In this document: in pieces, positions 1 to 64,000 of the stretch
Layout of the letters: each line of letters starts with the position of its first letter
Numbering within the stretch: the stretch's first letter is position 1
Assembly (NCBI GenBank): GCA_965221205.1
Contig: OZ244870.1
Location: 1,038,065 to 1,102,064 of the forward strand
DNA: 64,000 bases
Origin: a bacterium
Lineage (GTDB): Bacteria; SM23-31
Reading direction: 5' to 3'
Program-made: the position numbers and the translations under genes
The notes under the pieces: generated by a model
What the model was told of the DNA's origin: nothing
The model's input: the letters and a program-made list of their open reading frames with translations, nothing else
Databases searched by the model: none

Positions 1-55
1 AGGATTGAGTGTCTTACTGTGCCGTGATTTGATCTAACGAAAGGTTCAAACGCTG

Positions 56-2674
56 GTGTCGAACACATTACTGTTCAACGACCTCAAACATTCCGTAAGC
101 GGATGGCGGCGGTGCGGGTATCCTTGTGATGATTACCCGCTGATCGGCTCTATACTCGACTACCAAACGGAAAAGCACGAAGAAAAGCACGAAGACCGTT
201 CAACCCAGAAGTTTCTGCGCGATCCCCAGTTCCTTGCCCTTGAAGTGTACTGGTATGTCCGCATTGTGTTGAAAACCCCTCATATCATAGACCTTTACAA
301 ACATTACTACACGGAAGACAAAAAAGGCTTTTTTGATGCGATTGGCGTTTCCATACCAGGAGACGCTTTGGATTATGTGGAAATAGACGGGGTTATTAAA
401 AAAATCAAGGAAAATGAAGATTTTGTAAAAGAGAAGAAAATTCAAGCCCTGCATGAAGCCGCGAAACTGGGTTATCCAAGCTATATCCTCGCCCTGGCGA
501 TGGGCGCGGGTAAGACCGTGCTGATTGGCGCGATTGTTGCCATCGAATTCGCCATGTCCATGCGTTATCCCGAAGGCGAAATCAGGTTTATGAAAAATGC
601 CCTTGTCTTTGCTCCTGGCACAACCATTATCGAAAGCCTGCGGGAACTCAGCGGTATGCCCTACGAGAAGATTTTACCGCCCGACCTGAACCGTGATTTT
701 CTCGCCAATTTGAAGATTGAGTTTCCGGGCAAGGAAAAAGACATACAGGCACAGAGGGGCAGCAGTTATAACCTGATCGTCACGAATACCGAAAAAATCA
801 GTCTGCGCGCCAGACAGCGAAGCAACCAGGCACGACTGGCTTTTGAGCGCGAGGAAGTGCAGGCGAACCTGCTGCTCCAAAAAATCGCGAGTCTGCCGGG
901 TCTCGGAGTGTTTTCGGACGAAGCGCATCACACATACGGCAATACCTTCGACAAGTTAAAGCGAGTGCGGGAAACGATCAACTACATACACGATGAGCAG
1001 CCAATCGTTGCGGTCGTCAACACAACGGGAACGCCTTATTACAAGAAACAGCTCCTGAAAGAGGTGATTCTCTGGTATGGGCTTGGAGACGGCATCAGCG
1101 ATAACATTCTCAAAGACCTCAATAACGGGATTCACCAATACGACATCGGGGAGCAGTCGGAGCAGGGTGTGTTCCAGGATATCATCACGGTGTTTTTTAG
1201 CAGGTACGGTGATGTGTCGCTTCTCAATGGCGCGAAGGCGAAGATTGCTTTTTACTTCAAGACGCAGGAGCATCTGGAAACTTCCCGCGCCTTTATTGGA
1301 AGGGCAATGGCGGAGATGGGCGAGGATGTCTCCCAGATACTTGTGAACACGCAGAAATCCGGTGTCGCCGAGGTTGATGAATTCAGGAGACTGAACAATC
1401 CGACAAACCAGAAGCGGGTTATCCTGCTGATTGGCAAGGGTGTAGAAGGATGGAACTGTCCAAGCCTGTTTGCATGCGCCCTCATCAAGGAGCAGACGTC
1501 AAGCAGCAACTACGTTTTGCAGGCGGCGACACGATGTTTGCGGCAGGTTCCGGCAAACGCGCATTCGGCGAAGATATTCCTGGATTCCGGCAACGCAAAA
1601 ATTCTTGACAGGCAGCTGCAAGACAACTTCCGCACCGACCTTGACCGACTGAGTGCCGAAGCCGGGGAAAAGGAAACGGTCACCCTGCACATCCTCAAGA
1701 CGCAGCTCCCCACACTGGAAATCACCCGCACCGTGAAAAGAGCGGTCAGAAAGGGAACGCCATACGTGAACATTCACCTGGAAAAACCAACAGCGGAGGG
1801 CCCGCCCCCTATATTGCGCGGCATATTCACGCCCGATTTTAGCGGACCGGGAGAAATACTGATGCCCACGGGCGAAATGAAGGAGCTGCCCGCGGGAGAG
1901 CGCATTGTGGATTGTCATTCCGCCGCCTGGAAAATAGCCTCACGATACCATGTGCCGGTTATGCCGGTCCTTGAACAACTCAAACGTCTTTATCCAAACA
2001 GGGAAATGCCCCACGAGCATTTGTACGGGCTGTTCCGGCAGGTGGAAAAACAGGGAGCGAACTACGAAACAGTGGAAGACAAAATAACCGAAGCGATGGC
2101 ATTGATTCGGGTGCGGGATGAGAACGGAAAGGATAGTTTTGAAAAAGAAAACGATGTGTATGTTCACCGCTTGCGGGTGCTGAAACGGACTCATGACCGA
2201 ATGAAAGATAATGGTCTGTTGGCCGAAAGTGAGGAATATGAGGATAAGCACGATGTGAGTTTCCACTACACTCCCTACAACTTTGACAGCGGGCCTGAAC
2301 GTTCCTTCTTTCGGCAGATTTTGTCCGTGCTCAATGCAGCCCCCGATGATGTGGAGGCGTTTTTGTTCACGGGCGGACTCACAGACCAAAAGAAAACCGA
2401 CTTTCATTTTGAGTATCTCGGCGAGGACAAACGCTACCATCGCTATTTTCCCGATTTTGTGATTGTGAAGAAAACGGGCGAGTTTTATATTATCGAGATT
2501 AAGGCGGAGAGTGAGCGGGGAGATAAAACAGTGGAGGCAAAAGCCAAGGCAGTGGAACGGCTGCGAAATTTGCAGCCGGATAAATTCAAATATCAGGTGG
2601 TCTATACATCAACGACCATAACCCCACAGAACATCAAGCCCGTTACGGGCTGGATAAACGTACAGGAGAATTAA
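56..2674 (+). CDS. res: Type III restriction enzyme Res subunit (SF2 helicase with C-terminal nuclease-like region)
   Basis: 872 aa ORF with GTG start after in-frame stop at 35-37; Walker A-like ALAMGAGKT, DEAH-like VFSDEAHH, C-terminal PD-(D/E)xK-like FPDFVIV..EIKAE; homologous in architecture to the second Res at 33598-36411. Confidence 0.8.
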   Translation: MSNTLLFNDLKHSVSGWRRCGYPCDDYPLIGSILDYQTEKHEEKHEDRSTQKFLRDPQFLALEVYWYVRIVLKTPHIIDLYKHYYTEDKKGFFDAIGVSIPGDALDYVEIDGVIKKIKENEDFVKEKKIQALHEAAKLGYPSYILALAMGAGKTVLIGAIVAIEFAMSMRYPEGEIRFMKNALVFAPGTTIIESLRELSGMPYEKILPPDLNRDFLANLKIEFPGKEKDIQAQRGSSYNLIVTNTEKISLRARQRSNQARLAFEREEVQANLLLQKIASLPGLGVFSDEAHHTYGNTFDKLKRVRETINYIHDEQPIVAVVNTTGTPYYKKQLLKEVILWYGLGDGISDNILKDLNNGIHQYDIGEQSEQGVFQDIITVFFSRYGDVSLLNGAKAKIAFYFKTQEHLETSRAFIGRAMAEMGEDVSQILVNTQKSGVAEVDEFRRLNNPTNQKRVILLIGKGVEGWNCPSLFACALIKEQTSSSNYVLQAATRCLRQVPANAHSAKIFLDSGNAKILDRQLQDNFRTDLDRLSAEAGEKETVTLHILKTQLPTLEITRTVKRAVRKGTPYVNIHLEKPTAEGPPPILRGIFTPDFSGPGEILMPTGEMKELPAGERIVDCHSAAWKIASRYHVPVMPVLEQLKRLYPNREMPHEHLYGLFRQVEKQGANYETVEDKITEAMALIRVRDENGKDSFEKENDVYVHRLRVLKRTHDRMKDNGLLAESEEYEDKHDVSFHYTPYNFDSGPERSFFRQILSVLNAAPDDVEAFLFTGGLTDQKKTDFHFEYLGEDKRYHRYFPDFVIVKKTGEFYIIEIKAESERGDKTVEAKAKAVERLRNLQPDKFKYQVVYTSTTITPQNIKPVTGWINVQEN

Positions 2675-2676
2675 AC

Positions 2677-3066
2677 ATGAAAACGTAAAAGTTATTTATC
2701 AGTCATTCTTGGACGTATTCGGACGACTATGAGCGACTTAAGAAGTTACTATAGGAAAGAAGCTACTTTCATTTCAGAAAATACTCTGTGGAAAGTGATG
2801 AACCTAAAAATAATTGGGAAGAGATAGAACGTAATATAAAGTGGTCTACCGTCGTTGTCGTTATTGCAGGTGTGTATGCCAGTTATAGTTCATCAATAAA
2901 AAGAGAAGTGCGGTTGGCTAAACAAAATTCCAAGCCTACACTCGCTATTATTCCCTGGGGGAGTAACAGGACATCAGATATAAAAAATAAATGTGATGTT
3001 GTTGTCGGAGGGTACACCGACAGCATTGTCTCGGCAATAAAGGAATTGGCAAATGGATCAAGATAG
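2677..3066 (+). pseudogene. TIR-like (DUF1863/ThsB-like) domain protein interrupted by two in-frame stop codons
   Basis: Single reading frame from ATG 2677 to TAG 3064-3066 reads MKT*KLFISHSWTYSDDYERLKKLL*ERSYFHF..VVVVIAGVY..LAIIPWG; in-frame TAA at 2686-2688 and TAG at 2752-2754; FISHSW start and later hydrophobic core resemble TIR-like/ThsB architecture. Confidence 0.45.
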
Positions 3067-3508
3067 ACAGGAGCTTTTGGAAATCTATAAGCTTCACGCC
3101 GAACTTGCGGACAGGGTGAGCCAGAGACGGGAGGGGGCAAACAGGCTTTATGTAAGTCTGCTCGCGGGCATTTTTATTCTCCCTGCCGCTTTTCTAAAAT
3201 ATGGGACGGAAACCATTCCTGATTGGGTTATTGTGCTGGTAGCAGCTATTTTAGGCGGTTTTCTTTTTTTGTCGTGGTGTCTTATTATTCGTTCCTATTA
3301 TCGATTGGATAGGAGGAAATGCAAGGTATTGTGCGAGTTGGAAAAAAAACTTGTCTACCCTTTTTTCAAGCGCGAACGGGAGTTACTGGAAGAAGAAAAA
3401 AATATAAATAAATCTTGGGAGCTTATAGAGATTGAACATTTTCTTCCTTTTGGTTTCTTTATGGTTTTGCTGTACTTGTTTGTGTTTGGTGTCATCTATT
3501 TTTTTTAA
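3053..3508 (+). CDS. Small two-TM membrane protein, SLATT-like effector candidate
   Basis: 151 aa; N-terminal charged helix then two hydrophobic helices (LYVSLLAGIFILPAAFL and WVIVLVAAILGGFLFLSWCLII) plus hydrophobic C-terminus; ATG overlaps the end of the TIR-like ORF by 14 nt. Confidence 0.5.
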   Translation: MDQDRQELLEIYKLHAELADRVSQRREGANRLYVSLLAGIFILPAAFLKYGTETIPDWVIVLVAAILGGFLFLSWCLIIRSYYRLDRRKCKVLCELEKKLVYPFFKRERELLEEEKNINKSWELIEIEHFLPFGFFMVLLYLFVFGVIYFF

Positions 3509-3512
3509 TCAA

Positions 3513-5360
3513 ATGAACCCTCCCCTCAAAATAACCCCAGTAAAAGGCCGTCCGATGCTTCATTGGGTTGGCAAGAAGCCGCTCGATGTTGTCCGGCATT
3601 ATCCCGCGCAGTTGTGTGAAAGTGTTGGCGTTGAGAATCCACCTGTTGAGCCGTCTTATGCGGAATTCATCGAGAGCAACGCCAACCTGCTTTTTCACGG
3701 CGACAACAAGGAAATCCTGTCGTCTCTTTTGATCGCAGGGTTTCGGGGAAAGGTGGATTTAATCTACATCGACCCGCCGTTTGATTCCGGTGCGGATTAT
3801 GTCCGCAAGGTGAGGCTGCGCGGAGAGTCCGAAAGACTCGACGGTCAGGGCCACACTTTTCTGGAACAGGTGCAATACGAGGACATCTGGGCGAACGATA
3901 ACTATCTGCAATTCATGTATGAACGTCTGATTTTGATGCGGGAATTGCTGAGTGACACAGGAAACATCTTTCTGCAAGCTGATGACAAGAAAGGACACTA
4001 CTTGAAGATTCTTCTCGATGAAGTTATGGGAGAGAAAAATTACATCAATGACATTATTTGGCGCAAAGGAAGAGAAGGAGGCGGAGGCACGAAAGTTAAT
4101 CCTCCTCTGCCAACAGAATACCAAAACATCTATCTGTATGCCAAAAAACGCGACTCTCGAAAGTGGAACGCTCCACGCGGTCCCTATAACAAAAGCACTC
4201 TAAGTTCTTTGAAGAAAGATGAGAAGGGATGGTTTTATATGCGCGGTCGGATGGGACGACAGCCAAGACAATGGGAAATTGAAGCAGGCGTTGCGAGAAA
4301 AACTTATGTTAGTGAAAATCAGAACGAGTCAAGAGAGTCAGTTATACAAAGATTAACAACATTGGGAGGAAAGTTTGTCCTAATCGGGGACGTTTGGGAT
4401 TCTTATCTTATCAAAAATTCAACAAAAACCAATTACCCTACAGAGAAACCTGAGGCGTTGCTTGAGATTGCCATAAAATCGGGTACTGATGAAGGTGGAA
4501 TTGTTTTGGACTGCTTTTGCGGTTCCGGCACCACCGCTGCCGTTGCCGAGAAACTGGACCGCCGCTGGATCATGGCGGACATGAACAAGGGAGCGATTCA
4601 GACAACCATCAAAAGGTTGCAGGGTGTTATGGAGAAGAAAAGCAGCGACCTTGTAGAGAAAAACGGGCGCGGGCTTATTCACTATCGGGTGAACAACTAC
4701 GATTACGATGCCGCTGACCAGAATGAACTCAAGAAAATTATCGTTTCCAAATACGGCGTTCAGACAGACCGCAAGGATCTGTTTTTTGACGGAGTGGTTG
4801 GCGACGGGCAACTGGCGAAAATTGTTGACCTGGACAAACCGCTGACGCAACTGGACATTCAGATTATCAAGGATGAAATCGCACAGAACCGACCGGATGA
4901 GATGCGGGATATTACGGTTTTTTGCAACGGCTCGGAACTGGGAATTATGGGAGAACTTGCCAGGGAGAAAAACCCAATCAATACAATCACCGTCCGCGAC
5001 ATTCAACAGGATGGAATGATCACAAACCAGCCCGCCGAGGCAGAGGTTGAGATCAGCAAAAGCGGCGAAAGGGTGAAGGTGAAAATTGTCGATTACATCA
5101 GCCCCGCCATACAGGCCCGGCTGGAGAGTGACCGCACCATTTTTGATGAACGGATTGACGACTTCCGGGCGCAGATTGACTGCGTGCTCATCGACACCGA
5201 TTACAACGGTGAACATTTCAGAATAGTGGAAAGCGACCTGCCGGAGAAAAAAACCGATTTCATCAGGGCTAAGTATGAATTCACGCTGCCCCGTGCTGGC
5301 GCGAAAGTGGCGGTGAAAATCGTGGATATGCTCGGTGAGGAAGTTTTGACGGTCAAATGA
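3513..5360 (+). CDS. mod: Type III DNA methyltransferase Mod (beta-class N6-adenine type)
   Basis: Motif IV IYIDPPFDSGADY precedes motif I LDCFCGSGTT; start taken at ATG 3513 (MNPPLK) just after the stop of the upstream ORF at 3506-3508, rather than the ORF-track start 3432. Confidence 0.8.
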   Translation: MNPPLKITPVKGRPMLHWVGKKPLDVVRHYPAQLCESVGVENPPVEPSYAEFIESNANLLFHGDNKEILSSLLIAGFRGKVDLIYIDPPFDSGADYVRKVRLRGESERLDGQGHTFLEQVQYEDIWANDNYLQFMYERLILMRELLSDTGNIFLQADDKKGHYLKILLDEVMGEKNYINDIIWRKGREGGGGTKVNPPLPTEYQNIYLYAKKRDSRKWNAPRGPYNKSTLSSLKKDEKGWFYMRGRMGRQPRQWEIEAGVARKTYVSENQNESRESVIQRLTTLGGKFVLIGDVWDSYLIKNSTKTNYPTEKPEALLEIAIKSGTDEGGIVLDCFCGSGTTAAVAEKLDRRWIMADMNKGAIQTTIKRLQGVMEKKSSDLVEKNGRGLIHYRVNNYDYDAADQNELKKIIVSKYGVQTDRKDLFFDGVVGDGQLAKIVDLDKPLTQLDIQIIKDEIAQNRPDEMRDITVFCNGSELGIMGELAREKNPINTITVRDIQQDGMITNQPAEAEVEISKSGERVKVKIVDYISPAIQARLESDRTIFDERIDDFRAQIDCVLIDTDYNGEHFRIVESDLPEKKTDFIRAKYEFTLPRAGAKVAVKIVDMLGEEVLTVK

Positions 5361-5834
5361 TTCGGCTCTGTATAGAGATGCCCTAAAACGGTATATGAGA
5401 TATGAATGAAGAAGTTACGAATCACCATGTCTATTGGACATTGTTCTGGTGAAGTGAAAGCACATGCAGGAAAAAAGGTATTCCACACGGTATGCGATCC
5501 AACGAAAAGAAATAAGATATTCATGGAAGGTGAAAATGGGGATAGGATTTTTAATCTTAAATTGAATAGATTTTTAGAAGATAATCTCCAAGATTTTTGT
5601 ACGGAAGCGATTGACTGGCGGGGGGCATGCGGAATTTTGGCTCCATAGTTATACGACTGAATTTTTATTTATCTATATAATTCCCATTTAAATTCAGGGT
5701 AACATTTGTACACATTTAGTCTTTTGGGTCGAATAAGAAAACATTTGATCCGATGTTTTATTCGGGAAATTGGTCACCACATTGGCAGGCAGGAATGAGT
5801 TTAAAAAGCCTGTCCTCACTTTCCATACATAGTC

Positions 5835-6113
5835 TTAATAATTTTTCAATTGAGATCTTCGATAAGTCACGACTAAGCAGTTCTTCTCTAACTTTTTTTT
5901 AAGCAGCGCCAAATAATATTCAATCCGTGCTTTTCTATCTTCGTGATGAGCTTTCAGAATGTTTTGATAATTCATTCGTTGAGCAGTCAAGCTGATTTCT
6001 CTTACCTGAATCTCTTTACTCCAGTTAATCAGTATTTGTTGTGAGACTTTCAGAGTCTTTGCGATCGTATCAAAGGTTTCACCCGCTGTTCTCAGTTCAA
6101 ACGAATGTATCTT
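5835..6113 (-). mobile_element. Degenerate transposase-like HTH ORF fragment (no ATG start)
   Basis: Minus-strand open frame reads KIHSFELRTAGETFDTIAKTLKVSQQILINWSKE..; pattern resembles transposase N-terminal helix-turn-helix; lies in an AT-rich gap between Mod and the next gene. Confidence 0.2.
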
Positions 6114-6302
6114 TCACTTCCTGCTTATTCATCATCACGTTCTATACAATTCAATACCAGGAGGAGAATATATGAGTTGAGTATGGATGGTTGCTTTTTT
6201 GAATTCAGATCAGGCAAATCTTCATCTTCAACCTCAGGGGACACACAGAAAAAAGGTCTTCTTGAAATGTCAAACCCTAAAGTGTAACATTGCAAATAAT
6301 CA

Positions 6303-9014
6303 TCAATACGAAAACCAGTGGTTAAATTTCACGAGAAAGACATTCGTCGGGTAGAGGTCGAACAAGTCACGGACATCGTCATTAAATGCGAAGGTGCCCG
6401 GCCGGCCGTCGCCAGTCCTGCCCTGTGACCAGACGAGAAACAGCGTCGATCCCGGATTGTACTCCCACCTGACAACGAGATTCGACCGGAACTGAAGAAA
6501 ATTGAATTCGGGATTCTCGAAGGAATACACAGCCCCATCATCGACAGTATACTCATCACTCGCAGCATCATAGGTAATTTCACCATCGGTAAAATTCCGG
6601 AACCGATCGGTGTAATTATCCGCCCGCTGATTGGTGGTTTTCTTGAAATTGCTGTATTGGCCGTTGGAGATAAAAGGCTGGCCGTAATACTCAATAGTAA
6701 ATGTCGGTGTAATGCTGTAACTTGCACGAGTCACAATCCCAAGCGTTTCCTGATTCAATTCACCAAAGACATAACGCCGCGGCCCGCCGTTTGATTCAAA
6801 CGTGTCAACATATTGGAGGTTCATCGAATGTTTCGTAAAAGTCGGATTGATATTAAACGAAAATGAACTGCTCGGGCGAAACGTCGTTGTTACCTGATGC
6901 TGCTTCATATACGATTTATCGTCATCCCAGATATCCCATGTGTATCTGTACGAAACCTGTATATTTCTCCGCGTATCAGAACTGATGTTGGTATGCGAAT
7001 GCCAGATTCCGGGGTTGATAAAATATGGGCCGCCGCGAAGAACAGTTTTAGTCAGGCCTTCATCATACCGGTGAGAACCTATGCCGAATCTTCCATAATT
7101 TTTAAGAATACTGTCAAAATGTAAATCCACACCCGATTTAATGTCATCAGCAAACGCAATCTTTTTCCCGTCAAAATCCCATACACTGTTCTGCTTGAAT
7201 TTTAAGGTAAAACTTCTGAAGAGCCAACTCGGATTATACGACCAGTACTCCAATGCCGCAACTTCACCGACAAAATCCGCTTCTTTCAGGAATCCGATAT
7301 CGTTCAATTCCAGTCCCGGTGACCGCCATGTCGTCAAGAGGCTGTACTTGATATGCCCCTGACCAGCTTTCCCTATCGTAAATGTTCCGCCGTGCCCGGA
7401 AAGTGATGTGGCTGTCGAATCGACTTCCACATGGTTGGCATCGGAACGTTGAAAGTAGCGGGATGAAGCGGTCTGAGCGCGGAGCATCGCCTCGCTGTTG
7501 CCCCGGATATGACTGAATACCGACATAAATGACAGAAAATAGTTTCTGTTATCCCAGGTATGAGAAAAATCAATTCCGCCGGTATAAGCCGCTTCATTCA
7601 GAAATTTGAGATGACTATCCTGAAGGTTCCGGTTCGTCGCTGTCACAATCCCACCCAGTCTTGTGTCGCCGCTTCTGAAATCTTGCTGTACCCGTCCGGC
7701 GAAATAGTTTGTCATCGGCTCAACGGTTGTTGATCCCCGTACCCCTAAGTTAAGAAAATCGGCTTTTTCCTCTACCGTGACTGCCTCGATGATGCCGATT
7801 GAAAGACCATTCTGTGTTTTGCCCGACAGTTTTGCTGCCGCCGCTATGCTCGATTGCAGTACAGGTTCTACATAATCGATATCGCCATCTTCTGGCGAAT
7901 ACTGCGGCGCTCTCCCGATCCGGCGGGAATAAAAAAGGTTGTCCTGCGAACTAAACCGTTGAAACCGCAAGGCATTTTGGGGACTACCGCTTCTCTGGAT
8001 ATTTTGAGACAAATTTTGTTTAATCTGATAATTAAAAATGTTCTTTCCTTCGGTAAAGAACGGCCGTTTTTCAGCGAAAAACGACTCAAAAGCCGTTAGA
8101 TTGACTTCGGAAGGATCGGCCTCAACCTGCCCGAAGTCGGGATTCACAGTCAGATCAAGAGTAATATCACTTGTCACGCCGATTTTAGCATCCACTCCGG
8201 CATGAAAATTGTTGTCCTGTCCGGATGCAAAAGGATTTCCGGCTTCTTCAAGCGATCTCTCCATACTGCTGAGGGTATAGGGCAATATCTCAATCCGGCG
8301 CGTTGTTCCGATATCTTGGATACCGCGCAGTTCTCCAAAGTGGCTGACCGTCCCGGCAGCGTCCCGGAAGAAAAACTGCCAGAATGAACGTTCCTCTTTT
8401 CTATAGAGTCTCCGCTCGATCTGCAGTCCCCAGACCTGTTCTTTCTGGTCGGAATACCGGAGCTGGCTGAACGGTATGCGCATCTCGGCAGTCCATCCCG
8501 ATTCATTGTGGGCAACGTCTGCGTACCAGACAGGATCCCACGTAATATCCTGTGTTTTTCCATCATTCGAAATAAACGTGTCACCTTTCACACCCGCAGC
8601 TGTAACCGTAAAATTGAACGCAGTTCGCCTGTCAAAATAGCTGTCGATACTGATGCTCACCCAGTCGCCGTCATTCACATCGCGGCGGGATCCGCGCCGT
8701 TCGATTTTTCCAGACTCATTATCATTCATACGGAAAGCAATACAAATATTTTCTTCGTCATAAATAATTTTAAAAGCAGTCGTTTGACTCGGCTCTGTCC
8801 CTTCATATGGCTGCCGCTGGGTAAATCCGCCTCCCCATTCAGCATACTGCCATGCCTCATCGTCCAGAATCCCGTCGATAACCGGACTGTTTGCGTCAAA
8901 AAGCTCTGCGGTATAGACTTTGTTTTCAACAAATCGGCCATTTTCCGTACCACTGTTCTGCGAATAGAGGGCAACCGGATAGAGCAGCATGAGCGTTATA
9001 ATAACGTTTTTCAT
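6303..9014 (-). CDS. Large secreted protein, DUF5916/CBM9-like family candidate
   Basis: 903 aa with N-terminal signal peptide (MKNVIITLMLLYPVALYSQ) and C-terminus ending in aromatic residues (HWFSY); family assignment from memory only. Confidence 0.55.
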   Translation of the reverse strand: MKNVIITLMLLYPVALYSQNSGTENGRFVENKVYTAELFDANSPVIDGILDDEAWQYAEWGGGFTQRQPYEGTEPSQTTAFKIIYDEENICIAFRMNDNESGKIERRGSRRDVNDGDWVSISIDSYFDRRTAFNFTVTAAGVKGDTFISNDGKTQDITWDPVWYADVAHNESGWTAEMRIPFSQLRYSDQKEQVWGLQIERRLYRKEERSFWQFFFRDAAGTVSHFGELRGIQDIGTTRRIEILPYTLSSMERSLEEAGNPFASGQDNNFHAGVDAKIGVTSDITLDLTVNPDFGQVEADPSEVNLTAFESFFAEKRPFFTEGKNIFNYQIKQNLSQNIQRSGSPQNALRFQRFSSQDNLFYSRRIGRAPQYSPEDGDIDYVEPVLQSSIAAAAKLSGKTQNGLSIGIIEAVTVEEKADFLNLGVRGSTTVEPMTNYFAGRVQQDFRSGDTRLGGIVTATNRNLQDSHLKFLNEAAYTGGIDFSHTWDNRNYFLSFMSVFSHIRGNSEAMLRAQTASSRYFQRSDANHVEVDSTATSLSGHGGTFTIGKAGQGHIKYSLLTTWRSPGLELNDIGFLKEADFVGEVAALEYWSYNPSWLFRSFTLKFKQNSVWDFDGKKIAFADDIKSGVDLHFDSILKNYGRFGIGSHRYDEGLTKTVLRGGPYFINPGIWHSHTNISSDTRRNIQVSYRYTWDIWDDDKSYMKQHQVTTTFRPSSSFSFNINPTFTKHSMNLQYVDTFESNGGPRRYVFGELNQETLGIVTRASYSITPTFTIEYYGQPFISNGQYSNFKKTTNQRADNYTDRFRNFTDGEITYDAASDEYTVDDGAVYSFENPEFNFLQFRSNLVVRWEYNPGSTLFLVWSQGRTGDGRPGTFAFNDDVRDLFDLYPTNVFLVKFNHWFSY

Positions 9015-9226
9015 AATTCTAGTTCTTCATTACAGTGTTTCTTGCTCAATTTAACTAATTTCTGATATTAGTACAATCAGAATTACAGATTTTTCAAGAA
9101 AAAACGGGTTTTTTCAGCAAAATACCATCGAATTTATACGCATATAGACTCGACAAAAACTCCTTAATACAACTTGTGCATATTTAGGTGGTTATTTGTG
9201 GGAACTGGGATCATTGCAAGTGTTTC

Positions 9227-10559
9227 TCACACGTATATTATAACGAAGGAAGGCTGCAATTTATATATGGTATTACTATCAGTATTTTTATACATATTTC
9301 TCGTATCAAAGATGCACGTGCTGTTTGCCTCCAGGTAACCGTAGTCGATTTTCTCGTGGGCAGTCACAACCACCACACAATTATACGATTGTAACAACTT
9401 TTTATCATCAAGATCGATAGAATTATAGGTCGTTCCATTCAGATGTTCAAATGTGTCTACATACGGATCATGATAATCAGCATAACACCCGAACTCTTTC
9501 AGCAGTTCGATTAATTCAAGCCCCGGAGGATTCCCGCAGGTCGTTCACGTTTTCTTTATAAGGGATACCCATTAATAGAATTTTCGCATCTTTCAGGGAA
9601 ATCCCCTTCTCATTGACAATTCGCAGCAGCTTATTAATAACAAACCGGGGCATATTACCGTTAATGTCAGTCGCAAGATCGATGGATCGGTTGTAAAAAT
9701 TGAAACTGCGCGCCTTGTAGGTAAGGTACATAGGATCGAGTGGGATACAATGTCCGCCTAATCCGGGGCCGGGCAAAAATTTCATGAATCCAAATGGCTT
9801 CGTCCCGGCAGCTTCTATTACCTGCCAAATATCGATCCCCAGCCTGTCGCACAGAATCGCCATTTCGTTGACAAGGCCGATAGTAACCGCACGAAACGTG
9901 TTCTCAAGCAGTTTCACCATTTCCGCTTCTTCTGACGTAGTGACAGGGTGAATTTCTGAGATAATATGTTCATAGAGCAGTTGTGCAATCTCTCTGCGTG
10001 CAAGTGTAATACCCACGATCACCTTGGGAATGTTCTTCGTGGTATATTTCTTATTACCAGGATCAACACGCTCAGGAGAAAAAGCGATATAAAGGTCTTT
10101 GCCGATTACAAATCCCATTTTTTCAAACTCATAAGCAAGAAGCTCGCGCGCTGCTCACAGGATAAGGTGTGCTTTCCAGAACGATGAGCATGCCTTTACG
10201 AACATGCTTTTTTACCCCATCAACAGCAATCTTAATGTACGAGAGATCAGGCTCCTTCGATTTGTTGAGTGGCGTTGGAACGGTTATGCAGATACAATCC
10301 GCATCGTTCAACTGCAAATAATCGGTGTAAACTTCAAAATGGCCGTTTTTTGCCGTTATTGACAGCATTGCTGACTTCCCGGTCTAATATACGATGTCCC
10401 GCTTTTGAGCTGTGAAATTTTCTCTTTGGCACTATCGATGCCCACCACACGGTAACCGGCCCGAACAAATTCGAGGCTTAACGGCAGCCCAACATAGCCG
10501 AGACCGATGACCCCGATTCGGGCGCTTTTGGCGTTGATCTTTTTACGTATCTGTTCCAT
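9227..10559 (-). pseudogene. Nucleotide-sugar dehydrogenase (UDP-glucose/GDP-mannose dehydrogenase family), multiply frameshifted
   Basis: Three ORF-track pieces in different frames: 10356-10559 (Rossmann GLGYVGLP), 10129-10368 and 9516-10118 (GGHCIPLDP catalytic region); a fourth C-terminal piece without ATG (ELIELLKEFGCYADYHDPYV..) runs to a TGA at about 9227. Confidence 0.7.
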
Positions 10560-11025
10560 AGTATAAATTTTCTTTTATCTAATGTGAATTAATTAAATTG
10601 TTTCAAAGTTAATTTTATTAAGTACTTTCTGCGCCTATATCAAATTCCTCAGAAATTTGTCTCTCGCGAAAACCAGGGCTGTAACCTGCTTTGTATTTTT
10701 GAGTTCCGATGATTTGAGATTCCTCACAAAGACAAATTGTATGTTGCAAACTTACAATCTCAAATCAGATTATAATCACTTCGCATTTATTTTTCTCTAC
10801 AATATCATCTACACCAGTAGTATATTAACACAATGACCGGATGAGGATTTTTCGAAGGACATCGTGTATTGCAATGTATTAAATTTATTTGATTTTCCAT
10901 TCATCGGGTTTGTTGAGTGTTTTCTGGATACAATTCTTAAATAAAATCCATTTATTCTGCAACATGTGTGGTAAAGTCTTCGTCATTACTATTAAACGAC
11001 CAGGCCCGGTAACCGGTAAGGAAGT

Positions 11026-11607
11026 ATGGTTTTAGAAGAAATCGATCTCGTACGAAGAGTACAAAATGAAAGAGACATGGCTGCTTTTCAGCGGCTGGTG
11101 TGTGAACATCAGGAGCGGATATACTATCTTGTCAGGAGAATGGTCGGTAACCACGAGGATGCCCAGGACCTTGTGCAGGATACGTTCATAAAATCGCTGA
11201 CAAAGATAGGGCAGATTAAGGATGGCAGTAAATTCGGTGGCTGGATCAGTAATATAGCTGTTAATACGGTATTGGATTTTTTCAGGAAAAAGAATAATAA
11301 TGGAAAAATATCACTTTCCGATGAGGTGTCGCCGGAAGTGATCTCAGAGAAGCTCATACAGAAGAATGAGGAATCGAAAAACGGTGCCTATGAACAGGAA
11401 ACGAAGAAACACATCAGCAGAGCACTTATGAAACTGCCGCTGAACCATCGTGAGGCGTTTCTATTGTTCCATTATCAAAAATTACCGGTTAAGATTGTCG
11501 CCGACCACATGGGGTGTCCCGAAGCAACCGTTCGTTCATATGTGTTTCGGGCTGTCAAAAAATTGAGAGTATATCTTCAGGACTATAAAGAATTAACGAA
11601 AGGGTAG
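11026..11607 (+). CDS. RNA polymerase sigma-70 factor, ECF subfamily
   Basis: 193 aa; region 2 (DAQDLVQDTFIK) and region 4 HTH (EATVRSYVFRAVKKLR) patterns. Confidence 0.85.
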   Translation: MVLEEIDLVRRVQNERDMAAFQRLVCEHQERIYYLVRRMVGNHEDAQDLVQDTFIKSLTKIGQIKDGSKFGGWISNIAVNTVLDFFRKKNNNGKISLSDEVSPEVISEKLIQKNEESKNGAYEQETKKHISRALMKLPLNHREAFLLFHYQKLPVKIVADHMGCPEATVRSYVFRAVKKLRVYLQDYKELTKG

Positions 11608-11610
11608 CAC

Positions 11611-12240
11611 ATGGATTGCAGTGAAATAAAGCTCCTTTTGCCGGAATTTACCGCAGACAGACTGAATGAGCTGGACTGTGACCTCGTCCGGAAACATATT
11701 GCATCCTGTAAATCGTGTGCAAACGCGCTGCAGGATTGTACCGAACTGTTTGAAATAGTTGTGCCGGAGAAAAAAAGCATCATTACGCCTCCGGATGGAT
11801 ATTTCGATGAGGTGTGGCCTCAATTACACACAACTATTCAGAAGGAAGGACTGCATAAAGCGCCCTTTTCAAAACCGAAATGGCTGACAATGCCGCTCCA
11901 TTCGTTAAAACGCGCACCCTATTTCGCAATTTCGGCTGCGGCTGCGGTTATTCTCGCTGTAGTGATAACGCTTTACGATAATCCGGCAGAGGAATCGGGA
12001 TCAGATATAACGCAGCCGGCCATACGTGTGGAGAACGATTCTGAGCAGAACGATAATCCTGTTTCCGGAACAACACAGAGCACACCCGGCATAACCAGTG
12101 TGGTCAACTCCGGAATACAAAAACTAAATTTGCCCACGACTGCTGGTGTAAAGGGCTATCTGGATCCGAAAAAACGTGAAGATGCATACGACTCCTTTAC
12201 AACATATCTCGCAAATGTGATCGTCAATATGCAGGACTGA
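11611..12240 (+). CDS. Anti-sigma factor (zf-HC2 type) with transmembrane segment
   Basis: Starts 4 nt after the sigma factor stop; N-terminal H-x3-C-x2-C (HIASCKSC); hydrophobic helix FAISAAAAVILAVVITL. Confidence 0.6.
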   Translation: MDCSEIKLLLPEFTADRLNELDCDLVRKHIASCKSCANALQDCTELFEIVVPEKKSIITPPDGYFDEVWPQLHTTIQKEGLHKAPFSKPKWLTMPLHSLKRAPYFAISAAAAVILAVVITLYDNPAEESGSDITQPAIRVENDSEQNDNPVSGTTQSTPGITSVVNSGIQKLNLPTTAGVKGYLDPKKREDAYDSFTTYLANVIVNMQD

Positions 12241-12294
12241 TTCAAATGAGACTATTATTCGATAATCATAAATTTATCATGAGAATGATTACTC

Positions 12295-13362
12295 ATGCAA
12301 TGTAGGGAAGTATTCATGACACTTCGAGTGAAAACGATTTTCCGCAAATATGGTACGGCTGCTCTTGTTTTAATGGCTGCGGGCATTCAATTGGGTCCTT
12401 CAGATCTTTTCGGGCAGGATGAATTGCTATTAAGCAGGATTCCGGACGGAGATTTTGCGGTTTTCTCATTTTCCCCGGGCGATATCATTGAATCTGAGTT
12501 CCTGAATTATTTTATTGAGGGCGATTCTGCAGCGCAGGCAATTCGTGAACACGGATTGGCGGCCTTTGAGGGGATATCAGGTGTCAGAATAGACGGCATT
12601 AACAATGTCATGGTGTTTGTTTCCGATTTCCATAGCGCAATTCCTACTATTGGTGCACTGGCATCGGGAGATTTCAGTGGTCTGAATTACGATATAATTC
12701 TGAGAGCACTTAGTGTGCCATCAAATATTGAACATCTCATAAAGGTGAATGGCTATAATGTTCACGTATATTCTATTCAGGGGGAGAACGATGAGGAAGA
12801 AAATGAAATAGATATTGACGTTGAACCCCATCTGTATTTTGATGACGAAGAAATTCTCATAGCCGGTTCCCGTGAGTTTATTGAACAATTACTTTGGCTC
12901 AAAAATGGCCGGGGTTCCAATCTCCATGATAACAATGAATTTGTGGATCAATTTGAACATATCCGTGACAATGAAAGTTTTTGGTTTGTGATCCCGACGA
13001 CGAAGATCATGGACGATGTTATGGAAAAAGTACTTACAGAGACAGAAGGTTTGTTCAGCGGGGAGCGGTTGGATATTACGGGTGTAGTAGGAGGGTTTAC
13101 TTTTTCTGATACGTTCGATATGGTGCTTCAGCTCCATAATAAAAACAAAGATCAGATAGAACATTTATATAATTTAGTGAACGGTCTCCGGAGTTTTGCG
13201 ATACTGGGTGTTATGGGAGTGCCGGAGATGAAAGAATTGACCAACTATATCAATTCTATTGAATTGACAAAAGAAAGTGGATTTCTTCAGCTTCGTTTAG
13301 AGTTAACTATCAAGCAGATTGAGGAATTAATTACTCATTTGGAAGAGGCGGGAATTGATTAA
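12295..13362 (+). CDS. Hypothetical secreted protein (paralog A, ABC-transporter associated)
   Basis: 355 aa with signal peptide; clear paralog of 15237-16307 (shared LSRIPDGDFAV, SGDFSGLNYDI, FDDEEIL blocks). Confidence 0.5.
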   Translation: MQCREVFMTLRVKTIFRKYGTAALVLMAAGIQLGPSDLFGQDELLLSRIPDGDFAVFSFSPGDIIESEFLNYFIEGDSAAQAIREHGLAAFEGISGVRIDGINNVMVFVSDFHSAIPTIGALASGDFSGLNYDIILRALSVPSNIEHLIKVNGYNVHVYSIQGENDEEENEIDIDVEPHLYFDDEEILIAGSREFIEQLLWLKNGRGSNLHDNNEFVDQFEHIRDNESFWFVIPTTKIMDDVMEKVLTETEGLFSGERLDITGVVGGFTFSDTFDMVLQLHNKNKDQIEHLYNLVNGLRSFAILGVMGVPEMKELTNYINSIELTKESGFLQLRLELTIKQIEELITHLEEAGID

Positions 13363-13440
13363 TATTGAGAGAATTATTGGAATATATGAACAACGAATGC
13401 TGATTTTCAATGTATAAAAAATAAGAGTTGAGATGAATAA

Positions 13441-14376
13441 GTGATAATTATTGACTGCAAGGGAATCACCAAGACATTTCGCACAGGCTTGGTAAAAAAT
13501 AGATTTACCGCTCTCGACAATGTTGAGCTTGAGATACAGCAGGGCGAAATTTTCGGCATTCTCGGCCCGAACGGTGCCGGAAAAACCACACTCCTGAAAA
13601 TAATTCTTGGTCTTATCTATCCTGACGAGGGTGCGGTGACGATATTCAGTAAGGATGTAAAGGATCATACATCACGGAGTAAAGTCGGATACCTGCCTGA
13701 AGCACCCAATTTGCCTCCATATTTGACAGCAAAGCAGACGCTTGAATTATTTGGAAAACTGTCTGGTGTTCCATCAGAAGAAATAAAAACGAGAACTGCC
13801 GAAATTCTGACGGAAGTGAAAATGGACAAATGGGCGGACAAAAAGACATCGACTTTTTCCAAAGGAATGGCCCAACGTCTCGGTCTTGCACAGGCACTGG
13901 TCAGTGAACCTGATTTGATTTTCCTGGACGAGCCAACCGACGGTGTCGACCCAATTGGACGGAAAGAAATCCGTGACATTCTTCAGCGTTTGAAACAACA
14001 GGGGAAGACAATTTTTCTCAACTCCCATCTCCTGAGCGAGACAGAGATGATATGTGACCGGGTAGCAATCGTGGATAAAGGAAAAATCGTGGCAGTGGGT
14101 GGAATCGAAGATATGACATTATCTCTGAATAGTTACCGGATAAAGTGCAAAGAACTGCCGAACGGTATTGCAGACAAATTACAAGGTATTGCACGGGTGA
14201 AAACAGTGGAGAATGGCACGATTAACGCACTTGTTGAAAATCTGGAAGGACTAAATCGGGTGATTGATGTGCTGAGAAGCGAAAATATCATCATTGAGTC
14301 AATCTCCCAGAACAGACAGAGCCTTGAATCGTATTTTGTCGACCTGATAACCGACTTACGCGGAGAGGAGGCCTGA
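13441..14376 (+). CDS. ABC transporter ATP-binding protein
   Basis: Walker A GPNGAGKTT, signature-like FSKGMAQRLGLAQAL, Walker B IFLDEPTDGVD; GTG start. Confidence 0.85.
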   Translation: MIIIDCKGITKTFRTGLVKNRFTALDNVELEIQQGEIFGILGPNGAGKTTLLKIILGLIYPDEGAVTIFSKDVKDHTSRSKVGYLPEAPNLPPYLTAKQTLELFGKLSGVPSEEIKTRTAEILTEVKMDKWADKKTSTFSKGMAQRLGLAQALVSEPDLIFLDEPTDGVDPIGRKEIRDILQRLKQQGKTIFLNSHLLSETEMICDRVAIVDKGKIVAVGGIEDMTLSLNSYRIKCKELPNGIADKLQGIARVKTVENGTINALVENLEGLNRVIDVLRSENIIIESISQNRQSLESYFVDLITDLRGEEA

Positions 14377-14378
14377 TC

Positions 14379-15212
14379 ATGGGTATTGCAGCGATAATTC
14401 AGGATACACTCCGCGAGTGTATGGCGAAGAAGATTATTTTCCTGTTTCTGCTCATTGGCACGATAGGTATATTCGGACTATATCTGCTCCTCGATCTGGA
14501 TATTCTGGAAAACGGTGTCGTTCTGTCATTCATATTTGATACAAACGATGCAGAATTCATGAGTCTTAACCAATTCAATGATGTCGTGAAAAAGGTGTTA
14601 TCCGTGTTGGCAGTTTCTCTTGTGAACATCGTTTTCTTTCTTTCTGTATTTGCAACAGCAGACCTGATTCCGAGCCTCATGACAAAGGGGCGGCTTGACC
14701 TTTATCTTGCACGGCCGGTGTCACGGGCACAGCTTTTGATTGGAAAATATCTCGGTGCCTTATCTGTTGTCGCTCTGAACATTATTTACATAATCTTCGG
14801 TTTATGGTTGGTTATCGGAATAAAAACGGGTATATGGGATTTCAATTTTCTCTATACCATTGCGGGCACGCTGTTTATGTTTGCGGCGTTCTATCCGTTC
14901 ATTATTATTACCGGTCTCCATTTTAAAAACACACCTATCATCCTTATCGTGGCGTTAATGATATATACGCTTAGCCAGCCACTTGCCTTTCGGGAATTTG
15001 GCATTGCTTTTTTTAATAATAAACTGTTTGAATATCCGGTTGAAGCACTTTACTGGATACTGCCTAAGTCTTATGAATTAAGCTTTTTAGTTATACGAAA
15101 TCTGGCCGAAGGATCCGCAGTCGAGAGCTGGACACCGGTTACCAGCACCATTATCAGCACACTTGGTATATTCATGGTCGGTATTTTCTTTTTTTCACGA
15201 AAAAACTGCTGA
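14379..15212 (+). CDS. ABC-2 type transporter permease
   Basis: 277 aa polytopic membrane protein starting 3 nt after the ATPase gene. Confidence 0.7.
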   Translation: MGIAAIIQDTLRECMAKKIIFLFLLIGTIGIFGLYLLLDLDILENGVVLSFIFDTNDAEFMSLNQFNDVVKKVLSVLAVSLVNIVFFLSVFATADLIPSLMTKGRLDLYLARPVSRAQLLIGKYLGALSVVALNIIYIIFGLWLVIGIKTGIWDFNFLYTIAGTLFMFAAFYPFIIITGLHFKNTPIILIVALMIYTLSQPLAFREFGIAFFNNKLFEYPVEALYWILPKSYELSFLVIRNLAEGSAVESWTPVTSTIISTLGIFMVGIFFFSRKNC

Positions 15213-15236
15213 GAAATAAATGAAGAGGATAGTATC

Positions 15237-16307
15237 ATGCTAAAAGAAGTGATTTATATAAAACAGTTGTTAAGTATGACCACTGCAATTCTGCTTTTTC
15301 TGGGAGTCCTGCTCAATAGTGGTGAGCTTAACGCTCAGGATAGGTCATTACTGGACAGAATTCCGGAAGAAGCGTTTGCGGTTGCATCGCTCAACCCGAA
15401 CAGCATTGTCGAATCGGCAATGCTGAACTATCTCATTGAAGGAGATTCGACGTTGGAGGAGATGTACGAACACGCCATCAATGCATTCGAAGGTCTATCC
15501 GGTGTAAAGATGGATGAGTTGAACAGCATCACCTTTTTTGTTGCCAGAGTCGGGAGTGAAAACAGAAATATAGACTGGAATATCGGAGCAATCGCTTCTG
15601 GAAATTTCAGTGGTTTGAATTACAATATTCTCATGAGCACCCATACTGTTCCTAAACAAGTCGTAGAGATAAACGGATATGAGGTGCATGCACTGTCTGC
15701 ACCAGATAGAAATAAAAATCACGATGACGATTCAGACGAAACACACGGAAGTGCTATGGATAGTGATGATGAAGATAAAGTAGTCTATGTGTTTTTTGAT
15801 GATGAAGAAGTTCTTGCAGCTAACTCCCGCGAATTAATGGAACAGCTTCTCCGGCTCAAACGCGGAAACGGCTCCAGTTTCCGGAATAACAGCAAATTTA
15901 CTGACCGCTTTAATACAACTCGGAATAATGCGAGTTTCTCGGTCATCGTTCCCGATGGTAAAGTTGTTGACGAATTCATCAATGAACACAGAGATGATGA
16001 TACAAACATTGCTTCTCCGCTGTTTGCGAATACGAGTCTTATTGGTAGTGCGGATATTTCGGAGAATATCGATTTGAATCTGCAGGTCCATAACTCTGAT
16101 GGTGAGAAGCTCGATCATATGTTCAATTTTGCTAACGGCATAAAGAGCCTTGCACTGCTGGGTACGATGCAAGAACCGGAACTAAAAGACCTGATCGCTC
16201 TGGTTGGTCTGAACAAGCGGTCCGGCTATATCGAACTCGATGCGCAATTGACCCTTGAAGATATCAAAAGGTTGAAAGACTTACACAAAGATTCGAACAG
16301 AAATTAA
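15237..16307 (+). CDS. Hypothetical secreted protein (paralog B)
   Basis: 356 aa with signal peptide; paralog of 12295-13362. Confidence 0.5.
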   Translation: MLKEVIYIKQLLSMTTAILLFLGVLLNSGELNAQDRSLLDRIPEEAFAVASLNPNSIVESAMLNYLIEGDSTLEEMYEHAINAFEGLSGVKMDELNSITFFVARVGSENRNIDWNIGAIASGNFSGLNYNILMSTHTVPKQVVEINGYEVHALSAPDRNKNHDDDSDETHGSAMDSDDEDKVVYVFFDDEEVLAANSRELMEQLLRLKRGNGSSFRNNSKFTDRFNTTRNNASFSVIVPDGKVVDEFINEHRDDDTNIASPLFANTSLIGSADISENIDLNLQVHNSDGEKLDHMFNFANGIKSLALLGTMQEPELKDLIALVGLNKRSGYIELDAQLTLEDIKRLKDLHKDSNRN

Positions 16308-16368
16308 AGTAAACCCATACCAGATTAAATAACCTGTCTCCTTGATACAGTTCCATCATTGTATCACC

Positions 16369-16411
16369 AGCCTCCACGATATATTGTTCATGATATATTG
16401 TTATGGAGGCT
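16369..16411. repeat. Inverted repeat (8 bp stem AGCCTCCA/TGGAGGCT) enclosing two direct GATATATTGTT repeats
   Basis: Read directly: stem 16369-16376 pairs with 16404-16411; 27 nt loop contains GATATATTGTT twice; sits between the ABC operon and the low-GC Type II R-M cassette. Confidence 0.4.
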
Positions 16412-16540
16412 ACAAGAGTTCTGATTTTCAATTAATGTTAATAAATATTGATTGACTTATCAAAAATGTTTAGTAATTTTAGAAGAATCCGAGTTTACTG
16501 TTATTTCATTAAATATAGGATGTAATTTTGGAGTAAAATA

Positions 16541-17494
16541 GTGAATCAAGAGATATTAGATATTAAACAAGACATATTTCAATCGCACTATGAAATAGTA
16601 TTAGGTGATACTCTTGGAAATTTGCGCAAGACAGAATCGGAAAAATTTAATTTAATTATTACTTCACCTCCATACAACATTGGGAAAAATTATGAAACAA
16701 AACAACCTATTGAAACTTACCTAAGTCAGCAAGAAGAAGTTATTGATGAATTGGTGAGAATAATTTCCAATCAAGGAAGTATATGTTGGCAAATTGGAAA
16801 TTATGTAAATAATGGTGAAGTTTTTCCATTGGATATATACTATTATCAAATTTTTAAAAAGCATAATTTATTTTTAAGAAATAGAATAATATGGCATTTT
16901 GGACATGGTTTACATGCTTCTAATAGATTTTCAGGAAGATATGAAACAATATTATGGTTTACAAAAAGCAATGATTATATTTTTAATTTAGACGAAGTTA
17001 GGGTGCCATCAAAATATCCGGGCAAAAAGCATTTTAAGGGTCCAAAAAAAGGAAAGTTTTCTGGTAATCCTAAAGGTAAAAATCCAACTGACATATGGGA
17101 GGTTTTACTGAGTGATTGGGAAAAGGAAATATGGAATATCCCAAATGTGAAATCTAATCATCCTGAAAAAACAATACATCCCTGCCAATTTCCAATAGAG
17201 TTAGTTGAAAGATTTATTTTAGCGCTTACTAATATAGGAGGTTGGATTCTTGATCCATATGCTGGTGTAGGTTCTTCAATTATTGCCGCTATAAAAAACA
17301 ATAGAAATGTAATTGGAATAGAAAAAGAAATTGATTATGTCGATATAGCAAAGGATAGAATAAAAAAACTGTTTGAAGGTAATTTAAAGCTCAGACCTAT
17401 GACAAAGCCTATCCACCAACCTTCACCAAAAGATAAAATTGCTAAAATTCCTGAAGATTGGCTGTTTGATAATAGAGAAGGTAATACTCAATGA
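16541..17494 (+). CDS. DNA methyltransferase, beta-class (N4-cytosine or N6-adenine)
   Basis: Motif IV TSPPY precedes motif I LDPYAGVGSS; GTG start; stop overlaps the next gene start (ATGA). Confidence 0.8.
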   Translation: MNQEILDIKQDIFQSHYEIVLGDTLGNLRKTESEKFNLIITSPPYNIGKNYETKQPIETYLSQQEEVIDELVRIISNQGSICWQIGNYVNNGEVFPLDIYYYQIFKKHNLFLRNRIIWHFGHGLHASNRFSGRYETILWFTKSNDYIFNLDEVRVPSKYPGKKHFKGPKKGKFSGNPKGKNPTDIWEVLLSDWEKEIWNIPNVKSNHPEKTIHPCQFPIELVERFILALTNIGGWILDPYAGVGSSIIAAIKNNRNVIGIEKEIDYVDIAKDRIKKLFEGNLKLRPMTKPIHQPSPKDKIAKIPEDWLFDNREGNTQ

Positions 17495-18105
17495 AAATTG
17501 CACAAAAATATTCACATTTAAATGGAGAAGAATACTTGATAGTTCACCATAATAAGTTATACTCTGAGATTAAGAGAATTATTCAAAGTATCGATGCGGA
17601 TAATTTTAAAACAAAAATTAGTAAAGAGAAAACTAAAAAAGGTTTAAAGCTTTATAGCCCAATAGGATTGAATAAAGTATTTGATAAGTTGTTTTCAGAG
17701 AACAATTGGAAGGAAAGTAGATATCAGTACTATATTACACTCAATAGGGAATTAATGGAAAAAAGCATTTTACTTCCGGCTAAAGAACAAAAGGATTTTT
17801 TAGTTTCATCAGGTGAAAAAGAGCCATTATTTTCATACAACCAAACAGATTTTGTAAAAGAAAAGATTGCAGTTGAGATGCAATTTGGTAAATACTCATT
17901 TGTTGCATATGATTTGTTCGTAAAGCATATGTTGTTTTACTCAGGTGGTATTATAAATCTAGGGATAGAAATATTACCTACTAAAAAGATGCAATCTCAA
18001 ATGTCGTCTGGAATTGCATATTTTGAAGGAGAGGTTTATAACGTTATGCGGCATGGAAGAAATAACCCACCAATTCCTTTGCTAATAATTGGTATTGAAC
18101 CATGA
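17491..18105 (+). CDS. Type II restriction endonuclease, BglII/BamHI family
   Basis: 204 aa; block VEMQFGKYSFVAYDLFVKHMLF closely parallels BglII TLVEVQFSNYPFLLNNTVRSELF (recalled from memory); 4 nt overlap with the methyltransferase. Confidence 0.65.
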   Translation: MKIAQKYSHLNGEEYLIVHHNKLYSEIKRIIQSIDADNFKTKISKEKTKKGLKLYSPIGLNKVFDKLFSENNWKESRYQYYITLNRELMEKSILLPAKEQKDFLVSSGEKEPLFSYNQTDFVKEKIAVEMQFGKYSFVAYDLFVKHMLFYSGGIINLGIEILPTKKMQSQMSSGIAYFEGEVYNVMRHGRNNPPIPLLIIGIEP

Positions 18106-18326
18106 GTGATAATCGCTCAAACGTCTTGAACGGGTGATTATTTGAATCAATTATATAAATCATTGGAAATCTACAGTACCTTAATACTGTATTAAGATAT
18201 TTTATAGCATACCTGCTTCTCCGTCATTAAATTTAATTAATCAAAATTTTCTGAACAATTATTTTGAAACAGCTGCATCTCATATATTTATTAAATTAAT
18301 GGACCTTTATAAGAAGGGAGAAAAAC

Positions 18327-20384
18327 ATGCATAAAATAAACCACTCTCTTATTCCTCTTATTATTTCCTTGCTGATACCTTTTTCATTACTTGCACAAAC
18401 GAACACCAATCCCAACCGGTTTAACCAGCTCGATGTGTTTGAGCTTGAGTATGGGTCGGATCCGCAGATTTCGCCGGATGGGCGGCACGTGGTCTATGTC
18501 CGGAATTTCATGGATATCATGGCTGACCGGATGCGGTCAAATCTCTGGATCGTCAATTTTGACGGATCGGAGCACCGGCCTCTGACATCGGGGAATAACA
18601 ACTACTCGTCTCCTCGCTGGTCGCCGGACGGAGAACGTCTCCTCTACAGCTCGAACGCCGACGGACCATCCCAACTTTACATGCGGTGGATGGATACCGG
18701 ACACGCAGCTAAAATTACGAACTTTACTAAATCCGCCGGAAGTGTTACCTGGTCACCCGACGGCAAGTCGATCGCTTTCACGATGTTTGTCGATGAAAAG
18801 CCTGCCCAGTTCGCAAAAATGCCCCCGAAACCGGAAGGAGCAGAATGGGCAAAACCGGCAATATACATCGATAAGCTGGTCTACCGTGCCGATGGTGCGG
18901 GGTACCTTGATCCTGGTTATCGACACATTTTTGTCGTTCCGTCCGAAGGCGGCTCTCCACGGCAGCTCACGTTCGGAGACTTCAACCACAACGGGCCGCT
19001 CGCATGGACACCCGACAGCAGATTGATCATTTTTTCAGCCAACCGGCACAGCGATTGGGAATACAACAACAACAATTCTGAAATCTACCGGGTATCGCTC
19101 GATGACGGCGAAATCGATGTCTTAACCGACCGGAATGGCCCCGATTCGAGTCCGGTCCTTTCGCCCGACGGATCAAAAATCGCCTATCTCGGATTCGATG
19201 ACCAGCTCCACGGCTATCATGTGACAAAATTATACTTCATGAACGTCGACAGCAGAAGGAGTTTTGTTGTCACCGGGGATTTCGACCGGGATGTGCAGGA
19301 ACCCTATTGGAACAGCGGCAGTGACGGCCTCTATTTCCGGTACGACACCGAAGGAAATACAAAAATTGCTCATGTCGACCTGAATGGCAACGTCGAGACC
19401 CTTGCCGGCGATGTCGGTGGGCTCTCGCTCGGCCGTCCCTATTCCGGCGGTACATATTCAGTCACACCGGACGGACGGTTTGCTTTTACCCATTCACGTC
19501 CCGATCATCCTGCCGATATCGCAGTGGGACAAAGCGATTCAGACGATATTCGTATCATAACTGCGCTGAACGAAGACCTCTTGGGCCATAAAAAACTCAG
19601 TGAAACGGAAGAAATCTGGTACCACTCAACATTTGATAACAGAATGATTCAGGGGTGGGTTGTCAAACCGGCCGATTTCGATCCTGAAAAAGAGTATCCC
19701 CTCATTCTTGAAATTCACGGCGGCCCGTTTGCCAATTATGGCGACCGGTTCTCTGCCGAAGTTCAGCTCTATGCCTCAGCCGGCTATGCAGTGCTCTACA
19801 CCAATCCCCGCGGCAGCACAAGTTACGGTAAACAGTTCGGCAACCTCATTCACCACAATTATCCCGGTGAAGATTATGATGACCTGATGTCGGGTGTCAA
19901 CGCAGCCCTCGATCTGGGCTATATCGATGAAGACAACCTCTTTGTCACCGGTGGAAGCGGTGGAGGTGTTCTGTCGGCATGGATCGTCGGGAAATCTGAC
20001 CGGTTTGCAGCGGCGGTCGTCGCTAAACCGGTCATCAACTGGTACAGTTTTGTTCTCACGTCGGACAGTTATCCCTTTTTCTATAAGTACTGGTTTCCCG
20101 GTTTTCCGTGGGACCATCAGGACCACTACATGAAACGGTCACCGCTCTCTCTTGTCGGCAATGTATCAACACCGACAATGCTTCTGACCGGGGAGGCTGA
20201 CCACCGGACGCCGATATCCGAATCGGAACAGTTTTATCAGGCGCTCAAACTGAGGCAAGTCGATGCCGCAATGGTCCGGATTCCCGACGCATCGCACGGA
20301 ATTACCGCGCGTCCGAGCAATCTCATTAAAAAAGTTACCCATGTCCTTGCATGGTTTGAGAAATATCGGCAGCAAAACAAATAA
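18327..20384 (+). CDS. S9 family serine peptidase (prolyl oligopeptidase/acylaminoacyl-peptidase type) with N-terminal beta-propeller
   Basis: 685 aa; signal peptide; repeated SPDG/WSPDG propeller motifs; catalytic GGSGGG serine motif, downstream Asp and His. Confidence 0.85.
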   Translation: MHKINHSLIPLIISLLIPFSLLAQTNTNPNRFNQLDVFELEYGSDPQISPDGRHVVYVRNFMDIMADRMRSNLWIVNFDGSEHRPLTSGNNNYSSPRWSPDGERLLYSSNADGPSQLYMRWMDTGHAAKITNFTKSAGSVTWSPDGKSIAFTMFVDEKPAQFAKMPPKPEGAEWAKPAIYIDKLVYRADGAGYLDPGYRHIFVVPSEGGSPRQLTFGDFNHNGPLAWTPDSRLIIFSANRHSDWEYNNNNSEIYRVSLDDGEIDVLTDRNGPDSSPVLSPDGSKIAYLGFDDQLHGYHVTKLYFMNVDSRRSFVVTGDFDRDVQEPYWNSGSDGLYFRYDTEGNTKIAHVDLNGNVETLAGDVGGLSLGRPYSGGTYSVTPDGRFAFTHSRPDHPADIAVGQSDSDDIRIITALNEDLLGHKKLSETEEIWYHSTFDNRMIQGWVVKPADFDPEKEYPLILEIHGGPFANYGDRFSAEVQLYASAGYAVLYTNPRGSTSYGKQFGNLIHHNYPGEDYDDLMSGVNAALDLGYIDEDNLFVTGGSGGGVLSAWIVGKSDRFAAAVVAKPVINWYSFVLTSDSYPFFYKYWFPGFPWDHQDHYMKRSPLSLVGNVSTPTMLLTGEADHRTPISESEQFYQALKLRQVDAAMVRIPDASHGITARPSNLIKKVTHVLAWFEKYRQQNK

Positions 20385-20427
20385 TTAAGATACAGTTTAA
20401 AAATGAACATACACCAGTGGAGAAATC

Positions 20428-20802
20428 ATGGGAAAAACATACATCCCGAATCCCGAAAAATTTCCTGATGTACCGTTTAGCGGTGCTGTCGTTAGCGGAA
20501 ACACCTGTTACTGCTCTGGCAGTCTGGGGCTCGATGTAACGACAATGGAGATGGCTGAGGGCATTGAAGAACAGACGGTGAAAGCAATGGAGAATATAAA
20601 TGACACACTCTCACGTGCCGGATTTGAAATGGACGACATTGTTACGGCTACGATCTACCTGAAAAATCTCGATGATTTTAAGGTTATGAATGAGGTTTAT
20701 GCCCGCTACTTTCCCGGGAATAAGCCGTCCCGGACAACCGTCGGAGTTGCCGACCTCTTGATGGGTGCCCTCGTCGAAATCACATGTTTGGCAGAGAAAT
20801 AA
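20428..20802 (+). CDS. RidA family protein (YjgF/endoribonuclease L-PSP fold)
   Basis: 124 aa with typical RidA length and C-terminal TTVGVADLLMGALVEI pattern. Confidence 0.8.
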   Translation: MGKTYIPNPEKFPDVPFSGAVVSGNTCYCSGSLGLDVTTMEMAEGIEEQTVKAMENINDTLSRAGFEMDDIVTATIYLKNLDDFKVMNEVYARYFPGNKPSRTTVGVADLLMGALVEITCLAEK

Positions 20803-20975
20803 AAGTAAATCTCCAAAAAGGCAAAACATCCAACTTTTTATAAAGTTGAAGTTATGAGCTGAAATATGCGGTTTATTAAACCGATGGTGTATTGTCTTCA
20901 TTCCTTTCTCTTATCCTCTGTGATGATGATCTCCTCAATCGACTTCGGGCCGGTGACGTCAATCGTTTGCTGCTT

Positions 20976-21200
20976 TCAATCCGGTATCAGCTTCTTTAAT
21001 ACAGTTGATATTGCCTTTGCATTGCCGCTCAGTGCCATTTTGACAATCTCTTCGTACACATTTTTGCCCGTGTCCTCTATCTCGCTACGTAATGTTGTAG
21101 CGTTCCGATCAATAAATCGTTTGAGAAAAAATCCTGAGAGGAATCCTCCAGCGAATGATAACCAGAGTGCGATTATTATACTTATTGTTGTAATAGCCAT
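20976..21200 (-). CDS. Small hypothetical membrane-anchored protein
   Basis: 74 aa with N-terminal hydrophobic helix (IIIALWLSFAGGFLSGFF); chosen over the overlapping plus-strand ORF 20866-21249 on protein-likeness only. Confidence 0.3.
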   Translation of the reverse strand: MAITTISIIIALWLSFAGGFLSGFFLKRFIDRNATTLRSEIEDTGKNVYEEIVKMALSGNAKAISTVLKKLIPD

Positions 21201-21894
21201 ATTTGGAATGATAATGAGTGTAAATGGTTATGCAAGTTGTTTTTATTGACTGCACAACTGTTAGCAAGGTTAAAACATTGTGGTATATGGAGTTACGAAG
21301 ATGATTCGGATTGTTGCTAACGCTTGCTGACGTTCTAACTTCTTATATTTGTATATAGTTATATAGTATATAGTATAGTATGTCAGCAACATTTAATATT
21401 TATATACCTCATACGCGAGAGTATTACTCTGTATGTGTGATTTTTGTATAAATATTTATTTAAATAATAATATATATCTATCTAATTTTGAAGACATGCT
21501 GACAAGCGGTTTTTTTGGGACTTAAACATTATAGTAAACAAATAATTTGAAGGTGTTAGCAAAGATGTTAGCAAACTGGCAAAAATGGGTGAAAAATGGG
21601 GGTTTGTCAGCAACTTTTTGATGTTTTTAATAAAAATTATTATTGTTAAAATTTGTAAGCAAATGGCAGGAAATGGAGTAAAAACTAAAAAGTTTTAAAA
21701 AATTTATTGCAAAAAAAGTTTAATAAATGTGCTACAATGTGTTCGATTGTGTTCAGGAGAGCTGAATTTGTCCGTTATAACAACGCGGTGAATTATTGAC
21801 GGATAAGTTCTATGGTGGTGCTCTGATTTTATAAAGAAATAGTTTGGAAATTTTTTTATTGTTGTTTATATTTAACATTCGAACCTCCTTTGAG

Positions 21895-21969
21895 TGGTGG
21901 AGCTGTGGGGAATTGAACCCCAGCCGTCGGGTGCAAACCCCGATGTCCTCACGCCATGAGAACGGCCCC
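21895..21969 (-). tRNA. tRNA-like element (75 nt) with canonical T-arm and Ala/tmRNA-type 3' end CAGCUCCACCA but atypical D-arm
   Basis: Minus strand reads GGGGCCGTTCTCATGGCGTGAGGACATCGGGGTTTGCACCCGACGGCTGGGGTTCAATTCCCCACAGCTCCACCA; T-stem TGGGG/CCCCA with loop TTCAATT; acceptor has a G3-U pair and one C-A mismatch; anticodon-like loop GTTTGCA; 4 nt D-to-anticodon linker is non-canonical. Confidence 0.35.
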
Positions 21970-22276
21970 GCTTCACAAAAGGTATGGGGAAGTGGAATGT
22001 GTATTGTCTGCTAACAATTGCGTCTCCACTTCCCTTTTATTTTTAGATCTCAGTCAGATTCTTCTATGTCTCCGGCACCTTTTACACCTTTTACCATGAA
22101 AATGACTGGAGGGTCTCTGCAGAAAGAAATAATTTTCTTGACAAAATAATCAAAAAATCCTACATTAAAATGGCACATGGGTACACCTTTTACCTTTCTT
22201 AAGGTGTTCTTATGTCGTTGATTATAAGAGTGGTGCAAGTCTTAGCCCGACAGTGCCACTCTTTTTTTCTAACGGA

Positions 22277-22675
22277 TTAATTTTCGATACTTCTTCGATA
22301 CTTCGTATTTAAGCCAGAACCAGTTTTGTTAACATATCCATTCAGAACAAGTTTCTGCAAAGGTGAATTTACAGAAGCAAGTAAATCTTTTGCTTTAGAT
22401 TTTAATAATCCTTTATCTTTCATTTTTTTAAGTTCATCTCTGAGAGCAGGAGGAGTCCAATCTACTTTGGAGTATTCATCAAATATGTTCTTTATAACAG
22501 CAGAAGTGCCTAATTGCACTCCAGGATCTCCCTTAACATTTGTTGAGGTCTCTTCTGTTGAGGTCTCTTCCAAATTTTCCGTTAAAATTTCTATTGCTTT
22601 TCGAATTGTCTCAGCTTTTTCATTTAACTTTTTCTCTTGTTGTTGCAAGGCTTCGATTATTTCATTATGGCTCAT
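22277..22675 (-). CDS. Hypothetical protein (coiled-coil N-terminus)
   Basis: 132 aa ORF; its ATG lies at the first bases of the 75 bp tandem repeat. Confidence 0.4.
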   Translation of the reverse strand: MSHNEIIEALQQQEKKLNEKAETIRKAIEILTENLEETSTEETSTNVKGDPGVQLGTSAVIKNIFDEYSKVDWTPPALRDELKKMKDKGLLKSKAKDLLASVNSPLQKLVLNGYVNKTGSGLNTKYRRSIEN

Positions 22676-22822
22676 GTCTTTTTGTCCTCTCTTGCTTTTC
22701 TACTTTGTAAATATAATCAATAACTTCTCCATGTCAAGAGTTTTCTTCATGTCTTTTTGTCTTCTCTTGCTTTTCTACTTTGTAAATATAATCAATAACT
22801 TCTCCATGTCAAGAGTTTTCTT
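22673..22822. repeat. Tandem direct duplication, 2 x 75 bp, one mismatch
   Basis: Copy 1 22673-22747 and copy 2 22748-22822 (CATGTCTTTTTGTC[C/T]TCTCTTGC..GAGTTTTCTT); each copy carries on the minus strand a TTGACA-16nt-TATATT promoter-like element and an ATG. Confidence 0.8.
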
Positions 22823-23993
22823 GTTATTTTTAAAACAATAATAAGTATGCTTTGTTTTTGCTATTTGGAATTAGGTGTGTGAATGATAGAAAAATAAAAG
22901 TGGATAAACTCCAGTAAAAATACTACGTATTATTGCTGCAGTCTTATCAATTGTTGTCGGTATTAGTCTTTTAGCTAATAATTCCAATCCAGTATATCCG
23001 CTAATCTGTGGAATATTATTCTTAATTTTTGCAATACCCCATATTAAAAAAATCAGTTTTGGGCAAGAATTAACATATATAACATCCCAATATTACTTTA
23101 CATAGCAATACTGGTGAAGAAGTATCATTTAAAGAAGAGTCAAAAATGAAGTTTTTAGTAGATAAGAAATTTGAAGAGGTGGACACCTGGTGCACAGGAA
23201 CAGTTACAGGATTTAAATCAAATTTAGGAGAAATAACTGAACAAGGTTATGATTTAGATGGTAAGTTACCCTTGCGATTGAATTATGATATAGTCCAGAG
23301 AAAAACGACCAGTAACTAAACCAACTGATTTTCTTAGCATTACTGTTATTTTCCCAGATAATAGAAAATGGAAAGGTTATAAAGGTAGATATGAAGGTAA
23401 AAATACAAAAATCAAACTTCATGAAATCCAGCCTCAACCCTCTAAAATGGATGAAAAAGATTGTTTAATATGGGAAATTGATAAACCTAAATTAAATCAC
23501 AAATATAAACTTGAATGGACATGGTATATTGTCATACAGTCTCTTGAATGCGTTTTTTTCGCCTCTCCCTGAGCGCTTCGATCAATAACATTTCAACTGT
23601 ATTTGAAAACATCCGGTTGTCACGTTCGGGTCGGCGTAGTGATTCGACTTCGTTATTTACTCGCTCTTCAAGACGGATTGTTCTGTGTATTTTAGTCATT
23701 GTACTCGCCTTCTATTCTTCACCAAATATGTATTGTACAGGTATGCCTACGGCACGAGTCGACATGCCAGGTTCAAAGCGTATTAATTTCACACTTTTAG
23801 TTCCATCGATGCGCAGCAGCACGTTCTTCCAGCCAGTATGCCAGGCTGTGTCCTTGAGCAGCTTCCGTTCGACCACCAGCTCTATATTCTTTACTCATCC
23901 GGTATAAAAGGGACTCCTAAATGTATCGTTCATAATGCCGGCGGAACACTCCTTCAACATTTTAAAAAAGTCGCTCTCTATACAATTATTGTA

Positions 23994-24610
23994 TTATTCA
24001 CCCTCTTCATATACCGGTGGAGGTGTGAAAAACAGGTGGCACTGGAAGCAGTCTTTCTTATCCTCGTCTTCCACATCGGTCAATGTTTTATTAAAGCGAG
24101 GATTAAACTGACCGTTATGGCAGACACCGCAGTCATTAAACATAAAAGGCCAATTGGTTTTATATTTGCCGACAAATTCGGGATCACCGTGTGTGATTCC
24201 GCGATGGTATTCAACACATTCGATTTTTTCGCGCTCGACATGGGTCCGATGTGCCATGATGAGTCCTTGTCCCTTAAGAGTATTATCAGGTAGATCGTAC
24301 CAGCCCATTTCATTAAAATAAAGAATGGAGTTGTGGCAGCCCATACAGTTTTCCGTAGAAATCGGAAGCGGTTCCTCGTGGGGACTCAGTTCGTTACCTC
24401 GGATAATTGCCACCATAAAGGTCGTGTACTCCCATAACCTGCGTCTTGAGTGCGCCTTTGATTCCCGGTTCGATATGACCAGTCTACACAGTTGATGTTT
24501 TGATGGGTTCCTTTTGCCCAGGTTACTTTCTGATCAACATGGCATGAACTGCAGACCATATTTGTTTTAAAAAATATTTTTTTGCAGGAATTTTCATGGT
24601 CTTGCTGCAC
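23994..24610 (-). pseudogene. Multiheme cytochrome c (NapC/NirT/NrfH-like), frameshifted
   Basis: Heme motifs CSSCH, CMGCH, CGVCH, CFQCH split across ORFs 24386-24610 and 23994-24416; a third frame restores the expected CVDCH at the junction. Confidence 0.5.
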
Positions 24611-24705
24611 CTGTATATAATTGGGGGAAAGCAGGATCAGTACCTTCTCCCAATTAAAGAGTGTTTTGAGTCGACCGACTCAAGCAAAATACCTGAATTG
24701 CCGTT

Positions 24706-25415
24706 TTATTGAGCGTCGATCAATTCATCGAGTTTCTTCTCGAGACCAATCGGACCGGACCATGGCTGAAAGAGTGCCGCTTTTCCTTCTCTGTCGATGA
24801 GGAGCATGCTGTTCGGAGCACCGCCTCCCAGCGTATTCTGGAAGGTTGTCCTTTGCAAAACCGTCAATGATAATCGGGCGTTTCAGGCCGTGATCCTCAA
24901 CAAGAATCTTGGCATAATTGACCCGGTCATCGACTGTTTTGGTCTGTTTCCGGTCTGAAAAGTCGTAACTCCGCATCTTCTCTCCGGTATGAGGCTCCTG
25001 TGTGTAAACTGTATAGAACTCGACATCTTTATCCTTGTATTTTTCGTACAGAGCATCCATATCAGGTATTTTCCCTAAGTAGAGCGGTTAAGTACAGGCT
25101 CCCATCTCGAGAACGAGGATTTTTCCCCGTTTGTCTGAAAGCTTGAAACTATCACCCTCATACGTTATGCACTCAAAATCTCCGATAACAGAACCGTTAT
25201 CAGGCCCTTTCCAGAAACTCCAGTCGGCTTGCATCCGCTGTCTCATATTTTTGCGCTGACCCAATATCAAAGACGGTCATAGTCCATACTGCACACAAGA
25301 AGCTGATAATGAGTAGTTTTCTTATATCTGACCTCCTGATTACAGATTGGTGGATTGTTACTAATGAATAAAAATAAAATTTATTGTAATAGTTACAAAC
25401 ATTTTTCTTATACAA
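24706..25415 (-). pseudogene. Thioredoxin-fold redoxin (TlpA-like), disrupted by in-frame TAA and frameshifts
   Basis: Pieces 25200-25415 (signal-peptide-like LLIISFLCAVW), 25088-25270 (..KRGKILVLEMGACT then TAA) and 24725-25060 in the same frame, plus a frame-shifted C-terminus ending ..LDELIDAQ at 24706. Confidence 0.5.
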
Positions 25416-25624
25416 TAGTATCCCAAAAAATATTTTTTTGATGAAAACAGTAATCTGGTTGTATTACATTTTTGCACGACGTGCAATTTGCACTTATATA
25501 TTTATACGAATTAATTTATTCAATATCTGTAAAATATATATTTTGATTGCTAATTATTTCTTCATTATAATAATGCATTCCAACCATCCCATAAGTACAC
25601 AATTCTCACATATAAGAATCGAAA

Positions 25625-27415
25625 ATGAAAATGTACCTATCGCATAACTACTCGAACAGCATCAAGTCTGAAGAGCGGTTGTCTTTAAAGTACACAGTTT
25701 TTGTACAGTCTTTAAGCATTGCAATGATACTCGCATTGTTCCTGTCTCTGATTATATCCGATGTTCAAGCATATGCTCCATTTGAAAAAAAGAACCAAAT
25801 ACAGTCTGTGATCGGAAAATTAGCGGTTCTGCCGCTTGAAAACCGGGGGATGCAGTCCGACGACTATTTAGCAACCGGTATGACAAATGAATTAATCGAC
25901 CTGTTGTCATATGTAGGCAGTCTGCAGGTTATCGGCAGAACAAGCTCATCCCATTTTCAAGGGCAAACCAGATCGTTGGCCGATGCAAAATCAAAACTCG
26001 ATGCGGACTATCTTGTTCTTGGAAGCGTGAAGCGCGCTTTGGGTGGTTCCATAGCGGTCGAGTGGCAGCTAATAGAAACAGCCAGAGGTGTTCCGCTTGT
26101 AACCACACGGTTTACTGAAGACACGGAAGAGGTATTTATACTTCTGGCCAGAATTGTTGAAAGAGTTGCAGAAGAGTTATCAATTGAATTGTCTAACGCA
26201 GAACAGAGGGCTATAAGGGAAAACCCAACCCAAAGCAGCAGAGCATTTGATTTGTATCTGAAAGGGATGCATGCACTTGTTACGGGAGAGAGCGAACGAG
26301 CAATCGGAACTGCTCTCTGGAATTTCAAAACTGCGTCTGAACTCGATCCCAATTTTGTAAAAATGCAGGGCACCTTATCTGTATTGATAGCACAGGAGTA
26401 CTACAACGGTGATGGATGGTTCGATGCATTTCTCGAATCGGAGGAAGCATTAAGACGAGCTATGGAGAGTGCACCTTCGCATATTTCCACACAAATTGCA
26501 AAAGGGTATAATTACTATTACGGCTATAGCAATTTCGATGATGCAATTGACCTGTTTTATGAGGCACTGGCAGTCAAACCGAGTAATCCTGAACTCCTAA
26601 TCGATGTCGGTGACATTTTCCGGCGACAGGGTAAATGGGATGAGGCGCTGCAATCCTATCACTTGGCAAAAATACTTGATCCGCTCAATGACAGGCTCCT
26701 CGGTTTGGGGCTCGGCCAGACGGCGCTTCTCATGCGCAGATATCAAGACGCAGAGCAGTATTATTCCAGAGCTATCGAACTTGCGCCTGAGAATCCTGAA
26801 TATTACCGACAAAAGGCTCGACTCTATCTGAACTGGGAAGGATCGACAGAAAAAGCCCGCAATGTTGTAAACGATGCACTTCAGCACATGGAGCAAGATG
26901 AACTTGCCTTTATCGCTGCGAAAATTGAAATGATCGAAAAAAAATACAGAAGAGCACTGCAATTACTTGAGACGATGGAAGGATCATCCGGGTATTTTCT
27001 CGACAGTGCGCTGATATATAGCTTGATGGGTGAAATAGAACGGGCGGAAGAATTGTATGATGCTGCACGGATCGGTCTCTTGCCTATGCTTCAGACTTTC
27101 CCGGCCGAACCTGATTATCATGCACTGATCGGCATTACTTACGCAGGTATGGGACTCACCGACAAAGCGCGCGGCGAAGCAAACCTGGCGTATGAACTCC
27201 TTTCGATAGACGATGATGCCTACAAAGGAGCGGTAAATCTTGAGAATTGTGCGGTCATTTATACAATTGCGGGGGATCATGATTCAGCGCTTGATTTATT
27301 GGAAGAACTCCTCGCAATCCCGTCATGGATTTCGGTTCAGCTCTTGCAAACCGATCCACTCTGGGCACCGCTGAGAGATAATGTTCGCTTCAAAACACTT
27401 ATAGCTCAAAATTAG
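25625..27415 (+). CDS. TPR-repeat protein with N-terminal TolB-like domain
   Basis: 596 aa; N-terminal TM helix; repeated TPR-like helical pairs in the C-terminal two thirds. Confidence 0.6.
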   Translation: MKMYLSHNYSNSIKSEERLSLKYTVFVQSLSIAMILALFLSLIISDVQAYAPFEKKNQIQSVIGKLAVLPLENRGMQSDDYLATGMTNELIDLLSYVGSLQVIGRTSSSHFQGQTRSLADAKSKLDADYLVLGSVKRALGGSIAVEWQLIETARGVPLVTTRFTEDTEEVFILLARIVERVAEELSIELSNAEQRAIRENPTQSSRAFDLYLKGMHALVTGESERAIGTALWNFKTASELDPNFVKMQGTLSVLIAQEYYNGDGWFDAFLESEEALRRAMESAPSHISTQIAKGYNYYYGYSNFDDAIDLFYEALAVKPSNPELLIDVGDIFRRQGKWDEALQSYHLAKILDPLNDRLLGLGLGQTALLMRRYQDAEQYYSRAIELAPENPEYYRQKARLYLNWEGSTEKARNVVNDALQHMEQDELAFIAAKIEMIEKKYRRALQLLETMEGSSGYFLDSALIYSLMGEIERAEELYDAARIGLLPMLQTFPAEPDYHALIGITYAGMGLTDKARGEANLAYELLSIDDDAYKGAVNLENCAVIYTIAGDHDSALDLLEELLAIPSWISVQLLQTDPLWAPLRDNVRFKTLIAQN

Positions 27416-27558
27416 GTGAGCTATTATTTAAAATAACAATACGTTACAGTGTTGCTGCAAGTTTCTCGGATTATAAGAGATGTGTAATCTCTGGACTGCC
27501 ATCTCCACATTACATACATAAAAATGTAAATATTCTCCAATTGAAATAAGGAGGAAAA

Positions 27559-29037
27559 ATGGTTCAAATGAGCAGACACCGTGCACATTCGATCCTCAAC
27601 GTAATACTCTTAGGTTTGAGCATACTTTTAACCTACCTCAACCTTTTTGGGCAGGACCTGTATGAGCAAGTTTCATCAACTGACAAACTGATCATCCAGT
27701 ATCCAACAGTTTATGCAATAACAAACGCCCGGATTGTTACCGGGACCGGGCAGACAATCGGAAATGGTTCACTGGTACTCAAAGACGGCCTCATTGAATC
27801 CGTCGGGTCATCTATCGATGTTCCTGCCGAAGCGGAGGTGATCAATGCTGACGGTATGACGGTCTATCCGGGATTTATCGATGTGCATACTGCTCTGGGT
27901 TTTCATCCTCCCGAAAAAAGAGGCAGTGAATCAAATCGGGAAGGTCAGCAGGAAGAAAATGACGCCTATCAACCGAAATCCGTGGAGTATGACAGAAACC
28001 TCAGGCCTGATAAGACTGCACTGGCAGACATCGACTTTAACGACAGATTTTTAAATGCTGCCCGCGAGTCTGGTATCACAACTGTACTTTCGGTGAACCG
28101 TCAGGGCATCTTTCCGGGAAAAGGTTCTGTAATCACAACCTTCTCCGATGAACTGATCCAAAGTCTCATAAAGTCTTCATCTTATCAGTTTATTCAGTAC
28201 TCCGCCGTCCGCGGAGGCTACCCGAATACACCCATGGGGGTCATAGCATTTCAGCGACAGACTCTCACCGATGCGTCCTACTATGCCGAACTTGTAGATC
28301 GGTTCAACCGAAATGGCACGGGAATGCGTAGTCCTGTATTTGATCCGGTTTTGAGCAGCTTGTTTCCTGTTGTACGAGGTGATGAAACGATCATAATTCC
28401 TGTCAACACGGAAAATGAGATCAAAAAAGCGGTTCAGATTGCACAGAATTTCAATCTGAATGTTATTTTAAGCGGTGTTGTTGAAGGTTATCGGGTTGTC
28501 AATTTGCTGAAACAGGCTAATGTTCAGGTCATTGTAAGTGTGAATTTTCCCGACCCGAAGGACGTAACTGGATATTCGTTCACAATGCCAATAAAACCAT
28601 TTGAGGTACCGCCGCCACCTGATAAGGAAAAAAAGAATGATGATGACCCACCGCTCAAAGATCTCGATGACCGAATAAAAGCACAATTATACGGCAATGC
28701 TGCTGCGCTTAATCGAGCTGATATTTCATTTGTTCTTTCCGCCGGCGGAGCATTTGAAGATTCAACATCGGTTTATGAAAAATTTTTAGCAAATGTCCGG
28801 CACGCTATCGACGCAGGTTTGCCGGAAAGTAGTGCTCTGGCGGCAATGACCATAGGGCCTGCCGAGATGCTCGGCCTTGACAATACACTCGGAACTGTGG
28901 AATCAGGCAAAATGGCAAGTCTGGTGATTACCGATGGTGATTTGTTTGATGAAGATTCGAAAATCCGCTATGTGTTCATCGATGGTAAAATTATTGATTT
29001 AAGTCACAACAGTTCGCAATCGGCGGAAAAAAAATAA
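27559..29037 (+). CDS. Amidohydrolase family protein (secreted)
   Basis: Signal peptide; ITNARIVTGTG..VINADGMTVYPGFIDVHT pattern of the metal-dependent amidohydrolase fold; only one His in the HxH position. Confidence 0.7.
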   Translation: MVQMSRHRAHSILNVILLGLSILLTYLNLFGQDLYEQVSSTDKLIIQYPTVYAITNARIVTGTGQTIGNGSLVLKDGLIESVGSSIDVPAEAEVINADGMTVYPGFIDVHTALGFHPPEKRGSESNREGQQEENDAYQPKSVEYDRNLRPDKTALADIDFNDRFLNAARESGITTVLSVNRQGIFPGKGSVITTFSDELIQSLIKSSSYQFIQYSAVRGGYPNTPMGVIAFQRQTLTDASYYAELVDRFNRNGTGMRSPVFDPVLSSLFPVVRGDETIIIPVNTENEIKKAVQIAQNFNLNVILSGVVEGYRVVNLLKQANVQVIVSVNFPDPKDVTGYSFTMPIKPFEVPPPPDKEKKNDDDPPLKDLDDRIKAQLYGNAAALNRADISFVLSAGGAFEDSTSVYEKFLANVRHAIDAGLPESSALAAMTIGPAEMLGLDNTLGTVESGKMASLVITDGDLFDEDSKIRYVFIDGKIIDLSHNSSQSAEKK

Positions 29038-29049
29038 CAGGAGTTTCGT

Positions 29050-30396
29050 ATGCTAATGAGAAATCAGTCTATACTATTAATAGCCGCTGTTGTATGCATT
29101 CTTTGTACTGGAATAGTTCCTAATGCGTATGGTCAAGGCGACTTATATATAAACAATGCCACAATTATTACCGGTACCGGAGAAACAATAAACAACGGCT
29201 CGATCCTTATCCGTTCCGGTAAAATCGCCCGGATCGGCACTGGTTTCAGTGTCCCGGCAGGAGTTCGGGTAATTGATGCAGCAGGTCTCTATGCAATGCC
29301 GGGAATCATTGACCACCATTCCCATATTGCGGCTAACGGGTTGAATGAAGCAACTTCGCAAAATTCTGCTATGGTGGATGCGTCGGATGTCATCCAGCAC
29401 GATTCTTACAGTATTTATGCCTCTCTGACCGGCGGCACGACGACAATCCATGTTCTACATGGAAGCGCAAATAATATCGGCGGCAAAGACGAAGTTCTCA
29501 AACTGAAATGGGGACAGCCGTGGGAAGCGATGATTGTCCCGGATAAGATGGAGGGAGTTAAGTTTGCGCTCGGTGAAAATCCTATCAGGAGAGAGACCCG
29601 CTATCCCAACTCACGTATGGGACAGGAATTTCAGATCAGAAGTTACCTGATGCAGGGACTCGATTACAAAGCGAAATGGGATATGTACGAAGCAAAACTC
29701 GCAGGAGATCGGCCGCCGGCAAACGAGTATGAGCGGATAAACGGACCGGTACCGCCCAGAAAAGACCTCCGGCTCGAAACAGTAAAAGGTGTCCTGGAAG
29801 GTACAATTCGTGTTCACAGCCACGGCTACAGTAATTCCGAATTATCGATGCTTCTGCGTTTGCTCAAAGAGTTCGGCATTGCCCCACACAGCCTTGAACA
29901 TGCGCACGAAGCCTATATGCTCGCAGATGAAATTGCCGAAGCAGAGACGGTTGTATCGATGTTTATTGATTTCTGGAATTACAAAGTTGAATCTTCCCAG
30001 GGGTCGTTTTTTGCGGCATCATTGCTGACCGAACGAGGTGTAAAGGTAGCATTAAACTCCGACGATGTTGGTTCCGCTGAGCGTGCCCGGCGGTTGAATC
30101 TTGAAGCCGCAAAATCGATGCGGTATGGCGATGCAATGACGGAAACAGAAGCAATCAAAGCTATCACCTACAATCCCGCATACGGATTAAAACTTCACAA
30201 CAGGATTGGAACACTCGAAGTCGGCAAGGACGGCGATGTCGGATTGTGGGACGGTCATCCACTCTCTGTCTACAGCAAATGTGTCAAAACAATTATTGAA
30301 GGGGATGTCTATTTCGACAGAGATACAGCACTAACGACCGAGAAGTGGTTGAAGGGGGAAAAACCGGACTGGAAAGCTATGGGAGGTGGCCAATGA
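29050..30396 (+). CDS. Amidohydrolase family protein (secreted)
   Basis: Signal peptide; canonical metal-binding PGIIDHHSHIA motif. Confidence 0.75.
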   Translation: MLMRNQSILLIAAVVCILCTGIVPNAYGQGDLYINNATIITGTGETINNGSILIRSGKIARIGTGFSVPAGVRVIDAAGLYAMPGIIDHHSHIAANGLNEATSQNSAMVDASDVIQHDSYSIYASLTGGTTTIHVLHGSANNIGGKDEVLKLKWGQPWEAMIVPDKMEGVKFALGENPIRRETRYPNSRMGQEFQIRSYLMQGLDYKAKWDMYEAKLAGDRPPANEYERINGPVPPRKDLRLETVKGVLEGTIRVHSHGYSNSELSMLLRLLKEFGIAPHSLEHAHEAYMLADEIAEAETVVSMFIDFWNYKVESSQGSFFAASLLTERGVKVALNSDDVGSAERARRLNLEAAKSMRYGDAMTETEAIKAITYNPAYGLKLHNRIGTLEVGKDGDVGLWDGHPLSVYSKCVKTIIEGDVYFDRDTALTTEKWLKGEKPDWKAMGGGQ

Positions 30397-31718
30397 AGAA
30401 AGGATATCAGGGAATTATCACATTTGCAAGTATGTTCATGTTAGCCACTGCGGCATTCGGACAATATGCTGTAACAAAGGCAACGATCGTTACGGTGTCG
30501 GGAGGTACCATAACGAATGGAACAATCGTGATTGAAGGAGACCGAATCGCCGTTCTTGGGACAGATATTGTGCTTCCGCAGGGAATCGAAGTTATTGATG
30601 CTACAGATTTGTATGTCTATCCCGGAATGATCGGTACAAACACCAATCTTGGCCTTACAGAACTGGGTGGTGTGACGCAAACTCAAGACCAAAGAGAAAT
30701 TGGAACCTTCAATACCTTTATCCGTGCATCGCAGGGAGTCAATCCACATACAATATTGAAAGGTATTGCCCGCTGGAATGGCGTAACGTCTGCAATTACT
30801 GTTCCCCGAACAGAGAAACAGGGAGTCTTTGCAGGACATGAAGTGCTTCTGAATTTAGACGGATGGAGTGTTGATGAAATGACGGTACAGGACCCGGTAG
30901 CGATGCAGATGACATTTCCGGACTTTAACCGGAATTCAGGTGGTAATAATGGAGAAGATCTTCCCCGACAGCTGGAAGCCCGCGGCGGCAGAAAGAACAG
31001 GCGTAATCGTGCCGAAAAAGTCCTGTCGGACGTTAAAGAATTGTTCGAAAAAACACGGCGCTATTCCCAGGCTCAGGCCGATTTTGAAGCACGAATACGC
31101 TCGTCATATCCGGTTACCGATCTGACGTTGGAAGGTTTGAAACCGGTTGTGCGGAAAGAAGTTCCGTTAACGATTACCGTGAATGGTGTCGAAAACATCC
31201 GTAAAGCGATCACATTTGTAAAGGAGACAGGAATCCGTGCGGTTTTTGCAGGTGCACAAGACGCCTACAAAATAGCAGAAGAAATCGCCGAAGCTGAAAT
31301 ACCGGTTCTCTATTCAGGTCTGCTCACTAAGGCTGATCAATATAATCCCTACGACCTCCATTTGACGGTCCCGTCAGTACTCCATAAAGCCGGAGTCACA
31401 ATTGCAATGTCGATAGCAAATGCATCTGATTTACAGAATCTCCCGTTTATGGCAGGAATGGCAGCCGCATACGGACTGCCGAAAGATGTTGCTTTGAAAA
31501 CAGTGACGCTTTATCCTGCTGAAATATACGGAGTGGATGATAAGCTTGGCAGCATCGAGGTGGGAAAAATGGCAAACATAGTTATTGCAGATGGTGACCT
31601 GCTCGAGCCACGCACAAAGGTCATTCATGAATTTATCCGTGGTCAGAAAGTCGACCTGTCAGATAATTACCAGTTTCAGCTCTACGAAAAACACCGAAAA
31701 CGCCCGGCTAAACATTGA
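30393..31718 (+). CDS. Amidohydrolase family protein, likely non-catalytic paralog
   Basis: Start taken at ATG 30393 (MKKGYQG), overlapping the upstream stop by 4 nt; PGMIGTNTNLG replaces the HxH metal-binding motif. Confidence 0.7.
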   Translation: MKKGYQGIITFASMFMLATAAFGQYAVTKATIVTVSGGTITNGTIVIEGDRIAVLGTDIVLPQGIEVIDATDLYVYPGMIGTNTNLGLTELGGVTQTQDQREIGTFNTFIRASQGVNPHTILKGIARWNGVTSAITVPRTEKQGVFAGHEVLLNLDGWSVDEMTVQDPVAMQMTFPDFNRNSGGNNGEDLPRQLEARGGRKNRRNRAEKVLSDVKELFEKTRRYSQAQADFEARIRSSYPVTDLTLEGLKPVVRKEVPLTITVNGVENIRKAITFVKETGIRAVFAGAQDAYKIAEEIAEAEIPVLYSGLLTKADQYNPYDLHLTVPSVLHKAGVTIAMSIANASDLQNLPFMAGMAAAYGLPKDVALKTVTLYPAEIYGVDDKLGSIEVGKMANIVIADGDLLEPRTKVIHEFIRGQKVDLSDNYQFQLYEKHRKRPAKH

Positions 31719-33597
31719 AACTTATTTATTACATAGTACGACAACAAATAATCGATGATACCAGAATTAAATTCCTTGTGGGGCAAAGATAAATTTTATA
31801 AATTTGAATATTGTGTAGAATCTATTGAGTAACTTATTGGCAAGCTACATATCAATTATGACAAGGAATACTTTATGACGAACGAGCTCACTTTTAGACT
31901 TCGTTGTCTCTGGGCAGTTTGCGCACTAAAATGGTGGTGACATTTAATTTTTCCTAAAAGCATCACAATTTCTGATATACCATGGAAACCATTGGAAGGC
32001 TATTCCAAATTCTAAGCGAAAAAATAGTAAATTCCCTTTTAACGGTAGTTACCCTCATAAAATGATCCACTGATTAACGTTATACAATATTGACCATAGT
32101 TGCCGGGAGTATGTACATTAAATTTGGCATCACAGAATAGCAACAATATCTTAATACATTTAAATCATATCTATTTTTCTCAAAGAACCTCAGAGTTTTC
32201 ATACTACAAAGAGAGATCAATAAATTGAATATCGTTTTTTCAATTTTACATAGAACAATTGGGAGGATATATCATATAAATCATCTCTTTTTTCGCAGTC
32301 AAGACCCCGTTCATAGGCAGTTTCCGAATCATACGTATAAAGCGATTTGAAATGATACCTGTTACTCCGTATCCGAAATAGTATCTTAATTCTTTTTTTG
32401 TCTGCTTCGCTCTTCAGAAACCGGATCGATTATCCCATGCTTTTCACAAAAAATAGAAAATGAGAGTACTGCTGCAAGAACGAGACTCCTCCCGATACTG
32501 CCAATTTTTTTAAAGTAACCTATGGACTGTTTCAAAAGGTCCTGAGCGAAGAAGACCGTGACCGCCTCAAGCAGGACCAGGTTCCCAATCGTCATGCCGC
32601 CATACACGGCTTGGTGGTCTATTCCTCACCGCAGAACAGTTTGAATGCGATTTTCATAGCCGATTACATTTTTCGGATTGTTACTCCCGCCATGTTCCCT
32701 CCATCACCTCGGCAATGATGCTCCCGCACCGATCAGCATTGCATAAAGATATCGCCAATCGAATCTCTCCTGCAATACCGATTTGCAACTCCTGAACCCT
32801 TGAAAGCCTGTCCGGGGCTGGAGGGTTGCGTAACCGCTCCTTTGTGCAACCCCTCCCCGGACGGGAAGCAAAACTGAGGTAATCTGTAAGGCCATGAAGA
32901 ATCCGGGATGTTATCACCACTTGCGCGTGGACTGGGTAGGAAAGTCGTCCACCCAGTCGATCGCGCTGTGCGGCGTCGAGGGTGAAGACATCGGGGCAGG
33001 ACAGGCACTCTGCCCCGACTGCTGTGGGTTGGGACCGGAGAGCCTACGCGAGTTATTTGACAAGCTCCGGGTGACAGCCCTTCCGCGGTAAAAGCGAAGA
33101 TGGAGGTGCTTCGAAGTCTGGGGGTGCAGGTGGATATGCAGGATCGGTCGCAATTCAACTAAAAGAGTGTCTCTACGGCCCTAGGAGGCCCTGCTTACCT
33201 CCTAAAAGCCCCTCTTTTTCTGTGTTTCCGATTTCTCTGGTTTCTACTTCCTGTTCTTCCACAGAAGTAGTCGAGGTTTTGCGCGAGTTGAAGAAGATTA
33301 AGCTGGCCTGGCCGAAGCTGAACTACGCGACGGCTTCGGGCGTCTTGATTCTGCATCCCTTGACACCGATCATCGCGCCGTTAGATCAAGGCCAGCTAGG
33401 CCGGCGGCCGCTCATCTCCCCGTTTTCAACGCAGGGATCGCCCCTGACGCCTCCGTACCCGATTCATCTTTAGATGATTTCGGCCGGCATCGTCACGAAA
33501 TTCTTCTCGGTATATCGGGATACAGGGCATGGACCTATGTCGTTGCGATCGAACCACATCGCGTTCTGCAACCATACTGTCGTCGACCGCTCGGCTT

Positions 33598-36411
33598 TCA
33601 AGCGCCGCCAATGCCCGCGTGGCGTGAAAGAATGCTCTGAATATCACCGGGGGCTCTCGATATATCCCCTGCCCAGCGGCCAAAGCCGCCATGCGCGTTG
33701 ACGGCGGTGATCCATTCGTCGAGAAACCGGCGTTTGGTTCGGTCCTGTTCGCTGTCCTGTCCCTTGGTTTCCAACACGAGTATGTCGCCGGACCTGAACC
33801 GGATGAGGAAGTCGGGACGGTACTTCCGCACCACGCCGCGATGGACGTAGAACACTTCGAAGCCCAGGTGATCGTTTTTCACCCAGGCGGCGACCTCGGG
33901 GGCGTGATCGAGGGCAAAGGCTTCCGACGATTCCCAGGTGCTGTCATAGACGCAGAAATTGATATGGCTGCGCGCCGTGGGCTCGCAGGGCCTGCCGGTG
34001 TACCATGTCCCCATGTCGCCGGTTGAACGGATGGGCCGGTCCCGGTCGAACACCGGCTCCAGACTCTCGGTGTTCTCGAAGCGGATGGCTTCCCAGATAT
34101 GCTGGACCACCTTGGTCATGTTGAGCGTGATGATGAGACGGCGCTTGAGATCGTCGCGGAGGAATAGTGCAGGCGTGATGCTGATTCTGTCCGAACGGAT
34201 GAATTGATCGACCAGCCGTACCAGTTGGGCCAGCAGGAATGCTTTGCCTCCCCGCCAGTTCTTTTGCATTTGGTCGTAAACGTCCCGCGCGGTCTCAAAG
34301 ATAATCCGCTGTGTCCGAAACTCCCGCGCCAGATTCTCCAAGTCTATAGCCTCGATCTTCGTCACGTCCGGTTTGCCGGCGACGATTGGGGCAAGCTCCG
34401 CGATTCTTACGGTCCTGCCAACATCGAGTTCCAGGCTTGCCACCTTGTTCCAATCCAGGGAGAGCTGCGGTCGGTATACGTGGTCGATGCGGATCACGTT
34501 CGGCCAAGAGATTTCGAAAGCCGCTTTGCCCGTTACCGGCTCAATAGCGGTCTTTGGCGTTGGCGGCGGTGGAGGGCCGCTCTCTCCACCTTCGTGGGGC
34601 AGAAAAGTGAAGGGCACGCCGAAAATATTGACGTACTCCGGCTCGAACAAACCGTTGTTCGGGTTCACATCGTAAGATGTGCGGCGCAGGCCGCGTCCGA
34701 CGACCTGTTCACAGAGAAGCTGGCTGGTGAACGCGCGGAGGCCCATGATGTGTGTCACGGTCTTGGCGTCCCATCCCTCGGAAAGCATCCCGACGGAGAT
34801 CACATTCTGGATCAGCTCGCCCGTTTTCCCAGGTTGGCCCACGGTGTTCACCTGCGAGCGCAGCAGCTCGGCTTGCTGTTTTTTGGTTAGCTTGCGTGAG
34901 GGGCCGCCGTTCGCAGCTTCTTCGCTCTCGCCAGCGCCGATCTCCGCGATCGGCTCCTCGGCGGCCTCGGCCGCGTCAAGTACCCTTGAGTCGATATGAA
35001 GGGTTCGCGCCGGGTCGCAAAGCTCGCTGATACGGACTCTGCTGTGGTCGAATGCGTACTTGATCCGGGCTGCGGTCTCGGTGCGATTGGCGACGGTGAT
35101 CATCACTGGCGGGGTTTTGGACCCGTCCTTTCTCCATTGCTTAGATGTCTCGCGCCAGTCGAAGCCGAGAAGGCAGTAGCCATTGACCACCAGGTCCGGC
35201 AGCGGTTCTTCGGGCTTGGCCCGCCGGTTTAAGTCGTCCTTGACCTCGGCATCGTTGTAGATGTGGTAGAGGCGGGATTTGTAGGTCGTGACGTCAGGTA
35301 CCGCATCGTCGCGAATCACGACGCGTGGGGTCTTGACCAAACCGGACTCGATGGCGTCGTTCAGGCCGAAGTCGCTCACGATCCAGCCGAACAGCGCCTC
35401 CTCGGAACTCCGTTTACCCGATGGCGCGAAGGGCGTGGCGGAGAAGTCGCAGCAAGCGAGAATGCCCCGCGCCCTGTCGATCCGATCCAGGCCGCCAACC
35501 CACTTGGTCGCTTCCTCGATTTCATCCCTGGCAACACCTTTGACCTTGGATTCGGCGGGAACGCGCCAGGCGTGATGCGCTTCGTCATTGATGACAAGAA
35601 TGTTCCGGGCGTTCGCCAAGTCGCCCAGAACCTCGCGGACATAGGCTTCGTCGCTCTTGGATCTCCGTTTATCTACGCTGCGTTTTCCGGCAATCCTCTC
35701 ATCGGTCTCCCAATTGAGTGCGTGCCAGTTGCGGACCACGACCTTGCCTTGGCGCAGCTTGTCGAACAGGGACGACGGAACGACGTGGAAAGCTTTGTAG
35801 TAGTTCTCCGCATGAGACGGTTCCAAGACGGCCAGACGGTTCTTGACCGTGAGTCCCGGAGCGATAACCAGCACGTTTCGGGCGAATCGCGCATCCTGGG
35901 AATAGGTGACCTTGTTCAGGATATGCCAGGCGATGACCATGGCCATGACGACGGTCTTGCCCGAGCCGGTCGCCATCTTTGCGCACAACCGCCCAATCGG
36001 CCCGCCATCGGAAGGGATGTCAACGCCAATTTTCTCGGCCGCTGACGCTTCGGCAAGCCAGATCAGCGTCTCGACAGCCTCCAGTTGGCAGAAGAAAAAT
36101 CGACGGTTATCGAACTCCTCCGGGTTCGTCCAGTGCTCCAACAGCCGCTTCGTAATTCCCGTGACACCCGGATACCCGGCTCCACGCCACGCCCGTACAC
36201 GCGGACGAATCCGGTTGACCAGGGGAATCTCGACGAAATGGCCCGGATCATCGAACGATCGGGAGCCCTCCGAGGCAATGACGTATCCGGCCGGCCGGCG
36301 GCCTTGCGCACGGTCGAAAAGGCGCGTCTGGCGGTCGTAGCTCCAGTGTTGGCCCGGCTCCTCGTAGGGAGAGTTGATAATCAGGCGATCGATGGTTGTT
36401 TGCGCCATCAT
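33598..36411 (-). CDS. res: Type III restriction enzyme Res subunit
   Basis: Walker A ATGSGKTVV, DEAH box VINDEAHH, helicase C-terminal motifs; start ATG 36411 (MMAQTTIDRLIINSPYEEP) overlaps the hepT stop (ATGA); inside the GC-rich island. Confidence 0.85.
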   Translation of the reverse strand: MMAQTTIDRLIINSPYEEPGQHWSYDRQTRLFDRAQGRRPAGYVIASEGSRSFDDPGHFVEIPLVNRIRPRVRAWRGAGYPGVTGITKRLLEHWTNPEEFDNRRFFFCQLEAVETLIWLAEASAAEKIGVDIPSDGGPIGRLCAKMATGSGKTVVMAMVIAWHILNKVTYSQDARFARNVLVIAPGLTVKNRLAVLEPSHAENYYKAFHVVPSSLFDKLRQGKVVVRNWHALNWETDERIAGKRSVDKRRSKSDEAYVREVLGDLANARNILVINDEAHHAWRVPAESKVKGVARDEIEEATKWVGGLDRIDRARGILACCDFSATPFAPSGKRSSEEALFGWIVSDFGLNDAIESGLVKTPRVVIRDDAVPDVTTYKSRLYHIYNDAEVKDDLNRRAKPEEPLPDLVVNGYCLLGFDWRETSKQWRKDGSKTPPVMITVANRTETAARIKYAFDHSRVRISELCDPARTLHIDSRVLDAAEAAEEPIAEIGAGESEEAANGGPSRKLTKKQQAELLRSQVNTVGQPGKTGELIQNVISVGMLSEGWDAKTVTHIMGLRAFTSQLLCEQVVGRGLRRTSYDVNPNNGLFEPEYVNIFGVPFTFLPHEGGESGPPPPPTPKTAIEPVTGKAAFEISWPNVIRIDHVYRPQLSLDWNKVASLELDVGRTVRIAELAPIVAGKPDVTKIEAIDLENLAREFRTQRIIFETARDVYDQMQKNWRGGKAFLLAQLVRLVDQFIRSDRISITPALFLRDDLKRRLIITLNMTKVVQHIWEAIRFENTESLEPVFDRDRPIRSTGDMGTWYTGRPCEPTARSHINFCVYDSTWESSEAFALDHAPEVAAWVKNDHLGFEVFYVHRGVVRKYRPDFLIRFRSGDILVLETKGQDSEQDRTKRRFLDEWITAVNAHGGFGRWAGDISRAPGDIQSILSRHAGIGGA

Positions 36412-36602
36412 GCAGTCTCCGGTAGCACCAGCGGTTCGATGAGGTTGATGAGACGGGGAATGTCCTGTTGTGCGGTCTTCCACACATGCTTCAGGTCAAC
36501 CTCGAAATAGGCGTGTACGAGGCGATGTCGCATCCCAGCGAACTCCACCGCACCCCGCGCTGCCAGCAGCATGTCGAGCAGACAGGCATCGTCATGCCGC
36601 AT
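36408..36602 (-). CDS. HEPN-domain toxin (HepT/DUF86-like), short form
   Basis: R-x4-H-x-Y motif in GMRHRLVHAYFEVDLKHVW; start overlaps the mntA stop. Confidence 0.55.
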   Translation of the reverse strand: MRHDDACLLDMLLAARGAVEFAGMRHRLVHAYFEVDLKHVWKTAQQDIPRLINLIEPLVLPETA

Positions 36603-36903
36603 AGATCGTCTCGGCGGATTGGAGGATTGCGGCACGGCGAATGTAGTTTCGGCTCTGTTCGACCGCCGTGCGTTCGAACAGGTCTACCTCCCGGCCGAGT
36701 ATCCGAGCCAGATCGGCCTGCATTCGCGCCATGTCCAGAAGTGTGTGGCGCGCTTGTTGCTCGAAACGCACCAGTACATCCACATCGCTTTCCGGTCCGA
36801 AGTCGTCCCGTAGCACGGAACCGAACAGCGACAGTTCGACGATCCGCCAGCGTTTACAAAAGTCGGCTATCTCGTCTCGCGGTGTGTCGATATGTACACT
36901 CAT
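36592..36903 (-). CDS. Nucleotidyltransferase (MntA-type antitoxin)
   Basis: GS-x9-DxD motif LFGSVLRDDFGPESDVDVLV; start taken at internal ATG 36903 immediately after the upstream stop at 36906-36908. Confidence 0.7.
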   Translation of the reverse strand: MSVHIDTPRDEIADFCKRWRIVELSLFGSVLRDDFGPESDVDVLVRFEQQARHTLLDMARMQADLARILGREVDLFERTAVEQSRNYIRRAAILQSAETIYAA

Positions 36904-36905
36904 GC

Positions 36906-37748
36906 CTATAACACTTGGTTCGCGTCGACATTGAAGCCGACACTCTTTAGCTCCCGAATAAGTCTTAGCTTCCAACCATCCGAGCCGTCCAACGGAATGT
37001 AAATGACTCCATCATAGTCCGAGGGCGTCTCTACGTTACCTTTCACCAAAGTGCAGACTCGCTCTCGACCGAGTTTGCCAATGAAGTACCCGAATTCGAA
37101 AATCACGTTCTGTCTCGCCCGTGGCTTTTGATTCTTCTTGTCGTCCGCAAGCGCGCCCACGTCGTCCGGGGTCAGCAGGACCACCGCGAACCCAACTTGC
37201 GCATGTTCCTCAAACTTCTCGATGATCGTGCGGCCCTTATTCGGTTGTTCGTGCAGGATTACCGGTTCAAGATCCAGCCTTTCTAGGAATCTTGCAACCG
37301 TTCTCCGAGCAGATTCGTCGTGGCCATGGATGACGAAAACTCTGTTACTGCTCGATCGTTTGTCGATTCGTTCCGAGTCAAGCGCTGAAATGTCACTTTG
37401 ATCTATGGGTTGCGTTGGCGTCTGGTTTTCATCAGACCAATACTCCTCGATCTCCTCGATCATGGATTCGAGTACTGCGGCCGCTGATTCCAAGCCTTTC
37501 ACATAAACTTCCTGGCGTTCTGACTCAGGCGGCTCAAAGTAGGCAGGGGCAGGAGAAAAACGGATATTTTTGAAGTCTCCAATGTGGGCCGACTTGCTCT
37601 CAAACGTGTTGGTGATAGCGACCTCTGTGTTTCTTTGCCACTTATCAAACTCAGGTGAGCGGTACTTTAGGTTTTTTAATTTGGGTATTGCATCCAATGC
37701 TCTCCGCAGGCGCTCCAGACCCTTGGCTTTTATTGGTCGCGCCATCAC
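36906..37748 (-). CDS. TIR-like nucleotide-binding protein (COG4271/PF10137-like C-terminal domain) with unknown N-terminal domain
   Basis: C-terminal block RVFVIHGHD..FAVVLLTPDD..ARQNVIFEFGYFIGKLGRERV..PSDYDGVIY matches the TIR-like family pattern recalled from memory; start overlaps the Mod stop. Confidence 0.6.
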   Translation of the reverse strand: MMARPIKAKGLERLRRALDAIPKLKNLKYRSPEFDKWQRNTEVAITNTFESKSAHIGDFKNIRFSPAPAYFEPPESERQEVYVKGLESAAAVLESMIEEIEEYWSDENQTPTQPIDQSDISALDSERIDKRSSSNRVFVIHGHDESARRTVARFLERLDLEPVILHEQPNKGRTIIEKFEEHAQVGFAVVLLTPDDVGALADDKKNQKPRARQNVIFEFGYFIGKLGRERVCTLVKGNVETPSDYDGVIYIPLDGSDGWKLRLIRELKSVGFNVDANQVL

Positions 37749-40133
37749 TCCACCTCCACCACTTTTAAGCTCTCGATGCCGCGGTCGTCGACGATCTTGA
37801 CGGTGATGCGCCGGTGTCCGCCGACTTCGAAGGGGAGGGAGGACGTCCCGCGATAGGCCTCAACCAGGTCTGTGTCGATCTCGGCCTTGAGATTCCGGGC
37901 GAGTTTTGCCCAGCCGTCCCTGCTGCCCGCCATGGGAAAAAACACCTGGCGGGGAAACAGGCTGCGCCCGTCATAGTCCGGATCGAGCATCCACATAGCG
38001 ATCTTGTCCGAGCCGCCCGATTCCACGTTGCCGGTCTTGGTGTTGTAATAGTCGAATCCTTGGACCGAGACGCGGAACTTGCCCTGGTCTTCGCCTTCCT
38101 TGATCCGCTCGACTTCCATGTCCGGCTGGCCGATCAGCCAGAAGCTCTCGTTGCTTGTCCGCTTCTTCTTGAGGTCGTCGGTCAGCAAATCGGCGTTCAT
38201 CTGCACTTTTAACAAGGTGGCGCCAGGCCAGCGGGTTTCGTCGATGTCCTTGGGACGCTTCGGGATCGAACTGGAAGGCCGCAAAGACGATAACCTTGGG
38301 TCGTGGGGCAAGACTTTGTGCCTCCTCGATGGCGCGTGCCACCTGCCGCTGCTCCAGCGGTGCATGATCCGGCCCAAACGAGACCACGAGCCGTTCCGGA
38401 TTGCGGGTGGTAGCGGGGTCTTGAAAGCCGTCCGTCCCCGCATCGCCGGGCCGCGTCTCGCCCTCGGCGTGCAGCCATCGGGTTGCGGGCAGCGGTTCCA
38501 GCCGAGCAAATGAGATTCGCTGCCCGTCCTTGCCGCGAATGCCGGTCTTGAACAACTCGTCGCGCCAGTCGCCTTGGCGCACGGTCGGTCCAGTACGCGC
38601 CACGGAGGTGTCTGCCGGCAGTGCCTCGGACTCTTCGATGTCGTCCAGGGGCTTCACCGTTGGCGCGGGAACCGCTTCCACGGTGAACGGTCCGGTGACA
38701 CGGGCTTTGCGCCGGTTGATCTCCGGTTGATCGTAGAGCGTGGTCTCGTTGGGCGGTTCGTCATAGCCCAAAGTCTTCGCCGATACGGTGGCGACGCTGT
38801 GGTAACGAAAACCGGCCCCAACTCCTTCGTCAGGATGGGCCAGTTTGTAGTAGTGATAGTTCGCCGTCATGAGGCGCTGCTTGGCCAAGACTGTCGCGAC
38901 GCGCGATGTGTCGCAGGTGATCCATCTTCTGCCCCATTGCTCGGCGACGTGGGCAGTGGTACCGCTGCCGCAGGTTGGGTCAAAGACCAAATCGCCCGGA
39001 TCGGTGGTCATCAGGATGCAGCGCTGAATCGCCTTGTTAGCGGTCTGGACCACATAGTGCTTGGCACTGGGCGACATTGGTGCTGCCCAGATGTTGTTGA
39101 TTGGTCTCCCCGGAACCTCATCTTCATACCGTTTCCACATCAGTGACGTCTGGTTCCCCAGGGCTTCCAACCGACCTAGTTCGGCGAGTCGGTCTATTCC
39201 CTCTTTGGAAATGCGCCATTGGCTGTCCCTGCTACAACGAAAGACGCGACCGTCATATTCATAGGGTTCGGAGCGCGCAACCGTGGAAACACCCTGCGAT
39301 TCAAGGGGCATACGGCGATAAATGCGCCCGCCCTCCGGCAAGTGCTTGTCTGGGTCGAAGCGTTCTTCGGGGGTGGGTTTACGGCACTGGCCGTCAGGCA
39401 GTTCGACACTCACATATGAACTGAAAAACTCGATCACCTCGGCCCGCGTGAGCGACTCATACAATTGCCGGTATTTCACAAGCCCTCGGTCTCTGGCATA
39501 CCACAACAGATAATCCGCAACTTGGGGCAAGGTCTTAGCAGGACTGTTGCCGGTGGTCGCGTAGGAAATGGTTGCCATCCGGTTCTCTGCGCCGAAGATG
39601 TCGTCCATGACTAGGCCGACGCGGTGGATATTTTCGTCGCCGATCTGCACGAAGACACTGCCGCTCTCATGCAGCAGCTCGCGCGCCAACAGCAGGCGGT
39701 CGCGCAGATAGGCGAGATACGAATGGATGCCGAGTTCCCAGGTATCGCGGAAGGCGCGGATCGTCTCCGGCTCCTGGGTCAGGTCCTCGTCCCTGCCGTC
39801 GGTCACGGTGCGCTGGTTGACGAATGGTTGGAAGTTCGAGCCGTAGCGGATGCCGTAGGGCGGGTCGATGCGCTCATGGACGTGCAGGGATACGGTGGGG
39901 ACTTCGAACGAGGTGTGCTCGTCCTTCCCGGCCCAGACGAGCTGCGGATCCAGGTGCGGATCGTAAGCGTAGGTTGTCTTGCCCGCATCCTTGTCGGTCT
40001 CCGGTGTCACCAATCCGACAGGCGGGTTGTTCACACGCTCCTTGCCAGTGTGCGTGTAGTTTTCAACCTCACGCTTTTTTCTGTTCTTCGGTCCCGCTAT
40101 GTCGTTCCCCTTAACTTCGGTCTCTGTCTCCAA
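37745..40133 (-). pseudogene. mod: Type III DNA methyltransferase Mod, apparent +1 frameshift near 38252
   Basis: ORF 37971-40133 carries DPPY, NIWAAP and FDPTCGSGTT motifs, then turns into Arg-rich nonsense after ..FQFDPEA; ORF 37745-38509 continues in another frame with a Mod-like C-terminus; junction at a GGG run (plus 38252-38254). Confidence 0.7.
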
Positions 40134-40172
40134 GAGAGTGGAGTGATTTCAACCTCACGTAATATATCTGCC

Positions 40173-40490
40173 TCAACTTTTGAGGGCACGGTCAGCATCA
40201 AGGTTTGTTATTTTTTTCATACGTCCACTCTCATCAAAGAATTTTCCAATATCATACGTAAGTGAGTTTTTCATTACCTTCAATACATCATCAGCCTGAA
40301 GTTCAACTCGTTCTTTTCGTTCCTCCGGAGCATTCGAAATGAAAGTTTGAATCAGAGATTTTCTCAGGTTTTCATAATCTATTTCACAAGAAGTTTTTTG
40401 CTATACCGAGAAGGCACGGCCGCTGCAGATGCATTAAGATCAACAAGACACTCTTTCACATTCACACACTGGACAATATACGTAGAATAA
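40173..40490 (-). pseudogene. Phage terminase small subunit (TerS-like) remnant, frameshifted
   Basis: Minus-strand frames read ..LVDLNASAAAVPSRYSKK then TSCEIDYENLRK..NAPEERKERVELQADDVLKVM..; frame switch at a T6 run (plus 40394-40399). Confidence 0.4.
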
Positions 40491-40595
40491 TTAAGTAAAT
40501 GAGGAAAATCAAGTAATTTATATTAATGTTGTATAGAGGGTTTATAATATTACTTAATTAAGTCAATGGTACTTAATTATTTGTTTAGATAAGTT

Positions 40596-42017
40596 CTAAA
40601 TCTTTCCACATATTTTCCACATATATTTATTATCTGTTTTGGGTAATGGTTTTTCATATCCTCTTTCCTGCAGCAATTTGTTGAGTGTTCTTTTTGTCAC
40701 TGAGTACTCATTGTTTTCATCACACCAATGTTTGTACTTTTCATAGACCATTTTAACCGGTGTCATTACACATGCAACATTTTTGCAACAGTCACTTAAA
40801 AAACTACCAATAACATCAGAATCTGAACGATATTCTTTTGTTGCATTTTCAACGGATGCTGGAATTATCACCTTCCACATATATAATAATCCCGGAATCC
40901 AGTTATCGCCCAATTCAGGATTCCAGGCAGCTCATTTCTGAATATGTTGAGCAATTCTGATTTAGGTCTTCGATTATTTTTTCGGAATTCCAACGGTAAA
41001 CGGGAGCTTACGCATTCTACGCCAGAAACCCTCAGTCGGTTGCGTGTACCCGTGGTTCATCATTTCCAAACATCCACAATTTATGTACTGGCTTAAATTC
41101 GAAAGTATATCGTTCCAAATGTGCCATTTCTTTGAACTATGGTTGTACCGTATTTGGTCGCCGAAATTGAATGCAAGAAAATCAGCGCTCCAAGTGTCAG
41201 TTGGTGAAAACTTGTCAGAATCATTCGTGGGTTTCAACGGCCGACCATTTTTCTTATCTTCAGGTTCTGGCTTCGGCTTATCGGACGGTTTCCAGAATGG
41301 AGTATCTCTGACGAGTTCGGTCAGCTGGTCTTTGGTATCACCTGCTTTTATCCAATCTGTGATGTCCTGCTTCGGCTGGCAGGTCCGGGAGTCTCAAAAT
41401 TATTATGTCTGCGGCAGATCTATGAAGTTTTAAGGCGATATCTTCGGAACGCAATCGTCCAGGGTCATCGTTATCCGGAATAATAACAACGTTAGCTTTA
41501 TGCAGCCAGGTAGAAAAGGCGGATTCCCAATTTCCGGCGCCACTGGAATTCGCCGCCGCGAACCCGAGAGATTCGAGCGTGTGTACATCCTTCTCGCCTT
41601 CGACTATGAATATAGACCTGCCTTTTTTAACAGCTTCCAATATCTGGGGGAGTCGGTATATAACATGCTTAACACCACGGATATTCCAGATCAACCCTCC
41701 GGGGCCATCAGGTTTTCTCAGTCTGAATTGTTTATCTTTCAGGCGGCACGCCTGGTACAATAAAGCGCCGTTTTCATCGATGTAATCATATGGTTTCTAT
41801 GATATTTGACTTTCTACATGTTCAGACCTATGGACTTAACTATATCTTCCGCAGGACAGCCTGCATGACAGCGCATGAGAACCTTACCTTCTTTGTCGGC
41901 AACGGATAAAGAGGGGGTCTTATCGTCATGGTATGGACAATGTGCTTGATAAGATCCGTTTGATTGTTGTTTTGGGTTTTTTAAGTGAGATAGTACATGG
42001 TCAATACACGCAGTCAT
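40596..42017 (-). pseudogene. Phage/plasmid DNA primase (CHC2 zinc finger + Toprim + C-terminal domain), fragmented
   Basis: Four ORF-track pieces: 41814-42017 (CPYHDDKTPSLSV..CHAGC), 41338-41760 (Toprim IFIVEGEKDV..VVIIPDNDDPG), 40974-41237 and 40596-40913, in frames 2/0/2/2. Confidence 0.6.
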
Positions 42018-42241
42018 TATTCCTAGTCCTTATTTTTATGTAAGTTTCGATCTATTTGTTGAGATACATATCACCTTGCAATAAGCTGCTGTATAAACAT
42101 TCTTGCATAATCATCCCTGTTTTGCTATATTACGGCGTAATTCAGCACCTCAGCATATCGCTTTGTAAAGTGTTGTTTTTATAAGTATATAGTGAATGTT
42201 ATAAGGCTGGATTTTACTACTTCATAACGGAGGATATATTC

Positions 42242-43630
42242 ATGAATCGGTTTATGGTTATATTGATCGTATTGGTGGTGCTGATTGTCGGTGTGGTTGA
42301 AATGGCAGTCTCACAATCCGCACATGAAATTATCCCTGAGCGTGAGCGGGTACAGATTATGGACAGTTGGCTGAAGTGGAAATTTGAACATGTGCTGCCC
42401 GGAATCATGCGGGGTGAAGACATCGATTTGTGGATTGTGCGCAACAACGAAGGGCCGGTGTATCTCTCGCTGCTTTCAACAGATTACGAGGGATTAGTTC
42501 TCAGCACACCTTCATTTCTTATTTTACACAATCAGGGTCCTGGTAAGGGGGTCGAGCGGCTGGAAGGAAACTATGCTGACCTTCCCGAGATTATCGAAGA
42601 GCGGAATCCGTCAGCAATCGGCATCAATATTTCAGATGAAGGCTGGCATCGTGGGGATGGATTTTTTCCCGCCGATGTAGAGGATTTTAAAAATGATCTT
42701 GGACGTAAATATGCTTCAAAAATAGTATCGGCAGCGAATCTCAGTATTGAATGGCTTACGACAAAATCTCCTCAGGAACTCAATACATACCGGTATGCTG
42801 TCCGTGTGGCACGTTCGATCATTGCAAAAGCTTTTTCGAACGATGTCATCATACCCGATGTTACCACCACAGCCGACTTGAACTGGTGGTTGATACAAGC
42901 CTATCTTGATAATGATTTTCTCGTTGTCGATCACCCCTCAGTTTCAATAATCCGGAGTAAAGACGAAATCCCGAAATATTCCGAATCTGCTCACTATTTC
43001 GAAGGTCGGAGCAGAATTGGCAATGGAGTCGATATAATTGTCAGACGGGGGGACCTTGTTGGGTGCGATTCCGGTATAAAATACATGGGGATCAATACCG
43101 ATACCAAGGCGTATGCCTATGTTTTGAAGGATGGTGAAACCGACGCTCCTGAAGGATTAAAACAGGGACTGCGGAATGGCAATAGGGTGCAGGATATTTT
43201 CACAGAAGAATGGAGAGCAGGACAGACCGGAGATGAAATCGCCCGGAGAGCTGCAAAGAAAGCTGTTGGTGAAAATCTGCGTTCGAGAATTTACAGCCAT
43301 CCAATCAGCTACTTTCTCAAACGATACGGCAGGAGTGGTTTATACTTTACCCGCGAACATTTTTTTCCCGGAACGTCATTCAATTCGGAAAGCAGGAATA
43401 CCGGTACTCAGGATCCGCACGATGTTCGAGGCAGGTCGTATTACTCTATAAGAAGCGGCGATTATCCGCTCCATTATAACACAATAACCTCACTCGAGCT
43501 TAGTAATACAACATACATTCCCGAATGGGGCAGGGATATAGAATACAGGCTTGAAGAGAATGTGATGTTTACCGAGCGGGGTGTCGAATATCTCGATGCT
43601 CGCCAGAGTGAACTTCACCTGATACGCTGA
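42242..43630 (+). CDS. M24 family metallopeptidase (Xaa-Pro peptidase/creatinase fold), secreted
   Basis: 462 aa with signal peptide; paralog of 43802-45223. Confidence 0.65.
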   Translation: MNRFMVILIVLVVLIVGVVEMAVSQSAHEIIPERERVQIMDSWLKWKFEHVLPGIMRGEDIDLWIVRNNEGPVYLSLLSTDYEGLVLSTPSFLILHNQGPGKGVERLEGNYADLPEIIEERNPSAIGINISDEGWHRGDGFFPADVEDFKNDLGRKYASKIVSAANLSIEWLTTKSPQELNTYRYAVRVARSIIAKAFSNDVIIPDVTTTADLNWWLIQAYLDNDFLVVDHPSVSIIRSKDEIPKYSESAHYFEGRSRIGNGVDIIVRRGDLVGCDSGIKYMGINTDTKAYAYVLKDGETDAPEGLKQGLRNGNRVQDIFTEEWRAGQTGDEIARRAAKKAVGENLRSRIYSHPISYFLKRYGRSGLYFTREHFFPGTSFNSESRNTGTQDPHDVRGRSYYSIRSGDYPLHYNTITSLELSNTTYIPEWGRDIEYRLEENVMFTERGVEYLDARQSELHLIR

Positions 43631-43801
43631 TAGGTTACTCATATATAGTAAACATATTGATTTCTTTTCATTAATAATTGCGAATAGTCCTGTAGCCTCT
43701 GGACGACGTGGCATCCTCTGATATGAGAATCCTGATTTCTATGTTTTGTTATATATGGTGAGACAATCAGAGATAAATGATTTATTAACGTTAAGGAGTA
43801 C

Positions 43802-45223
43802 GTGATGAAAAAACTTAGAATTATCGGTGTTGCACTGCTTATCGCACAGCTGTTTGCTGGATGCGATACTTCGAAATACGATGAGATTCATTCAACTGAT
43901 AACTTCAGCAACATCCTGCCGCAGCGTGCAGGCATTGAATTGATTGAAGATTGGCTCCAGTGGAAGATCAATAATTTTTTGCCTGAACTCATGGAGCGGG
44001 AAGGTATTGAAATGTGGATTATCACAGAAGATGACACGAGACTCTATCCGTTTTTGATTCCTGCAAACAGCGACGGTTTTGTCGGCCGGAACAGCTTCTA
44101 TATTGCTATTGCTCATAAAGCGGGCCAGGAAGGGGTAGAGCGGCACATGATCGGCAATTCGGACAGTTTCCGCGAGTGGGGGCCGATGTTCCCGGATCAG
44201 GTGTTTACACAGTCAGGCAGCCTCGAAAAACTCTCAGGAATCGTGACCGAATTAAGACCGGCAAAAATTGCGGCAGGTGCTGCATGGAATAACGACCTCG
44301 AAGCAGCGCTCGGTCCCACACTCTCAAACAGACTCGTATCTGCCGACCGGCTAGCAAATCTTTGGATGGAATACCGAACACCGCAGCAACTGGAGGCGTA
44401 CAAAACCGTTATCGATATTACCCATGATCTTATTGCAGGTGGTTTCTCGAGCGACGTTGTGACGCCCGATGTCACAACATCGAATGACATCAACTGGTGG
44501 GTAAAACAGCAGGCTTCCGACCTTGGAATTGATGTAAATTTCGGACCGACAGTCATGGTGTGGAGAAGCTTTGAAGAAAATAAAAAGTACAGTGACCAGG
44601 AAGAAAAATTCCGGATCGATGTTCCGCCGCATAACCTCTACGAAACGGTTATCAGGCGCGGTGATGTGCTTTCATGCGATATCGGAATCCGGTATCTCGG
44701 TCTCTCGACTGATATTCAGCAGGTTGCCTACGTGCTGAAAGAAGGTGAATCGGATGTCCCGGAAGGACTCATGGAAGCGCTACGCCGCGGCAACAGGCTG
44801 CAGGATATCCTCATCGAAGAATTCAAAGAAGGGCTCACCGGGAATGAAATTCTCTTTGCCACGCTTGACCGGGCAAAAGCAGAAGAACTCAGACCCGAAG
44901 TCTACTGTCACACGATGGGATCGTACATCCACCGGTACGGATTTAAAGGGGGTATCATGCCGAAAACCTATGCAGGTTTCGGTCCGTCGGTCGGTTCCGA
45001 GGGACATTTTGACGAAAATGGTAACCAGCTGCCAACACGGAATGGCGAACGGTCGGTCAATACGAACACAATCTATTCAATGGAACTCGACATCACGTAT
45101 GCCGTGCCTGAATGGAACGGTCAGGATATCCGGATCGTTCTTGAAGAAGATGTTGCCTTTACGTCTCAGGACGGGCTCTTTTTTCCCGGAGGCCGCCAGA
45201 CCGAATGGCTTGTGATCCGGTAA
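43802..45223 (+). CDS. M24 family metallopeptidase, lipoprotein-like
   Basis: 473 aa with signal peptide and Cys (LFAGCDT); candidate metal ligands in VLSCDIGIRYLGLSTD, CHTMGSYIH, YSMELD, VLEEDV. Confidence 0.7.
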   Translation: MMKKLRIIGVALLIAQLFAGCDTSKYDEIHSTDNFSNILPQRAGIELIEDWLQWKINNFLPELMEREGIEMWIITEDDTRLYPFLIPANSDGFVGRNSFYIAIAHKAGQEGVERHMIGNSDSFREWGPMFPDQVFTQSGSLEKLSGIVTELRPAKIAAGAAWNNDLEAALGPTLSNRLVSADRLANLWMEYRTPQQLEAYKTVIDITHDLIAGGFSSDVVTPDVTTSNDINWWVKQQASDLGIDVNFGPTVMVWRSFEENKKYSDQEEKFRIDVPPHNLYETVIRRGDVLSCDIGIRYLGLSTDIQQVAYVLKEGESDVPEGLMEALRRGNRLQDILIEEFKEGLTGNEILFATLDRAKAEELRPEVYCHTMGSYIHRYGFKGGIMPKTYAGFGPSVGSEGHFDENGNQLPTRNGERSVNTNTIYSMELDITYAVPEWNGQDIRIVLEEDVAFTSQDGLFFPGGRQTEWLVIR

Positions 45224-45321
45224 TGAATCCCGTCAATCGTAATACCGGTTTTTTGTGTTATTATCCGGTTTTGACCGGTTGTTATCATGGCTCACGTAAT
45301 ATCCAGATAACCAAAAGGAAT

Positions 45322-46893
45322 ATGTTCATGCGCTTTTTTTTGATACACTTTATCCTGTTGATAACAATAACGTCAACACTGTCTCATGCTCAGCCAATGC
45401 ATCAAGAGAATTCTCCATCAGAACAGGAGATCAGAGCATTAGTCCGTGAATACCGGACACAGCATCAGCATGCAATTATAGATGGATATATCGATCTGCT
45501 CTCACTGCCGAACCATTCATATAACAGCGAAGACATTCTTAGAAATGCAGACTTCATTGTTGATTTAATGGAAAAGAGGGATATAAAGACAAAAGTGTAT
45601 GACGGCGGGCATGAGAATCCGAAAAATCCGGTCATTTACGGTGAACGAATTGTGCCGAATGCTGAACGGACACTCCTATTTTATGCCCACTACGATGGGC
45701 AGCGTGTCATTCCTGAACGGTGGACAGATTCAACCCCTTTTTCACCGGTGCTTCGCCCCGGAAAACTTGAAGCGGGTACCAGTGAACCCAAACCGATTCA
45801 ATTTCCCGATAAAATGACACCGTACGAAGATGACTGGCGGATTTATGCCAGATCGGCGAGCGATGACAAGGCTCCTTTTATTGCAATACTGACGGCTATC
45901 GATGCCTTGATAGATGGAGGAATTGAACTGAATAATTCGGTAAAATTCGTTTTTGACGGTGCCGAAGAAGAAGGTTCCACACATCTGATCGATTTTATCG
46001 AATCGAATTCCGAACTGCTTACCTCCGATGTCGTATTCATCTGTGACGGTCCGCTCTATCTGACCGGACAGCCGACACTCTATTTTGGTAATAGGGGAAT
46101 TCAGAGTTTGACCCTTACTGTGTACGGTCCAAATACAAATCTCCACAGCGGCCATTACGGGAACTGGGCCCCAAATCCGGCTTATAAATTGGCGCGGCTC
46201 CTCACAAGTTTCAAAGATAAAAATGGCACTGTTGTTGTAAAAAGCTTCTACGACACGGTCACACCGCTCAACAACCGCGAACTCCGAGCATTGAAAGAGC
46301 TTCCGAAACTCGATGAACAGTTAAGAAATCAGTACGAATTTGCTGTTCCCGAAGGTTTGGGTATAAGTCTCAACGAACTGATAAATCGCCCCTCACTGAA
46401 TGTCAGAATGCTCGAAAGCGGTATGAACCGTACCATTATTCCTCATCAGGCCAGTGCTCTGATGGACATACGTCTTGTCAAAGGGACCGACGGAACCGAT
46501 CTGGTAGCAAAGCTTACAAAACATATTGAAAATCAGGGATATCTTATAGTCGATGACGACCCCGGTCATGAAATCAGAATGACCAACCCAAACATTGCAA
46601 AAATCACTGCCGGCACACCCACACCGGCATCCAGGACGTCGATGGAACTACCCGTTTCCCTCGGTATTATTGCAACCATGACAAAAACATTCGATGGCGA
46701 TGTGGCGCTTATACCGTCACTTGGCGGAACGATTCCGGCCTATATGTTTACCGATCTACTCGATTTACCTGCAATCGGTGTCCCGATTGCAAACCCCGAC
46801 AATAATCAGCACCAGTATGATGAGAACATCCGAATAGGTAATCTCTGGCGTGGAATTGAGATAATGGCTGCTCTGCTTATGGCGAGCTGGTAA
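45322..46893 (+). CDS. M20 family metallopeptidase (dipeptidase-like)
   Basis: Start taken at ATG 45322 (MFMRFFLIHF, signal peptide); ARSASDDKAPF and DGAEEEGS motifs. Confidence 0.7.
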   Translation: MFMRFFLIHFILLITITSTLSHAQPMHQENSPSEQEIRALVREYRTQHQHAIIDGYIDLLSLPNHSYNSEDILRNADFIVDLMEKRDIKTKVYDGGHENPKNPVIYGERIVPNAERTLLFYAHYDGQRVIPERWTDSTPFSPVLRPGKLEAGTSEPKPIQFPDKMTPYEDDWRIYARSASDDKAPFIAILTAIDALIDGGIELNNSVKFVFDGAEEEGSTHLIDFIESNSELLTSDVVFICDGPLYLTGQPTLYFGNRGIQSLTLTVYGPNTNLHSGHYGNWAPNPAYKLARLLTSFKDKNGTVVVKSFYDTVTPLNNRELRALKELPKLDEQLRNQYEFAVPEGLGISLNELINRPSLNVRMLESGMNRTIIPHQASALMDIRLVKGTDGTDLVAKLTKHIENQGYLIVDDDPGHEIRMTNPNIAKITAGTPTPASRTSMELPVSLGIIATMTKTFDGDVALIPSLGGTIPAYMFTDLLDLPAIGVPIANPDNNQHQYDENIRIGNLWRGIEIMAALLMASW

Positions 46894-47118
46894 AAAACAA
46901 CAGGGAATATTGCAAATAACTATTTGATTTTGGTAAAAATATTCGTATTATTACGCTGGAAATTATCTTCCAGTTGCTGTCTTGGTTTGTGGTTTGTGCA
47001 TTCCTCAGTTCACTCAATTATCATGTAACGCGCGAATTTTTCTCACTTCCGGAACGTAAAGTATACTTGGATTGTTTTAGATTCGCGTATCAGGGGAATT
47101 TCGCCCAACGATGGATAA

Positions 47119-47862
47119 ATGACTATGAAAACACAAACACGACGGGAATTTTTAAAAAAGAGTGCCTCCGCCGGAGGCGTTGTAGCGGGTGGGATATTGA
47201 TAGGGACCCTGCCGGCATTATCATGCAATTCAACAACACCAAGTTATAGAAAAGAGGAGCAACACATGGCACATGAATTACCACCTTTACCATATGCATA
47301 TGACGCATTTACCGAAGTAATCGATGAACAGACGATGCGTCTTCACCATGATAAACATCATCAGGGCTATGTAAACGGCCTCAATAAAGCAGAGGAGATG
47401 CTTGCTGCGGCAAGGGATAACGGCGATTTCGGGCTTGTAAAATATTGGGAAAAAGAGCTTGCATTTCACGGTTCGGGACATGCTCTGCACACGATATTCT
47501 GGAATAATCTCTCCCCGAATGGCGGCGGAACACCTTCGGGTGATCTAGGCAGTGCAATCGACAGGGATTTCAGCAGCTTTGACAAATTCAACGCACATTT
47601 TCTGGCTTCGACCAATGGCGTCGAAGGAAGCGGCTGGGGCATTCTTGCCTACCATAAAGCATGGGACAAACTCAACGTGCTTCAAGTCGAAAAACACCAC
47701 GACGTAACTGTCTTCGGCGCGGTTCCGCTTTTAGTGGTCGATGTATGGGAACATGCATATTACCTGAAATACCAGAACAAGCGTCCCGAATATACAAAAA
47801 ACATTTTCAATATCTTCAATTGGGAAGATGTTGCACAGCGGTATGCAGATGCACGCGGCTAA
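47119..47862 (+). CDS. Fe/Mn superoxide dismutase with Tat signal peptide
   Basis: Twin-arginine RREFLKK; LHHDKHHQGYVNGLN and DVWEHAYYL metal-binding motifs. Confidence 0.9.
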   Translation: MTMKTQTRREFLKKSASAGGVVAGGILIGTLPALSCNSTTPSYRKEEQHMAHELPPLPYAYDAFTEVIDEQTMRLHHDKHHQGYVNGLNKAEEMLAAARDNGDFGLVKYWEKELAFHGSGHALHTIFWNNLSPNGGGTPSGDLGSAIDRDFSSFDKFNAHFLASTNGVEGSGWGILAYHKAWDKLNVLQVEKHHDVTVFGAVPLLVVDVWEHAYYLKYQNKRPEYTKNIFNIFNWEDVAQRYADARG

Positions 47863-47907
47863 CCCGTGCATGCAATGGTAAAAAGATAATTTTCGGGATG
47901 AAAATTC

Positions 47908-47942
47908 GAGCCGGTTTCGTATCATACGAGACCGGCTTTTTT
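47908..47942 (+). terminator. Rho-independent terminator downstream of the superoxide dismutase gene
   Basis: 12 bp stem AGCCGGTTTCGT/ACGAGACCGGCT (one mismatch), loop ATCAT, followed by TTTTT. Confidence 0.6.
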
Positions 47943-48108
47943 GTGTCTATTCTTTTTATTTTAACCCAATAAAAATATTTTTAGATAAGACTAAAAATAA
48001 TATTTGCATGTCCTCATTTGTTTTTGTATACTATAACTTATTAGAATTGATCCATAGAAATATTGTTACAATTCAAACTATAAATGTTATGAGAAACAAC
48101 ACAATATT

Positions 48109-49320
48109 ATGCACAAAAATACATTTTCAATCGATAGATATTGCTGTAGCAATCCGGCAAAAACCGTATTCGCTTTTTTTCTTTTCGGACTGTTCGCCTG
48201 TGGTGAACTCCTGACAGAAGCACCCACCGGGGGAGATACTCTCGACGGAACACTTTCCGGAATTTCATCCGAGTTAAATGCATCGTTTGTTCGTGGAGAC
48301 GAAGCATTCGAGAAGGTTTTTACTGTATCATCTGGACTGGGTCCCATTTTCAACCAGCCGAGCTGTGAAACGTGCCATCAGGGTGACGGCAGAGGAACAC
48401 CCGAGACAATTCTGATCCGTTTCAGCAGAGGGGCCGACTTCATAGAAAATGAGGGTGGTGGACAGTTGCAGGATAAAAGTATCACAGCTGTACCGCAAGA
48501 GATTCTTCCATCCGGTGTCGATACATCGCCGAGAATGGCACCTCCGGTGTTCGGAATGGGGCTCATCGAAGGGATTCCGGATGAAACACTCCTTGCACTC
48601 GAAGACCCGGATGATCTCGATGGGAACGGTATTTCAGGCAGAGTGAACAGAGTACCTTCTATCGAAACCGGCACCATGAAAATTGGTCGGTTCGGCAGAA
48701 AAGCAAACACTGCCACGCTTGTTGATCAGGTCTCGCTTGCCTATCATCAGGATATCGGCATTACAACCGACGTAATTCCTGACGAAAATCGACATCCGCA
48801 AGCGGGGAATGTTGCGCTGGGCGATGTTGTACCCGATCCGGAACTTTCGATTTCAACCGTTTTTGATGTGGTGATGTATATCAGATTGCTTGCCCCGCCA
48901 GACAAGGGTTCTGAAACAGCCGAAACGGAACGGGGAAAAACAATTTTCAATGCAATAGAATGTTCTGCATGCCATGTTCCGTCACTGCAGACCGGTCAGA
49001 ATGTGATACCGCAGCTGGACCGTGTTGCTGCCGAACTTTATTCCGATCTGCTGCTCCACGATATGGGATCAGAACTGGCAGACAATAGGCCTGACTATGA
49101 GGCGACGGGTACGGAATGGCGGACACCGCCACTCTGGGGTCTCCGTGTTGCGGGCAATGCACTCGGTGGAAATGTTACGTACCTCCATGATGGCAGAACA
49201 TCCGACTTGTCAGAAGCGATTAGGCTTCACGGTGGAGAAGCAGAAATTGTACGGAATAGATTTAGCGACCTTTCCGAAGAAGACCGGAACGCATTAATTG
49301 CGTTTCTCTTATCATTATAA
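48109..49320 (+). CDS. Di-heme cytochrome c oxidoreductase (DUF1111/thiol oxidoreductase-like)
   Basis: Two CxxCH motifs (CETCH, CSACH); GLGPIFNQPSCETCH block; signal peptide. Confidence 0.6.
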   Translation: MHKNTFSIDRYCCSNPAKTVFAFFLFGLFACGELLTEAPTGGDTLDGTLSGISSELNASFVRGDEAFEKVFTVSSGLGPIFNQPSCETCHQGDGRGTPETILIRFSRGADFIENEGGGQLQDKSITAVPQEILPSGVDTSPRMAPPVFGMGLIEGIPDETLLALEDPDDLDGNGISGRVNRVPSIETGTMKIGRFGRKANTATLVDQVSLAYHQDIGITTDVIPDENRHPQAGNVALGDVVPDPELSISTVFDVVMYIRLLAPPDKGSETAETERGKTIFNAIECSACHVPSLQTGQNVIPQLDRVAAELYSDLLLHDMGSELADNRPDYEATGTEWRTPPLWGLRVAGNALGGNVTYLHDGRTSDLSEAIRLHGGEAEIVRNRFSDLSEEDRNALIAFLLSL

Positions 49321-49331
49321 TGTAAGTAATC

Positions 49332-49784
49332 ATGAGATCACTTGATAAGAGCATAACACGGAGAAAATTTATCAAACAGTCAACCAATTCCGTCGTTGCT
49401 GCAGGTTGTGCAGCATACGGACTTTCTGGTTGTGCGATAACTCAGACTTACAAAGGTACCGCCCGAGATGGAATGTTTACCGGTGTTATTGCAGAATATC
49501 CGGAGCTTTCGACAGCAGGAGGAGCGATCATTCTCGAAGCTGAAGGACTGACAGAACCGGTTGCAGTAATCAATATTGACGGGGCTGAAATCAGAGCGTT
49601 TTCCGCACTGTGCGCGCATATGGGCTGCACCGTCGGCGTATCGCAGAATTTTTTCCTCTGTCCCTGTCACGGTTCGACCTATGACCTTACCGGTTCGGTC
49701 GTCCGTGGTCCGGCACAAAAAGGGCTGAAACGGTTTCCGGTTACAGTAGACAGTGGTTCGTTTGCTATCGATCTCAGTAGATAA
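49332..49784 (+). CDS. Rieske [2Fe-2S] domain protein with Tat signal
   Basis: RRKFIK twin-arginine; Rieske boxes CAHMGC and CPCHGS. Confidence 0.75.
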   Translation: MRSLDKSITRRKFIKQSTNSVVAAGCAAYGLSGCAITQTYKGTARDGMFTGVIAEYPELSTAGGAIILEAEGLTEPVAVINIDGAEIRAFSALCAHMGCTVGVSQNFFLCPCHGSTYDLTGSVVRGPAQKGLKRFPVTVDSGSFAIDLSR

Positions 49785-49797
49785 AGGATTCAATTAC

Positions 49798-50973
49798 ATG
49801 AAACGAAATAGATTACTTTTGTTCTCATTTTTGTTCACACTTGTCGCTGCTCAACATCTGTGGGCATTTCAGGACATACGCGACGTACCATTTATCCGGG
49901 GCGGAGCGTATGATAAACCTTATCTCTATAAAATTGCATCTGGTAGAGCCGCACTCGGCGGGTACGCCGAGACTCATTTCAGATTTGAACGGGAAGAAGG
50001 AGTAACCGAAGAGTTGACCTTCGTTCCGAAACGGTTCAATCTCTTTATGCATGCAAATGTTTCTCAGCGAGTGCAGATGGCAGCCGAACTCGAATTCGAA
50101 GAAGGAACAGAAGAGATTCTCCTTGAACTCGCCGTTCTCGATTTCAGACTCCACCATACACTGACCTTCAGGGGCGGTATGCTCCTGTCGCCGCTTGGGA
50201 AGTTCAATCTGGCACATGACAGCCCGGCAAATAAAATGACTGACCGGCCGCTCGTCAGTACACAAATCATCCCGACAGCACTATCTGAGCCCGGCATGGG
50301 AATTCTCGGATCGTTTTATCCGTCTGCACAATCCCGATTAACATATGAACTCTATGCAGTAAATGGATTCACCTCCGATATCATAGACGAAAGTCCCGAC
50401 GGGACGCGTATTTCGAAGGGGAAACACAATATCGAAGATAATAACAATTCACCGGCGTTTGTCGGGCGGATCGGATACAGCCCAATACCGGAAACCGATC
50501 TCGGTTTTTCATGGCATTCCGGAAAATATAATGTTACCGAATTAGATGGACTCACTATCGATGAAGACAGGAATTTGACGATTCTTGCACTCGACGGGGA
50601 AGTGAGACGAGGCAGGTATGAACTGCTTGGCGAATATGCTCATGCATCGATCGATATTCCGACAAATCTTACGGGGACAATATACGCATCAGGACAGCAG
50701 GGGTTCTACTTGCAAGCTAGTGCGGCATTCCTGAACGGGATAATCGCGACGATCCCGGAATCATATTTTGAAGGGGTTGTCCGGTACGATAGGGTTGATT
50801 TTGATACAGATGTTGATGGTGACACCGATACACGGCTGACACTCGGATTAAATTTCCGGCCGTCAGCCGATTCAGTACTCAAATTCAACTATGCCTACAA
50901 CTGGATGCGTAATGGGCTCAATGTTGAAACGAACAGCGCAGGTATCCTTTTCAGTTTTGCAACATATTTTTGA
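49798..50973 (+). CDS. Outer-membrane beta-barrel (porin-like) protein
   Basis: Start taken at ATG 49798 (MKRNRLLLFSFLFTLVAA signal peptide); alternating amphipathic strands; C-terminal FSFATYF. Confidence 0.5.
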   Translation: MKRNRLLLFSFLFTLVAAQHLWAFQDIRDVPFIRGGAYDKPYLYKIASGRAALGGYAETHFRFEREEGVTEELTFVPKRFNLFMHANVSQRVQMAAELEFEEGTEEILLELAVLDFRLHHTLTFRGGMLLSPLGKFNLAHDSPANKMTDRPLVSTQIIPTALSEPGMGILGSFYPSAQSRLTYELYAVNGFTSDIIDESPDGTRISKGKHNIEDNNNSPAFVGRIGYSPIPETDLGFSWHSGKYNVTELDGLTIDEDRNLTILALDGEVRRGRYELLGEYAHASIDIPTNLTGTIYASGQQGFYLQASAAFLNGIIATIPESYFEGVVRYDRVDFDTDVDGDTDTRLTLGLNFRPSADSVLKFNYAYNWMRNGLNVETNSAGILFSFATYF

Positions 50974-51078
50974 TGAGCCGCTTTAATCGAACAACAGAAA
51001 ATTAGAAATATTTTACTGGAACATTTGAATTAAAATGCATATAATTTTATCAATTGTGGAACACAGGAAGATGATACT

Positions 51079-51426
51079 ATGGCTGATATTAAATGGTACT
51101 ACCACCGCACTGGCTGAACTTCCTGCAAACGGTCGCAGGAGTTCCTTGCGGATAATGCTTTAGAATTTGAAACACTCGAAAGCACATCAAAAAAGAAGTA
51201 CACAGCGGACGATATACCCGGACTGCTCAAAGATATTGATGAGATCTATGTTGGGAAGGGGACAAATGTTGTCCATTTCGATCTACAGAAAGATAAACCG
51301 ACCGCTGACGAATTGAACAGTGTCCTTCTGGGACGGTCGGGTACACTCCGGGCACCTTCAATGAAGGCAGAGAAAACGCTCATCGTCGGATTCAACGAGG
51401 AGATGTACCGAAACGTGTTCGGGTAA
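51079..51426 (+). CDS. ArsC/Spx-family thioredoxin-fold protein with in-frame UGA in a U-x-x-C motif (candidate selenoprotein)
   Basis: One frame from ATG 51079 to TAA 51424-51426 reads MADIKWYYHRTG-[TGA 51115-51117]-TSCKRSQEFLADNALEF..; the UGA sits where Spx has the first Cys of CTSC and ArsC its catalytic Cys; hairpin with 7 bp stem and loop AAACGGUC starts 3 nt after the UGA. Confidence 0.5.
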
Positions 51427-51606
51427 AAAATGCTTGTTAATCAAAGGGTCTGCAAAGCAGGCCTTTTTTATTGCAGCAGCCTCTATTTTTCCAACACTGT
51501 CTTGACTTTGTGGAAGGTTTTACCTATTTTTACTACGAATATAACTCGTTCTTAAAGACACTCTCATCAAATATTATATCCATTCACTATTCAAATTATT
51601 TGATAG

Positions 51607-52500
51607 ATGGCAGACAGTATTCAGGATATTCTCAGCAAGAAATTCGAAGTTCTTAAAAACGGATTTGTGGTACTTGTCGATGTAATGGGTGACGATTCCT
51701 CCATTGTACAGGCCGCACGTGTCAGTTACGGCAAAGGGACAAAAAAAGTGAGCCAGGACCGGGGGCTGATCAGGTATCTCATGCGTCACCGCCACACGAC
51801 TCCGTTCGAAATGGTCGAATTTAAATTTCTCGTCAAGCTTCCGATCTTTGTTGCTCGGCAGTGGATTCGCCACAGGACGGCAAACGTCAATGAATACTCT
51901 GCCCGCTATTCGGTCCTTGAAGATGAGTTTTATATTCCAGAGACCGGTTTTCTTGCAGGACAATCGACCTCGAACAGACAGGGTAGAGAAACCGCGGTCC
52001 CGCTGGAAGAATCCGAACAGGTCCGCTCATCGATTATTGAACACAGCGAAAAGTCATATAGTCTCTATGAATACCTCCTGAATGAAGAGGGTGAAAACGA
52101 AGATACCCAACGGAGCAAACTTGCACGCGAGCTTGCCCGAATTGTCATTCCTACCAATGTATATACCCAGTGGTACTGGAAAATTGACCTCCACAATCTC
52201 TTCCATTTTTTGTCCCTCAGAATGGACAGCCACGCCCAGTATGAAATACGCGAATATGCGAATGTCATGGCCGACATGGTCAAGGCTGCTGTTCCCGTCG
52301 CGCATGAAGCCTTCGAAGATTACATGCTGAATGCAATGCGTTTAACAGGTTTAGAGATAGATATTCTCGGTCCGATTTTGCAAAAAGCCGGGATCACTGA
52401 ACAGCAGCTTGACGACGCCTGTGAAGCTGCCGGATTATCGAATAAACGGGAAAAACAGGAGTTTCTCGACAAGATGAAACGCCTCTCGAACAGTAAATAG
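51607..52500 (+). CDS. thyX: FAD-dependent thymidylate synthase ThyX
   Basis: ThyX signature RHRTANVNEYSARYS; 297 aa. Confidence 0.9.
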   Translation: MADSIQDILSKKFEVLKNGFVVLVDVMGDDSSIVQAARVSYGKGTKKVSQDRGLIRYLMRHRHTTPFEMVEFKFLVKLPIFVARQWIRHRTANVNEYSARYSVLEDEFYIPETGFLAGQSTSNRQGRETAVPLEESEQVRSSIIEHSEKSYSLYEYLLNEEGENEDTQRSKLARELARIVIPTNVYTQWYWKIDLHNLFHFLSLRMDSHAQYEIREYANVMADMVKAAVPVAHEAFEDYMLNAMRLTGLEIDILGPILQKAGITEQQLDDACEAAGLSNKREKQEFLDKMKRLSNSK

Positions 52501-52748
52501 CTGTTGTCATTATCCTGTTTTGTTTGATTAGTGTTACGGATCTAACTTTTGTAAAAATCAGCACTACATAAAATCATTATAAATCTTCCATATAGATAAT
52601 AGTTTTTTGACCGGAGTGCTGATTTATAATCGGCTCGTAGCTGAGAAATCTCGGGCCTTATTATAATAATAATGTATGTTTTAAATACACACTGACCTCA
52701 TCCGGCCGTTCAGAAGACACTGACCGGAACAAAGGTGTCACACAGATA

Positions 52749-53450
52749 ATGAAACTACTCGATTTGACCGGTGTGAACGGGAAACAGGTCATGCTGAAGC
52801 CCAATTTCAATTCGGCCGACATTACACCGGGTTCGACCCATAACGACACCCTCTTACAGTTTGTTTATGAGTTGCATGAGTGGGGTGCGCGCGGAATAAC
52901 GCTCGGAGAATCGAGTGGACCGACCAATACAAAACGCGTTATGGAGAACAAAGGGATTTTTGACATGGCGGACGAGCTCGATTTTGGCATCGTCAACTAT
53001 GATGATATTTCTGATAAAGAGTGGATAAATTATCCGAGAGAGGGCACACACTGGCCGGGAGGTTACTACCTGCCGGAGCATGGTGTCAAAGCAGAATATA
53101 ACGTTTCGACGTGCTGTTTGAAAACACACCAGTATGGCGGTGTGTTTACAATGTCACTCAAATTGTCGGTTGGTCTTACACGGAAATCGATTCGCAGTAC
53201 CGACCCGAGACGGACAATGCACCGGTCATCTGATATGAGACGTATGATTGCGGAACTGAATGAAGGCTACAGCCCGCAGTTAATAGTGCTCAACGGAATC
53301 GATGCATTTGTCGACGGTGGCCCATCAGAAGGTGAACTAAAAAAAGCCGATGTCGTAATTGCCGGTCCCGGACAGATTGAAATAGTAACGCCCGACGATG
53401 AGAGCCGGGCGTATGCAAATGTGTTGAAACCTATACTTGCGCAGGGATAA
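52749..53450 (+). CDS. DUF362 domain protein
   Basis: VMLKPNFNSAD..TLGESSGPT pattern; start may lie upstream because the frame is open before 52749. Confidence 0.5.
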   Translation: MKLLDLTGVNGKQVMLKPNFNSADITPGSTHNDTLLQFVYELHEWGARGITLGESSGPTNTKRVMENKGIFDMADELDFGIVNYDDISDKEWINYPREGTHWPGGYYLPEHGVKAEYNVSTCCLKTHQYGGVFTMSLKLSVGLTRKSIRSTDPRRTMHRSSDMRRMIAELNEGYSPQLIVLNGIDAFVDGGPSEGELKKADVVIAGPGQIEIVTPDDESRAYANVLKPILAQG

Positions 53451-53471
53451 TTGTGGAATTTGCCCTGATGC

Positions 53472-54140
53472 CTAATCCTGCATCTGAAGGGCGGCTTTTT
53501 TCAATTTTTCGTTTGCATAGACAGCGATCTCAACCCGCCGGTTGAACTGCCGGCCTGCATTGGTCTCATTTGTTGCTACTGGAATATCGGGACCGTGTCC
53601 GACAACATTAATGCGCTGAATTTCAACACCATGTGTGACTGAATAATTAGCGACCGATTCCGCACGTTTTTCGGACAAGTCCATATTGAAATCGTATGAA
53701 CCCGTTGCATCTGTATGACCTTCGATCAGGATATTTGTATCGGGGTATTTTAAGAGAATTTCAGACAATTTCTCAACATTTTTCTTCGCCTCGAATTGCA
53801 GTTCCGAACTGCTCACCTCAAAAAGAATTCCGGAATCGAATGTGATTTTGATCCCTTCACCGATCCGCTCGACTTTTGCGCCTTCGAGGTCACGCTGCAT
53901 CTCTTCAGCCTGCTTATCCATCTGTCTGCCGATATAGGCGCCTGCCGCACCGCCGATTGCTGCACCCAGAAGTACTCCTACTGCGGTATTGTCGTTATTT
54001 TTGCCGATAATTCCGCCGAGTATTGCGCCTGCGCTCGCCCCGATTGTCGCCCCTCTTGTCTGGCTGCTCGCCGAACAACCGCCCAGCAGTGACCCGATGA
54101 GTAAGAATGTAATTGTATAATGAATAATTCGCCTGTCCAT
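53472..54140 (-). CDS. OmpA family lipoprotein
   Basis: Start taken at internal ATG 54140 (MDRRIIHYTITFLLIGSLLGGCS lipobox); glycine-zipper region; OmpA-like C-terminus TDATGSYDFNMDLSEKRAESV. Confidence 0.75.
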   Translation of the reverse strand: MDRRIIHYTITFLLIGSLLGGCSASSQTRGATIGASAGAILGGIIGKNNDNTAVGVLLGAAIGGAAGAYIGRQMDKQAEEMQRDLEGAKVERIGEGIKITFDSGILFEVSSSELQFEAKKNVEKLSEILLKYPDTNILIEGHTDATGSYDFNMDLSEKRAESVANYSVTHGVEIQRINVVGHGPDIPVATNETNAGRQFNRRVEIAVYANEKLKKAALQMQD

Positions 54141-54323
54141 CCGTACCTCCATTATGTGGTTGTGCTACTGGAAATATATAAAAAAAGTTCAATACCGGAA
54201 AGTAAATTTCTATGCAGAGCGCAATAAAAATTGACATTGCCCCCGTTCTGCATTATATTTTCATACAACCGAAATGGCTTGTCTGTTCCATATGAATTAA
54301 ATTATTCTAAAATAAGAAATACA

Positions 54324-54794
54324 ATGAGCGAACAGGTAAAAAAAGCGGTGACTGAAAGGCTCGACAGTAATAAAGATTATTACTACCGACTGCGGAAAAA
54401 AATCGAATCCTGGCTGGCGGAAAAAGGCACAGCGAAAAAAGCAGCTGATGTGATCATGCTTGCACCCGATATGTTCTATCTGCTCTGGAAACTCTCCATC
54501 GATAACGAAGTTTCTCTCAAGTCACGGGGAATTCTTGCCGCCGCGGTTGTCTATTTTGTTTCGCCACTCGATCTTATGCCAGAACTGATATTCGGACCGA
54601 TGGGATTCCTCGATGATATCGCACTTGGCGCCTATGTCCTGAATCTGATCATCAACGATACTCCTCCGCAGATAATCAAGAAATACTGGGTAGGAGAGAA
54701 CGATCTCCTCATGGTTGTCAAAAGCATTCTCATCAACGCTGATCGCCTCCTCGGAAAAGGCCTCTGGAACCGTCTGAAGCGGCGGTTAAAATAA
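54324..54794 (+). CDS. DUF1232 (YkvA-like) domain protein
   Basis: PLDLMPELIFGPMGFLDDIALGAYVL motif; start taken at ATG 54324 (MSEQVKK). Confidence 0.6.
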   Translation: MSEQVKKAVTERLDSNKDYYYRLRKKIESWLAEKGTAKKAADVIMLAPDMFYLLWKLSIDNEVSLKSRGILAAAVVYFVSPLDLMPELIFGPMGFLDDIALGAYVLNLIINDTPPQIIKKYWVGENDLLMVVKSILINADRLLGKGLWNRLKRRLK

Positions 54795-54858
54795 CAAAAA
54801 ATGATTTTGAATATCGAATTATTTTCTTAAATAATATATCTTTAAATATTCAATATGA

Positions 54859-55723
54859 ATGCAACTTATGAAAGAAATTGTATCGGACATAATATTAGGT
54901 GACTGCTTACAAGAACTTAATAATTTTAAATCAGAAAAATTTGATTTAATTATAACATCTCCTCCTTATGCTGATAGTAGGATGAGTACTTATGGAGGAA
55001 TCAAACCGGATAAATATGTCGAGTGGTTTTTAAAAAGATCATTAGAATTTTATAGGGTGCTTGATGAAAAGGGAACATTTATATTAAATATAAAAGAAAG
55101 AGTTGATAAAGGCGAACGTCATACTTATGTGATAGAATTGATTTTAGAACTAAAGAAACAAGGCTGGTTATGGACTGAGGAGTTTATATGGCACAAAAAA
55201 CTCTTATCCCGGAAAATGGCCGAATCGATTTCGAGATTCTTGGGAAAGATGTTTACAATTTAACAAAAGTAAAAAATTTAATATGTATCAGGATGCAGTA
55301 ATGGTACCAATGGGAAGTTGGGCTGAATCGAGATTAAAAAAATTAAGTGAAACTGATAAAACACGTGATAATTCTAAAGCGGGGAGCGGTTTTGGGAAAA
55401 ATGTATCCAATTGGATTGGAAGGGATATGGTCTATCCAACTAATGTATTACATTTAGCAACAGAAACTGGTAATAAAAATCACAGTGCAGTATTTCCTAA
55501 AACGCTACCTTCTTGGTTTCTAAAATTATTTACTAAAGAAAACGATTTGGTTTTGGATCCATTTGTTGGATCTGGTACAACTTGTAGAGTTACCAGTAAA
55601 TTATTAAGAAATTCGGTAGGTATAGAATTAAATCCAGAATATTACAATATGGCGAAGGGAAAAGTACCATCTTCAAATCTATTATTGCTTGAGAAAAAAG
55701 GTGAATATGGGAGAAATAAATAG
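54859..55723 (+). pseudogene. Beta-class DNA methyltransferase split by a frameshift in an A6 tract
   Basis: ORF 54859-55263 has motif IV ITSPPYA; ORF 55283-55723 has motif I LDPFVGSGTT; the second frame is open back to 55154 and reads ..GTKKNSYPGKWPNRFRDSWE.., so one extra A in the A6 run at 55195-55200 would fuse them. Confidence 0.7.
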
Positions 55724-55740
55724 AGTTGCGTTGACAGAAT

Positions 55741-56436
55741 TTGTTTAAGGCTAAGAATATTAATGAAGGAAGTATATTAGTTAAAGATGATTTAGATGCA
55801 TATTTATCTTCGAGGGAAGAAGGGATATTTGGTACGTTTTTAGAAGGGCTTGCAATTTATACATGTAATAATGTGTATAATGGAAGAAAATCATCAGCAG
55901 AGGGAATAGATTTAGAATTTGAAAGAGAAAATGTTTATTGTATTGTTACTATAAAATCAGGTCCAAATTGGGGTAATAATCAACAAATTAAAAGAATGAA
56001 ATCAAATTTTTCAAAAGCAAAAAAGATTTTACGCTCCAATAGAGGGAGCATAAATATTTCGGCAATTAATGGTTGCTGTTATGGTAAAGATAATAATCCC
56101 GACAAAGGTGAATATTTTAAATATTGCGGTGAAAGATTTCGGACATTTATTTCTGGTGAAAATGCATTGTATTTGGATATAATAGAACCACTTGGCTATA
56201 AAGCTAAAATTAAAAATGATAATTATCTCAAAGAATATTCAAATAGTGTCCATAGAATCACTAAAGAGTTTATAAATGACTTCTGTGACGCATCAGGTCA
56301 AATTCTCTTTGGAATAAACTTGTTCATTTTAATTCAGGTAAAAATAACCCTTAACCATTTACTCCATCAATTTATCAACACTCAGCATATCTTTTTCTCT
56401 CGGCACAATTATAACAAATGTAAGCAACACCAGTAA
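55741..56436 (+). CDS. Putative Type II restriction endonuclease (PD-(D/E)xK-like), cognate to the adjacent methyltransferase
   Basis: TTG start right after the methyltransferase; GIDLEFERENVYCIVTIKSG resembles a D..E-x-K core; the C-terminal 25 codons overlap the convergent membrane gene and may be spurious. Confidence 0.35.
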   Translation: MFKAKNINEGSILVKDDLDAYLSSREEGIFGTFLEGLAIYTCNNVYNGRKSSAEGIDLEFERENVYCIVTIKSGPNWGNNQQIKRMKSNFSKAKKILRSNRGSINISAINGCCYGKDNNPDKGEYFKYCGERFRTFISGENALYLDIIEPLGYKAKIKNDNYLKEYSNSVHRITKEFINDFCDASGQILFGINLFILIQVKITLNHLLHQFINTQHIFFSRHNYNKCKQHQ

Positions 56437-56784
56437 CGGGAAGTTATCGCCTGACATATCGAAGAAGGGCTCTTTAAGGAGGTTGCCATAGGTCACGATG
56501 ACTAATTTCGAGCCAAGAACTGCACAGCTTTCCTTCACTCTGAATCCGAGACATAACGGCCCACCCGCAAAAAATTCCAGATACGGCACTAAAAATCCAA
56601 GCGTCCAAAGCATCCAAACCGGAATCCATGTATCCTGATATCTGCCGACAAAATTTTCGCGGGCAAATGCAACTGCACCGATTGAGAACGATTTGAAAAA
56701 TCCCCGCATCAGAAACATCAGTCCTAAAATCCGCCGGGCAAAAAACAGTGCCAACGCACTACCGTCTATTGTTGGTTTTCTCAT
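56359..56784 (-). CDS. DoxX-like small membrane protein
   Basis: 141 aa with several hydrophobic helices in a DoxX-like arrangement. Confidence 0.35.
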   Translation of the reverse strand: MRKPTIDGSALALFFARRILGLMFLMRGFFKSFSIGAVAFARENFVGRYQDTWIPVWMLWTLGFLVPYLEFFAGGPLCLGFRVKESCAVLGSKLVIVTYGNLLKEPFFDMSGDNFPLLVLLTFVIIVPREKDMLSVDKLME

Positions 56785-56994
56785 GATTTTTCCCTATGTA
56801 GTGTATTTTAAATTAAACTGTGTAAAATTACTAAATGGATGTATTATGATAAAGAACTCTCTTTAAAATACGCTTTTTGTGCACATTGATCCCCAGTGAC
56901 TCCACCAATTCTTTTGACATTGTCACTGCTCTGTTCTATATTGCCACCTTGCACATTGATAGAACCGTTTAATAAGCATATAATGGATTGAATA

Positions 56995-58862
56995 ATGAAA
57001 AGTCTGTGGAACGAACAGGTAGAAAAACTATGTGCACGATCCACTGCAGATGTGCGTTTACACATCGCGACTTATCGGGCAGGACGCAGCATCACTCGTG
57101 CTGCATAGCGGCGGAAACACTTCCGTAAAAGCATCGGTGACCGGATATTTTGATGAAACACTTGAAGTGCTGTATGTCAAAGGAAGCGGCTGGGACCTCG
57201 TAGCCATCGAAGCGGAAGGATTTGCCCCGGTCAGGCTCGAAACGCTAAAGAAAATGGCTGAGTTCAAATCGCTCAGCGATACACTGATATGGTTCTCGCC
57301 CAGTGGGCTGCAATGGACCGACCAACAGGCACCTAATCCCTCTGTAGAAGCTATATTGCATGCCATCATCCCCTTTGCATACGTTGACCATACCCACACC
57401 GATGCCGTTGTTGCGGTCACCAATACCGACAATGGTGAAGAAAAAATACGCGAAATTTACGGCGATAGGGCGCTTGTCATTCCGTATGTCATGCCAGGAT
57501 TTGAGCTTGCACGCTATATCTACGAAAAAACACGGGGCATTGACTGGAACACCATCGACGGGATGGTGCTGCTGCATCACGGAATTTTCACCTTTCATGA
57601 CGACGCACAAACAAGTTACGAGATGATGATTGAACTCGTATCGCTTGCGGAAGATTATCTTTCACAGAAAGGCGCTATTCAGGCAGTAATAAAAACTGCC
57701 GATAGTACTCCAGATATTCCCTTGTACACTATTGCTCATCTCCGGAAGGAATTGTCAAAATCCGCCGGATTTCCCATGATTGTGCAGCTCAACACCAGGG
57801 AAGAAGAGCGTGGTTTTGCAGGCAGGCCTATTTTAAGAGACATTCCAGCAGTGAACTGACAATGGTCGACCCGGCGCCGCGCTGGATCGTCTGGCCGAAG
57901 ATAGAGACTGCGTCCTGCTGGCAAAAACCTGAAAGCGATTCGGATCACGAATGATATTGTGCGCCACACTATAACTGCTATTCAGTGGTGTGAAGCTCTC
58001 GGTGGTTGGAATGCACTGCCGGAGAAAGACATATGCGATATCGAGTATTGGGAGCTTGAGCAGGCAAAAGTTAAAGAAAAGCAGTGGGAAATCCTTGCAG
58101 TTTGAGGGTAAAATTGCCCTCGTTACCGGAGCAGCAAGCGGAATTGGCAAAGCGTGTATCGAGGCACTGCTCGCTGAAGGTGCTGTCGCTGTAGTTCTCG
58201 ACATCAATCCCGATTTGAAGAAAATCTTTTCCGACAGCCGGGTTCTTCCGATCGTCTGCGATGTGACGGATGAAAACAGTATCGAAAACGCCTTCGGGCA
58301 GATTGTTCTCCGCTTTGGCGGGCTCGATATTCTCATCAGCAATGCCGGTGTTTTTACAAAAAGCAGCGGTTTCGACGAAATGAAACCGGACATCTGGGAA
58401 AAAAGCCTTGCTCTCAACCTTACTTTGCATCAGCGGTTTCTAAAAGCGGCGATTCCCTTTCTGAAGCACGGTATCGATTCCGCTGTTGTGTATATCGGTT
58501 CCAAGAATGTTCCGGCGACGGAACCCGATGCAGGTGCCTACTCAGTTGCGAAGGCCGGCCTGACACAGCTCAGCCGGGTGGCCGCGCTTGAATTGGGACA
58601 ATTCGGAATCCATGTCAATATTATCCATCCGAATATGGTGTTCGATACAGCTATCTGGACTGACGAGGTATTACAGGAGCGGGCTGCGCGCTACAACATG
58701 AGTGTCGAGGAGTACAAAACGGATAACCTGCTGAAAACCGAAGTCACATCTTGGAATGTTACGGAACTTACTGTATCGATGGTGTGGGCGCAGCGTTTGC
58801 TAAAACTACAGGCGCACAGGTCTCCGTTAATGGGGGAAATGAACGTGTCGTTTGAGCGATAA
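56995..58862 (+). pseudogene. Bifunctional class II aldolase/short-chain dehydrogenase (rhamnulose-1-phosphate aldolase-SDR fusion type), disrupted by several frameshifts
   Basis: N-terminus MKSLWNEQVEK (ATG 56995) shifts frame at an A5 run (57023-57027) into the aldolase frame (..SLVLHSGGNTSVK); the linker is spread over three frames (..DIEYWELEQAKVKEKQWE); SDR part from 58107 (GKIALVTGAASGIGK). Confidence 0.6.
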
Positions 58863-58874
58863 TGCGGCCGGTAT

Positions 58875-60548
58875 TTATTGTTCGTGTCTGATAACGATAC
58901 CGGGACGCGCTCCGGTCATATGTCCATTTTCGATTACAAATTTTCCATTGACGAGCATATAATCAATCCCCTCTGCATATCTCAGAGGATCAGTAAATGT
59001 CGCCCGGTCCTGAATCGTCTCCGGATCAAATATAACGATATCAGCCGCGTATCCGGGATTGATTTGCCCGCGGTCTGCCAATTTAAGAATCTCTGCCGGA
59101 AGCGAGGTCATTTTTCTAACAGCTTCCTTAAGGCTGATGATCTGTTTTTCCCGGACATAGTGAGCAAGTATTCTTGGGAACGCTCCAAATGCGCGTGGAT
59201 GTGCACTTGCTGTTGATTCGGGATTGATCGGAGAAGCATCGTTATCGAAGCATATAAAATCAGCCCGCAACGCAAGGTGTTTCTGTTCCTCATTCATGCT
59301 TACCGGTGCTACACTTGTCCCGGCAATGACAAGGTCAAAAAACATATCCCAGACATTAACACCCTTTTTAGCGGCCGCTTCTTCAATCGATAATCCGACC
59401 AGGCTTTCAAACTGCTCATCATTAACCCCGGTAATCAGAACTTTATACCAGTTGCTGCCTGTCTGCCGGTAGAAATTCTCCCAGTCCGCTATGGTTTCGA
59501 TTTCCCGTCTGAGTTCCTGCCGGAAATTCGGTTCATTTAATTGACCGAACAGTGCGTCCTCTCCGTGTGCGAACCGGTTGGGGTGGATAAATGCACTGAG
59601 TCCGAGTCTGCTCCTAATATAAGGATAGATATCTGCGGTAATATCAAGACCGTCTCGCCGGGCATCGGAAATTTTCTGCAGCGCCTGTTCCATGAGCGGC
59701 CAGTTATCCTGCCCTGCTGCTTTCAGATGAAAAATATGACTTGGCAATCCTGCTACACTGCTGATACGAATTACCTCATCGACAGCTTCAAGCAAGCTGC
59801 CGCTTTCGTTCCGAATGTGGGATAAATATATCCCACCATGCTCAGCGGCTGTGCGTGCAAGCTCGGTAATTTCTTCAGTTGAAGCGAATGCGCCGGGGGG
59901 ATAAATCAACGCGGTTGAAAGCCCCACGGCACCGTCATGAATTGCCTCGGAAACAAGCTCTTTCATCTTCTCCAACTCGCCGGGAGTCGGTGCCCGGTCT
60001 TTTTCACCAACCACGATCCGACGGACTTGGCTTGAACCGACCGTATGGAGCACATTCAGTGCAATGCCTTTCTTCTCAAGCAGCGGAAAATATTCTGAAT
60101 ACGTTGACCAGGTTTCGTCGACACTGCGGTACTCGCTATTCGTACTTGCTTCGGAGCGGGGTGCAACGGTTGTACCTTCACCGACAAGCATCGTCGTTAT
60201 CCCTTGGCGGAGTTTACTCTCAGCGGTGACCGGGTCACTGAGGAGCGGCACACTGCTGCCGCCCATCATATCGATAAAACCGGGTGTGACAACCCTGCCG
60301 TTAGCATCGATTACCATTCCGGCAATTTCGTTGGGAAGCATGCCGATTTCTCTAATTATCCCATCCTTGACTGCAATATCGGCTGTATAACCTGCTGCTC
60401 CTGTTCCGTCGATTACGAGTGCATTTTTGATGATAACGTCAAAATCATATGACGATGAGCAGTTGAAAAACAATCTGCCAATCAGAATGAGCATGAGAAA
60501 TGATGTTGAAGAAGATGGTATTTTTCTTCTAATATTCATTCGATTCAT
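58875..60548 (-). CDS. Amidohydrolase family protein (N-acyl-D-amino-acid deacylase-like)
   Basis: About 558 aa from the internal ATG at 60548; GTGAAGYTADIAVKDGII..PGFIDMMGG pattern; the HxH motif is replaced. Confidence 0.65.
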   Translation of the reverse strand: MNRMNIRRKIPSSSTSFLMLILIGRLFFNCSSSYDFDVIIKNALVIDGTGAAGYTADIAVKDGIIREIGMLPNEIAGMVIDANGRVVTPGFIDMMGGSSVPLLSDPVTAESKLRQGITTMLVGEGTTVAPRSEASTNSEYRSVDETWSTYSEYFPLLEKKGIALNVLHTVGSSQVRRIVVGEKDRAPTPGELEKMKELVSEAIHDGAVGLSTALIYPPGAFASTEEITELARTAAEHGGIYLSHIRNESGSLLEAVDEVIRISSVAGLPSHIFHLKAAGQDNWPLMEQALQKISDARRDGLDITADIYPYIRSRLGLSAFIHPNRFAHGEDALFGQLNEPNFRQELRREIETIADWENFYRQTGSNWYKVLITGVNDEQFESLVGLSIEEAAAKKGVNVWDMFFDLVIAGTSVAPVSMNEEQKHLALRADFICFDNDASPINPESTASAHPRAFGAFPRILAHYVREKQIISLKEAVRKMTSLPAEILKLADRGQINPGYAADIVIFDPETIQDRATFTDPLRYAEGIDYMLVNGKFVIENGHMTGARPGIVIRHEQ

Positions 60549-60734
60549 TTTTTCCCTGTGTGTCAATTGTGTCAATTGTAGATATGTCATGAGAACAGTG
60601 AAACAAAAGATATACTTTGCAGTATATGATAGCAAGACAATTATAAACTCCTTGCTATAATGATACGTCTGCTCTATCTTTCTAATAACTTCTTTTGACA
60701 AAATGTATTTTCATAGATAATATCGGTGGATTAA

Positions 60735-61034
60735 ATGAAATTTAAAATAGGACAGCTTGTTCACCACAAATTATTCGGATACAGAGGGGTTATTTTCGGA
60801 GTCGATCCCAAATTCAAGGGAGACGAAGCCTGGTACGATTTTATGGCGCGAACACGCCCCCCGAAAGACAAGCCGTGGTATAATGTACTTGTGGATGGCG
60901 AAGATTATACGACGTACGTCGCGGAGCGGAATCTGGAATACGATACAACAAATGAAGAAATTCACCATCCGCTGCTGCCGGTTTATTTTAATGAATTCAA
61001 AGGTGGTGAATATTGTTTGGGATCCACTAACTGA
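60735..61034 (+). CDS. hspQ: Heat shock protein HspQ (YccV-like hemimethylated-DNA-binding domain)
   Basis: FKIGQLVHHKLFGYRGVIFGVDP..PWYNVLVDGEDYTTYVAE parallels E. coli HspQ recalled from memory. Confidence 0.75.
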   Translation: MKFKIGQLVHHKLFGYRGVIFGVDPKFKGDEAWYDFMARTRPPKDKPWYNVLVDGEDYTTYVAERNLEYDTTNEEIHHPLLPVYFNEFKGGEYCLGSTN

Positions 61035-61076
61035 GATTATGTAATCTGCCTCAATTCTTGAAGGAATTATACAGTA

Positions 61077-61775
61077 GTGATCGAGTTTAGACAATATGGC
61101 ATCATAACCTTCGACTGCTACGGAACGTTGATCGACTGGGAAAGCGGAATCCTGAATGCACTGAACAGAGTACTTAGACGGCACAGTATAAATGCCGAGA
61201 ACCGGATATTGCTCGAATTGTATGCGAAGTATGAGTCGGCTGCTGAGTCAGGTCCATACATCCCATACCGGGAGGTATTGCGGTCGGTAATGTGGCAGTT
61301 TGGGAAGCAGTTTTCTTTTGTTCCATGGCAGGAAGACGATTATGCACTTGCCGAATCGATACAGGAGTGGCAACCGTTCGATGATACGGTTGAATCGCTC
61401 CAAAAGCTTAAGCAACAATATAAACTTGCGGTTCTGTCGAATGTCGACGACGAACTTTTTGCAACTTCTGCGGAAAAGCTTAAGGTCGACTTTGATTTTG
61501 TCATAACTGCACAGCAACTTGGCTGCTATAAACCTTCCGAATCATTTTTCAGGCAGGTAATTGAGCTAATGGAGTTACCAAAAAATAAAATTCTCCACAC
61601 TGCACAGAGCCTTTTCCATGATATTGCGCCGGCACAAAGACTCGGGCTGTCGACCGTCTGGATAAATCGGCGCTCACAAAGTACAGGATTTGGCGCGACT
61701 CCCGAATCGCACGTCATTCCCGATTACGAAATCCAAGATTTGAAGTCTTTTGTGAATAGTACTGGAATTCTGTAG
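61077..61775 (+). CDS. HAD-superfamily hydrolase (2-haloacid dehalogenase-like)
   Basis: Motif I ITFDCYGTLIDWESG; GTG start. Confidence 0.75.
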   Translation: MIEFRQYGIITFDCYGTLIDWESGILNALNRVLRRHSINAENRILLELYAKYESAAESGPYIPYREVLRSVMWQFGKQFSFVPWQEDDYALAESIQEWQPFDDTVESLQKLKQQYKLAVLSNVDDELFATSAEKLKVDFDFVITAQQLGCYKPSESFFRQVIELMELPKNKILHTAQSLFHDIAPAQRLGLSTVWINRRSQSTGFGATPESHVIPDYEIQDLKSFVNSTGIL

Positions 61776-62050
61776 CTTTTTTAATCGAGTCTACACGAAT
61801 CCTTTCTCGACGAGCGTACTGCCCTTGGACGTGACGACATGCTTCTGACCGGAGCCGTCTACTATACGACACCAGCTCTCCGATACCAGCTCTCCGATAC
61901 CAGCTCGGCTTCGACACCAACGCGCTCAAGGCGAAAGGAAAATCCGCCATACATTCCCGGCACCGGGAACCACATTTCAGGTCTGTCCAATTCCAGCAAC
62001 GGTTCCAGGACCGGGAGTCGCAGCTGATTCTGATCTACCAGCTTTCCCGC

Positions 62051-62530
62051 TCACTCACGAATGACCTCATGGAAATGAGCCTGAATTGTGAGAAGCACTC
62101 CGACCAGCACGTGCCGTTGATACTGCGGCTTGAGCTTGGGCAGAAGAGGTTGATGGCCCTGCTTCCTCGCGATGTCGACGGGTCGTTCACCGCGCGCGTT
62201 CCGAAGCGTGCGCCAAGCACCCAACTCAATCAAACGATCGATGACGTCCATCGGTGCCCCGCCGTGAGCCGCTTGATGCAACGGCGTATACAAAGATGGC
62301 CCGGATGGCCGAGTCGCGTTCACCAACATTTCATGCTCGGAGAGTAACTCAAGCATCCGTGGCCAGTTGTAGTCCCTTGAAACGTCCGCAAGCGTGTGTC
62401 GAAGCTGTACATCCAGTATGGACTCCGTCTTTGTTATACCGTCCCAAATGGCAGCCATGGCCTTTTTTGGCTCCTTCCTACGCCCCGGCCTGGAGAGGGC
62501 GGCGTTGCACGAGCGGCTGAAGGGCGCCAC
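62051..62530 (-). CDS. Ankyrin-repeat-like hypothetical protein in a GC-rich patch
   Basis: LYTPLHQAAHGGAPMDVIDRLIELGA ankyrin-like motif; same frame stays open for about 60 codons past the TGA at 62051. Confidence 0.35.
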   Translation of the reverse strand: MAPFSRSCNAALSRPGRRKEPKKAMAAIWDGITKTESILDVQLRHTLADVSRDYNWPRMLELLSEHEMLVNATRPSGPSLYTPLHQAAHGGAPMDVIDRLIELGAWRTLRNARGERPVDIARKQGHQPLLPKLKPQYQRHVLVGVLLTIQAHFHEVIRE

Positions 62531-62942
62531 CGGCGAGTGTACCGCGCGACACTCAATAAGTTTTTAAGTTTATTTGACACTATGCTATAAAGAATAGAAC
62601 TATATACACAACAGACAAATACTATTGTGTTTGCCAATCCGATTTTTGAAATAATATAATCCATGATAATTCCTCACACAGAATTGTATCAAAATGAATC
62701 AGGGTACTCCCTAATATACGCCTTATGCTTTACTTCCCATTCATCATTTAATCTCTTTATAAGCTCTTTATCTATTATGTTAACCTTCAAATACGAGTCA
62801 TTCGCCCTCTCAGGAAATTCAAGCAGCTTGTTTATACATCACAAAACTGCGTCGCCCTGGTATATCAGAGCGGCGCAGTTTTATTAAAATTAAACACCTT
62901 TGTCTATCGTGAATGTACATTGCTTGATGTACAGAATAACAT

Positions 62943-64000
62943 CTACTCGTACGCAACTTCTCCGTGCAACACATCATCAACACCAATCTCTTCTTCTTCT
63001 TTTGAAACTTTGACAGGTGTAATGAAATTGATCACTTTCAGCATGATATACGTGAAGGCAAAACAGTAAATGCCGACAACAAGCACCGCAACGGTTTCAG
63101 TTATGAAAAAGCCGAATCCGCCACCAGTAAAAAGCCCGTTTGTCTCAACAACCGGATTCACGGCGTTTGATGCAAACATACCAAGCATAATAATTCCGAG
63201 CGTACCGCCGACACCGTGAACTCCCCATACATCGAGGGCATCATCCCATTGCAATTTATTCTTGAGAGCTACCGCAAAATAGCAGATACCGCCGGCTGCA
63301 ATTCCAATGATTGCCGCGCTGCTGACAGACACAAATCCTGCGGCAGGTGTGATTGTTGCCAGCCCGGCAATTGCTCCGGTAAGAAGTCCGACAAATTTGG
63401 GCTTATTCTCAAGAAACCATGAAAAAATAAGCCACGTTATAGCGGCAAACGAGGCAGCGACATCGGTATTAATGAATGCTATTGCAGTGATATTGTCGAC
63501 TTGGAGCTGACTCCCCGCATTAAAACCGTACCACCCGAACCAGAGCAGACCGGTACCAAGAGCGACCAGAGGAATGCTGTGGGGACCTCGATCTTTAACT
63601 TTTCTTCTGCCAACATAAAAGACCGATGCGAGCGCTGCCATACCAGCGCTTGCATGCACAACAATGCCACCCGCAAAATCAAGGACTCCCATTTTGGCAA
63701 GGAGACCGCCGCCCCATACCATATGTACGAGCGGGAAATATACAAACAACAGCCATAGAGTCAGAAACAGCATATATGCAGGAAATCGGACACGGTTCGT
63801 GAAAGCACCGGTAATCAACGCAGGAGTGATAATGGCAAACATCATCTGGTACGCAACGAAAACATACAGTGGTATGGCATTATTTCCGGTAAAAACATCA
63901 TTTACCGATGTCCCCGCCAGAAATGCAAGATCCAAATTGCCGATTAATCCGCCTTCACCACCGCTGAAACAGAGCGAGTACCCGCAGACAAACCACAATA
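62943..64000 (-). CDS. Ammonium transporter (Amt family), 5' end beyond the window
   Basis: Polytopic membrane protein with FAGGIVVHASAGMAALAS and GTLGIIMLGMFAS Amt-like motifs; frame is open to the window edge. Confidence 0.85.
   Translation of the reverse strand, partial: LWFVCGYSLCFSGGEGGLIGNLDLAFLAGTSVNDVFTGNNAIPLYVFVAYQMMFAIITPALITGAFTNRVRFPAYMLFLTLWLLFVYFPLVHMVWGGGLLAKMGVLDFAGGIVVHASAGMAALASVFYVGRRKVKDRGPHSIPLVALGTGLLWFGWYGFNAGSQLQVDNITAIAFINTDVAASFAAITWLIFSWFLENKPKFVGLLTGAIAGLATITPAAGFVSVSSAAIIGIAAGGICYFAVALKNKLQWDDALDVWGVHGVGGTLGIIMLGMFASNAVNPVVETNGLFTGGGFGFFITETVAVLVVGIYCFAFTYIMLKVINFITPVKVSKEEEEIGVDDVLHGEVAYE

Follow-up and report, generated by a model that had tools for sequence, protein, structure and literature searches.

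The window, the whole 64-kb stretch of DNA that was analysed, carries an island of about 10 kb in which a dead primase gene and a dead terminase small subunit (TerS) gene adjoin a GC-rich block of defence genes. The features are as follows.

32262 to 32272, plus strand: left copy of an exact 11 bp direct repeat, GGAGGATATAT, a candidate att core or target duplication
32273 to 42228, no strand: inserted island between the repeats, absent from a related chromosome (contig L008)
32356 to 33561, no strand: left-end stretch of GC-rich to mixed composition, with no recognisable gene
33598 to 36411, minus strand: Res, an intact restriction endonuclease of the BPTD_3080 family, 937 aa (NF046055, 1126 bits)
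36408 to 36635, minus strand: remnant of a HepT (HEPN) toxin, with about 48 internal residues deleted and only positions 82-118 of the 120-position profile matched
36595 to 36903, minus strand: apparently intact MNT-type nucleotidyltransferase, antitoxin-like (PF01909, E 2e-14; PADLOC PDC-S09)
36906 to 37748, minus strand: apparently intact TIR-domain protein (PF10137, E 2e-42; PADLOC PDC-S35, E 2e-91, positions 5-262 of 264)
37745 to 40133, minus strand: pseudogene of Mod, a type III-like DNA methyltransferase (start codon ATG changed to ATA, 72 residues lost, +1 frameshift)
40160 to 40199, minus strand: scar of a 2.35 kb deletion, with the first ~15 nt of an OLD-family nuclease gene left
40197 to 40471, minus strand: TerS (Terminase_2) pseudogene, with residues 22-113 of 219 left, no start codon and the C-terminal half gone
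40480 to 40595, minus strand: AT-rich spacer between primase and TerS (24-27% GC), with a perfect 12 bp palindrome, ACTTAATTAAGT, and two partial copies of it
40596 to 42017, minus strand: P4-family primase-helicase pseudogene in four frames (zinc finger, Toprim, start of a D5_N-like part, Pox_D5 C-terminus)
40596 to 40993, minus strand: Pox_D5 C-terminus of the primase (PF03288 in the ORF at 40596-40913, E 1.5e-10)
41102 to 41106, minus strand: breakpoint of the large primase deletion, where ~745-755 nt are gone, comprising most of D5_N and the SF3 helicase (DUF5906) core
41106 to 41237, minus strand: remnant of the start of the D5_N-like part
~41338 to 41795, minus strand: Toprim part, weakly matched (best match in the ORF at 41338-41760 to PF13155 Toprim_2, E 6e-4)
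41814 to 42017, minus strand: primase zinc finger (Pfam CHC2 PF01807, E 5e-7, above cutoff)
42229 to 42239, plus strand: right copy of GGAGGATATAT, exact over 11 bp, which also forms the Shine-Dalgarno sequence and spacer of an M24-like peptidase gene

The first-pass annotation had described a TerS-like gene and a CHC2/Toprim primase, both broken, at 40173-42017 on the minus strand. Both identities were borne out, as the matches to PF01807, PF03288, PF03592 and the PHROG families are far beyond chance, and alignment to intact homologues of 758 aa (P0001, primase) and 219 aa (P0245, TerS) exposed the deletions and frameshifts. When the four primase frames are stitched together (485 aa), the product matches PHROG 6088 'DNA primase' at 5.8e-64, and its matches to the C-terminal primase PHROGs are confined to positions ~670-810 of the profiles. 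The Toprim_2 match falls just below its threshold (20.6 bits against a cutoff of 22.1). Against TIGR01613 the stitched protein scores 77.8 bits, below the cutoff of 108.7 and covering positions 188-302 of 304, compared to 275.5 bits for P0001, its nearest intact homologue. Judged by these matches, the gene is a P4-family (TIGR01613) member by descent that would no longer be functional. The span lost in the large deletion corresponds to 10955-11700 of L002 and 11018-11774 of L001, two related loci described below, and has no counterpart in the window. Beside it there are at least 7 small indels, and most primase indels lie outside homopolymers; nucleotide alignment to the relatives placed a 35-nt deletion at ~41812-41816, and there are +1 insertions at 41791, 41378, 41035 and 40973, while one base is missing at 40869 (-1) and 11 nt are duplicated at 40624. 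Identity to phage primases in a phage collection is ~30%, and primase relatives were found at 80 IMG/VR loci at 27-51% identity. A home-made TerS HMM detected a Terminase_2 gene at four of these 80 loci, each time 6-7.5 kb from a partial Toprim match, and none of the four adjoins a full-length primase relative.

The surviving part of TerS lies in two frames (40471-40394 and 40400-40197), with a frameshift at ~40397 where a run of A7 has become A6, and its start codon was removed by a 149-nt deletion. The stitched product matches PF03592 Terminase_2 (E 4.3e-12, 47.3 bits against a cutoff of 26.1) over positions 10-99 of 141, so that the C-terminal third of the profile is missing, and also matches PHROG 51 'terminase small subunit'. 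Annotated phage TerS genes match it as well, for instance that of Aaphi23 (46% identity, E 2e-13). The intact homologue P0245, which is 82% identical to the window TerS, was found by exhaustive HMMER search; a word-indexed homologue search with the stitched TerS returned no match. Scans of IMG/VR and JGI metagenomes with TerS (stitched, and P0245) and with the primase half of L091 likewise recovered no close relatives. The gene breaks off at residue 113, and a sister strain (contig L004) has this breakpoint too. The segment at 40160-40199 was considered as further TerS residues and was ruled out by comparison with L004, in which it is the start of the OLD nuclease gene deleted here. The spacer between primase and TerS is nearly base-for-base identical with that of the related contigs L091 and L093, and with its ACTTAATTAAGT palindrome it is a candidate cis site, which may be an origin, operator or pac.

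​Related contigs appear from their names to stem from long-read metagenome assemblies, some at 5-6x coverage, and two of the frameshifts fall within short homopolymer runs (TerS, A7 to A6; Mod, CC to CCC). Additionally, the Logan assembly of run ERR13605531 breaks at 32759 and 39841, the GC-rich block being assembled apart. These observations would fit a chimeric metagenome assembly with long-read indel errors, in which the genes are really intact. However, two independent Logan contigs from that run are 100% identical to 22793-32759 (L092) and 39841-51784 (L003) of the window, and span both GC junctions (L092 to 32759, L003 from 39841). The TerS breakpoint and the junction downstream of it are identical in L004, the lesions that matter most are not single-base errors but deletions of 745, 149, 216, 35 and ~2350 nt, and the adjoining host genes are long and intact. 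Since the independent contigs are identical and L004 has the same junctions, the lesions are real, and neither they nor the junctions are assembly artefacts; the chance that the genes are intact after all is very slight. The single-base homopolymer frameshifts in TerS and Mod could be long-read errors, whereas the large deletions cannot be.

The limits of the island are defined by comparison with L008 (chromosome OZ252239.1), which retains an empty site. By blastn, L008 9808-9999 aligns with 32086-32273 of the window and L008 9988-13018 with 42229-45268, at ~90% nucleotide identity in the flanks, such that window position 32273 is joined directly to 42229. The intervening island (32273-42239, about 9.96-9.97 kb) is without counterpart in L008. 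Exact copies of GGAGGATATAT occur twice in the 64-kb window, both at the island borders, and once in L008, where the single copy has the same position relative to the ATG of the M24-like gene as the right copy has in the window (ATG at 42242, downstream of the repeat). The segment 32086-32273, which ends in the left repeat, lies in L008 directly upstream of the M24-like gene. A default repeat search (minimum 14 nt) passed over the 11-bp repeat, which was revealed by the empty-site comparison. The empty site and the flanking direct repeat therefore identify the island as an inserted element, as had been proposed for the phage fragments, and related primase elements with an integrase and variable defence cargo are in agreement with this. 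The point of entry would lie between the ribosome-binding site of the M24-like peptidase gene and its start codon, with the 11-bp core GGAGGATATAT duplicated in the process. The repeat could instead be the trace of a microhomology-mediated deletion in the L008 lineage, and not of integration. A tRNA-associated att site was also considered and rejected, as the sole tRNA in the window, tRNA-Gln at 21895-21969, is far from the island; an Rfam scan of the whole window gave no family at gathering score. At the left end, the stretch at 32356-33561 contains a hydrophobic 73-aa ORF (32386-32607, minus strand), is common to L004 only, and gave no Pfam match in any frame, no PADLOC match, and no plasmid match at the DNA level.

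Apart from the two pseudogenes, no phage genes were recognised, consistent with the first-pass annotation. The island ORFs belong to defence families or have no match (Pfam and PADLOC, with limited sensitivity for very degraded fragments), and none belongs to a structural family; tail, holin, portal and other structural genes are absent, as they are from phage-inducible chromosomal islands (PICIs). With one query each, taken from L094, tblastn found no large terminase or portal in the window, L004, L091, L093, L001 or L002. Of the two marks of integration looked for around the remnant, a repeat was found (32262-32272/42229-42239, the att core candidate) and an integrase was not: the L001 and L002 integrases had no tblastn match in the window, and no integrase family was detected in any island ORF or frame fragment. 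Similarly, the HTH_17 protein of L001 had no tblastn match in the ~210 nt between the primase start and the right-hand repeat, and neither an AlpA-type regulator nor a capsid-morphogenesis gene was detected in the window. The earlier suggestion that mobility functions have eroded thus holds, since primase and TerS are dead and no integrase is left.

The defence block, with the gene content Mod-TIR-MNT-HepT-Res, differs sharply in composition from its surroundings, at 58% GC compared to 39% in the remnant and 44% in the host (the rest of the window). The same operon is found among ordinary chromosomal genes, without mobile genes, in L005 and L006, which have a GC content of 59-61%. Mod has lost 72 residues in frame (216 nt) at 39861/39869, directly ahead of its DPPY motif, and carries one additional C at ~38255 (CC to CCC); its match to the PADLOC MTase_III profile begins at position 192, compared to 76 for the intact Mod of L005. 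Phase variation of mod was ruled out, as the frameshift is in a 2-to-3 C run and not in a repeat tract. A difference of 147 residues from L005 near the Mod C-terminus was rejected as a lesion and taken as a variant, being shared with L004, with a short linker instead. The TIR protein is of the CAP12/Pycsar type, PDC-S35 being a PADLOC candidate system. Adjacent to it, the MNT protein is 74% identical to that of L005 over 103/103 residues, and HepT can be aligned to L005 HepT at residues 70-114 only, with the same deletion in L004; the intact MNT therefore lies beside a truncated HepT, and not beside the full-length toxin of a HEPN/MNT (HepT-MntA) pair. Res matches NF046055 at equivalog level (1126 bits against a cutoff of 800; positions 2-969 of 970), is 98% identical to Res of L004, and has homologues at 78-89% identity in several phyla. 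The OLD-family nuclease, of which ~15 nt are left here, is intact in L004 (684 aa; AAA_15/AAA_21 and an OLD-like TOPRIM). Res, the TIR protein and one MNT are the only genes of the block that look intact.

These features bear on how the block came to lie beside the remnant. It had been suggested that the defence genes were the original cargo of the element and persisted while its mobility genes decayed. The foreign composition and the cut of TerS at residue 113, which is also seen in L004, argue against the first part, and the block appears to have been acquired later, in the accessory position of the element. Simple persistence is contradicted by the broken Mod and HepT and by the reduction of the OLD gene to ~15 nt. 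Separate deletions in the two sister loci, affecting OLD, 216 nt of Mod and 149 nt of TerS in the window, and MNT in L004, indicate that decay is ongoing. Type III Res enzymes depend on Mod for target recognition. As the Mod beside Res is broken, the restriction system is probably silent.

Additional evidence on the nature of the element comes from related loci. L001 is a compact element of ~13 kb that encodes an integrase, a 207-aa protein, an HTH_17 protein and the intact 758-aa primase, followed by SRAP, DUF7380 and a type I hsdRSM system, and it lacks TerS. In L093/L091 a primase, which in L093 is itself split, is followed by an intact 219-aa TerS, IS3, and Cas2/Cas1/Cas9; the IS starts within 111 nt of the intact TerS in L093, and terL is absent there. 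L002 carries the same primase, its C-terminal half being 99.4% identical, followed by other cargo that includes an OLD-like ATPase and a type I R-M system, with no TerS downstream. An integrase neighbours the L093 and L002 loci across a tRNA-Lys gene and probably belongs to a different element, and it was not counted as evidence of an integrase in this family; in L002 it faces the tRNA 3' end from the opposite side, and the tRNA-Lys was rejected as the att site of the primase element, there being no tRNA-derived repeat downstream. The region downstream of TerS is interrupted by IS3 in L093/L091 and by the GC-rich block in the window. None of the relatives compared has integrase, regulator, primase and TerS together. 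More distant TerS homologues, in L094, lie in TerS-TerL-portal packaging modules.

Taken together, the backbone is most likely the remnant of a PICI-like phage satellite. This is suggested by the relatives with integrase, HTH_17 and primase, or with primase and TerS, which show no large terminase or portal. The first-pass description as a phage remnant was thus correct insofar as the genes are phage-related, and we infer that a phage satellite describes them better than a prophage. It would be the wreck of a small integrative element composed of a P4-family primase-helicase, an AT-rich palindromic spacer and a Terminase_2 TerS, with accessory genes downstream of terS; in such a satellite, TerS would divert the packaging motor of a helper phage onto satellite DNA. 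In this lineage, a high-GC block may have come in from an unrelated donor and overwritten the accessory position, which would have removed the 3' half of terS and introduced the OLD-family nuclease and BPTD_3080-type mod/res, with the TIR gene and MNT/HepT nested between mod and res. The element would now be immobile, with no integrase or regulator, a primase without its helicase core, and a TerS without its start and C-terminal half. Deletional decay appears since to have reached the defence genes, breaking Mod and HepT and eliminating the OLD gene while Res, TIR and one MNT stayed intact. This whole account, of a ~10-kb island with a dead satellite backbone and a later foreign defence block that is now decaying too, is considered reasonably probable. 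One point against a satellite is that, if an integrase was present at the right end, it would have been removed very cleanly, with ~210 nt left.

A full temperate phage could also have left such a remnant, if all but part of the primase and TerS were deleted and the defence block replaced the late genes. Temperate siphoviruses often encode terS after their early and replication genes. The TerS of the window has matches among annotated phage terminases, the primase is ~30% identical to phage primases, and the nearest non-identical TerS homologues are in the TerS-TerL-portal modules of L094. Furthermore, the sequence downstream of TerS is lost in all relatives, and a large terminase could once have followed it. 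However, three independent contexts (window/L004, L093/L091 and L001) are without any fragment of a structural or lysis gene, and in L093 the intact TerS is followed by an IS, not by terL. The compact integrase-HTH_17-primase-cargo organisation of L001 and the mere ~10 kb between the repeats here also fit poorly with a prophage, which is regarded as an unlikely alternative. A non-phage integrative element, mobilisable or plasmid-derived, in which TerS is incidental or variable cargo, appears more doubtful still. P4-family primases occur in phages as well as in plasmids and integrative elements, which is reflected in the name of TIGR01613, 'phage/plasmid primase', and L002 illustrates that the linkage of primase and TerS is not invariable. 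Yet the almost base-for-base conservation of the spacer between window/L004 and L091/L093 suggests a functional unit, and no relaxase, coupling protein or partition gene was found in the related loci (L001, L002, L093/L091). To our knowledge, Terminase_2 proteins have no function other than packaging, which also counts against a non-phage origin.

The locus is a base-resolved snapshot of the formation and breakdown of a defence island at the scar of a mobile element. More broadly, it is one more piece of evidence for the spread of defence systems by satellite-like elements in lineages without described satellites. It represents a known kind of element and reveals no new mechanism. For annotation, the primase and TerS are to be labelled pseudogenes, and the type III-like R-M system is to be left out of any count of functional systems. 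More speculatively, the primase-palindromic spacer-TerS unit may represent an undescribed PICI-like family from an unclassified uncultured lineage outside the Proteobacteria and Firmicutes, with an accessory slot by which entire defence systems (type II CRISPR-Cas9, type I and type III-like R-M, OLD nucleases and AIPR) would pass from strain to strain, and with the ACTTAATTAAGT region as origin or packaging site; we hold this extension only tentatively.

Among known systems, the defence block is closest to the BPTD_3080 mod/res systems (NF046055, type III-like), an operon widespread among many phyla, on plasmids as well as chromosomes. The full-length Res is paired with an N6_N4 methyltransferase that matches PADLOC MTase_III. 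In contrast to those systems, Mod is a pseudogene and the nested HepT is truncated in the window, and the TIR and MNT/HepT genes between mod and res are absent from the Agrobacterium and Rhizobium plasmid versions.

With P4-like satellites (Rousset et al. 2022, PMC9122126; Moura de Sousa & Rocha 2021, PMC8628076), the island shares a TIGR01613-type primase-helicase with the architecture of zinc finger, Toprim, D5_N/SF3 helicase and Pox_D5 C-terminus. As in P4-like satellites, the cargo varies between close relatives (type I R-M, Cas9, type III-like R-M, OLD nuclease and AIPR). The hijacking genes of P4 (psu, delta, sid and ash/epsilon) were, however, not seen here. We know of no Terminase_2 terS in P4. 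Satellites are known defence hotspots (PMC9122126; PMC9618062), and marine virion-encapsidated integrative mobile elements (VEIMEs) are environmental satellite-like elements with a primase/helicase, AlpA, terminase small subunit and excisionase, some of which carry R-M or Abi systems (Eppley et al. 2022, PMC9618062). VEIMEs were recovered packaged and complete, whereas the island is a chromosomal wreck that is likened to them by gene content.

The core of a PICI consists of an integrase, an alpA/stl regulator, a primase-replicase, in some cases capsid morphogenesis genes, and terS, with accessory genes after terS, and Proteobacteria and Firmicutes account for more than 99.9% of the PICIs catalogued (PMC10085698). 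Unlike these, the island has no integrase, regulator or capsid-morphogenesis gene, and both surviving core genes are pseudogenes, the primase-replicase being without its helicase core and TerS, which is intact directly after the primase in L093/L091, being truncated here. No relative with all core genes was found, and induction by a helper phage is putative. The likeness to PICIs, including SaPIs (SatelliteFinder; de Sousa et al. 2023, PMC10085698), lies in the gene order, with the primase-replicase followed by TerS and by accessory or defence genes downstream, and in the integrase and HTH_17 (AlpA/Xis-like) genes upstream of the primase in L001. Likewise, the island is free of structural and lysis genes, and its ~10 kb between direct repeats lie within the 7-20 kb of PICIs, which are discrete elements bounded by att repeats at a specific site; the repeat here is the candidate att core.

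The limits of the island are set by comparison with an empty site. When the M24-like peptidase gene was used as a query against species-representative genomes, a single relative was recovered, chromosome OZ252239.1 (L008), with approximately 90% nucleotide identity to the flanks. In L008, the homologue of window positions 32086-32273 is joined directly to the homologue of position 42229 onward, and the two alignments overlap by 12 nt. The overlap sequence, GGAGGATATAT, has two exact copies in the 64-kb window (at 32262 and 42229) and one in L008, eight bases 5' of the peptidase ATG. Given the empty L008 site and these two copies, the island corresponds to window positions 32273-42239 (9.97 kb), with an exact 11-bp direct repeat on either side of what the first-pass annotation had proposed to be a decayed integrative element. 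The peptidase gene keeps its Shine-Dalgarno sequence through the right-hand copy. This pattern is what site-specific integration or target duplication classically leaves behind; a microhomology deletion in the L008 lineage would be a less parsimonious account of the same arrangement than insertion. The sister-strain contig L004 is without the segment bearing the left repeat. Additionally, a gene for an ECF sigma factor (205 aa) separates the amidohydrolase from the peptidase in L008 (8624-9808); at that place, window 31720-32086 and L004 have an unrelated 366-nt AT-rich stretch.

An assembly artefact was rejected as the source of these features. Two Logan contigs (run ERR13605531) match window 22793-32759 and 39841-51784 at 100% identity; between them they carry both island edges, the lesions of TerS and primase, and the step from low to high GC at ~40160-40200. 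Moreover, L004, which is 92-99% identical to the window across the low-GC flank and remnant segments, shares its TerS breakpoint and its junction downstream of Res. The decisive lesions remove tens to thousands of bases and are not homopolymer slips. The Logan assembly stops at window 32759 and 39841, the GC-rich block being assembled apart from its flanks; these breaks may stem from related mod/res blocks in several genomes of the sample, or from strain differences.

The primase and small-terminase (TerS) fragments recognised at 40173-42017 in the first-pass annotation were correctly identified and placed (PF01807, PF03288, PHROG 6088, PF03592, and PHROG 51), and all relevant reading frames there lie on the minus strand. 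Four primase ORF pieces follow one another from 42017 to 40596 in different frames, and their lesions were placed by nucleotide alignment to two related primase loci, L001 (75-77% identity) and L002 (82-87%):

67-aa ORF, minus strand: CHC2 zinc finger (PF01807, E 5e-7)
140-aa piece, minus strand: weak Toprim match (best PF13155, Toprim_2, E 6e-4, just under the Pfam cutoff)
87-aa piece, minus strand: resembles the beginning of the D5_N domain
Two pieces, minus strand: Pox_D5 C-terminus (PF03288, E 1.5e-10)
41812-41816, minus strand: 35-nt deletion, giving rise to the stop after the zinc finger
41791, 41378, 41035, and 40973, minus strand: single-base insertions
41102-41106, minus strand: 745-755-nt deletion
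40869, minus strand: single-base deletion
40624, minus strand: 11-nt duplication

The stitched primase (485 aa) matches PHROG 6088 ('DNA primase'; 5.8e-64) over the N-terminal half of the profile (best stretch 169-363 of 772), and its C-terminus aligns with other primase PHROGs at positions ~670-810; therefore, the middle of the protein is missing. The best intact homologue, P0001 (758 aa, 56% identity), has Zn_ribbon_DnaG, D5_N, DUF5906 (SF3 helicase), and Pox_D5 domains and clears the curated TIGR01613 cutoff ('phage/plasmid primase, P4 family'), whereas the window primase fails it (77.8 bits versus 108.7) and aligns to profile positions 188-302 only.

TerS, which spans 40471 to 40197 (minus strand), is likewise broken, as had been claimed for both genes. 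The stitched sequence exceeds the cutoff for PF03592 (Terminase_2, E 4.3e-12) and also matches PHROG 51 and annotated phage terS genes. Relative to an intact homologue found by exhaustive HMMER search (P0245, 219 aa, 82% identity), residues 22-113 alone are retained, split over two frames. The ribosome-binding site, start codon, and first 21 codons were lost with 149 nt deleted between two TGTGAA repeats, an A7 to A6 change shifted the frame, and foreign sequence takes the place of TerS after residue 113. In L004, the TerS start codon reads AAG in place of ATG. Primase and TerS are separated by an AT-rich spacer (window 40480-40600, minus strand; 24-27% GC) that is near-identical base for base between window/L004 and the related loci L091/L093. 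Within it, a 12-bp sequence, ACTTAATTAAGT, is perfectly palindromic and has two partial copies; the spacer may be an origin, operator, or pac site.

The foreign sequence belongs to a block of markedly different composition:

Window without the island: 43.7% GC
Primase/TerS remnant: 39% GC
Window 32700-40160, GC-rich block: 58% GC
Outer gene: Mod, type III-like, partner of Res
Outer gene: Res, BPTD_3080-family restriction endonuclease (NF046055, 1126 bits, full length)
Between Mod and Res: TIR protein, CAP12/Pycsar-type (PADLOC PDC-S35)
Between Mod and Res: MNT nucleotidyltransferase (PDC-S09)
Between Mod and Res: HepT remnant

Res homologues of 78-89% identity occur in Bryobacterales, Nitrospira, and Rhodospirillales assemblies, among others. 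In L005, L006, and L007 (77-88% nucleotide identity), the operon lies amid ordinary chromosomal genes of genomes with ~59-61% GC, with no mobile genes near it. In both the window and L004, the block starts exactly at the TerS cut, after '...KKITNL', and with half of its terS gone, a satellite would be unlikely to redirect packaging. We therefore infer that the block was probably taken into the accessory position after, or as part of, immobilisation of the element. At the left end of the island, window 32356-33561 (1.2 kb, mostly GC-rich) is shared with L004 only; no gene could be recognised in any of its frames, a plasmid search gave no match, and it contains a conserved hydrophobic ORF of 69-73 aa at 32386-32607. 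The mod and res genes of BPTD_3080-type pairs seem to enclose a variable slot, and several Agrobacterium, Rhizobium, and Sphingobium plasmids list the two genes alone under the match:

Window 36408-37748, L004, L005 8189-10004, and L007: TIR (PDC-S35) and MNT/HepT
L006 3748-6111: 215-aa protein, DUF5131, and MNT/HepT
Thermus plasmid (plasmid hit H40): DUF3800 gene

Three further restriction-modification loci are present within the same 64 kb:

Window 56-5360: second ResIII and N6_N4 methylase pair
Window 16541-18105: methylase and BglII-like endonuclease, in a 31% GC islet
Window 55741-56436: EcoO109I-like endonuclease, in another 31% GC islet

The proposal that the cargo persisted while the mobility genes eroded is only half true: the mobility genes did erode, but Mod, HepT, and the OLD nuclease are decaying too. 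In comparison with L004, L005, and L006, Mod has lost its start codon (ATG to ATA) and is split by a +1 C insertion at ~38255. It has also lost 216 nt in frame between two 'IDP' codon repeats, which fuses HVHERIDP to PYG; among the 72 missing residues are the conserved GDSL segment and the strand preceding DPPY. The PADLOC MTase_III profile is matched only from position 192, as against 76 for the intact L005 Mod. HepT is without ~48 internal residues (the same deletion as in L004), and the second MNT gene of L005 is absent. A 2.35-kb deletion left the first ~15 nt of the OLD-family nuclease gene (684 aa in L004); the HNH and AIPR genes of L004 are absent from the window, and MNT was lost in L004 instead. 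The extra defence genes at the same locus in L004 (1-16398) are thus the OLD-family nuclease, the HNH gene, and an AIPR/AbiU-like gene that is split and accompanied by a fragment of IS3. In the window, Res (aligned over all 937 of its residues), TIR, and one MNT remain intact. In classical type III systems (EcoP1I/EcoP15I), Res needs Mod for DNA recognition and cutting. By analogy, loss of Mod would silence restriction without killing the cell, which would explain an intact res beside a dead mod. The whole island is in deletional decay, with different pieces lost by the two sister strains.

The origin of the backbone was considered by comparison with related loci:

L001, ~13 kb in total: integrase (383 aa), 207-aa protein, HTH_17 (AlpA/Xis-like, 64 aa), intact primase, SRAP, DUF7380, type I hsdR/S/M
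L093 and L091: primase (split in L093), intact TerS, IS3, 157-aa ORF, Cas2, Cas1, Cas9
L002: primase whose C-terminal half shares 99.4% identity with the L091 one; the genes after it differ and include an OLD-like ATPase and type I R-M
L004: OLD-family nuclease, Mod, TIR, HepT, Res, HNH, split AIPR gene

At L093 10001-20698 (1.3-Mb contig), as in L091, primase and TerS lie beside a type II CRISPR-Cas locus flanked by IS3 (995-aa Cas9, split Cas1, and Cas2); on the far side of a tRNA-Lys gene are an integrase and a second D5_N/Pox_D5 gene. It is doubtful, if conceivable, that the primase-spacer-TerS module represents an undescribed satellite family in an uncultured lineage, ferrying Cas9 and R-M systems. 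The core of phage-inducible chromosomal islands (PICIs) comprises an integrase, a regulator (alpA/stl), a primase-replicase, in some cases capsid morphogenesis genes, and terS, with accessory genes 3' of terS and no tail or lysis genes (PMC10085698). The remnant layout is closer to this than to a prophage, and a satellite origin is the reading we favour, with some reserve. A prophage remnant is unlikely, and a non-phage integrative element more unlikely still. The window had been said to hold no other phage genes, and indeed, with one large-terminase and one portal query, no such fragments were detected in it or in L001, L002, L004, L091, or L093. Two points nevertheless weaken the satellite call: the relatives recovered include none with the complete core, and what originally came after terS has been lost in every lineage.

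The R-M component is a known NCBIfam family, and a new mechanism is not required anywhere; the locus documents neatly and in detail how a defence island forms and decays on the scar of a mobile element, and is useful for annotation. Satellites are known defence hotspots (PMC9122126; PMC9618062). Since the integrase and regulator were absent when tested for and the surviving core genes are pseudogenes, the island is not classed as a PICI; rather, it works like, and probably descends from, a PICI or P4-type satellite with a defence hotspot.

Follow-up and report, generated by a model that had tools for sequence, protein, structure and literature searches.

Probable reading of an in-frame UGA codon as selenocysteine in an ArsC-family (seleno)protein gene

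The locus described here raises the question of whether a UGA codon inside an otherwise open reading frame is read as selenocysteine (Sec), and which RNA structure would direct such a reading. The window, meaning the whole stretch of DNA that was analysed, is 64 kb long and has a GC content of 45.3%; all features of the gene given below lie on the + strand. As read from the window sequence, the frame begins with ATG at 51079, ends with TAA at 51424-51426 and holds a single in-frame TGA at 51115-51117, exactly as the preliminary description had stated. The coding sequence (51079-51426) consists of 115 sense or Sec codons, one of which is the Sec codon, plus the TAA stop, and its translation is MADIKWYYHRTG-(UGA)-TSCKRSQEFL...NEEMYRNVFG. 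In the standard ORF list of the window the gene is present as fragments only, which bears out the earlier remark that the ORF track had missed it because of the stop. No second credible candidate was found when the 64-kb window was scanned for other TGA-interrupted genes.

The reading that we consider very probable is that the gene encodes a 115-residue protein of thioredoxin fold within the ArsC/Spx group, belonging to the family NF041106, with UGA as Sec13 and with a small hairpin downstream of it, here called hairpin B, as the most likely recoding signal. That the coding sequence is complete is indicated by the reading frame, the score against the family model, the conservation of homologs over the full length and the predominance of synonymous changes.

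The first protein search gave eight relatives, all N-terminally truncated except one, which has a 'W' at the UGA position. In the DNA behind these relatives every locus has a TGA in frame, aligned at one and the same codon, and upstream of the TGA the peptide M-x-K-[VI]-[DK]-W-[SY]-Y-H-R-x-G is conserved. Scanning a single genome for each species added 80 further loci, mostly from Planctomycetota, the other taxa being Zixibacteria, Acidobacteriota, Nitrospinaceae, Gemmatimonadaceae, Halieaceae and other Gammaproteobacteria. The homolog set, i.e. the window and 88 loci, amounts to 89 sequences with 82 distinct Sec forms; two extra regex matches (L028 position 1382 and L034 position 1267) lay in unrelated frames and were discarded. 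TGA occupies the same aligned codon in 85 of the 89 sequences, down to about 35% identity, and the remaining four have a Cys codon there, TGC in L039, L054 and L063 and TGT in L083. Among 1.8 billion representative proteins there were 346 matches at E <= 0.001, and the best 150 of these 346 included 25 full-length Cys forms (e.g. WSYHRPGCKTC), seven calls in which TGA was given as W and many truncations starting directly after the TGA. The alignment with Cys-containing homologs that had been proposed as a check thus yielded Cys at the UGA codon both in DNA and in protein entries. At the level of sequence, this distribution of UGA and Cys is the standard signature of Sec/Cys homologs.

The preliminary description had named homologs that start downstream of the UGA as grounds for abandoning its reading. 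Such homologs are present in the output of gene callers only, and the truncations are artefacts of the TGA. The codon three positions after the UGA encodes Cys in 80 of the 82 Sec forms and in 24 of the 25 Cys forms; in the window it is TGC at 51124-51126, and Cys16 is likely to be the resolving cysteine of the U-x-x-C motif. Two Sec forms do not have this second motif cysteine, L002 with U-T-S-A (238-249) and L066 with U-V-S-S (3034-3045), so that not every member of the family can form a selenenylsulfide with Cys16.

The closest relatives of the window gene, L001 and L009, share 94-96% protein identity with it. Between the three genes the ratios of synonymous to non-synonymous differences in codons are 15:5, 16:6 and 19:4; the 12-codon stretch ahead of the UGA has four changes, none of which alters the amino acid. 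Two further chromosome-scale assemblies, which come from different samples and are labelled 34x and 29x, contain an identical coding sequence with the TGA in place. Were the TGA a nonsense mutation, or an error of assembly or sequencing, the locus would be a pseudogene or a true Cys gene, and the splitting of the gene at the TGA by gene callers would be explained. The presence of TGA at the same codon throughout many phyla, the identity of the coding sequence between independent assemblies and the purifying selection on both sides of the TGA effectively refute such an origin.

The family of the protein was determined with profile searches in which U was read as C in the query. The NCBIfam model NF041106 (ArsC_rel_Se_1, 'ArsC family (seleno)protein') gave 125.3 bits against a cutoff of 85 (E = 1.5e-36), with residues 4-110 aligned to model positions 1-107 of 107, and the Cys forms P0014 and P0021 scored 143 and 117 bits with the same model. 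The motif of this family, a Sec or Cys that opens U/C-x-x-C after strand beta-1, is present in the window protein as U-T-S-C. The Pfam ArsC model (PF03960) gave 23.0 bits, just below its cutoff of 24, and the Spx/MgsR model TIGR01617 gave 34.7 bits against a cutoff of 75.05. None of the NCBIfam models for arsenate reductase matched at E <= 1, and the substrate is therefore probably not arsenate.

When the profile of the family was compared with the PDB, Spx was the best solved relative (3l78, E = 3.6e-9; 1z3e, E = 4e-8), and chains of ArsC R773 (1sk0 and 1s3d) matched part of the protein only, at E = 0.57-0.96. In the alignment U13 and C16 correspond to Cys10 and Cys13 of the Spx CTSC motif, so that the UGA does stand, as had been claimed, at the position of the first Spx cysteine. 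The N-terminal Y-H-x-P-x-C/U context also appears to resemble the region of the catalytic Cys in ArsC. An AlphaFold (AF2) model built for a homolog from the database in which the Sec site is W (pLDDT 71) puts this site directly before helix alpha-1, as its N-cap, and the upstream peptide forms strand beta-1. The ten best PDB matches of the model are all Spx, YffB or ArsC-related (probability 0.94-0.99, TM 0.42-0.51); the quality of the structural model is judged to be moderate. The earlier proposal of an ArsC/Spx selenoprotein with Sec first in U-x-x-C is thus upheld by the Sec/Cys pairs, the conserved flanks, the NF041106 match and the Spx alignment. The protein is, however, neither a typical ArsC nor an Spx regulator.

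If the UGA were instead a true stop, the protein would start downstream of it and the 12 upstream codons would be a short leader ORF or untranslated. Many database entries do have their start immediately behind the TGA (M-[ST]-C...) or at a later point, but in the window the first ATG, GTG or TTG after the UGA comes only well within the domain. The upstream peptide is moreover conserved as protein with synonymous changes only, is fused in frame to the rest of the protein in the Cys forms and makes up strand beta-1 of the fold in the homolog model. A product deprived of beta-1 and of the first redox residue would have no active site. We consider termination at this codon extremely unlikely, and the UGA is taken as the codon of Sec13.

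The preliminary description had pointed to a hairpin starting 3 nt after the UGA as resembling a bacterial SECIS, though closer than the classical spacing. Its stem, 51120-51126 paired with 51135-51141, does exist, with the loop AAACGGTC and one G.U pair, and it can be extended into a larger structure, here called hairpin A (51116-51144; GAAC(U)UCCUGC / GCAGGAGUUC, loop AAACGGUC), which takes in the GA of the UGA. Hairpin A folds at -13.1 kcal/mol (z = -3.9, 0/200 shuffles). According to the bSECISearch model as quoted in PMC13188914, the consensus of bacterial SECIS elements has a loop of 3-9 nt, with a G at one of its first two positions and usually G or U after it, a stem of 4-16 bp, a distance from UGA to loop of 16-37 nt and a minimum free energy of at most -7.5 kcal/mol. 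Hairpin A departs from this consensus in its spacing (9 nt) and in the loop G (its loop starts with AA).

Hairpin B (51133-51151) agrees with the published consensus at every point and is the probable bacterial SECIS. Its stem UCGCAGG/CCUUGCG(G) has 6-7 bp and its apical loop is the pentanucleotide AGUUC (51140-51144), which opens with A-G-U; the UGA is separated from the stem by 15-16 nt and from the loop by 22 nt, and the fold has -7.9 kcal/mol (z = -2.9). The segment GCAGGAG is common to hairpins A and B, which are mutually exclusive.

Covariation was analysed in an ungapped, codon-aligned alignment of the 82 distinct Sec genes with 500 shuffles. For hairpin B, pairing was found in 80.3% of cells against 70.2 +/- 0.9 after shuffling (0/500), double-sided changes numbered 48 against 16 expected (0/500), and the covariation score was 0.308 against 0.168 (0/500), the best of all registers when the stem was slid along the alignment. 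As the shuffle control ignores phylogeny, the counts of 0/500 are not probabilities. The stem CGCAAG/CUUGCG is replaced by CCCAAG/CUUGGG, CUCAAG/CUUGAG, CACGAG/CUCGUG and AUCCAA/UUGGAA, and the amino acids vary along with it (T-Q-E-F-L-A, A-Q-E-F-L-G and S-K-F-L-E). When register shifts are allowed, 78 of the 82 Sec genes have a hairpin apex over the same column and 75 of the 82 a stem of at least 5 bp; the loop has GUU or AGUU in 61 genes, and 70 of the 78 have 15-17 nt between the UGA and the hairpin.

For hairpin A, under the same control, pairing did not differ from the expectation (74.4 vs 74.1%, 161/500), nor did covariation (0.119 vs 0.122, 360/500). The hairpin of the preliminary description therefore stands as a structure but is not the best candidate for the SECIS, a role against which both covariation and geometry speak. 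The covariance-model scan that had been suggested gave no match to a bacterial SECIS: no SECIS family of Rfam was found in the whole window at gathering thresholds, nor in 51060-51220 at E <= 10.

A comparison with synonymous recodings of the same proteins separates the two hairpins in another way. In the Sec genes the region of hairpin B is more stable than its recodings (mean z = -2.0, with 62% at <= 5/100), and in the four Cys-form genes it is not (z = 0.0). The window's own hairpin B is marginally stable and not clearly better than its recodings (17/100). Hairpin A is far more stable than its recodings in the window and in L001 (z = -4.0, 0/100 in both), with a family mean of only -0.9; in the lineage of the window it is not noise. 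This excess over recodings is confined to a subset of the family. In the window, L001, L009, L090 and L091 the weaker, conserved SECIS hairpin faces competition from a strong hairpin that contains the UGA.

It could be asked whether hairpin A, rather than B, is the functional SECIS in the lineage of the window. It is the minimum-free-energy structure, its loop contains GGUC and two substitutions in its stem in L009 retain wobble pairing, and these points add to its stability relative to recodings. The covariation is, however, missing family-wide, the distance of 9 nt from UGA to loop falls short of the consensus and the first two loop positions have no G; in L020 and L027 the loop equivalent to that of hairpin A (AAAAAAAC) has no G at all. 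Given the known size of the mRNA channel, a ribosome with the UGA in its A site would moreover enclose the 5' arm of hairpin A. A SECIS function of hairpin A is on this evidence unlikely, and the recoding signal is most likely hairpin B, which lies at the classical distance of a bacterial SECIS.

A further possibility, which we regard as improbable, is that in the lineage of the window the pair of hairpin A (-13 kcal/mol) and hairpin B (-8 kcal/mol) forms a ribosome-driven or regulated switch between Sec insertion and termination. The SECIS could in that case, for example, be hidden from SelB until the ribosome arrives, and the near-invariant base after the UGA may be part of the same device. 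This base (51118) is A in 79 of the 82 distinct Sec forms, the residue after U being T, K, M, I or N. Among the 25 Cys-form proteins an A-initial codon after the Cys is required in 10, a number that rises to at most 14 when S and R are included. The near-invariant A may reflect a codon-context preference of Sec decoding, with the proviso that these counts ignore phylogeny. Pairing of UGA+A with the apical GUU(Y) of the SECIS hairpin is possible in almost every Sec gene; the columns concerned are invariant, which puts this pairing beyond the reach of covariation.

With hairpin B as the candidate signal, the amino acid inserted at the UGA can be considered. A reassigned code or near-cognate suppression would make the residue Trp, Cys or Gly, and the W in some assemblies (P0002 and six others) might be cited for this, as might the fact that no Sec machinery was seen in the 64-kb window. 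The DNA of P0002, as of the W calls generally, does not translate under table 11. TGA is the terminator of 19 of the 51 non-overlapping window ORFs of at least 120 aa, and the genetic code of the host is therefore standard. The homologs without TGA have Cys at this position, neither Trp nor Gly, and the covarying SECIS-type hairpin goes with the TGA and is absent from the Cys forms. A standard amino acid at the UGA is accordingly given a very low probability, and Sec remains the preferred residue.

The search for the Sec machinery covered the window and the collected loci. No tRNA-Sec was found by ARAGORN in the window or in 60 related loci, the only tRNA of the window being tRNA-Gln. Pfam domains of SelA, SelB and SelD did not occur in the 20 candidate-sized ORFs of the window, i.e. 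in 64 kb of a chromosome of 3,784,425 bp, and regex searches of the window and the collected loci for the signatures of SelD and SelA and for the G1 motif of translational GTPases (SelB-type) gave nothing credible. This result would fit a gene that was inherited as a selenoprotein gene and has outlived the Sec machinery of its genome, with full-length expression gone; the loss of selenoproteins has been described as frequent (PMC1794560). Five related assemblies nevertheless retain the TGA together with the frame and both hairpins, and the changes among them are strongly biased towards synonymous ones, which is not expected of a dead gene. We therefore consider a relic very unlikely, and prefer a gene in use whose UGA is decoded as Sec.

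The events at the UGA may then be pictured as follows. A ribosome that reaches the UGA with its A site would place the 5' arm of hairpin A inside the mRNA channel, where hairpin A must be open. The freed 3' arm would allow hairpin B to form just outside the ribosome, at the mRNA entrance, and its G-U loop would be presented to SelB carrying Sec-tRNA(Sec), so that the UGA at 51115-51117 would be decoded as selenocysteine. The arrangement pictured here resembles the fdhF element of E. coli, of which the apical minihelix alone is needed. In the finished protein Sec13 stands at the N-terminal end of helix alpha-1 and, like the first Cys of CxxC redox proteins, most likely alternates between a reduced selenol/thiol form and a selenenylsulfide with Cys16.

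The gene lies between a cluster of superoxide dismutase, di-haem oxidoreductase and Rieske genes and thyX. In the window it is monocistronic and has its own terminator-like hairpin at 51443-51469, about 20 nt past the stop, which was identified by folding and direct reading; the core GGGUCUGC-AAA-GCAGGCC is followed by six U and has -14.1 kcal/mol (z = -3.6, 1/200). The consensus scan for promoters and terminators did not list this hairpin and found no promoter upstream of the gene. The neighbourhood (window 47119-50973 and 51607-52500) is conserved in L001 (593-5828), both having the order Fe/Mn superoxide dismutase, di-haem oxidoreductase (DHOR), Rieske protein, a protein of about 400 aa, the selenoprotein gene and thyX. 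The protein of about 400 aa has no Pfam match, ends in ...ATYF and is possibly an outer-membrane barrel. The redox theme of this neighbourhood is not conserved across the wider family: of the 88 loci, at most 14 have any one neighbour in common, and several of the shared neighbours are antisense shadow ORFs. The context thus gives no clue to the function.

Other parts of the window contain three N6/N4 DNA methylase genes, a ResIII-type helicase gene and a gene for a BglII-like endonuclease (3432-5360, 16541-18105 and 33598-40133; the endonuclease gene, 17491-18105, was named from L089), which together indicate several restriction-modification systems within 64 kb. Three tandem paralogs of the amidohydrolase family (27559-31718) have a fourth elsewhere (58875-60701), and peptidase genes of the M24 (43802-45223), M20 (45205-46893) and S9 (18327-20384) types are found near the amidohydrolases.

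The public annotation of the family is affected by the TGA throughout. Nearly all database entries P0001-P0158 are TGA artefacts, in that they are truncated, start with a Met after the Sec codon or have W in its place, the W arising where table 4 was used for translation, as in a TARA assembly. The public calls of the window gene and of most of its relatives are cut short or have W at the Sec site, the 73-aa P0001 being an example of a truncation. It is because of the in-frame TGA that such calls lack their N-terminus; a search with the full protein gave only eight matches among 5.8 billion proteins, yet more than 80 genomes carry the gene. The main value of the present analysis is therefore a corrected annotation, namely of a redox-active selenoprotein that is missed through truncated or W-mistranslated calls, and it implies that the lineage of the window uses selenocysteine. 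The set of about 85 Sec forms and 30 Cys forms, most of them from Planctomycetota, could with its very compact SECIS be useful to those who characterise the family. Since the selenoprotein family to which the gene belongs as an ordinary member has already been curated and published, the result is a correct call and not a discovery, and knowledge of Sec decoding is unchanged by it.

ArsC-like selenoproteins have been known since 2005-2008 (PMC1794560, PMC2398784). Proteins designated 'ArsC-like' were listed as selenoproteins of Deltaproteobacteria (PMC1794560), and in the GOS samples 'Arsenate reductase (ArsC) 1' was given as UxxS and 'Arsenate reductase 2' as cd03032 with UxxC, the latter with 42 Sec and 238 Cys sequences (PMC2398784). 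A review of 2026 (PMC13188914) lists NF041106 as 'Arsenate reductase-like protein, UxxC' and describes such Trx-fold selenoproteins as functionally largely uncharacterised. From the common UxxC and the Spx-like (cd03032) affinity we infer that NF041106 may be the same as 'Arsenate reductase 2'. Like the proteins described here, the published selenoproteins of the ArsC/Spx superfamily have Sec first in the redox motif and have Cys homologs, and they are mainly metagenomic (PMC1794560, PMC2398784); a difference is that the family described here includes UxxA in L002 and UxxS in L066.

Compared with the bSECISearch consensus, the prototype of which is E. coli fdhF, hairpin B is very small and embedded in the conserved Q-E-F-L-A codons, and it competes here with a stronger alternative hairpin that contains the UGA. 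With Spx of B. subtilis and streptococci (1z3e and 3l78) the protein shares the RxP and GFNE motifs in addition to the aligned CxxC and UxxC; it differs in having Sec where Spx has Cys, in an identity of about 20% and in a score below the cutoff of TIGR01617, the model of the RNA-polymerase-binding Spx/MgsR regulators. With the glutaredoxin-coupled ArsC of the R773 type the superfamily fold is held in common, and the difference lies in the arsenate reductase models of NCBIfam, to which the protein gives no match at E <= 1. The closest likeness is to the members of NF041106, which have the same UxxC, the same size and the same mix of Sec and Cys forms. There is no substantive difference between them and the window gene; its source has 45% GC, and most genomic members found are from Planctomycetota.

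Follow-up and report, generated by a model that had tools for sequence, protein, structure and literature searches.

A decaying AT-rich Type II restriction-modification cassette in which the endonuclease was probably broken before the methyltransferase

A methyltransferase gene read as two frames on either side of a run of six adenines, with a putative nuclease gene downstream, raises the question of whether such a locus is a phase-variable switch, a sequencing error or an inactivated enzyme, and whether the nuclease would endanger its host while the methyltransferase is off. These options had been raised in a preliminary description of the window, by which we mean the whole 64,000-nucleotide stretch of bacterial DNA analysed here. 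Our comparisons of the locus across strains and homologues indicate that it is very probably a horizontally acquired, AT-rich Type II restriction-modification (RM) cassette in progressive decay. It would have comprised a beta-class SPPY methyltransferase and a tightly coupled EcoO109I/PmeII-family PD-(D/E)XK endonuclease, with the nuclease broken first and the methylase later.

The cassette has a GC content of about 0.28-0.36, against about 0.45-0.50 in the flanks, according to the composition profile. The island is bordered on one side by a DUF1232 gene, whose stop is at 54794, and on the other by a convergent minus-strand gene for a 141-aa protein (56359-56784), whose stop is at 56359. No convincing direct or inverted repeats or mobility genes were found in the cassette flanks, and a promoter and terminator scan of the locus gave matches at chance level only. 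The island and the features of its first gene are as follows.

54795..56358, no strand: AT-rich island holding the RM cassette (composition profile, ORF list and Pfam match for DUF1232)
54859..55723, plus strand: methyltransferase pseudogene, beta-class N4/N6, M.PvuII-like (PF01555 match of the repaired protein)
54958..54969, plus strand: catalytic motif IV, S-P-P-Y (sequence reading; aligns to SPPF of M.PvuII)
55195..55200, plus strand: A6 tract, the frameshift splitting the methyltransferase (2-nt contraction of an ancestral A8 in W-H-K-K-N)
55556..55582, plus strand: AdoMet-binding motif I, D-P-F-V-G-S-G-T-T, in the downstream half (aligns with M.PvuII and M.MboIIA)

The methyltransferase is read as two ORFs, 54859-55263 (134 aa) and 55283-55723 (146 aa), and an independent assembly lists each half separately with a PF01555 match. 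When the frame is repaired, the halves become one enzyme of 285-287 aa that matches PF01555 (N6_N4_Mtase) in a single stretch over residues 29-266 in the profile search (2.2e-41), which bears out the earlier view of one gene split at the A tract. The profile match, and the position of motif IV before motif I, place the protein among the beta-class N4/N6 methyltransferases. Its nearest solved relative is M.PvuII (1boo, 1.2e-24, residues 11-265). It resembles the M.PvuII-like N4-cytosine methyltransferases in the PF01555 domain, the match to 1boo and an SPPY motif preceding FVGSGTT (55562-55582), but differs from M.PvuII in that the reading frame in the window is broken by the change from A8 to A6. 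The SPPY motif and M.PvuII as the closest solved structure suggest, and no more than suggest, that the chemistry is probably m4C.

The A6 run is real: positions 55195-55200 read AAAAAA, with C on either side. Its length alone is unremarkable, as the window holds 96 homopolymers of 6 nt; what is non-random is its position, inside a strongly conserved domain that it breaks up. We rebuilt the tract with four to eight A's. The frame was restored only by A5 or A8, that is by the loss of one A or the gain of two, and A7 led to a stop. The proposal that the gain of one A would fuse the halves is thus incorrect, and reads supporting A7 would leave the gene broken.

To place the tract in its family, 80 genome loci were fetched with the methyltransferase as query. 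The W-H-K-K-N stretch is kept in 78 of the 80 homologues. The length of the A run within it varies (2 nt in 7 loci, 3 in 1, 4 in 1, 5 in 50 and 8 in 21), always in frame, and is set by the synonymous choice between AAA and AAG codons. The tract is a by-product of codon choice serving as a mutational weak point and not a regulatory switch.

Eight assemblies of the same locus were found by exact-protein look-ups. Clade 1, about 99% identical to the window, contains the window together with the Logan assembly of ERR13605531 (L002), ERZ25067264 (L003/L097; a 3.42-Mb circular contig at 34x coverage) and ERZ25072076 (L001/L004/L098; a 3.83-Mb contig). Clade 2, about 96% identical, contains five assemblies from four samples (L092-L096). 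The sequence CAC-A8-C, which encodes W-H-K-K-N, is present in ERZ25072076 and in all five clade-2 assemblies, whereas A6 is found only in the window, the Logan assembly and ERZ25067264; no assembly of the locus has A7 or A9. An intact 285-aa methyltransferase allele, 99% identical, is encoded in a sister strain, and among the eight assemblies only that of L098 has the gene intact. Because A8 is present in the related assemblies and W-H-K-K-N is conserved in the homologues, A8 is ancestral and A6 is a 2-nt contraction of it.

A6 is linked to derived SNPs at 54906, 54928, 55000 and 55204, where L098 keeps the clade-2 alleles. Recombination import into L098 was considered for the SNP cluster at 54906-55204 and rejected, as clade 2 shows the L098 alleles to be ancestral and those of the window and L097 to be derived. 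Over 12.9 kb, the window differs from L001 by 53 SNPs and only three indels: two nucleotides lost in the A tract, two (TC) gained at 56304-56307 and, in a different gene, an in-frame 9-mer. Both 2-nt frameshifts lie inside the cassette. An indel census over 10.5 kb in seven assemblies counted 17 events, in which frame-breaking coding indels were confined to the cassette and, in clade 2, DUF362.

Several differences between the strains lie outside the cassette. The DUF362 gene (52749-53450, plus strand) is intact in the window clade (233 aa) and is present in L092-L096 as pieces of 117 aa and 99 aa, one nucleotide having been inserted and 28 deleted (window positions about 53034 and 53115). A cluster of 17 substitutions in 57 nt (49209-49265) separates the window from L001 in a cytochrome c/DHOR-like gene (48109-49320), against a background divergence of about 0.3%; it looks like a small recombination patch. 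The copy number of 7-nt and 10-nt tandem repeats varies between strains at 46961-46990, in the intergenic region after 46893, and an in-frame 9-nt indel distinguishes strains at 60559-60567 in an amidohydrolase gene (58875-60701, minus strand).

If A6 were an assembly or base-calling error, a true A8 would have been under-called and the methyltransferase would be intact. The names and coverages of the contigs point to metagenome assembly from long reads, and A8, which exceeds every other homopolymer of the 12.9-kb comparison in length, is the likeliest site for a miscall. However, A6 recurs in three assemblies (the window, the Logan assembly of ERR13605531 and ERZ25067264) that represent two strains separable by SNPs and the TC indel, and A8 was called in six other assemblies, apparently by at least two assemblers judging from contig names. 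The window itself holds six 8-nt homopolymers. An error would have to remove two nucleotides, and the removal of one was never seen; homopolymer differences in the census were all consistent within clade, with no other homopolymer discrepancy violating that pattern. The second frameshift in the cassette, the TC duplication, lies outside homopolymers. We therefore regard the sequencing error raised in the preliminary description as very unlikely.

Phase variation, the other dynamic explanation put forward for the tract, would make the methyltransferase a contingency gene in which slipped-strand mispairing at poly-A toggles methylation and restriction in the population. The lesion is a homopolymer length change that turns the window methyltransferase off, as in a phasevarion; the ancestral 8 nt are among the shortest lengths at which slippage is known, and ON (A8) and OFF (A6) alleles occur among near-identical strains. 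Against this, the two tract states among the eight assemblies track the strain tree, with linked SNPs as near as 4 nt, and heterogeneity with single-unit steps or reversals is absent from these assemblies, as is heterogeneity within clades. A6 has no one-step return to the ancestral frame, the addition of one A giving a stop. The tract is short, it lies mid-gene within a conserved motif, and at the DNA level it is not maintained across the 80 homologues, where all lengths are in frame. With the partner endonuclease broken in all strains, there is no restriction to switch. A phase-variable methyltransferase is accordingly highly improbable. Since A6 is common to two distinguishable strains, is linked to SNPs and is never replaced by A7, it is best read as a fixed pseudogenising mutation of the ancestral A8, which agrees with the option of an inactivated enzyme.

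A split gene could in principle still give an active methyltransferase, either because the ribosome or the RNA polymerase slips on the A run or because the fragments assemble as subunits. A-runs are able to promote slippage, and split methyltransferases exist; here both halves keep their motifs, SPPY and FxGxG. Rescue would, however, need a shift of +1 or -2 on six A's only. A6 is derived and absent from the 80 in-frame homologues, so that no conserved recoding site is present; reading in one frame is seen in 80 of 80 homologues and in six of the nine copies of the locus, unlike a programmed frameshift. Were the halves translated separately, the conserved segment NSYPGKWPNRFRDSWERCLQFNKSKKFN that lies between them would be missing, and the dead endonuclease leaves no selective need for rescue. 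We consider an active split enzyme extremely improbable.

The fixed loss of the methyltransferase frame leaves the state of its partner to be considered. The features of the endonuclease gene are given below.

55707..56354, plus strand: endonuclease pseudogene, EcoO109I/PmeII-family Type II (PF14511 match)
55707..55748, plus strand: endonuclease stump with the native ATG, 13 codons (MGEINRVALTEFV) and a premature TAA arising from the deletion (three-frame translation)
55739..55745, plus strand: junction of a 95-nt out-of-frame deletion between TTTGT direct repeats (eight-way alignment, gap of 29+66 columns; indel census)
55909..55956, plus strand: PD...(S/T)xK catalytic block (GID...VTIK) of the remnant (family alignment)
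56304..56307, plus strand: TCTC, a TC tandem duplication in the window strain only, which frameshifts the last 16 endonuclease codons so that WNKLVHFNSGKNNP is lost
56306..56436, plus strand: out-of-frame read-through tail of ORF 55741-56436 (about 43 codons), non-ancestral coding that overlaps the convergent 141-aa gene

The ORF at 55741-56436 matches PF14511 (RE_EcoO109I) at 1.5e-63 with 214.6 bits (cut-off 22.5), over profile positions 38-198 only. This significant match assigns the ORF to the family, and the N-terminal helices that complete the domain (N-I-x-x-F-H ... R-K-N-P-Y-L) are missing, residues 14-44 being deleted. The preliminary description had outlined here a TTG-initiated ORF with a PD-(D/E)xK-like block. 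The nuclease block stands, but the ORF with these limits is no gene: its 5' end results from the 95-nt deletion and its last 43 or so codons are read-through. The ancestral endonuclease would have had about 246 aa, starting at a native ATG at 55707 and overlapping the methyltransferase stop by 17 nt.

The start of the gene is documented by the sister strains. The stump matches the N-terminus of both the clade-2 allele and the family, and the clade-2 allele reads MGEINRVALTEFVEENIKTFHNKRIDKLKSLKLSVLLKRKNPYLFKAKN... from the ATG equivalent to window position 55707, in agreement with the family N-terminus. As clade 2 retains this sequence, the 95-nt deletion in clade 1 is proven. Upstream homology in the TTG frame, which is interrupted by several stops, was tried as an alternative and rejected, as the ATG at 55707 in another frame fits the family N-terminus and the clade-2 allele requires only the single deletion. 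The deletion is common to all three clade-1 strains, including the one with an intact methyltransferase. It takes about 31 residues (about 14-44) and puts the other 203 codons out of frame with the start. Fourteen of the deleted positions show conservation of at least 90% in the family (N16, I17, F20, H21, R24, L28, L31, L33 and R39 to L44), and the segment corresponds to the first three helices in a confident model of a full-length homologue (pLDDT 86). Short family members of 198-213 aa had been considered as a sign that the N-terminus is dispensable. The DNA-level check, which covered one example (P0035 at L008, 213 aa), identified it as a gene-caller artefact with the full N-terminus encoded in frame upstream, and this candidate was discarded.

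At the other end of the gene, the TC duplication is present in the window and in the independent Logan assembly L002 and is not found in L097 or L098. In the window and L002, the conserved C-terminal WNKLVHFNSGKNNP is replaced by read-through into the antisense of the neighbouring gene. An intact C-terminus is thus preserved in L098 and L097, and an intact N-terminus in clade 2. The 203-codon remnant is still open in two strains, with catalytic residues retained: D100 and K115 (P0002 numbering) are invariant in the family, and the E...D...K set is kept in the window copy. Changes at conserved columns number 8 of 91 in the remnant, a modest excess over the homologues, which average 2.5 and do not exceed 7.

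Membership of the PD-(D/E)XK fold was established on the full-length homologue P0002, which is 66% identical and was modelled with AlphaFold2 at a pLDDT of 86.4. In a fold search, the best PDB match of this model was EcoO109I (1wte; E 9.3e-10, TM 0.64-0.69). Direct sequence similarity to EcoO109I is marginal: the family profile reached it weakly (E 0.005), and phmmer of the endonuclease against the PDB gave no match. NCBIfam held no model matching the endonuclease. The window copy resembles EcoO109I and PmeII in its PF14511 match, its PmeII-named homologues, the superposition of the homologue model on 1wte and the retained E...D...K; it differs in having lost about 31 N-terminal residues (profile positions 1-37) together with the native start, and in a frameshifted C-terminus.

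The pairing of the two genes holds across the family. An endonuclease homologue adjoins the methyltransferase in 72 of the 80 loci (71 downstream on the same strand, 1 on the opposite strand), and it usually overlaps the methyltransferase stop. Together with the PF01555 and PF14511 matches on neighbouring frames of the same strand, this supports the earlier identification of a Type II methyltransferase-endonuclease pair, although neither gene is intact and full-length in the window: the methyltransferase is frameshifted (A6), and the endonuclease carries the 95-nt deletion and the TC duplication. In about 10 of the 80 loci, the endonuclease is missing or fragmentary beside an intact methyltransferase. 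Database homologues are very numerous and come from many phyla, at 65-76% identity for the methyltransferase and 57-66% for the endonuclease; a scan of a genome collection gave only methyltransferases of 64-74% identity, likewise from many phyla. The endonuclease homologues have 245-250 aa, and NCBI gives several of those with 60-66% identity the name 'PmeII family type II restriction endonuclease'. The locus is an ordinary, degraded member of a known and widespread Type II RM family, in which a PF14511 endonuclease accompanies a PF01555 beta-class methyltransferase.

The distribution of the lesions in clade 1, from which alone the order of events is derived, places the endonuclease deletion in all strains, the methyltransferase frameshift in two and the TC duplication in one, and on this ground restriction was lost first and modification afterwards. 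Strain comparison shows the sequence of events: the 95-nt out-of-frame deletion between TTTGT repeats first stripped the conserved N-terminal helices and uncoupled the rest of the endonuclease from its ATG. The orphan methyltransferase then lost two A's in its Lys-Lys-Asn tract (A8 to A6), splitting the gene, and a TC duplication finally frameshifted the endonuclease C-terminus. All three lesions may be products of replication slippage at short repeats. The window strain is accordingly predicted to make no active enzyme from either gene.

This order bears on the claim that the nuclease would be lethal with the methyltransferase off. That concern falls away, as the endonuclease is already destroyed by the 95-nt deletion in all clade-1 strains; with restriction gone ahead of modification, no self-restriction took place. 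In the complete circular genome of L097, A6 occurs together with a 203-codon remnant that is otherwise open. This combination serves as a natural control and indicates that the remnant is tolerated without this methyltransferase.

Clade 2 appears, from its own set of lesions, to have decayed independently and in parallel with clade 1. A 2.6-kb deletion (window positions about 55813 to 58430) takes the rest of the endonuclease while its N-terminus is kept. In the methyltransferase, 5 nt are tandemly duplicated at each of two sites (TATGT after 55014, ACGGC after 55648). One clade-2 assembly has an additional 57-nt deletion. The 2.6-kb deletion also takes the 141-aa gene (56359-56784) and the gene for a class II aldolase (57032-57859), and it removes the 5' part of a short-chain dehydrogenase gene (57990-58862); these three host genes are therefore dispensable.

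Among orphan methyltransferases and degraded RM systems, loss of the restriction gene precedes loss of the modification gene. The present locus is similar in that the endonuclease lesion is found in all three clade-1 strains and the methyltransferase lesion in two, but the orphan stage was short-lived here, with one of eight assemblies keeping an intact methyltransferase. It is conceivable that, after the death of the endonuclease, the methyltransferase persisted for a while in the role of an orphan epigenetic enzyme, with the A8 Lys-Lys-Asn tract acting as a slow, population-level on/off weak point. An A8 tract is present in about a quarter of the family, and the methyltransferase is still intact in the ERZ25072076 strain. 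We consider this scenario very unlikely; if true, strains within one species would differ in their m4C methylomes. A scan of JGI metagenomes for tract-length variants returned no match.

For the cassette undergoing restriction-first decay, a recognition site of the GGWCC/GGNCC type is plausible by analogy. EcoO109I cuts RG^GNCCY. In the PmeII host Pseudomonas mendocina, m5C is found at GGWCC, a motif matching the PmeII site (bioRxiv 10.1101/2021.02.10.430591). The partner in the window is an SPPY N4/N6-type methyltransferase and not an m5C enzyme, in contrast to the EcoO109I/PmeII systems and the m5C at GGWCC in P. mendocina. The observed/expected ratio of GGWCC in the window is 0.81, similar to that of other palindromes, so that avoidance of GGWCC/GGNCC is not distinguishable.

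For annotation, both frames should be labelled pseudogenes of a known RM family and neither a live toxin-like nuclease nor a phase switch. Beyond annotation the locus has little importance. The comparison between strains illustrates two things already expected from RM evolution: that restriction goes before modification, and that slippage at short repeats makes an acquired RM cassette decay in parallel in sister lineages, here through a homopolymer contraction, duplications of 2 nt and 5 nt and a deletion of 95 nt. Only one aspect is mildly notable, namely how clearly a parallel, restriction-first decay is recorded in the sister strains.

Other defence-related genes lie elsewhere in the window. 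An AT-rich island (GC about 0.31) at 16541-18105 on the plus strand holds an apparently intact Type II pair, in which an N6_N4 methyltransferase (317 aa, PF01555 4.7e-51) overlaps a BglII-family endonuclease (204 aa, PF09195 5.2e-27); it is presumably the pair that came first for the preliminary description, in which the present cassette counts as the second. A GC-rich island on the minus strand (33598-40133; GC 0.54-0.62 compared with about 0.45 elsewhere) contains three defence-related genes. A 960-aa ResIII-domain protein and a 719-aa N6_N4 methyltransferase form a Type III-like res/mod pair, and between res and mod (36906-37748) lies the gene for a 279-aa protein with a CAP12/Pycsar TIR effector domain (PF10137 1.9e-42). 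At 3053-5360 on the plus strand, an ORF for a 151-aa member of the 8xMP octameric membrane protein family runs into the beginning of the gene for a 642-aa N6_N4 methyltransferase, and a T8 run (3499-3506) lies where the two overlap.
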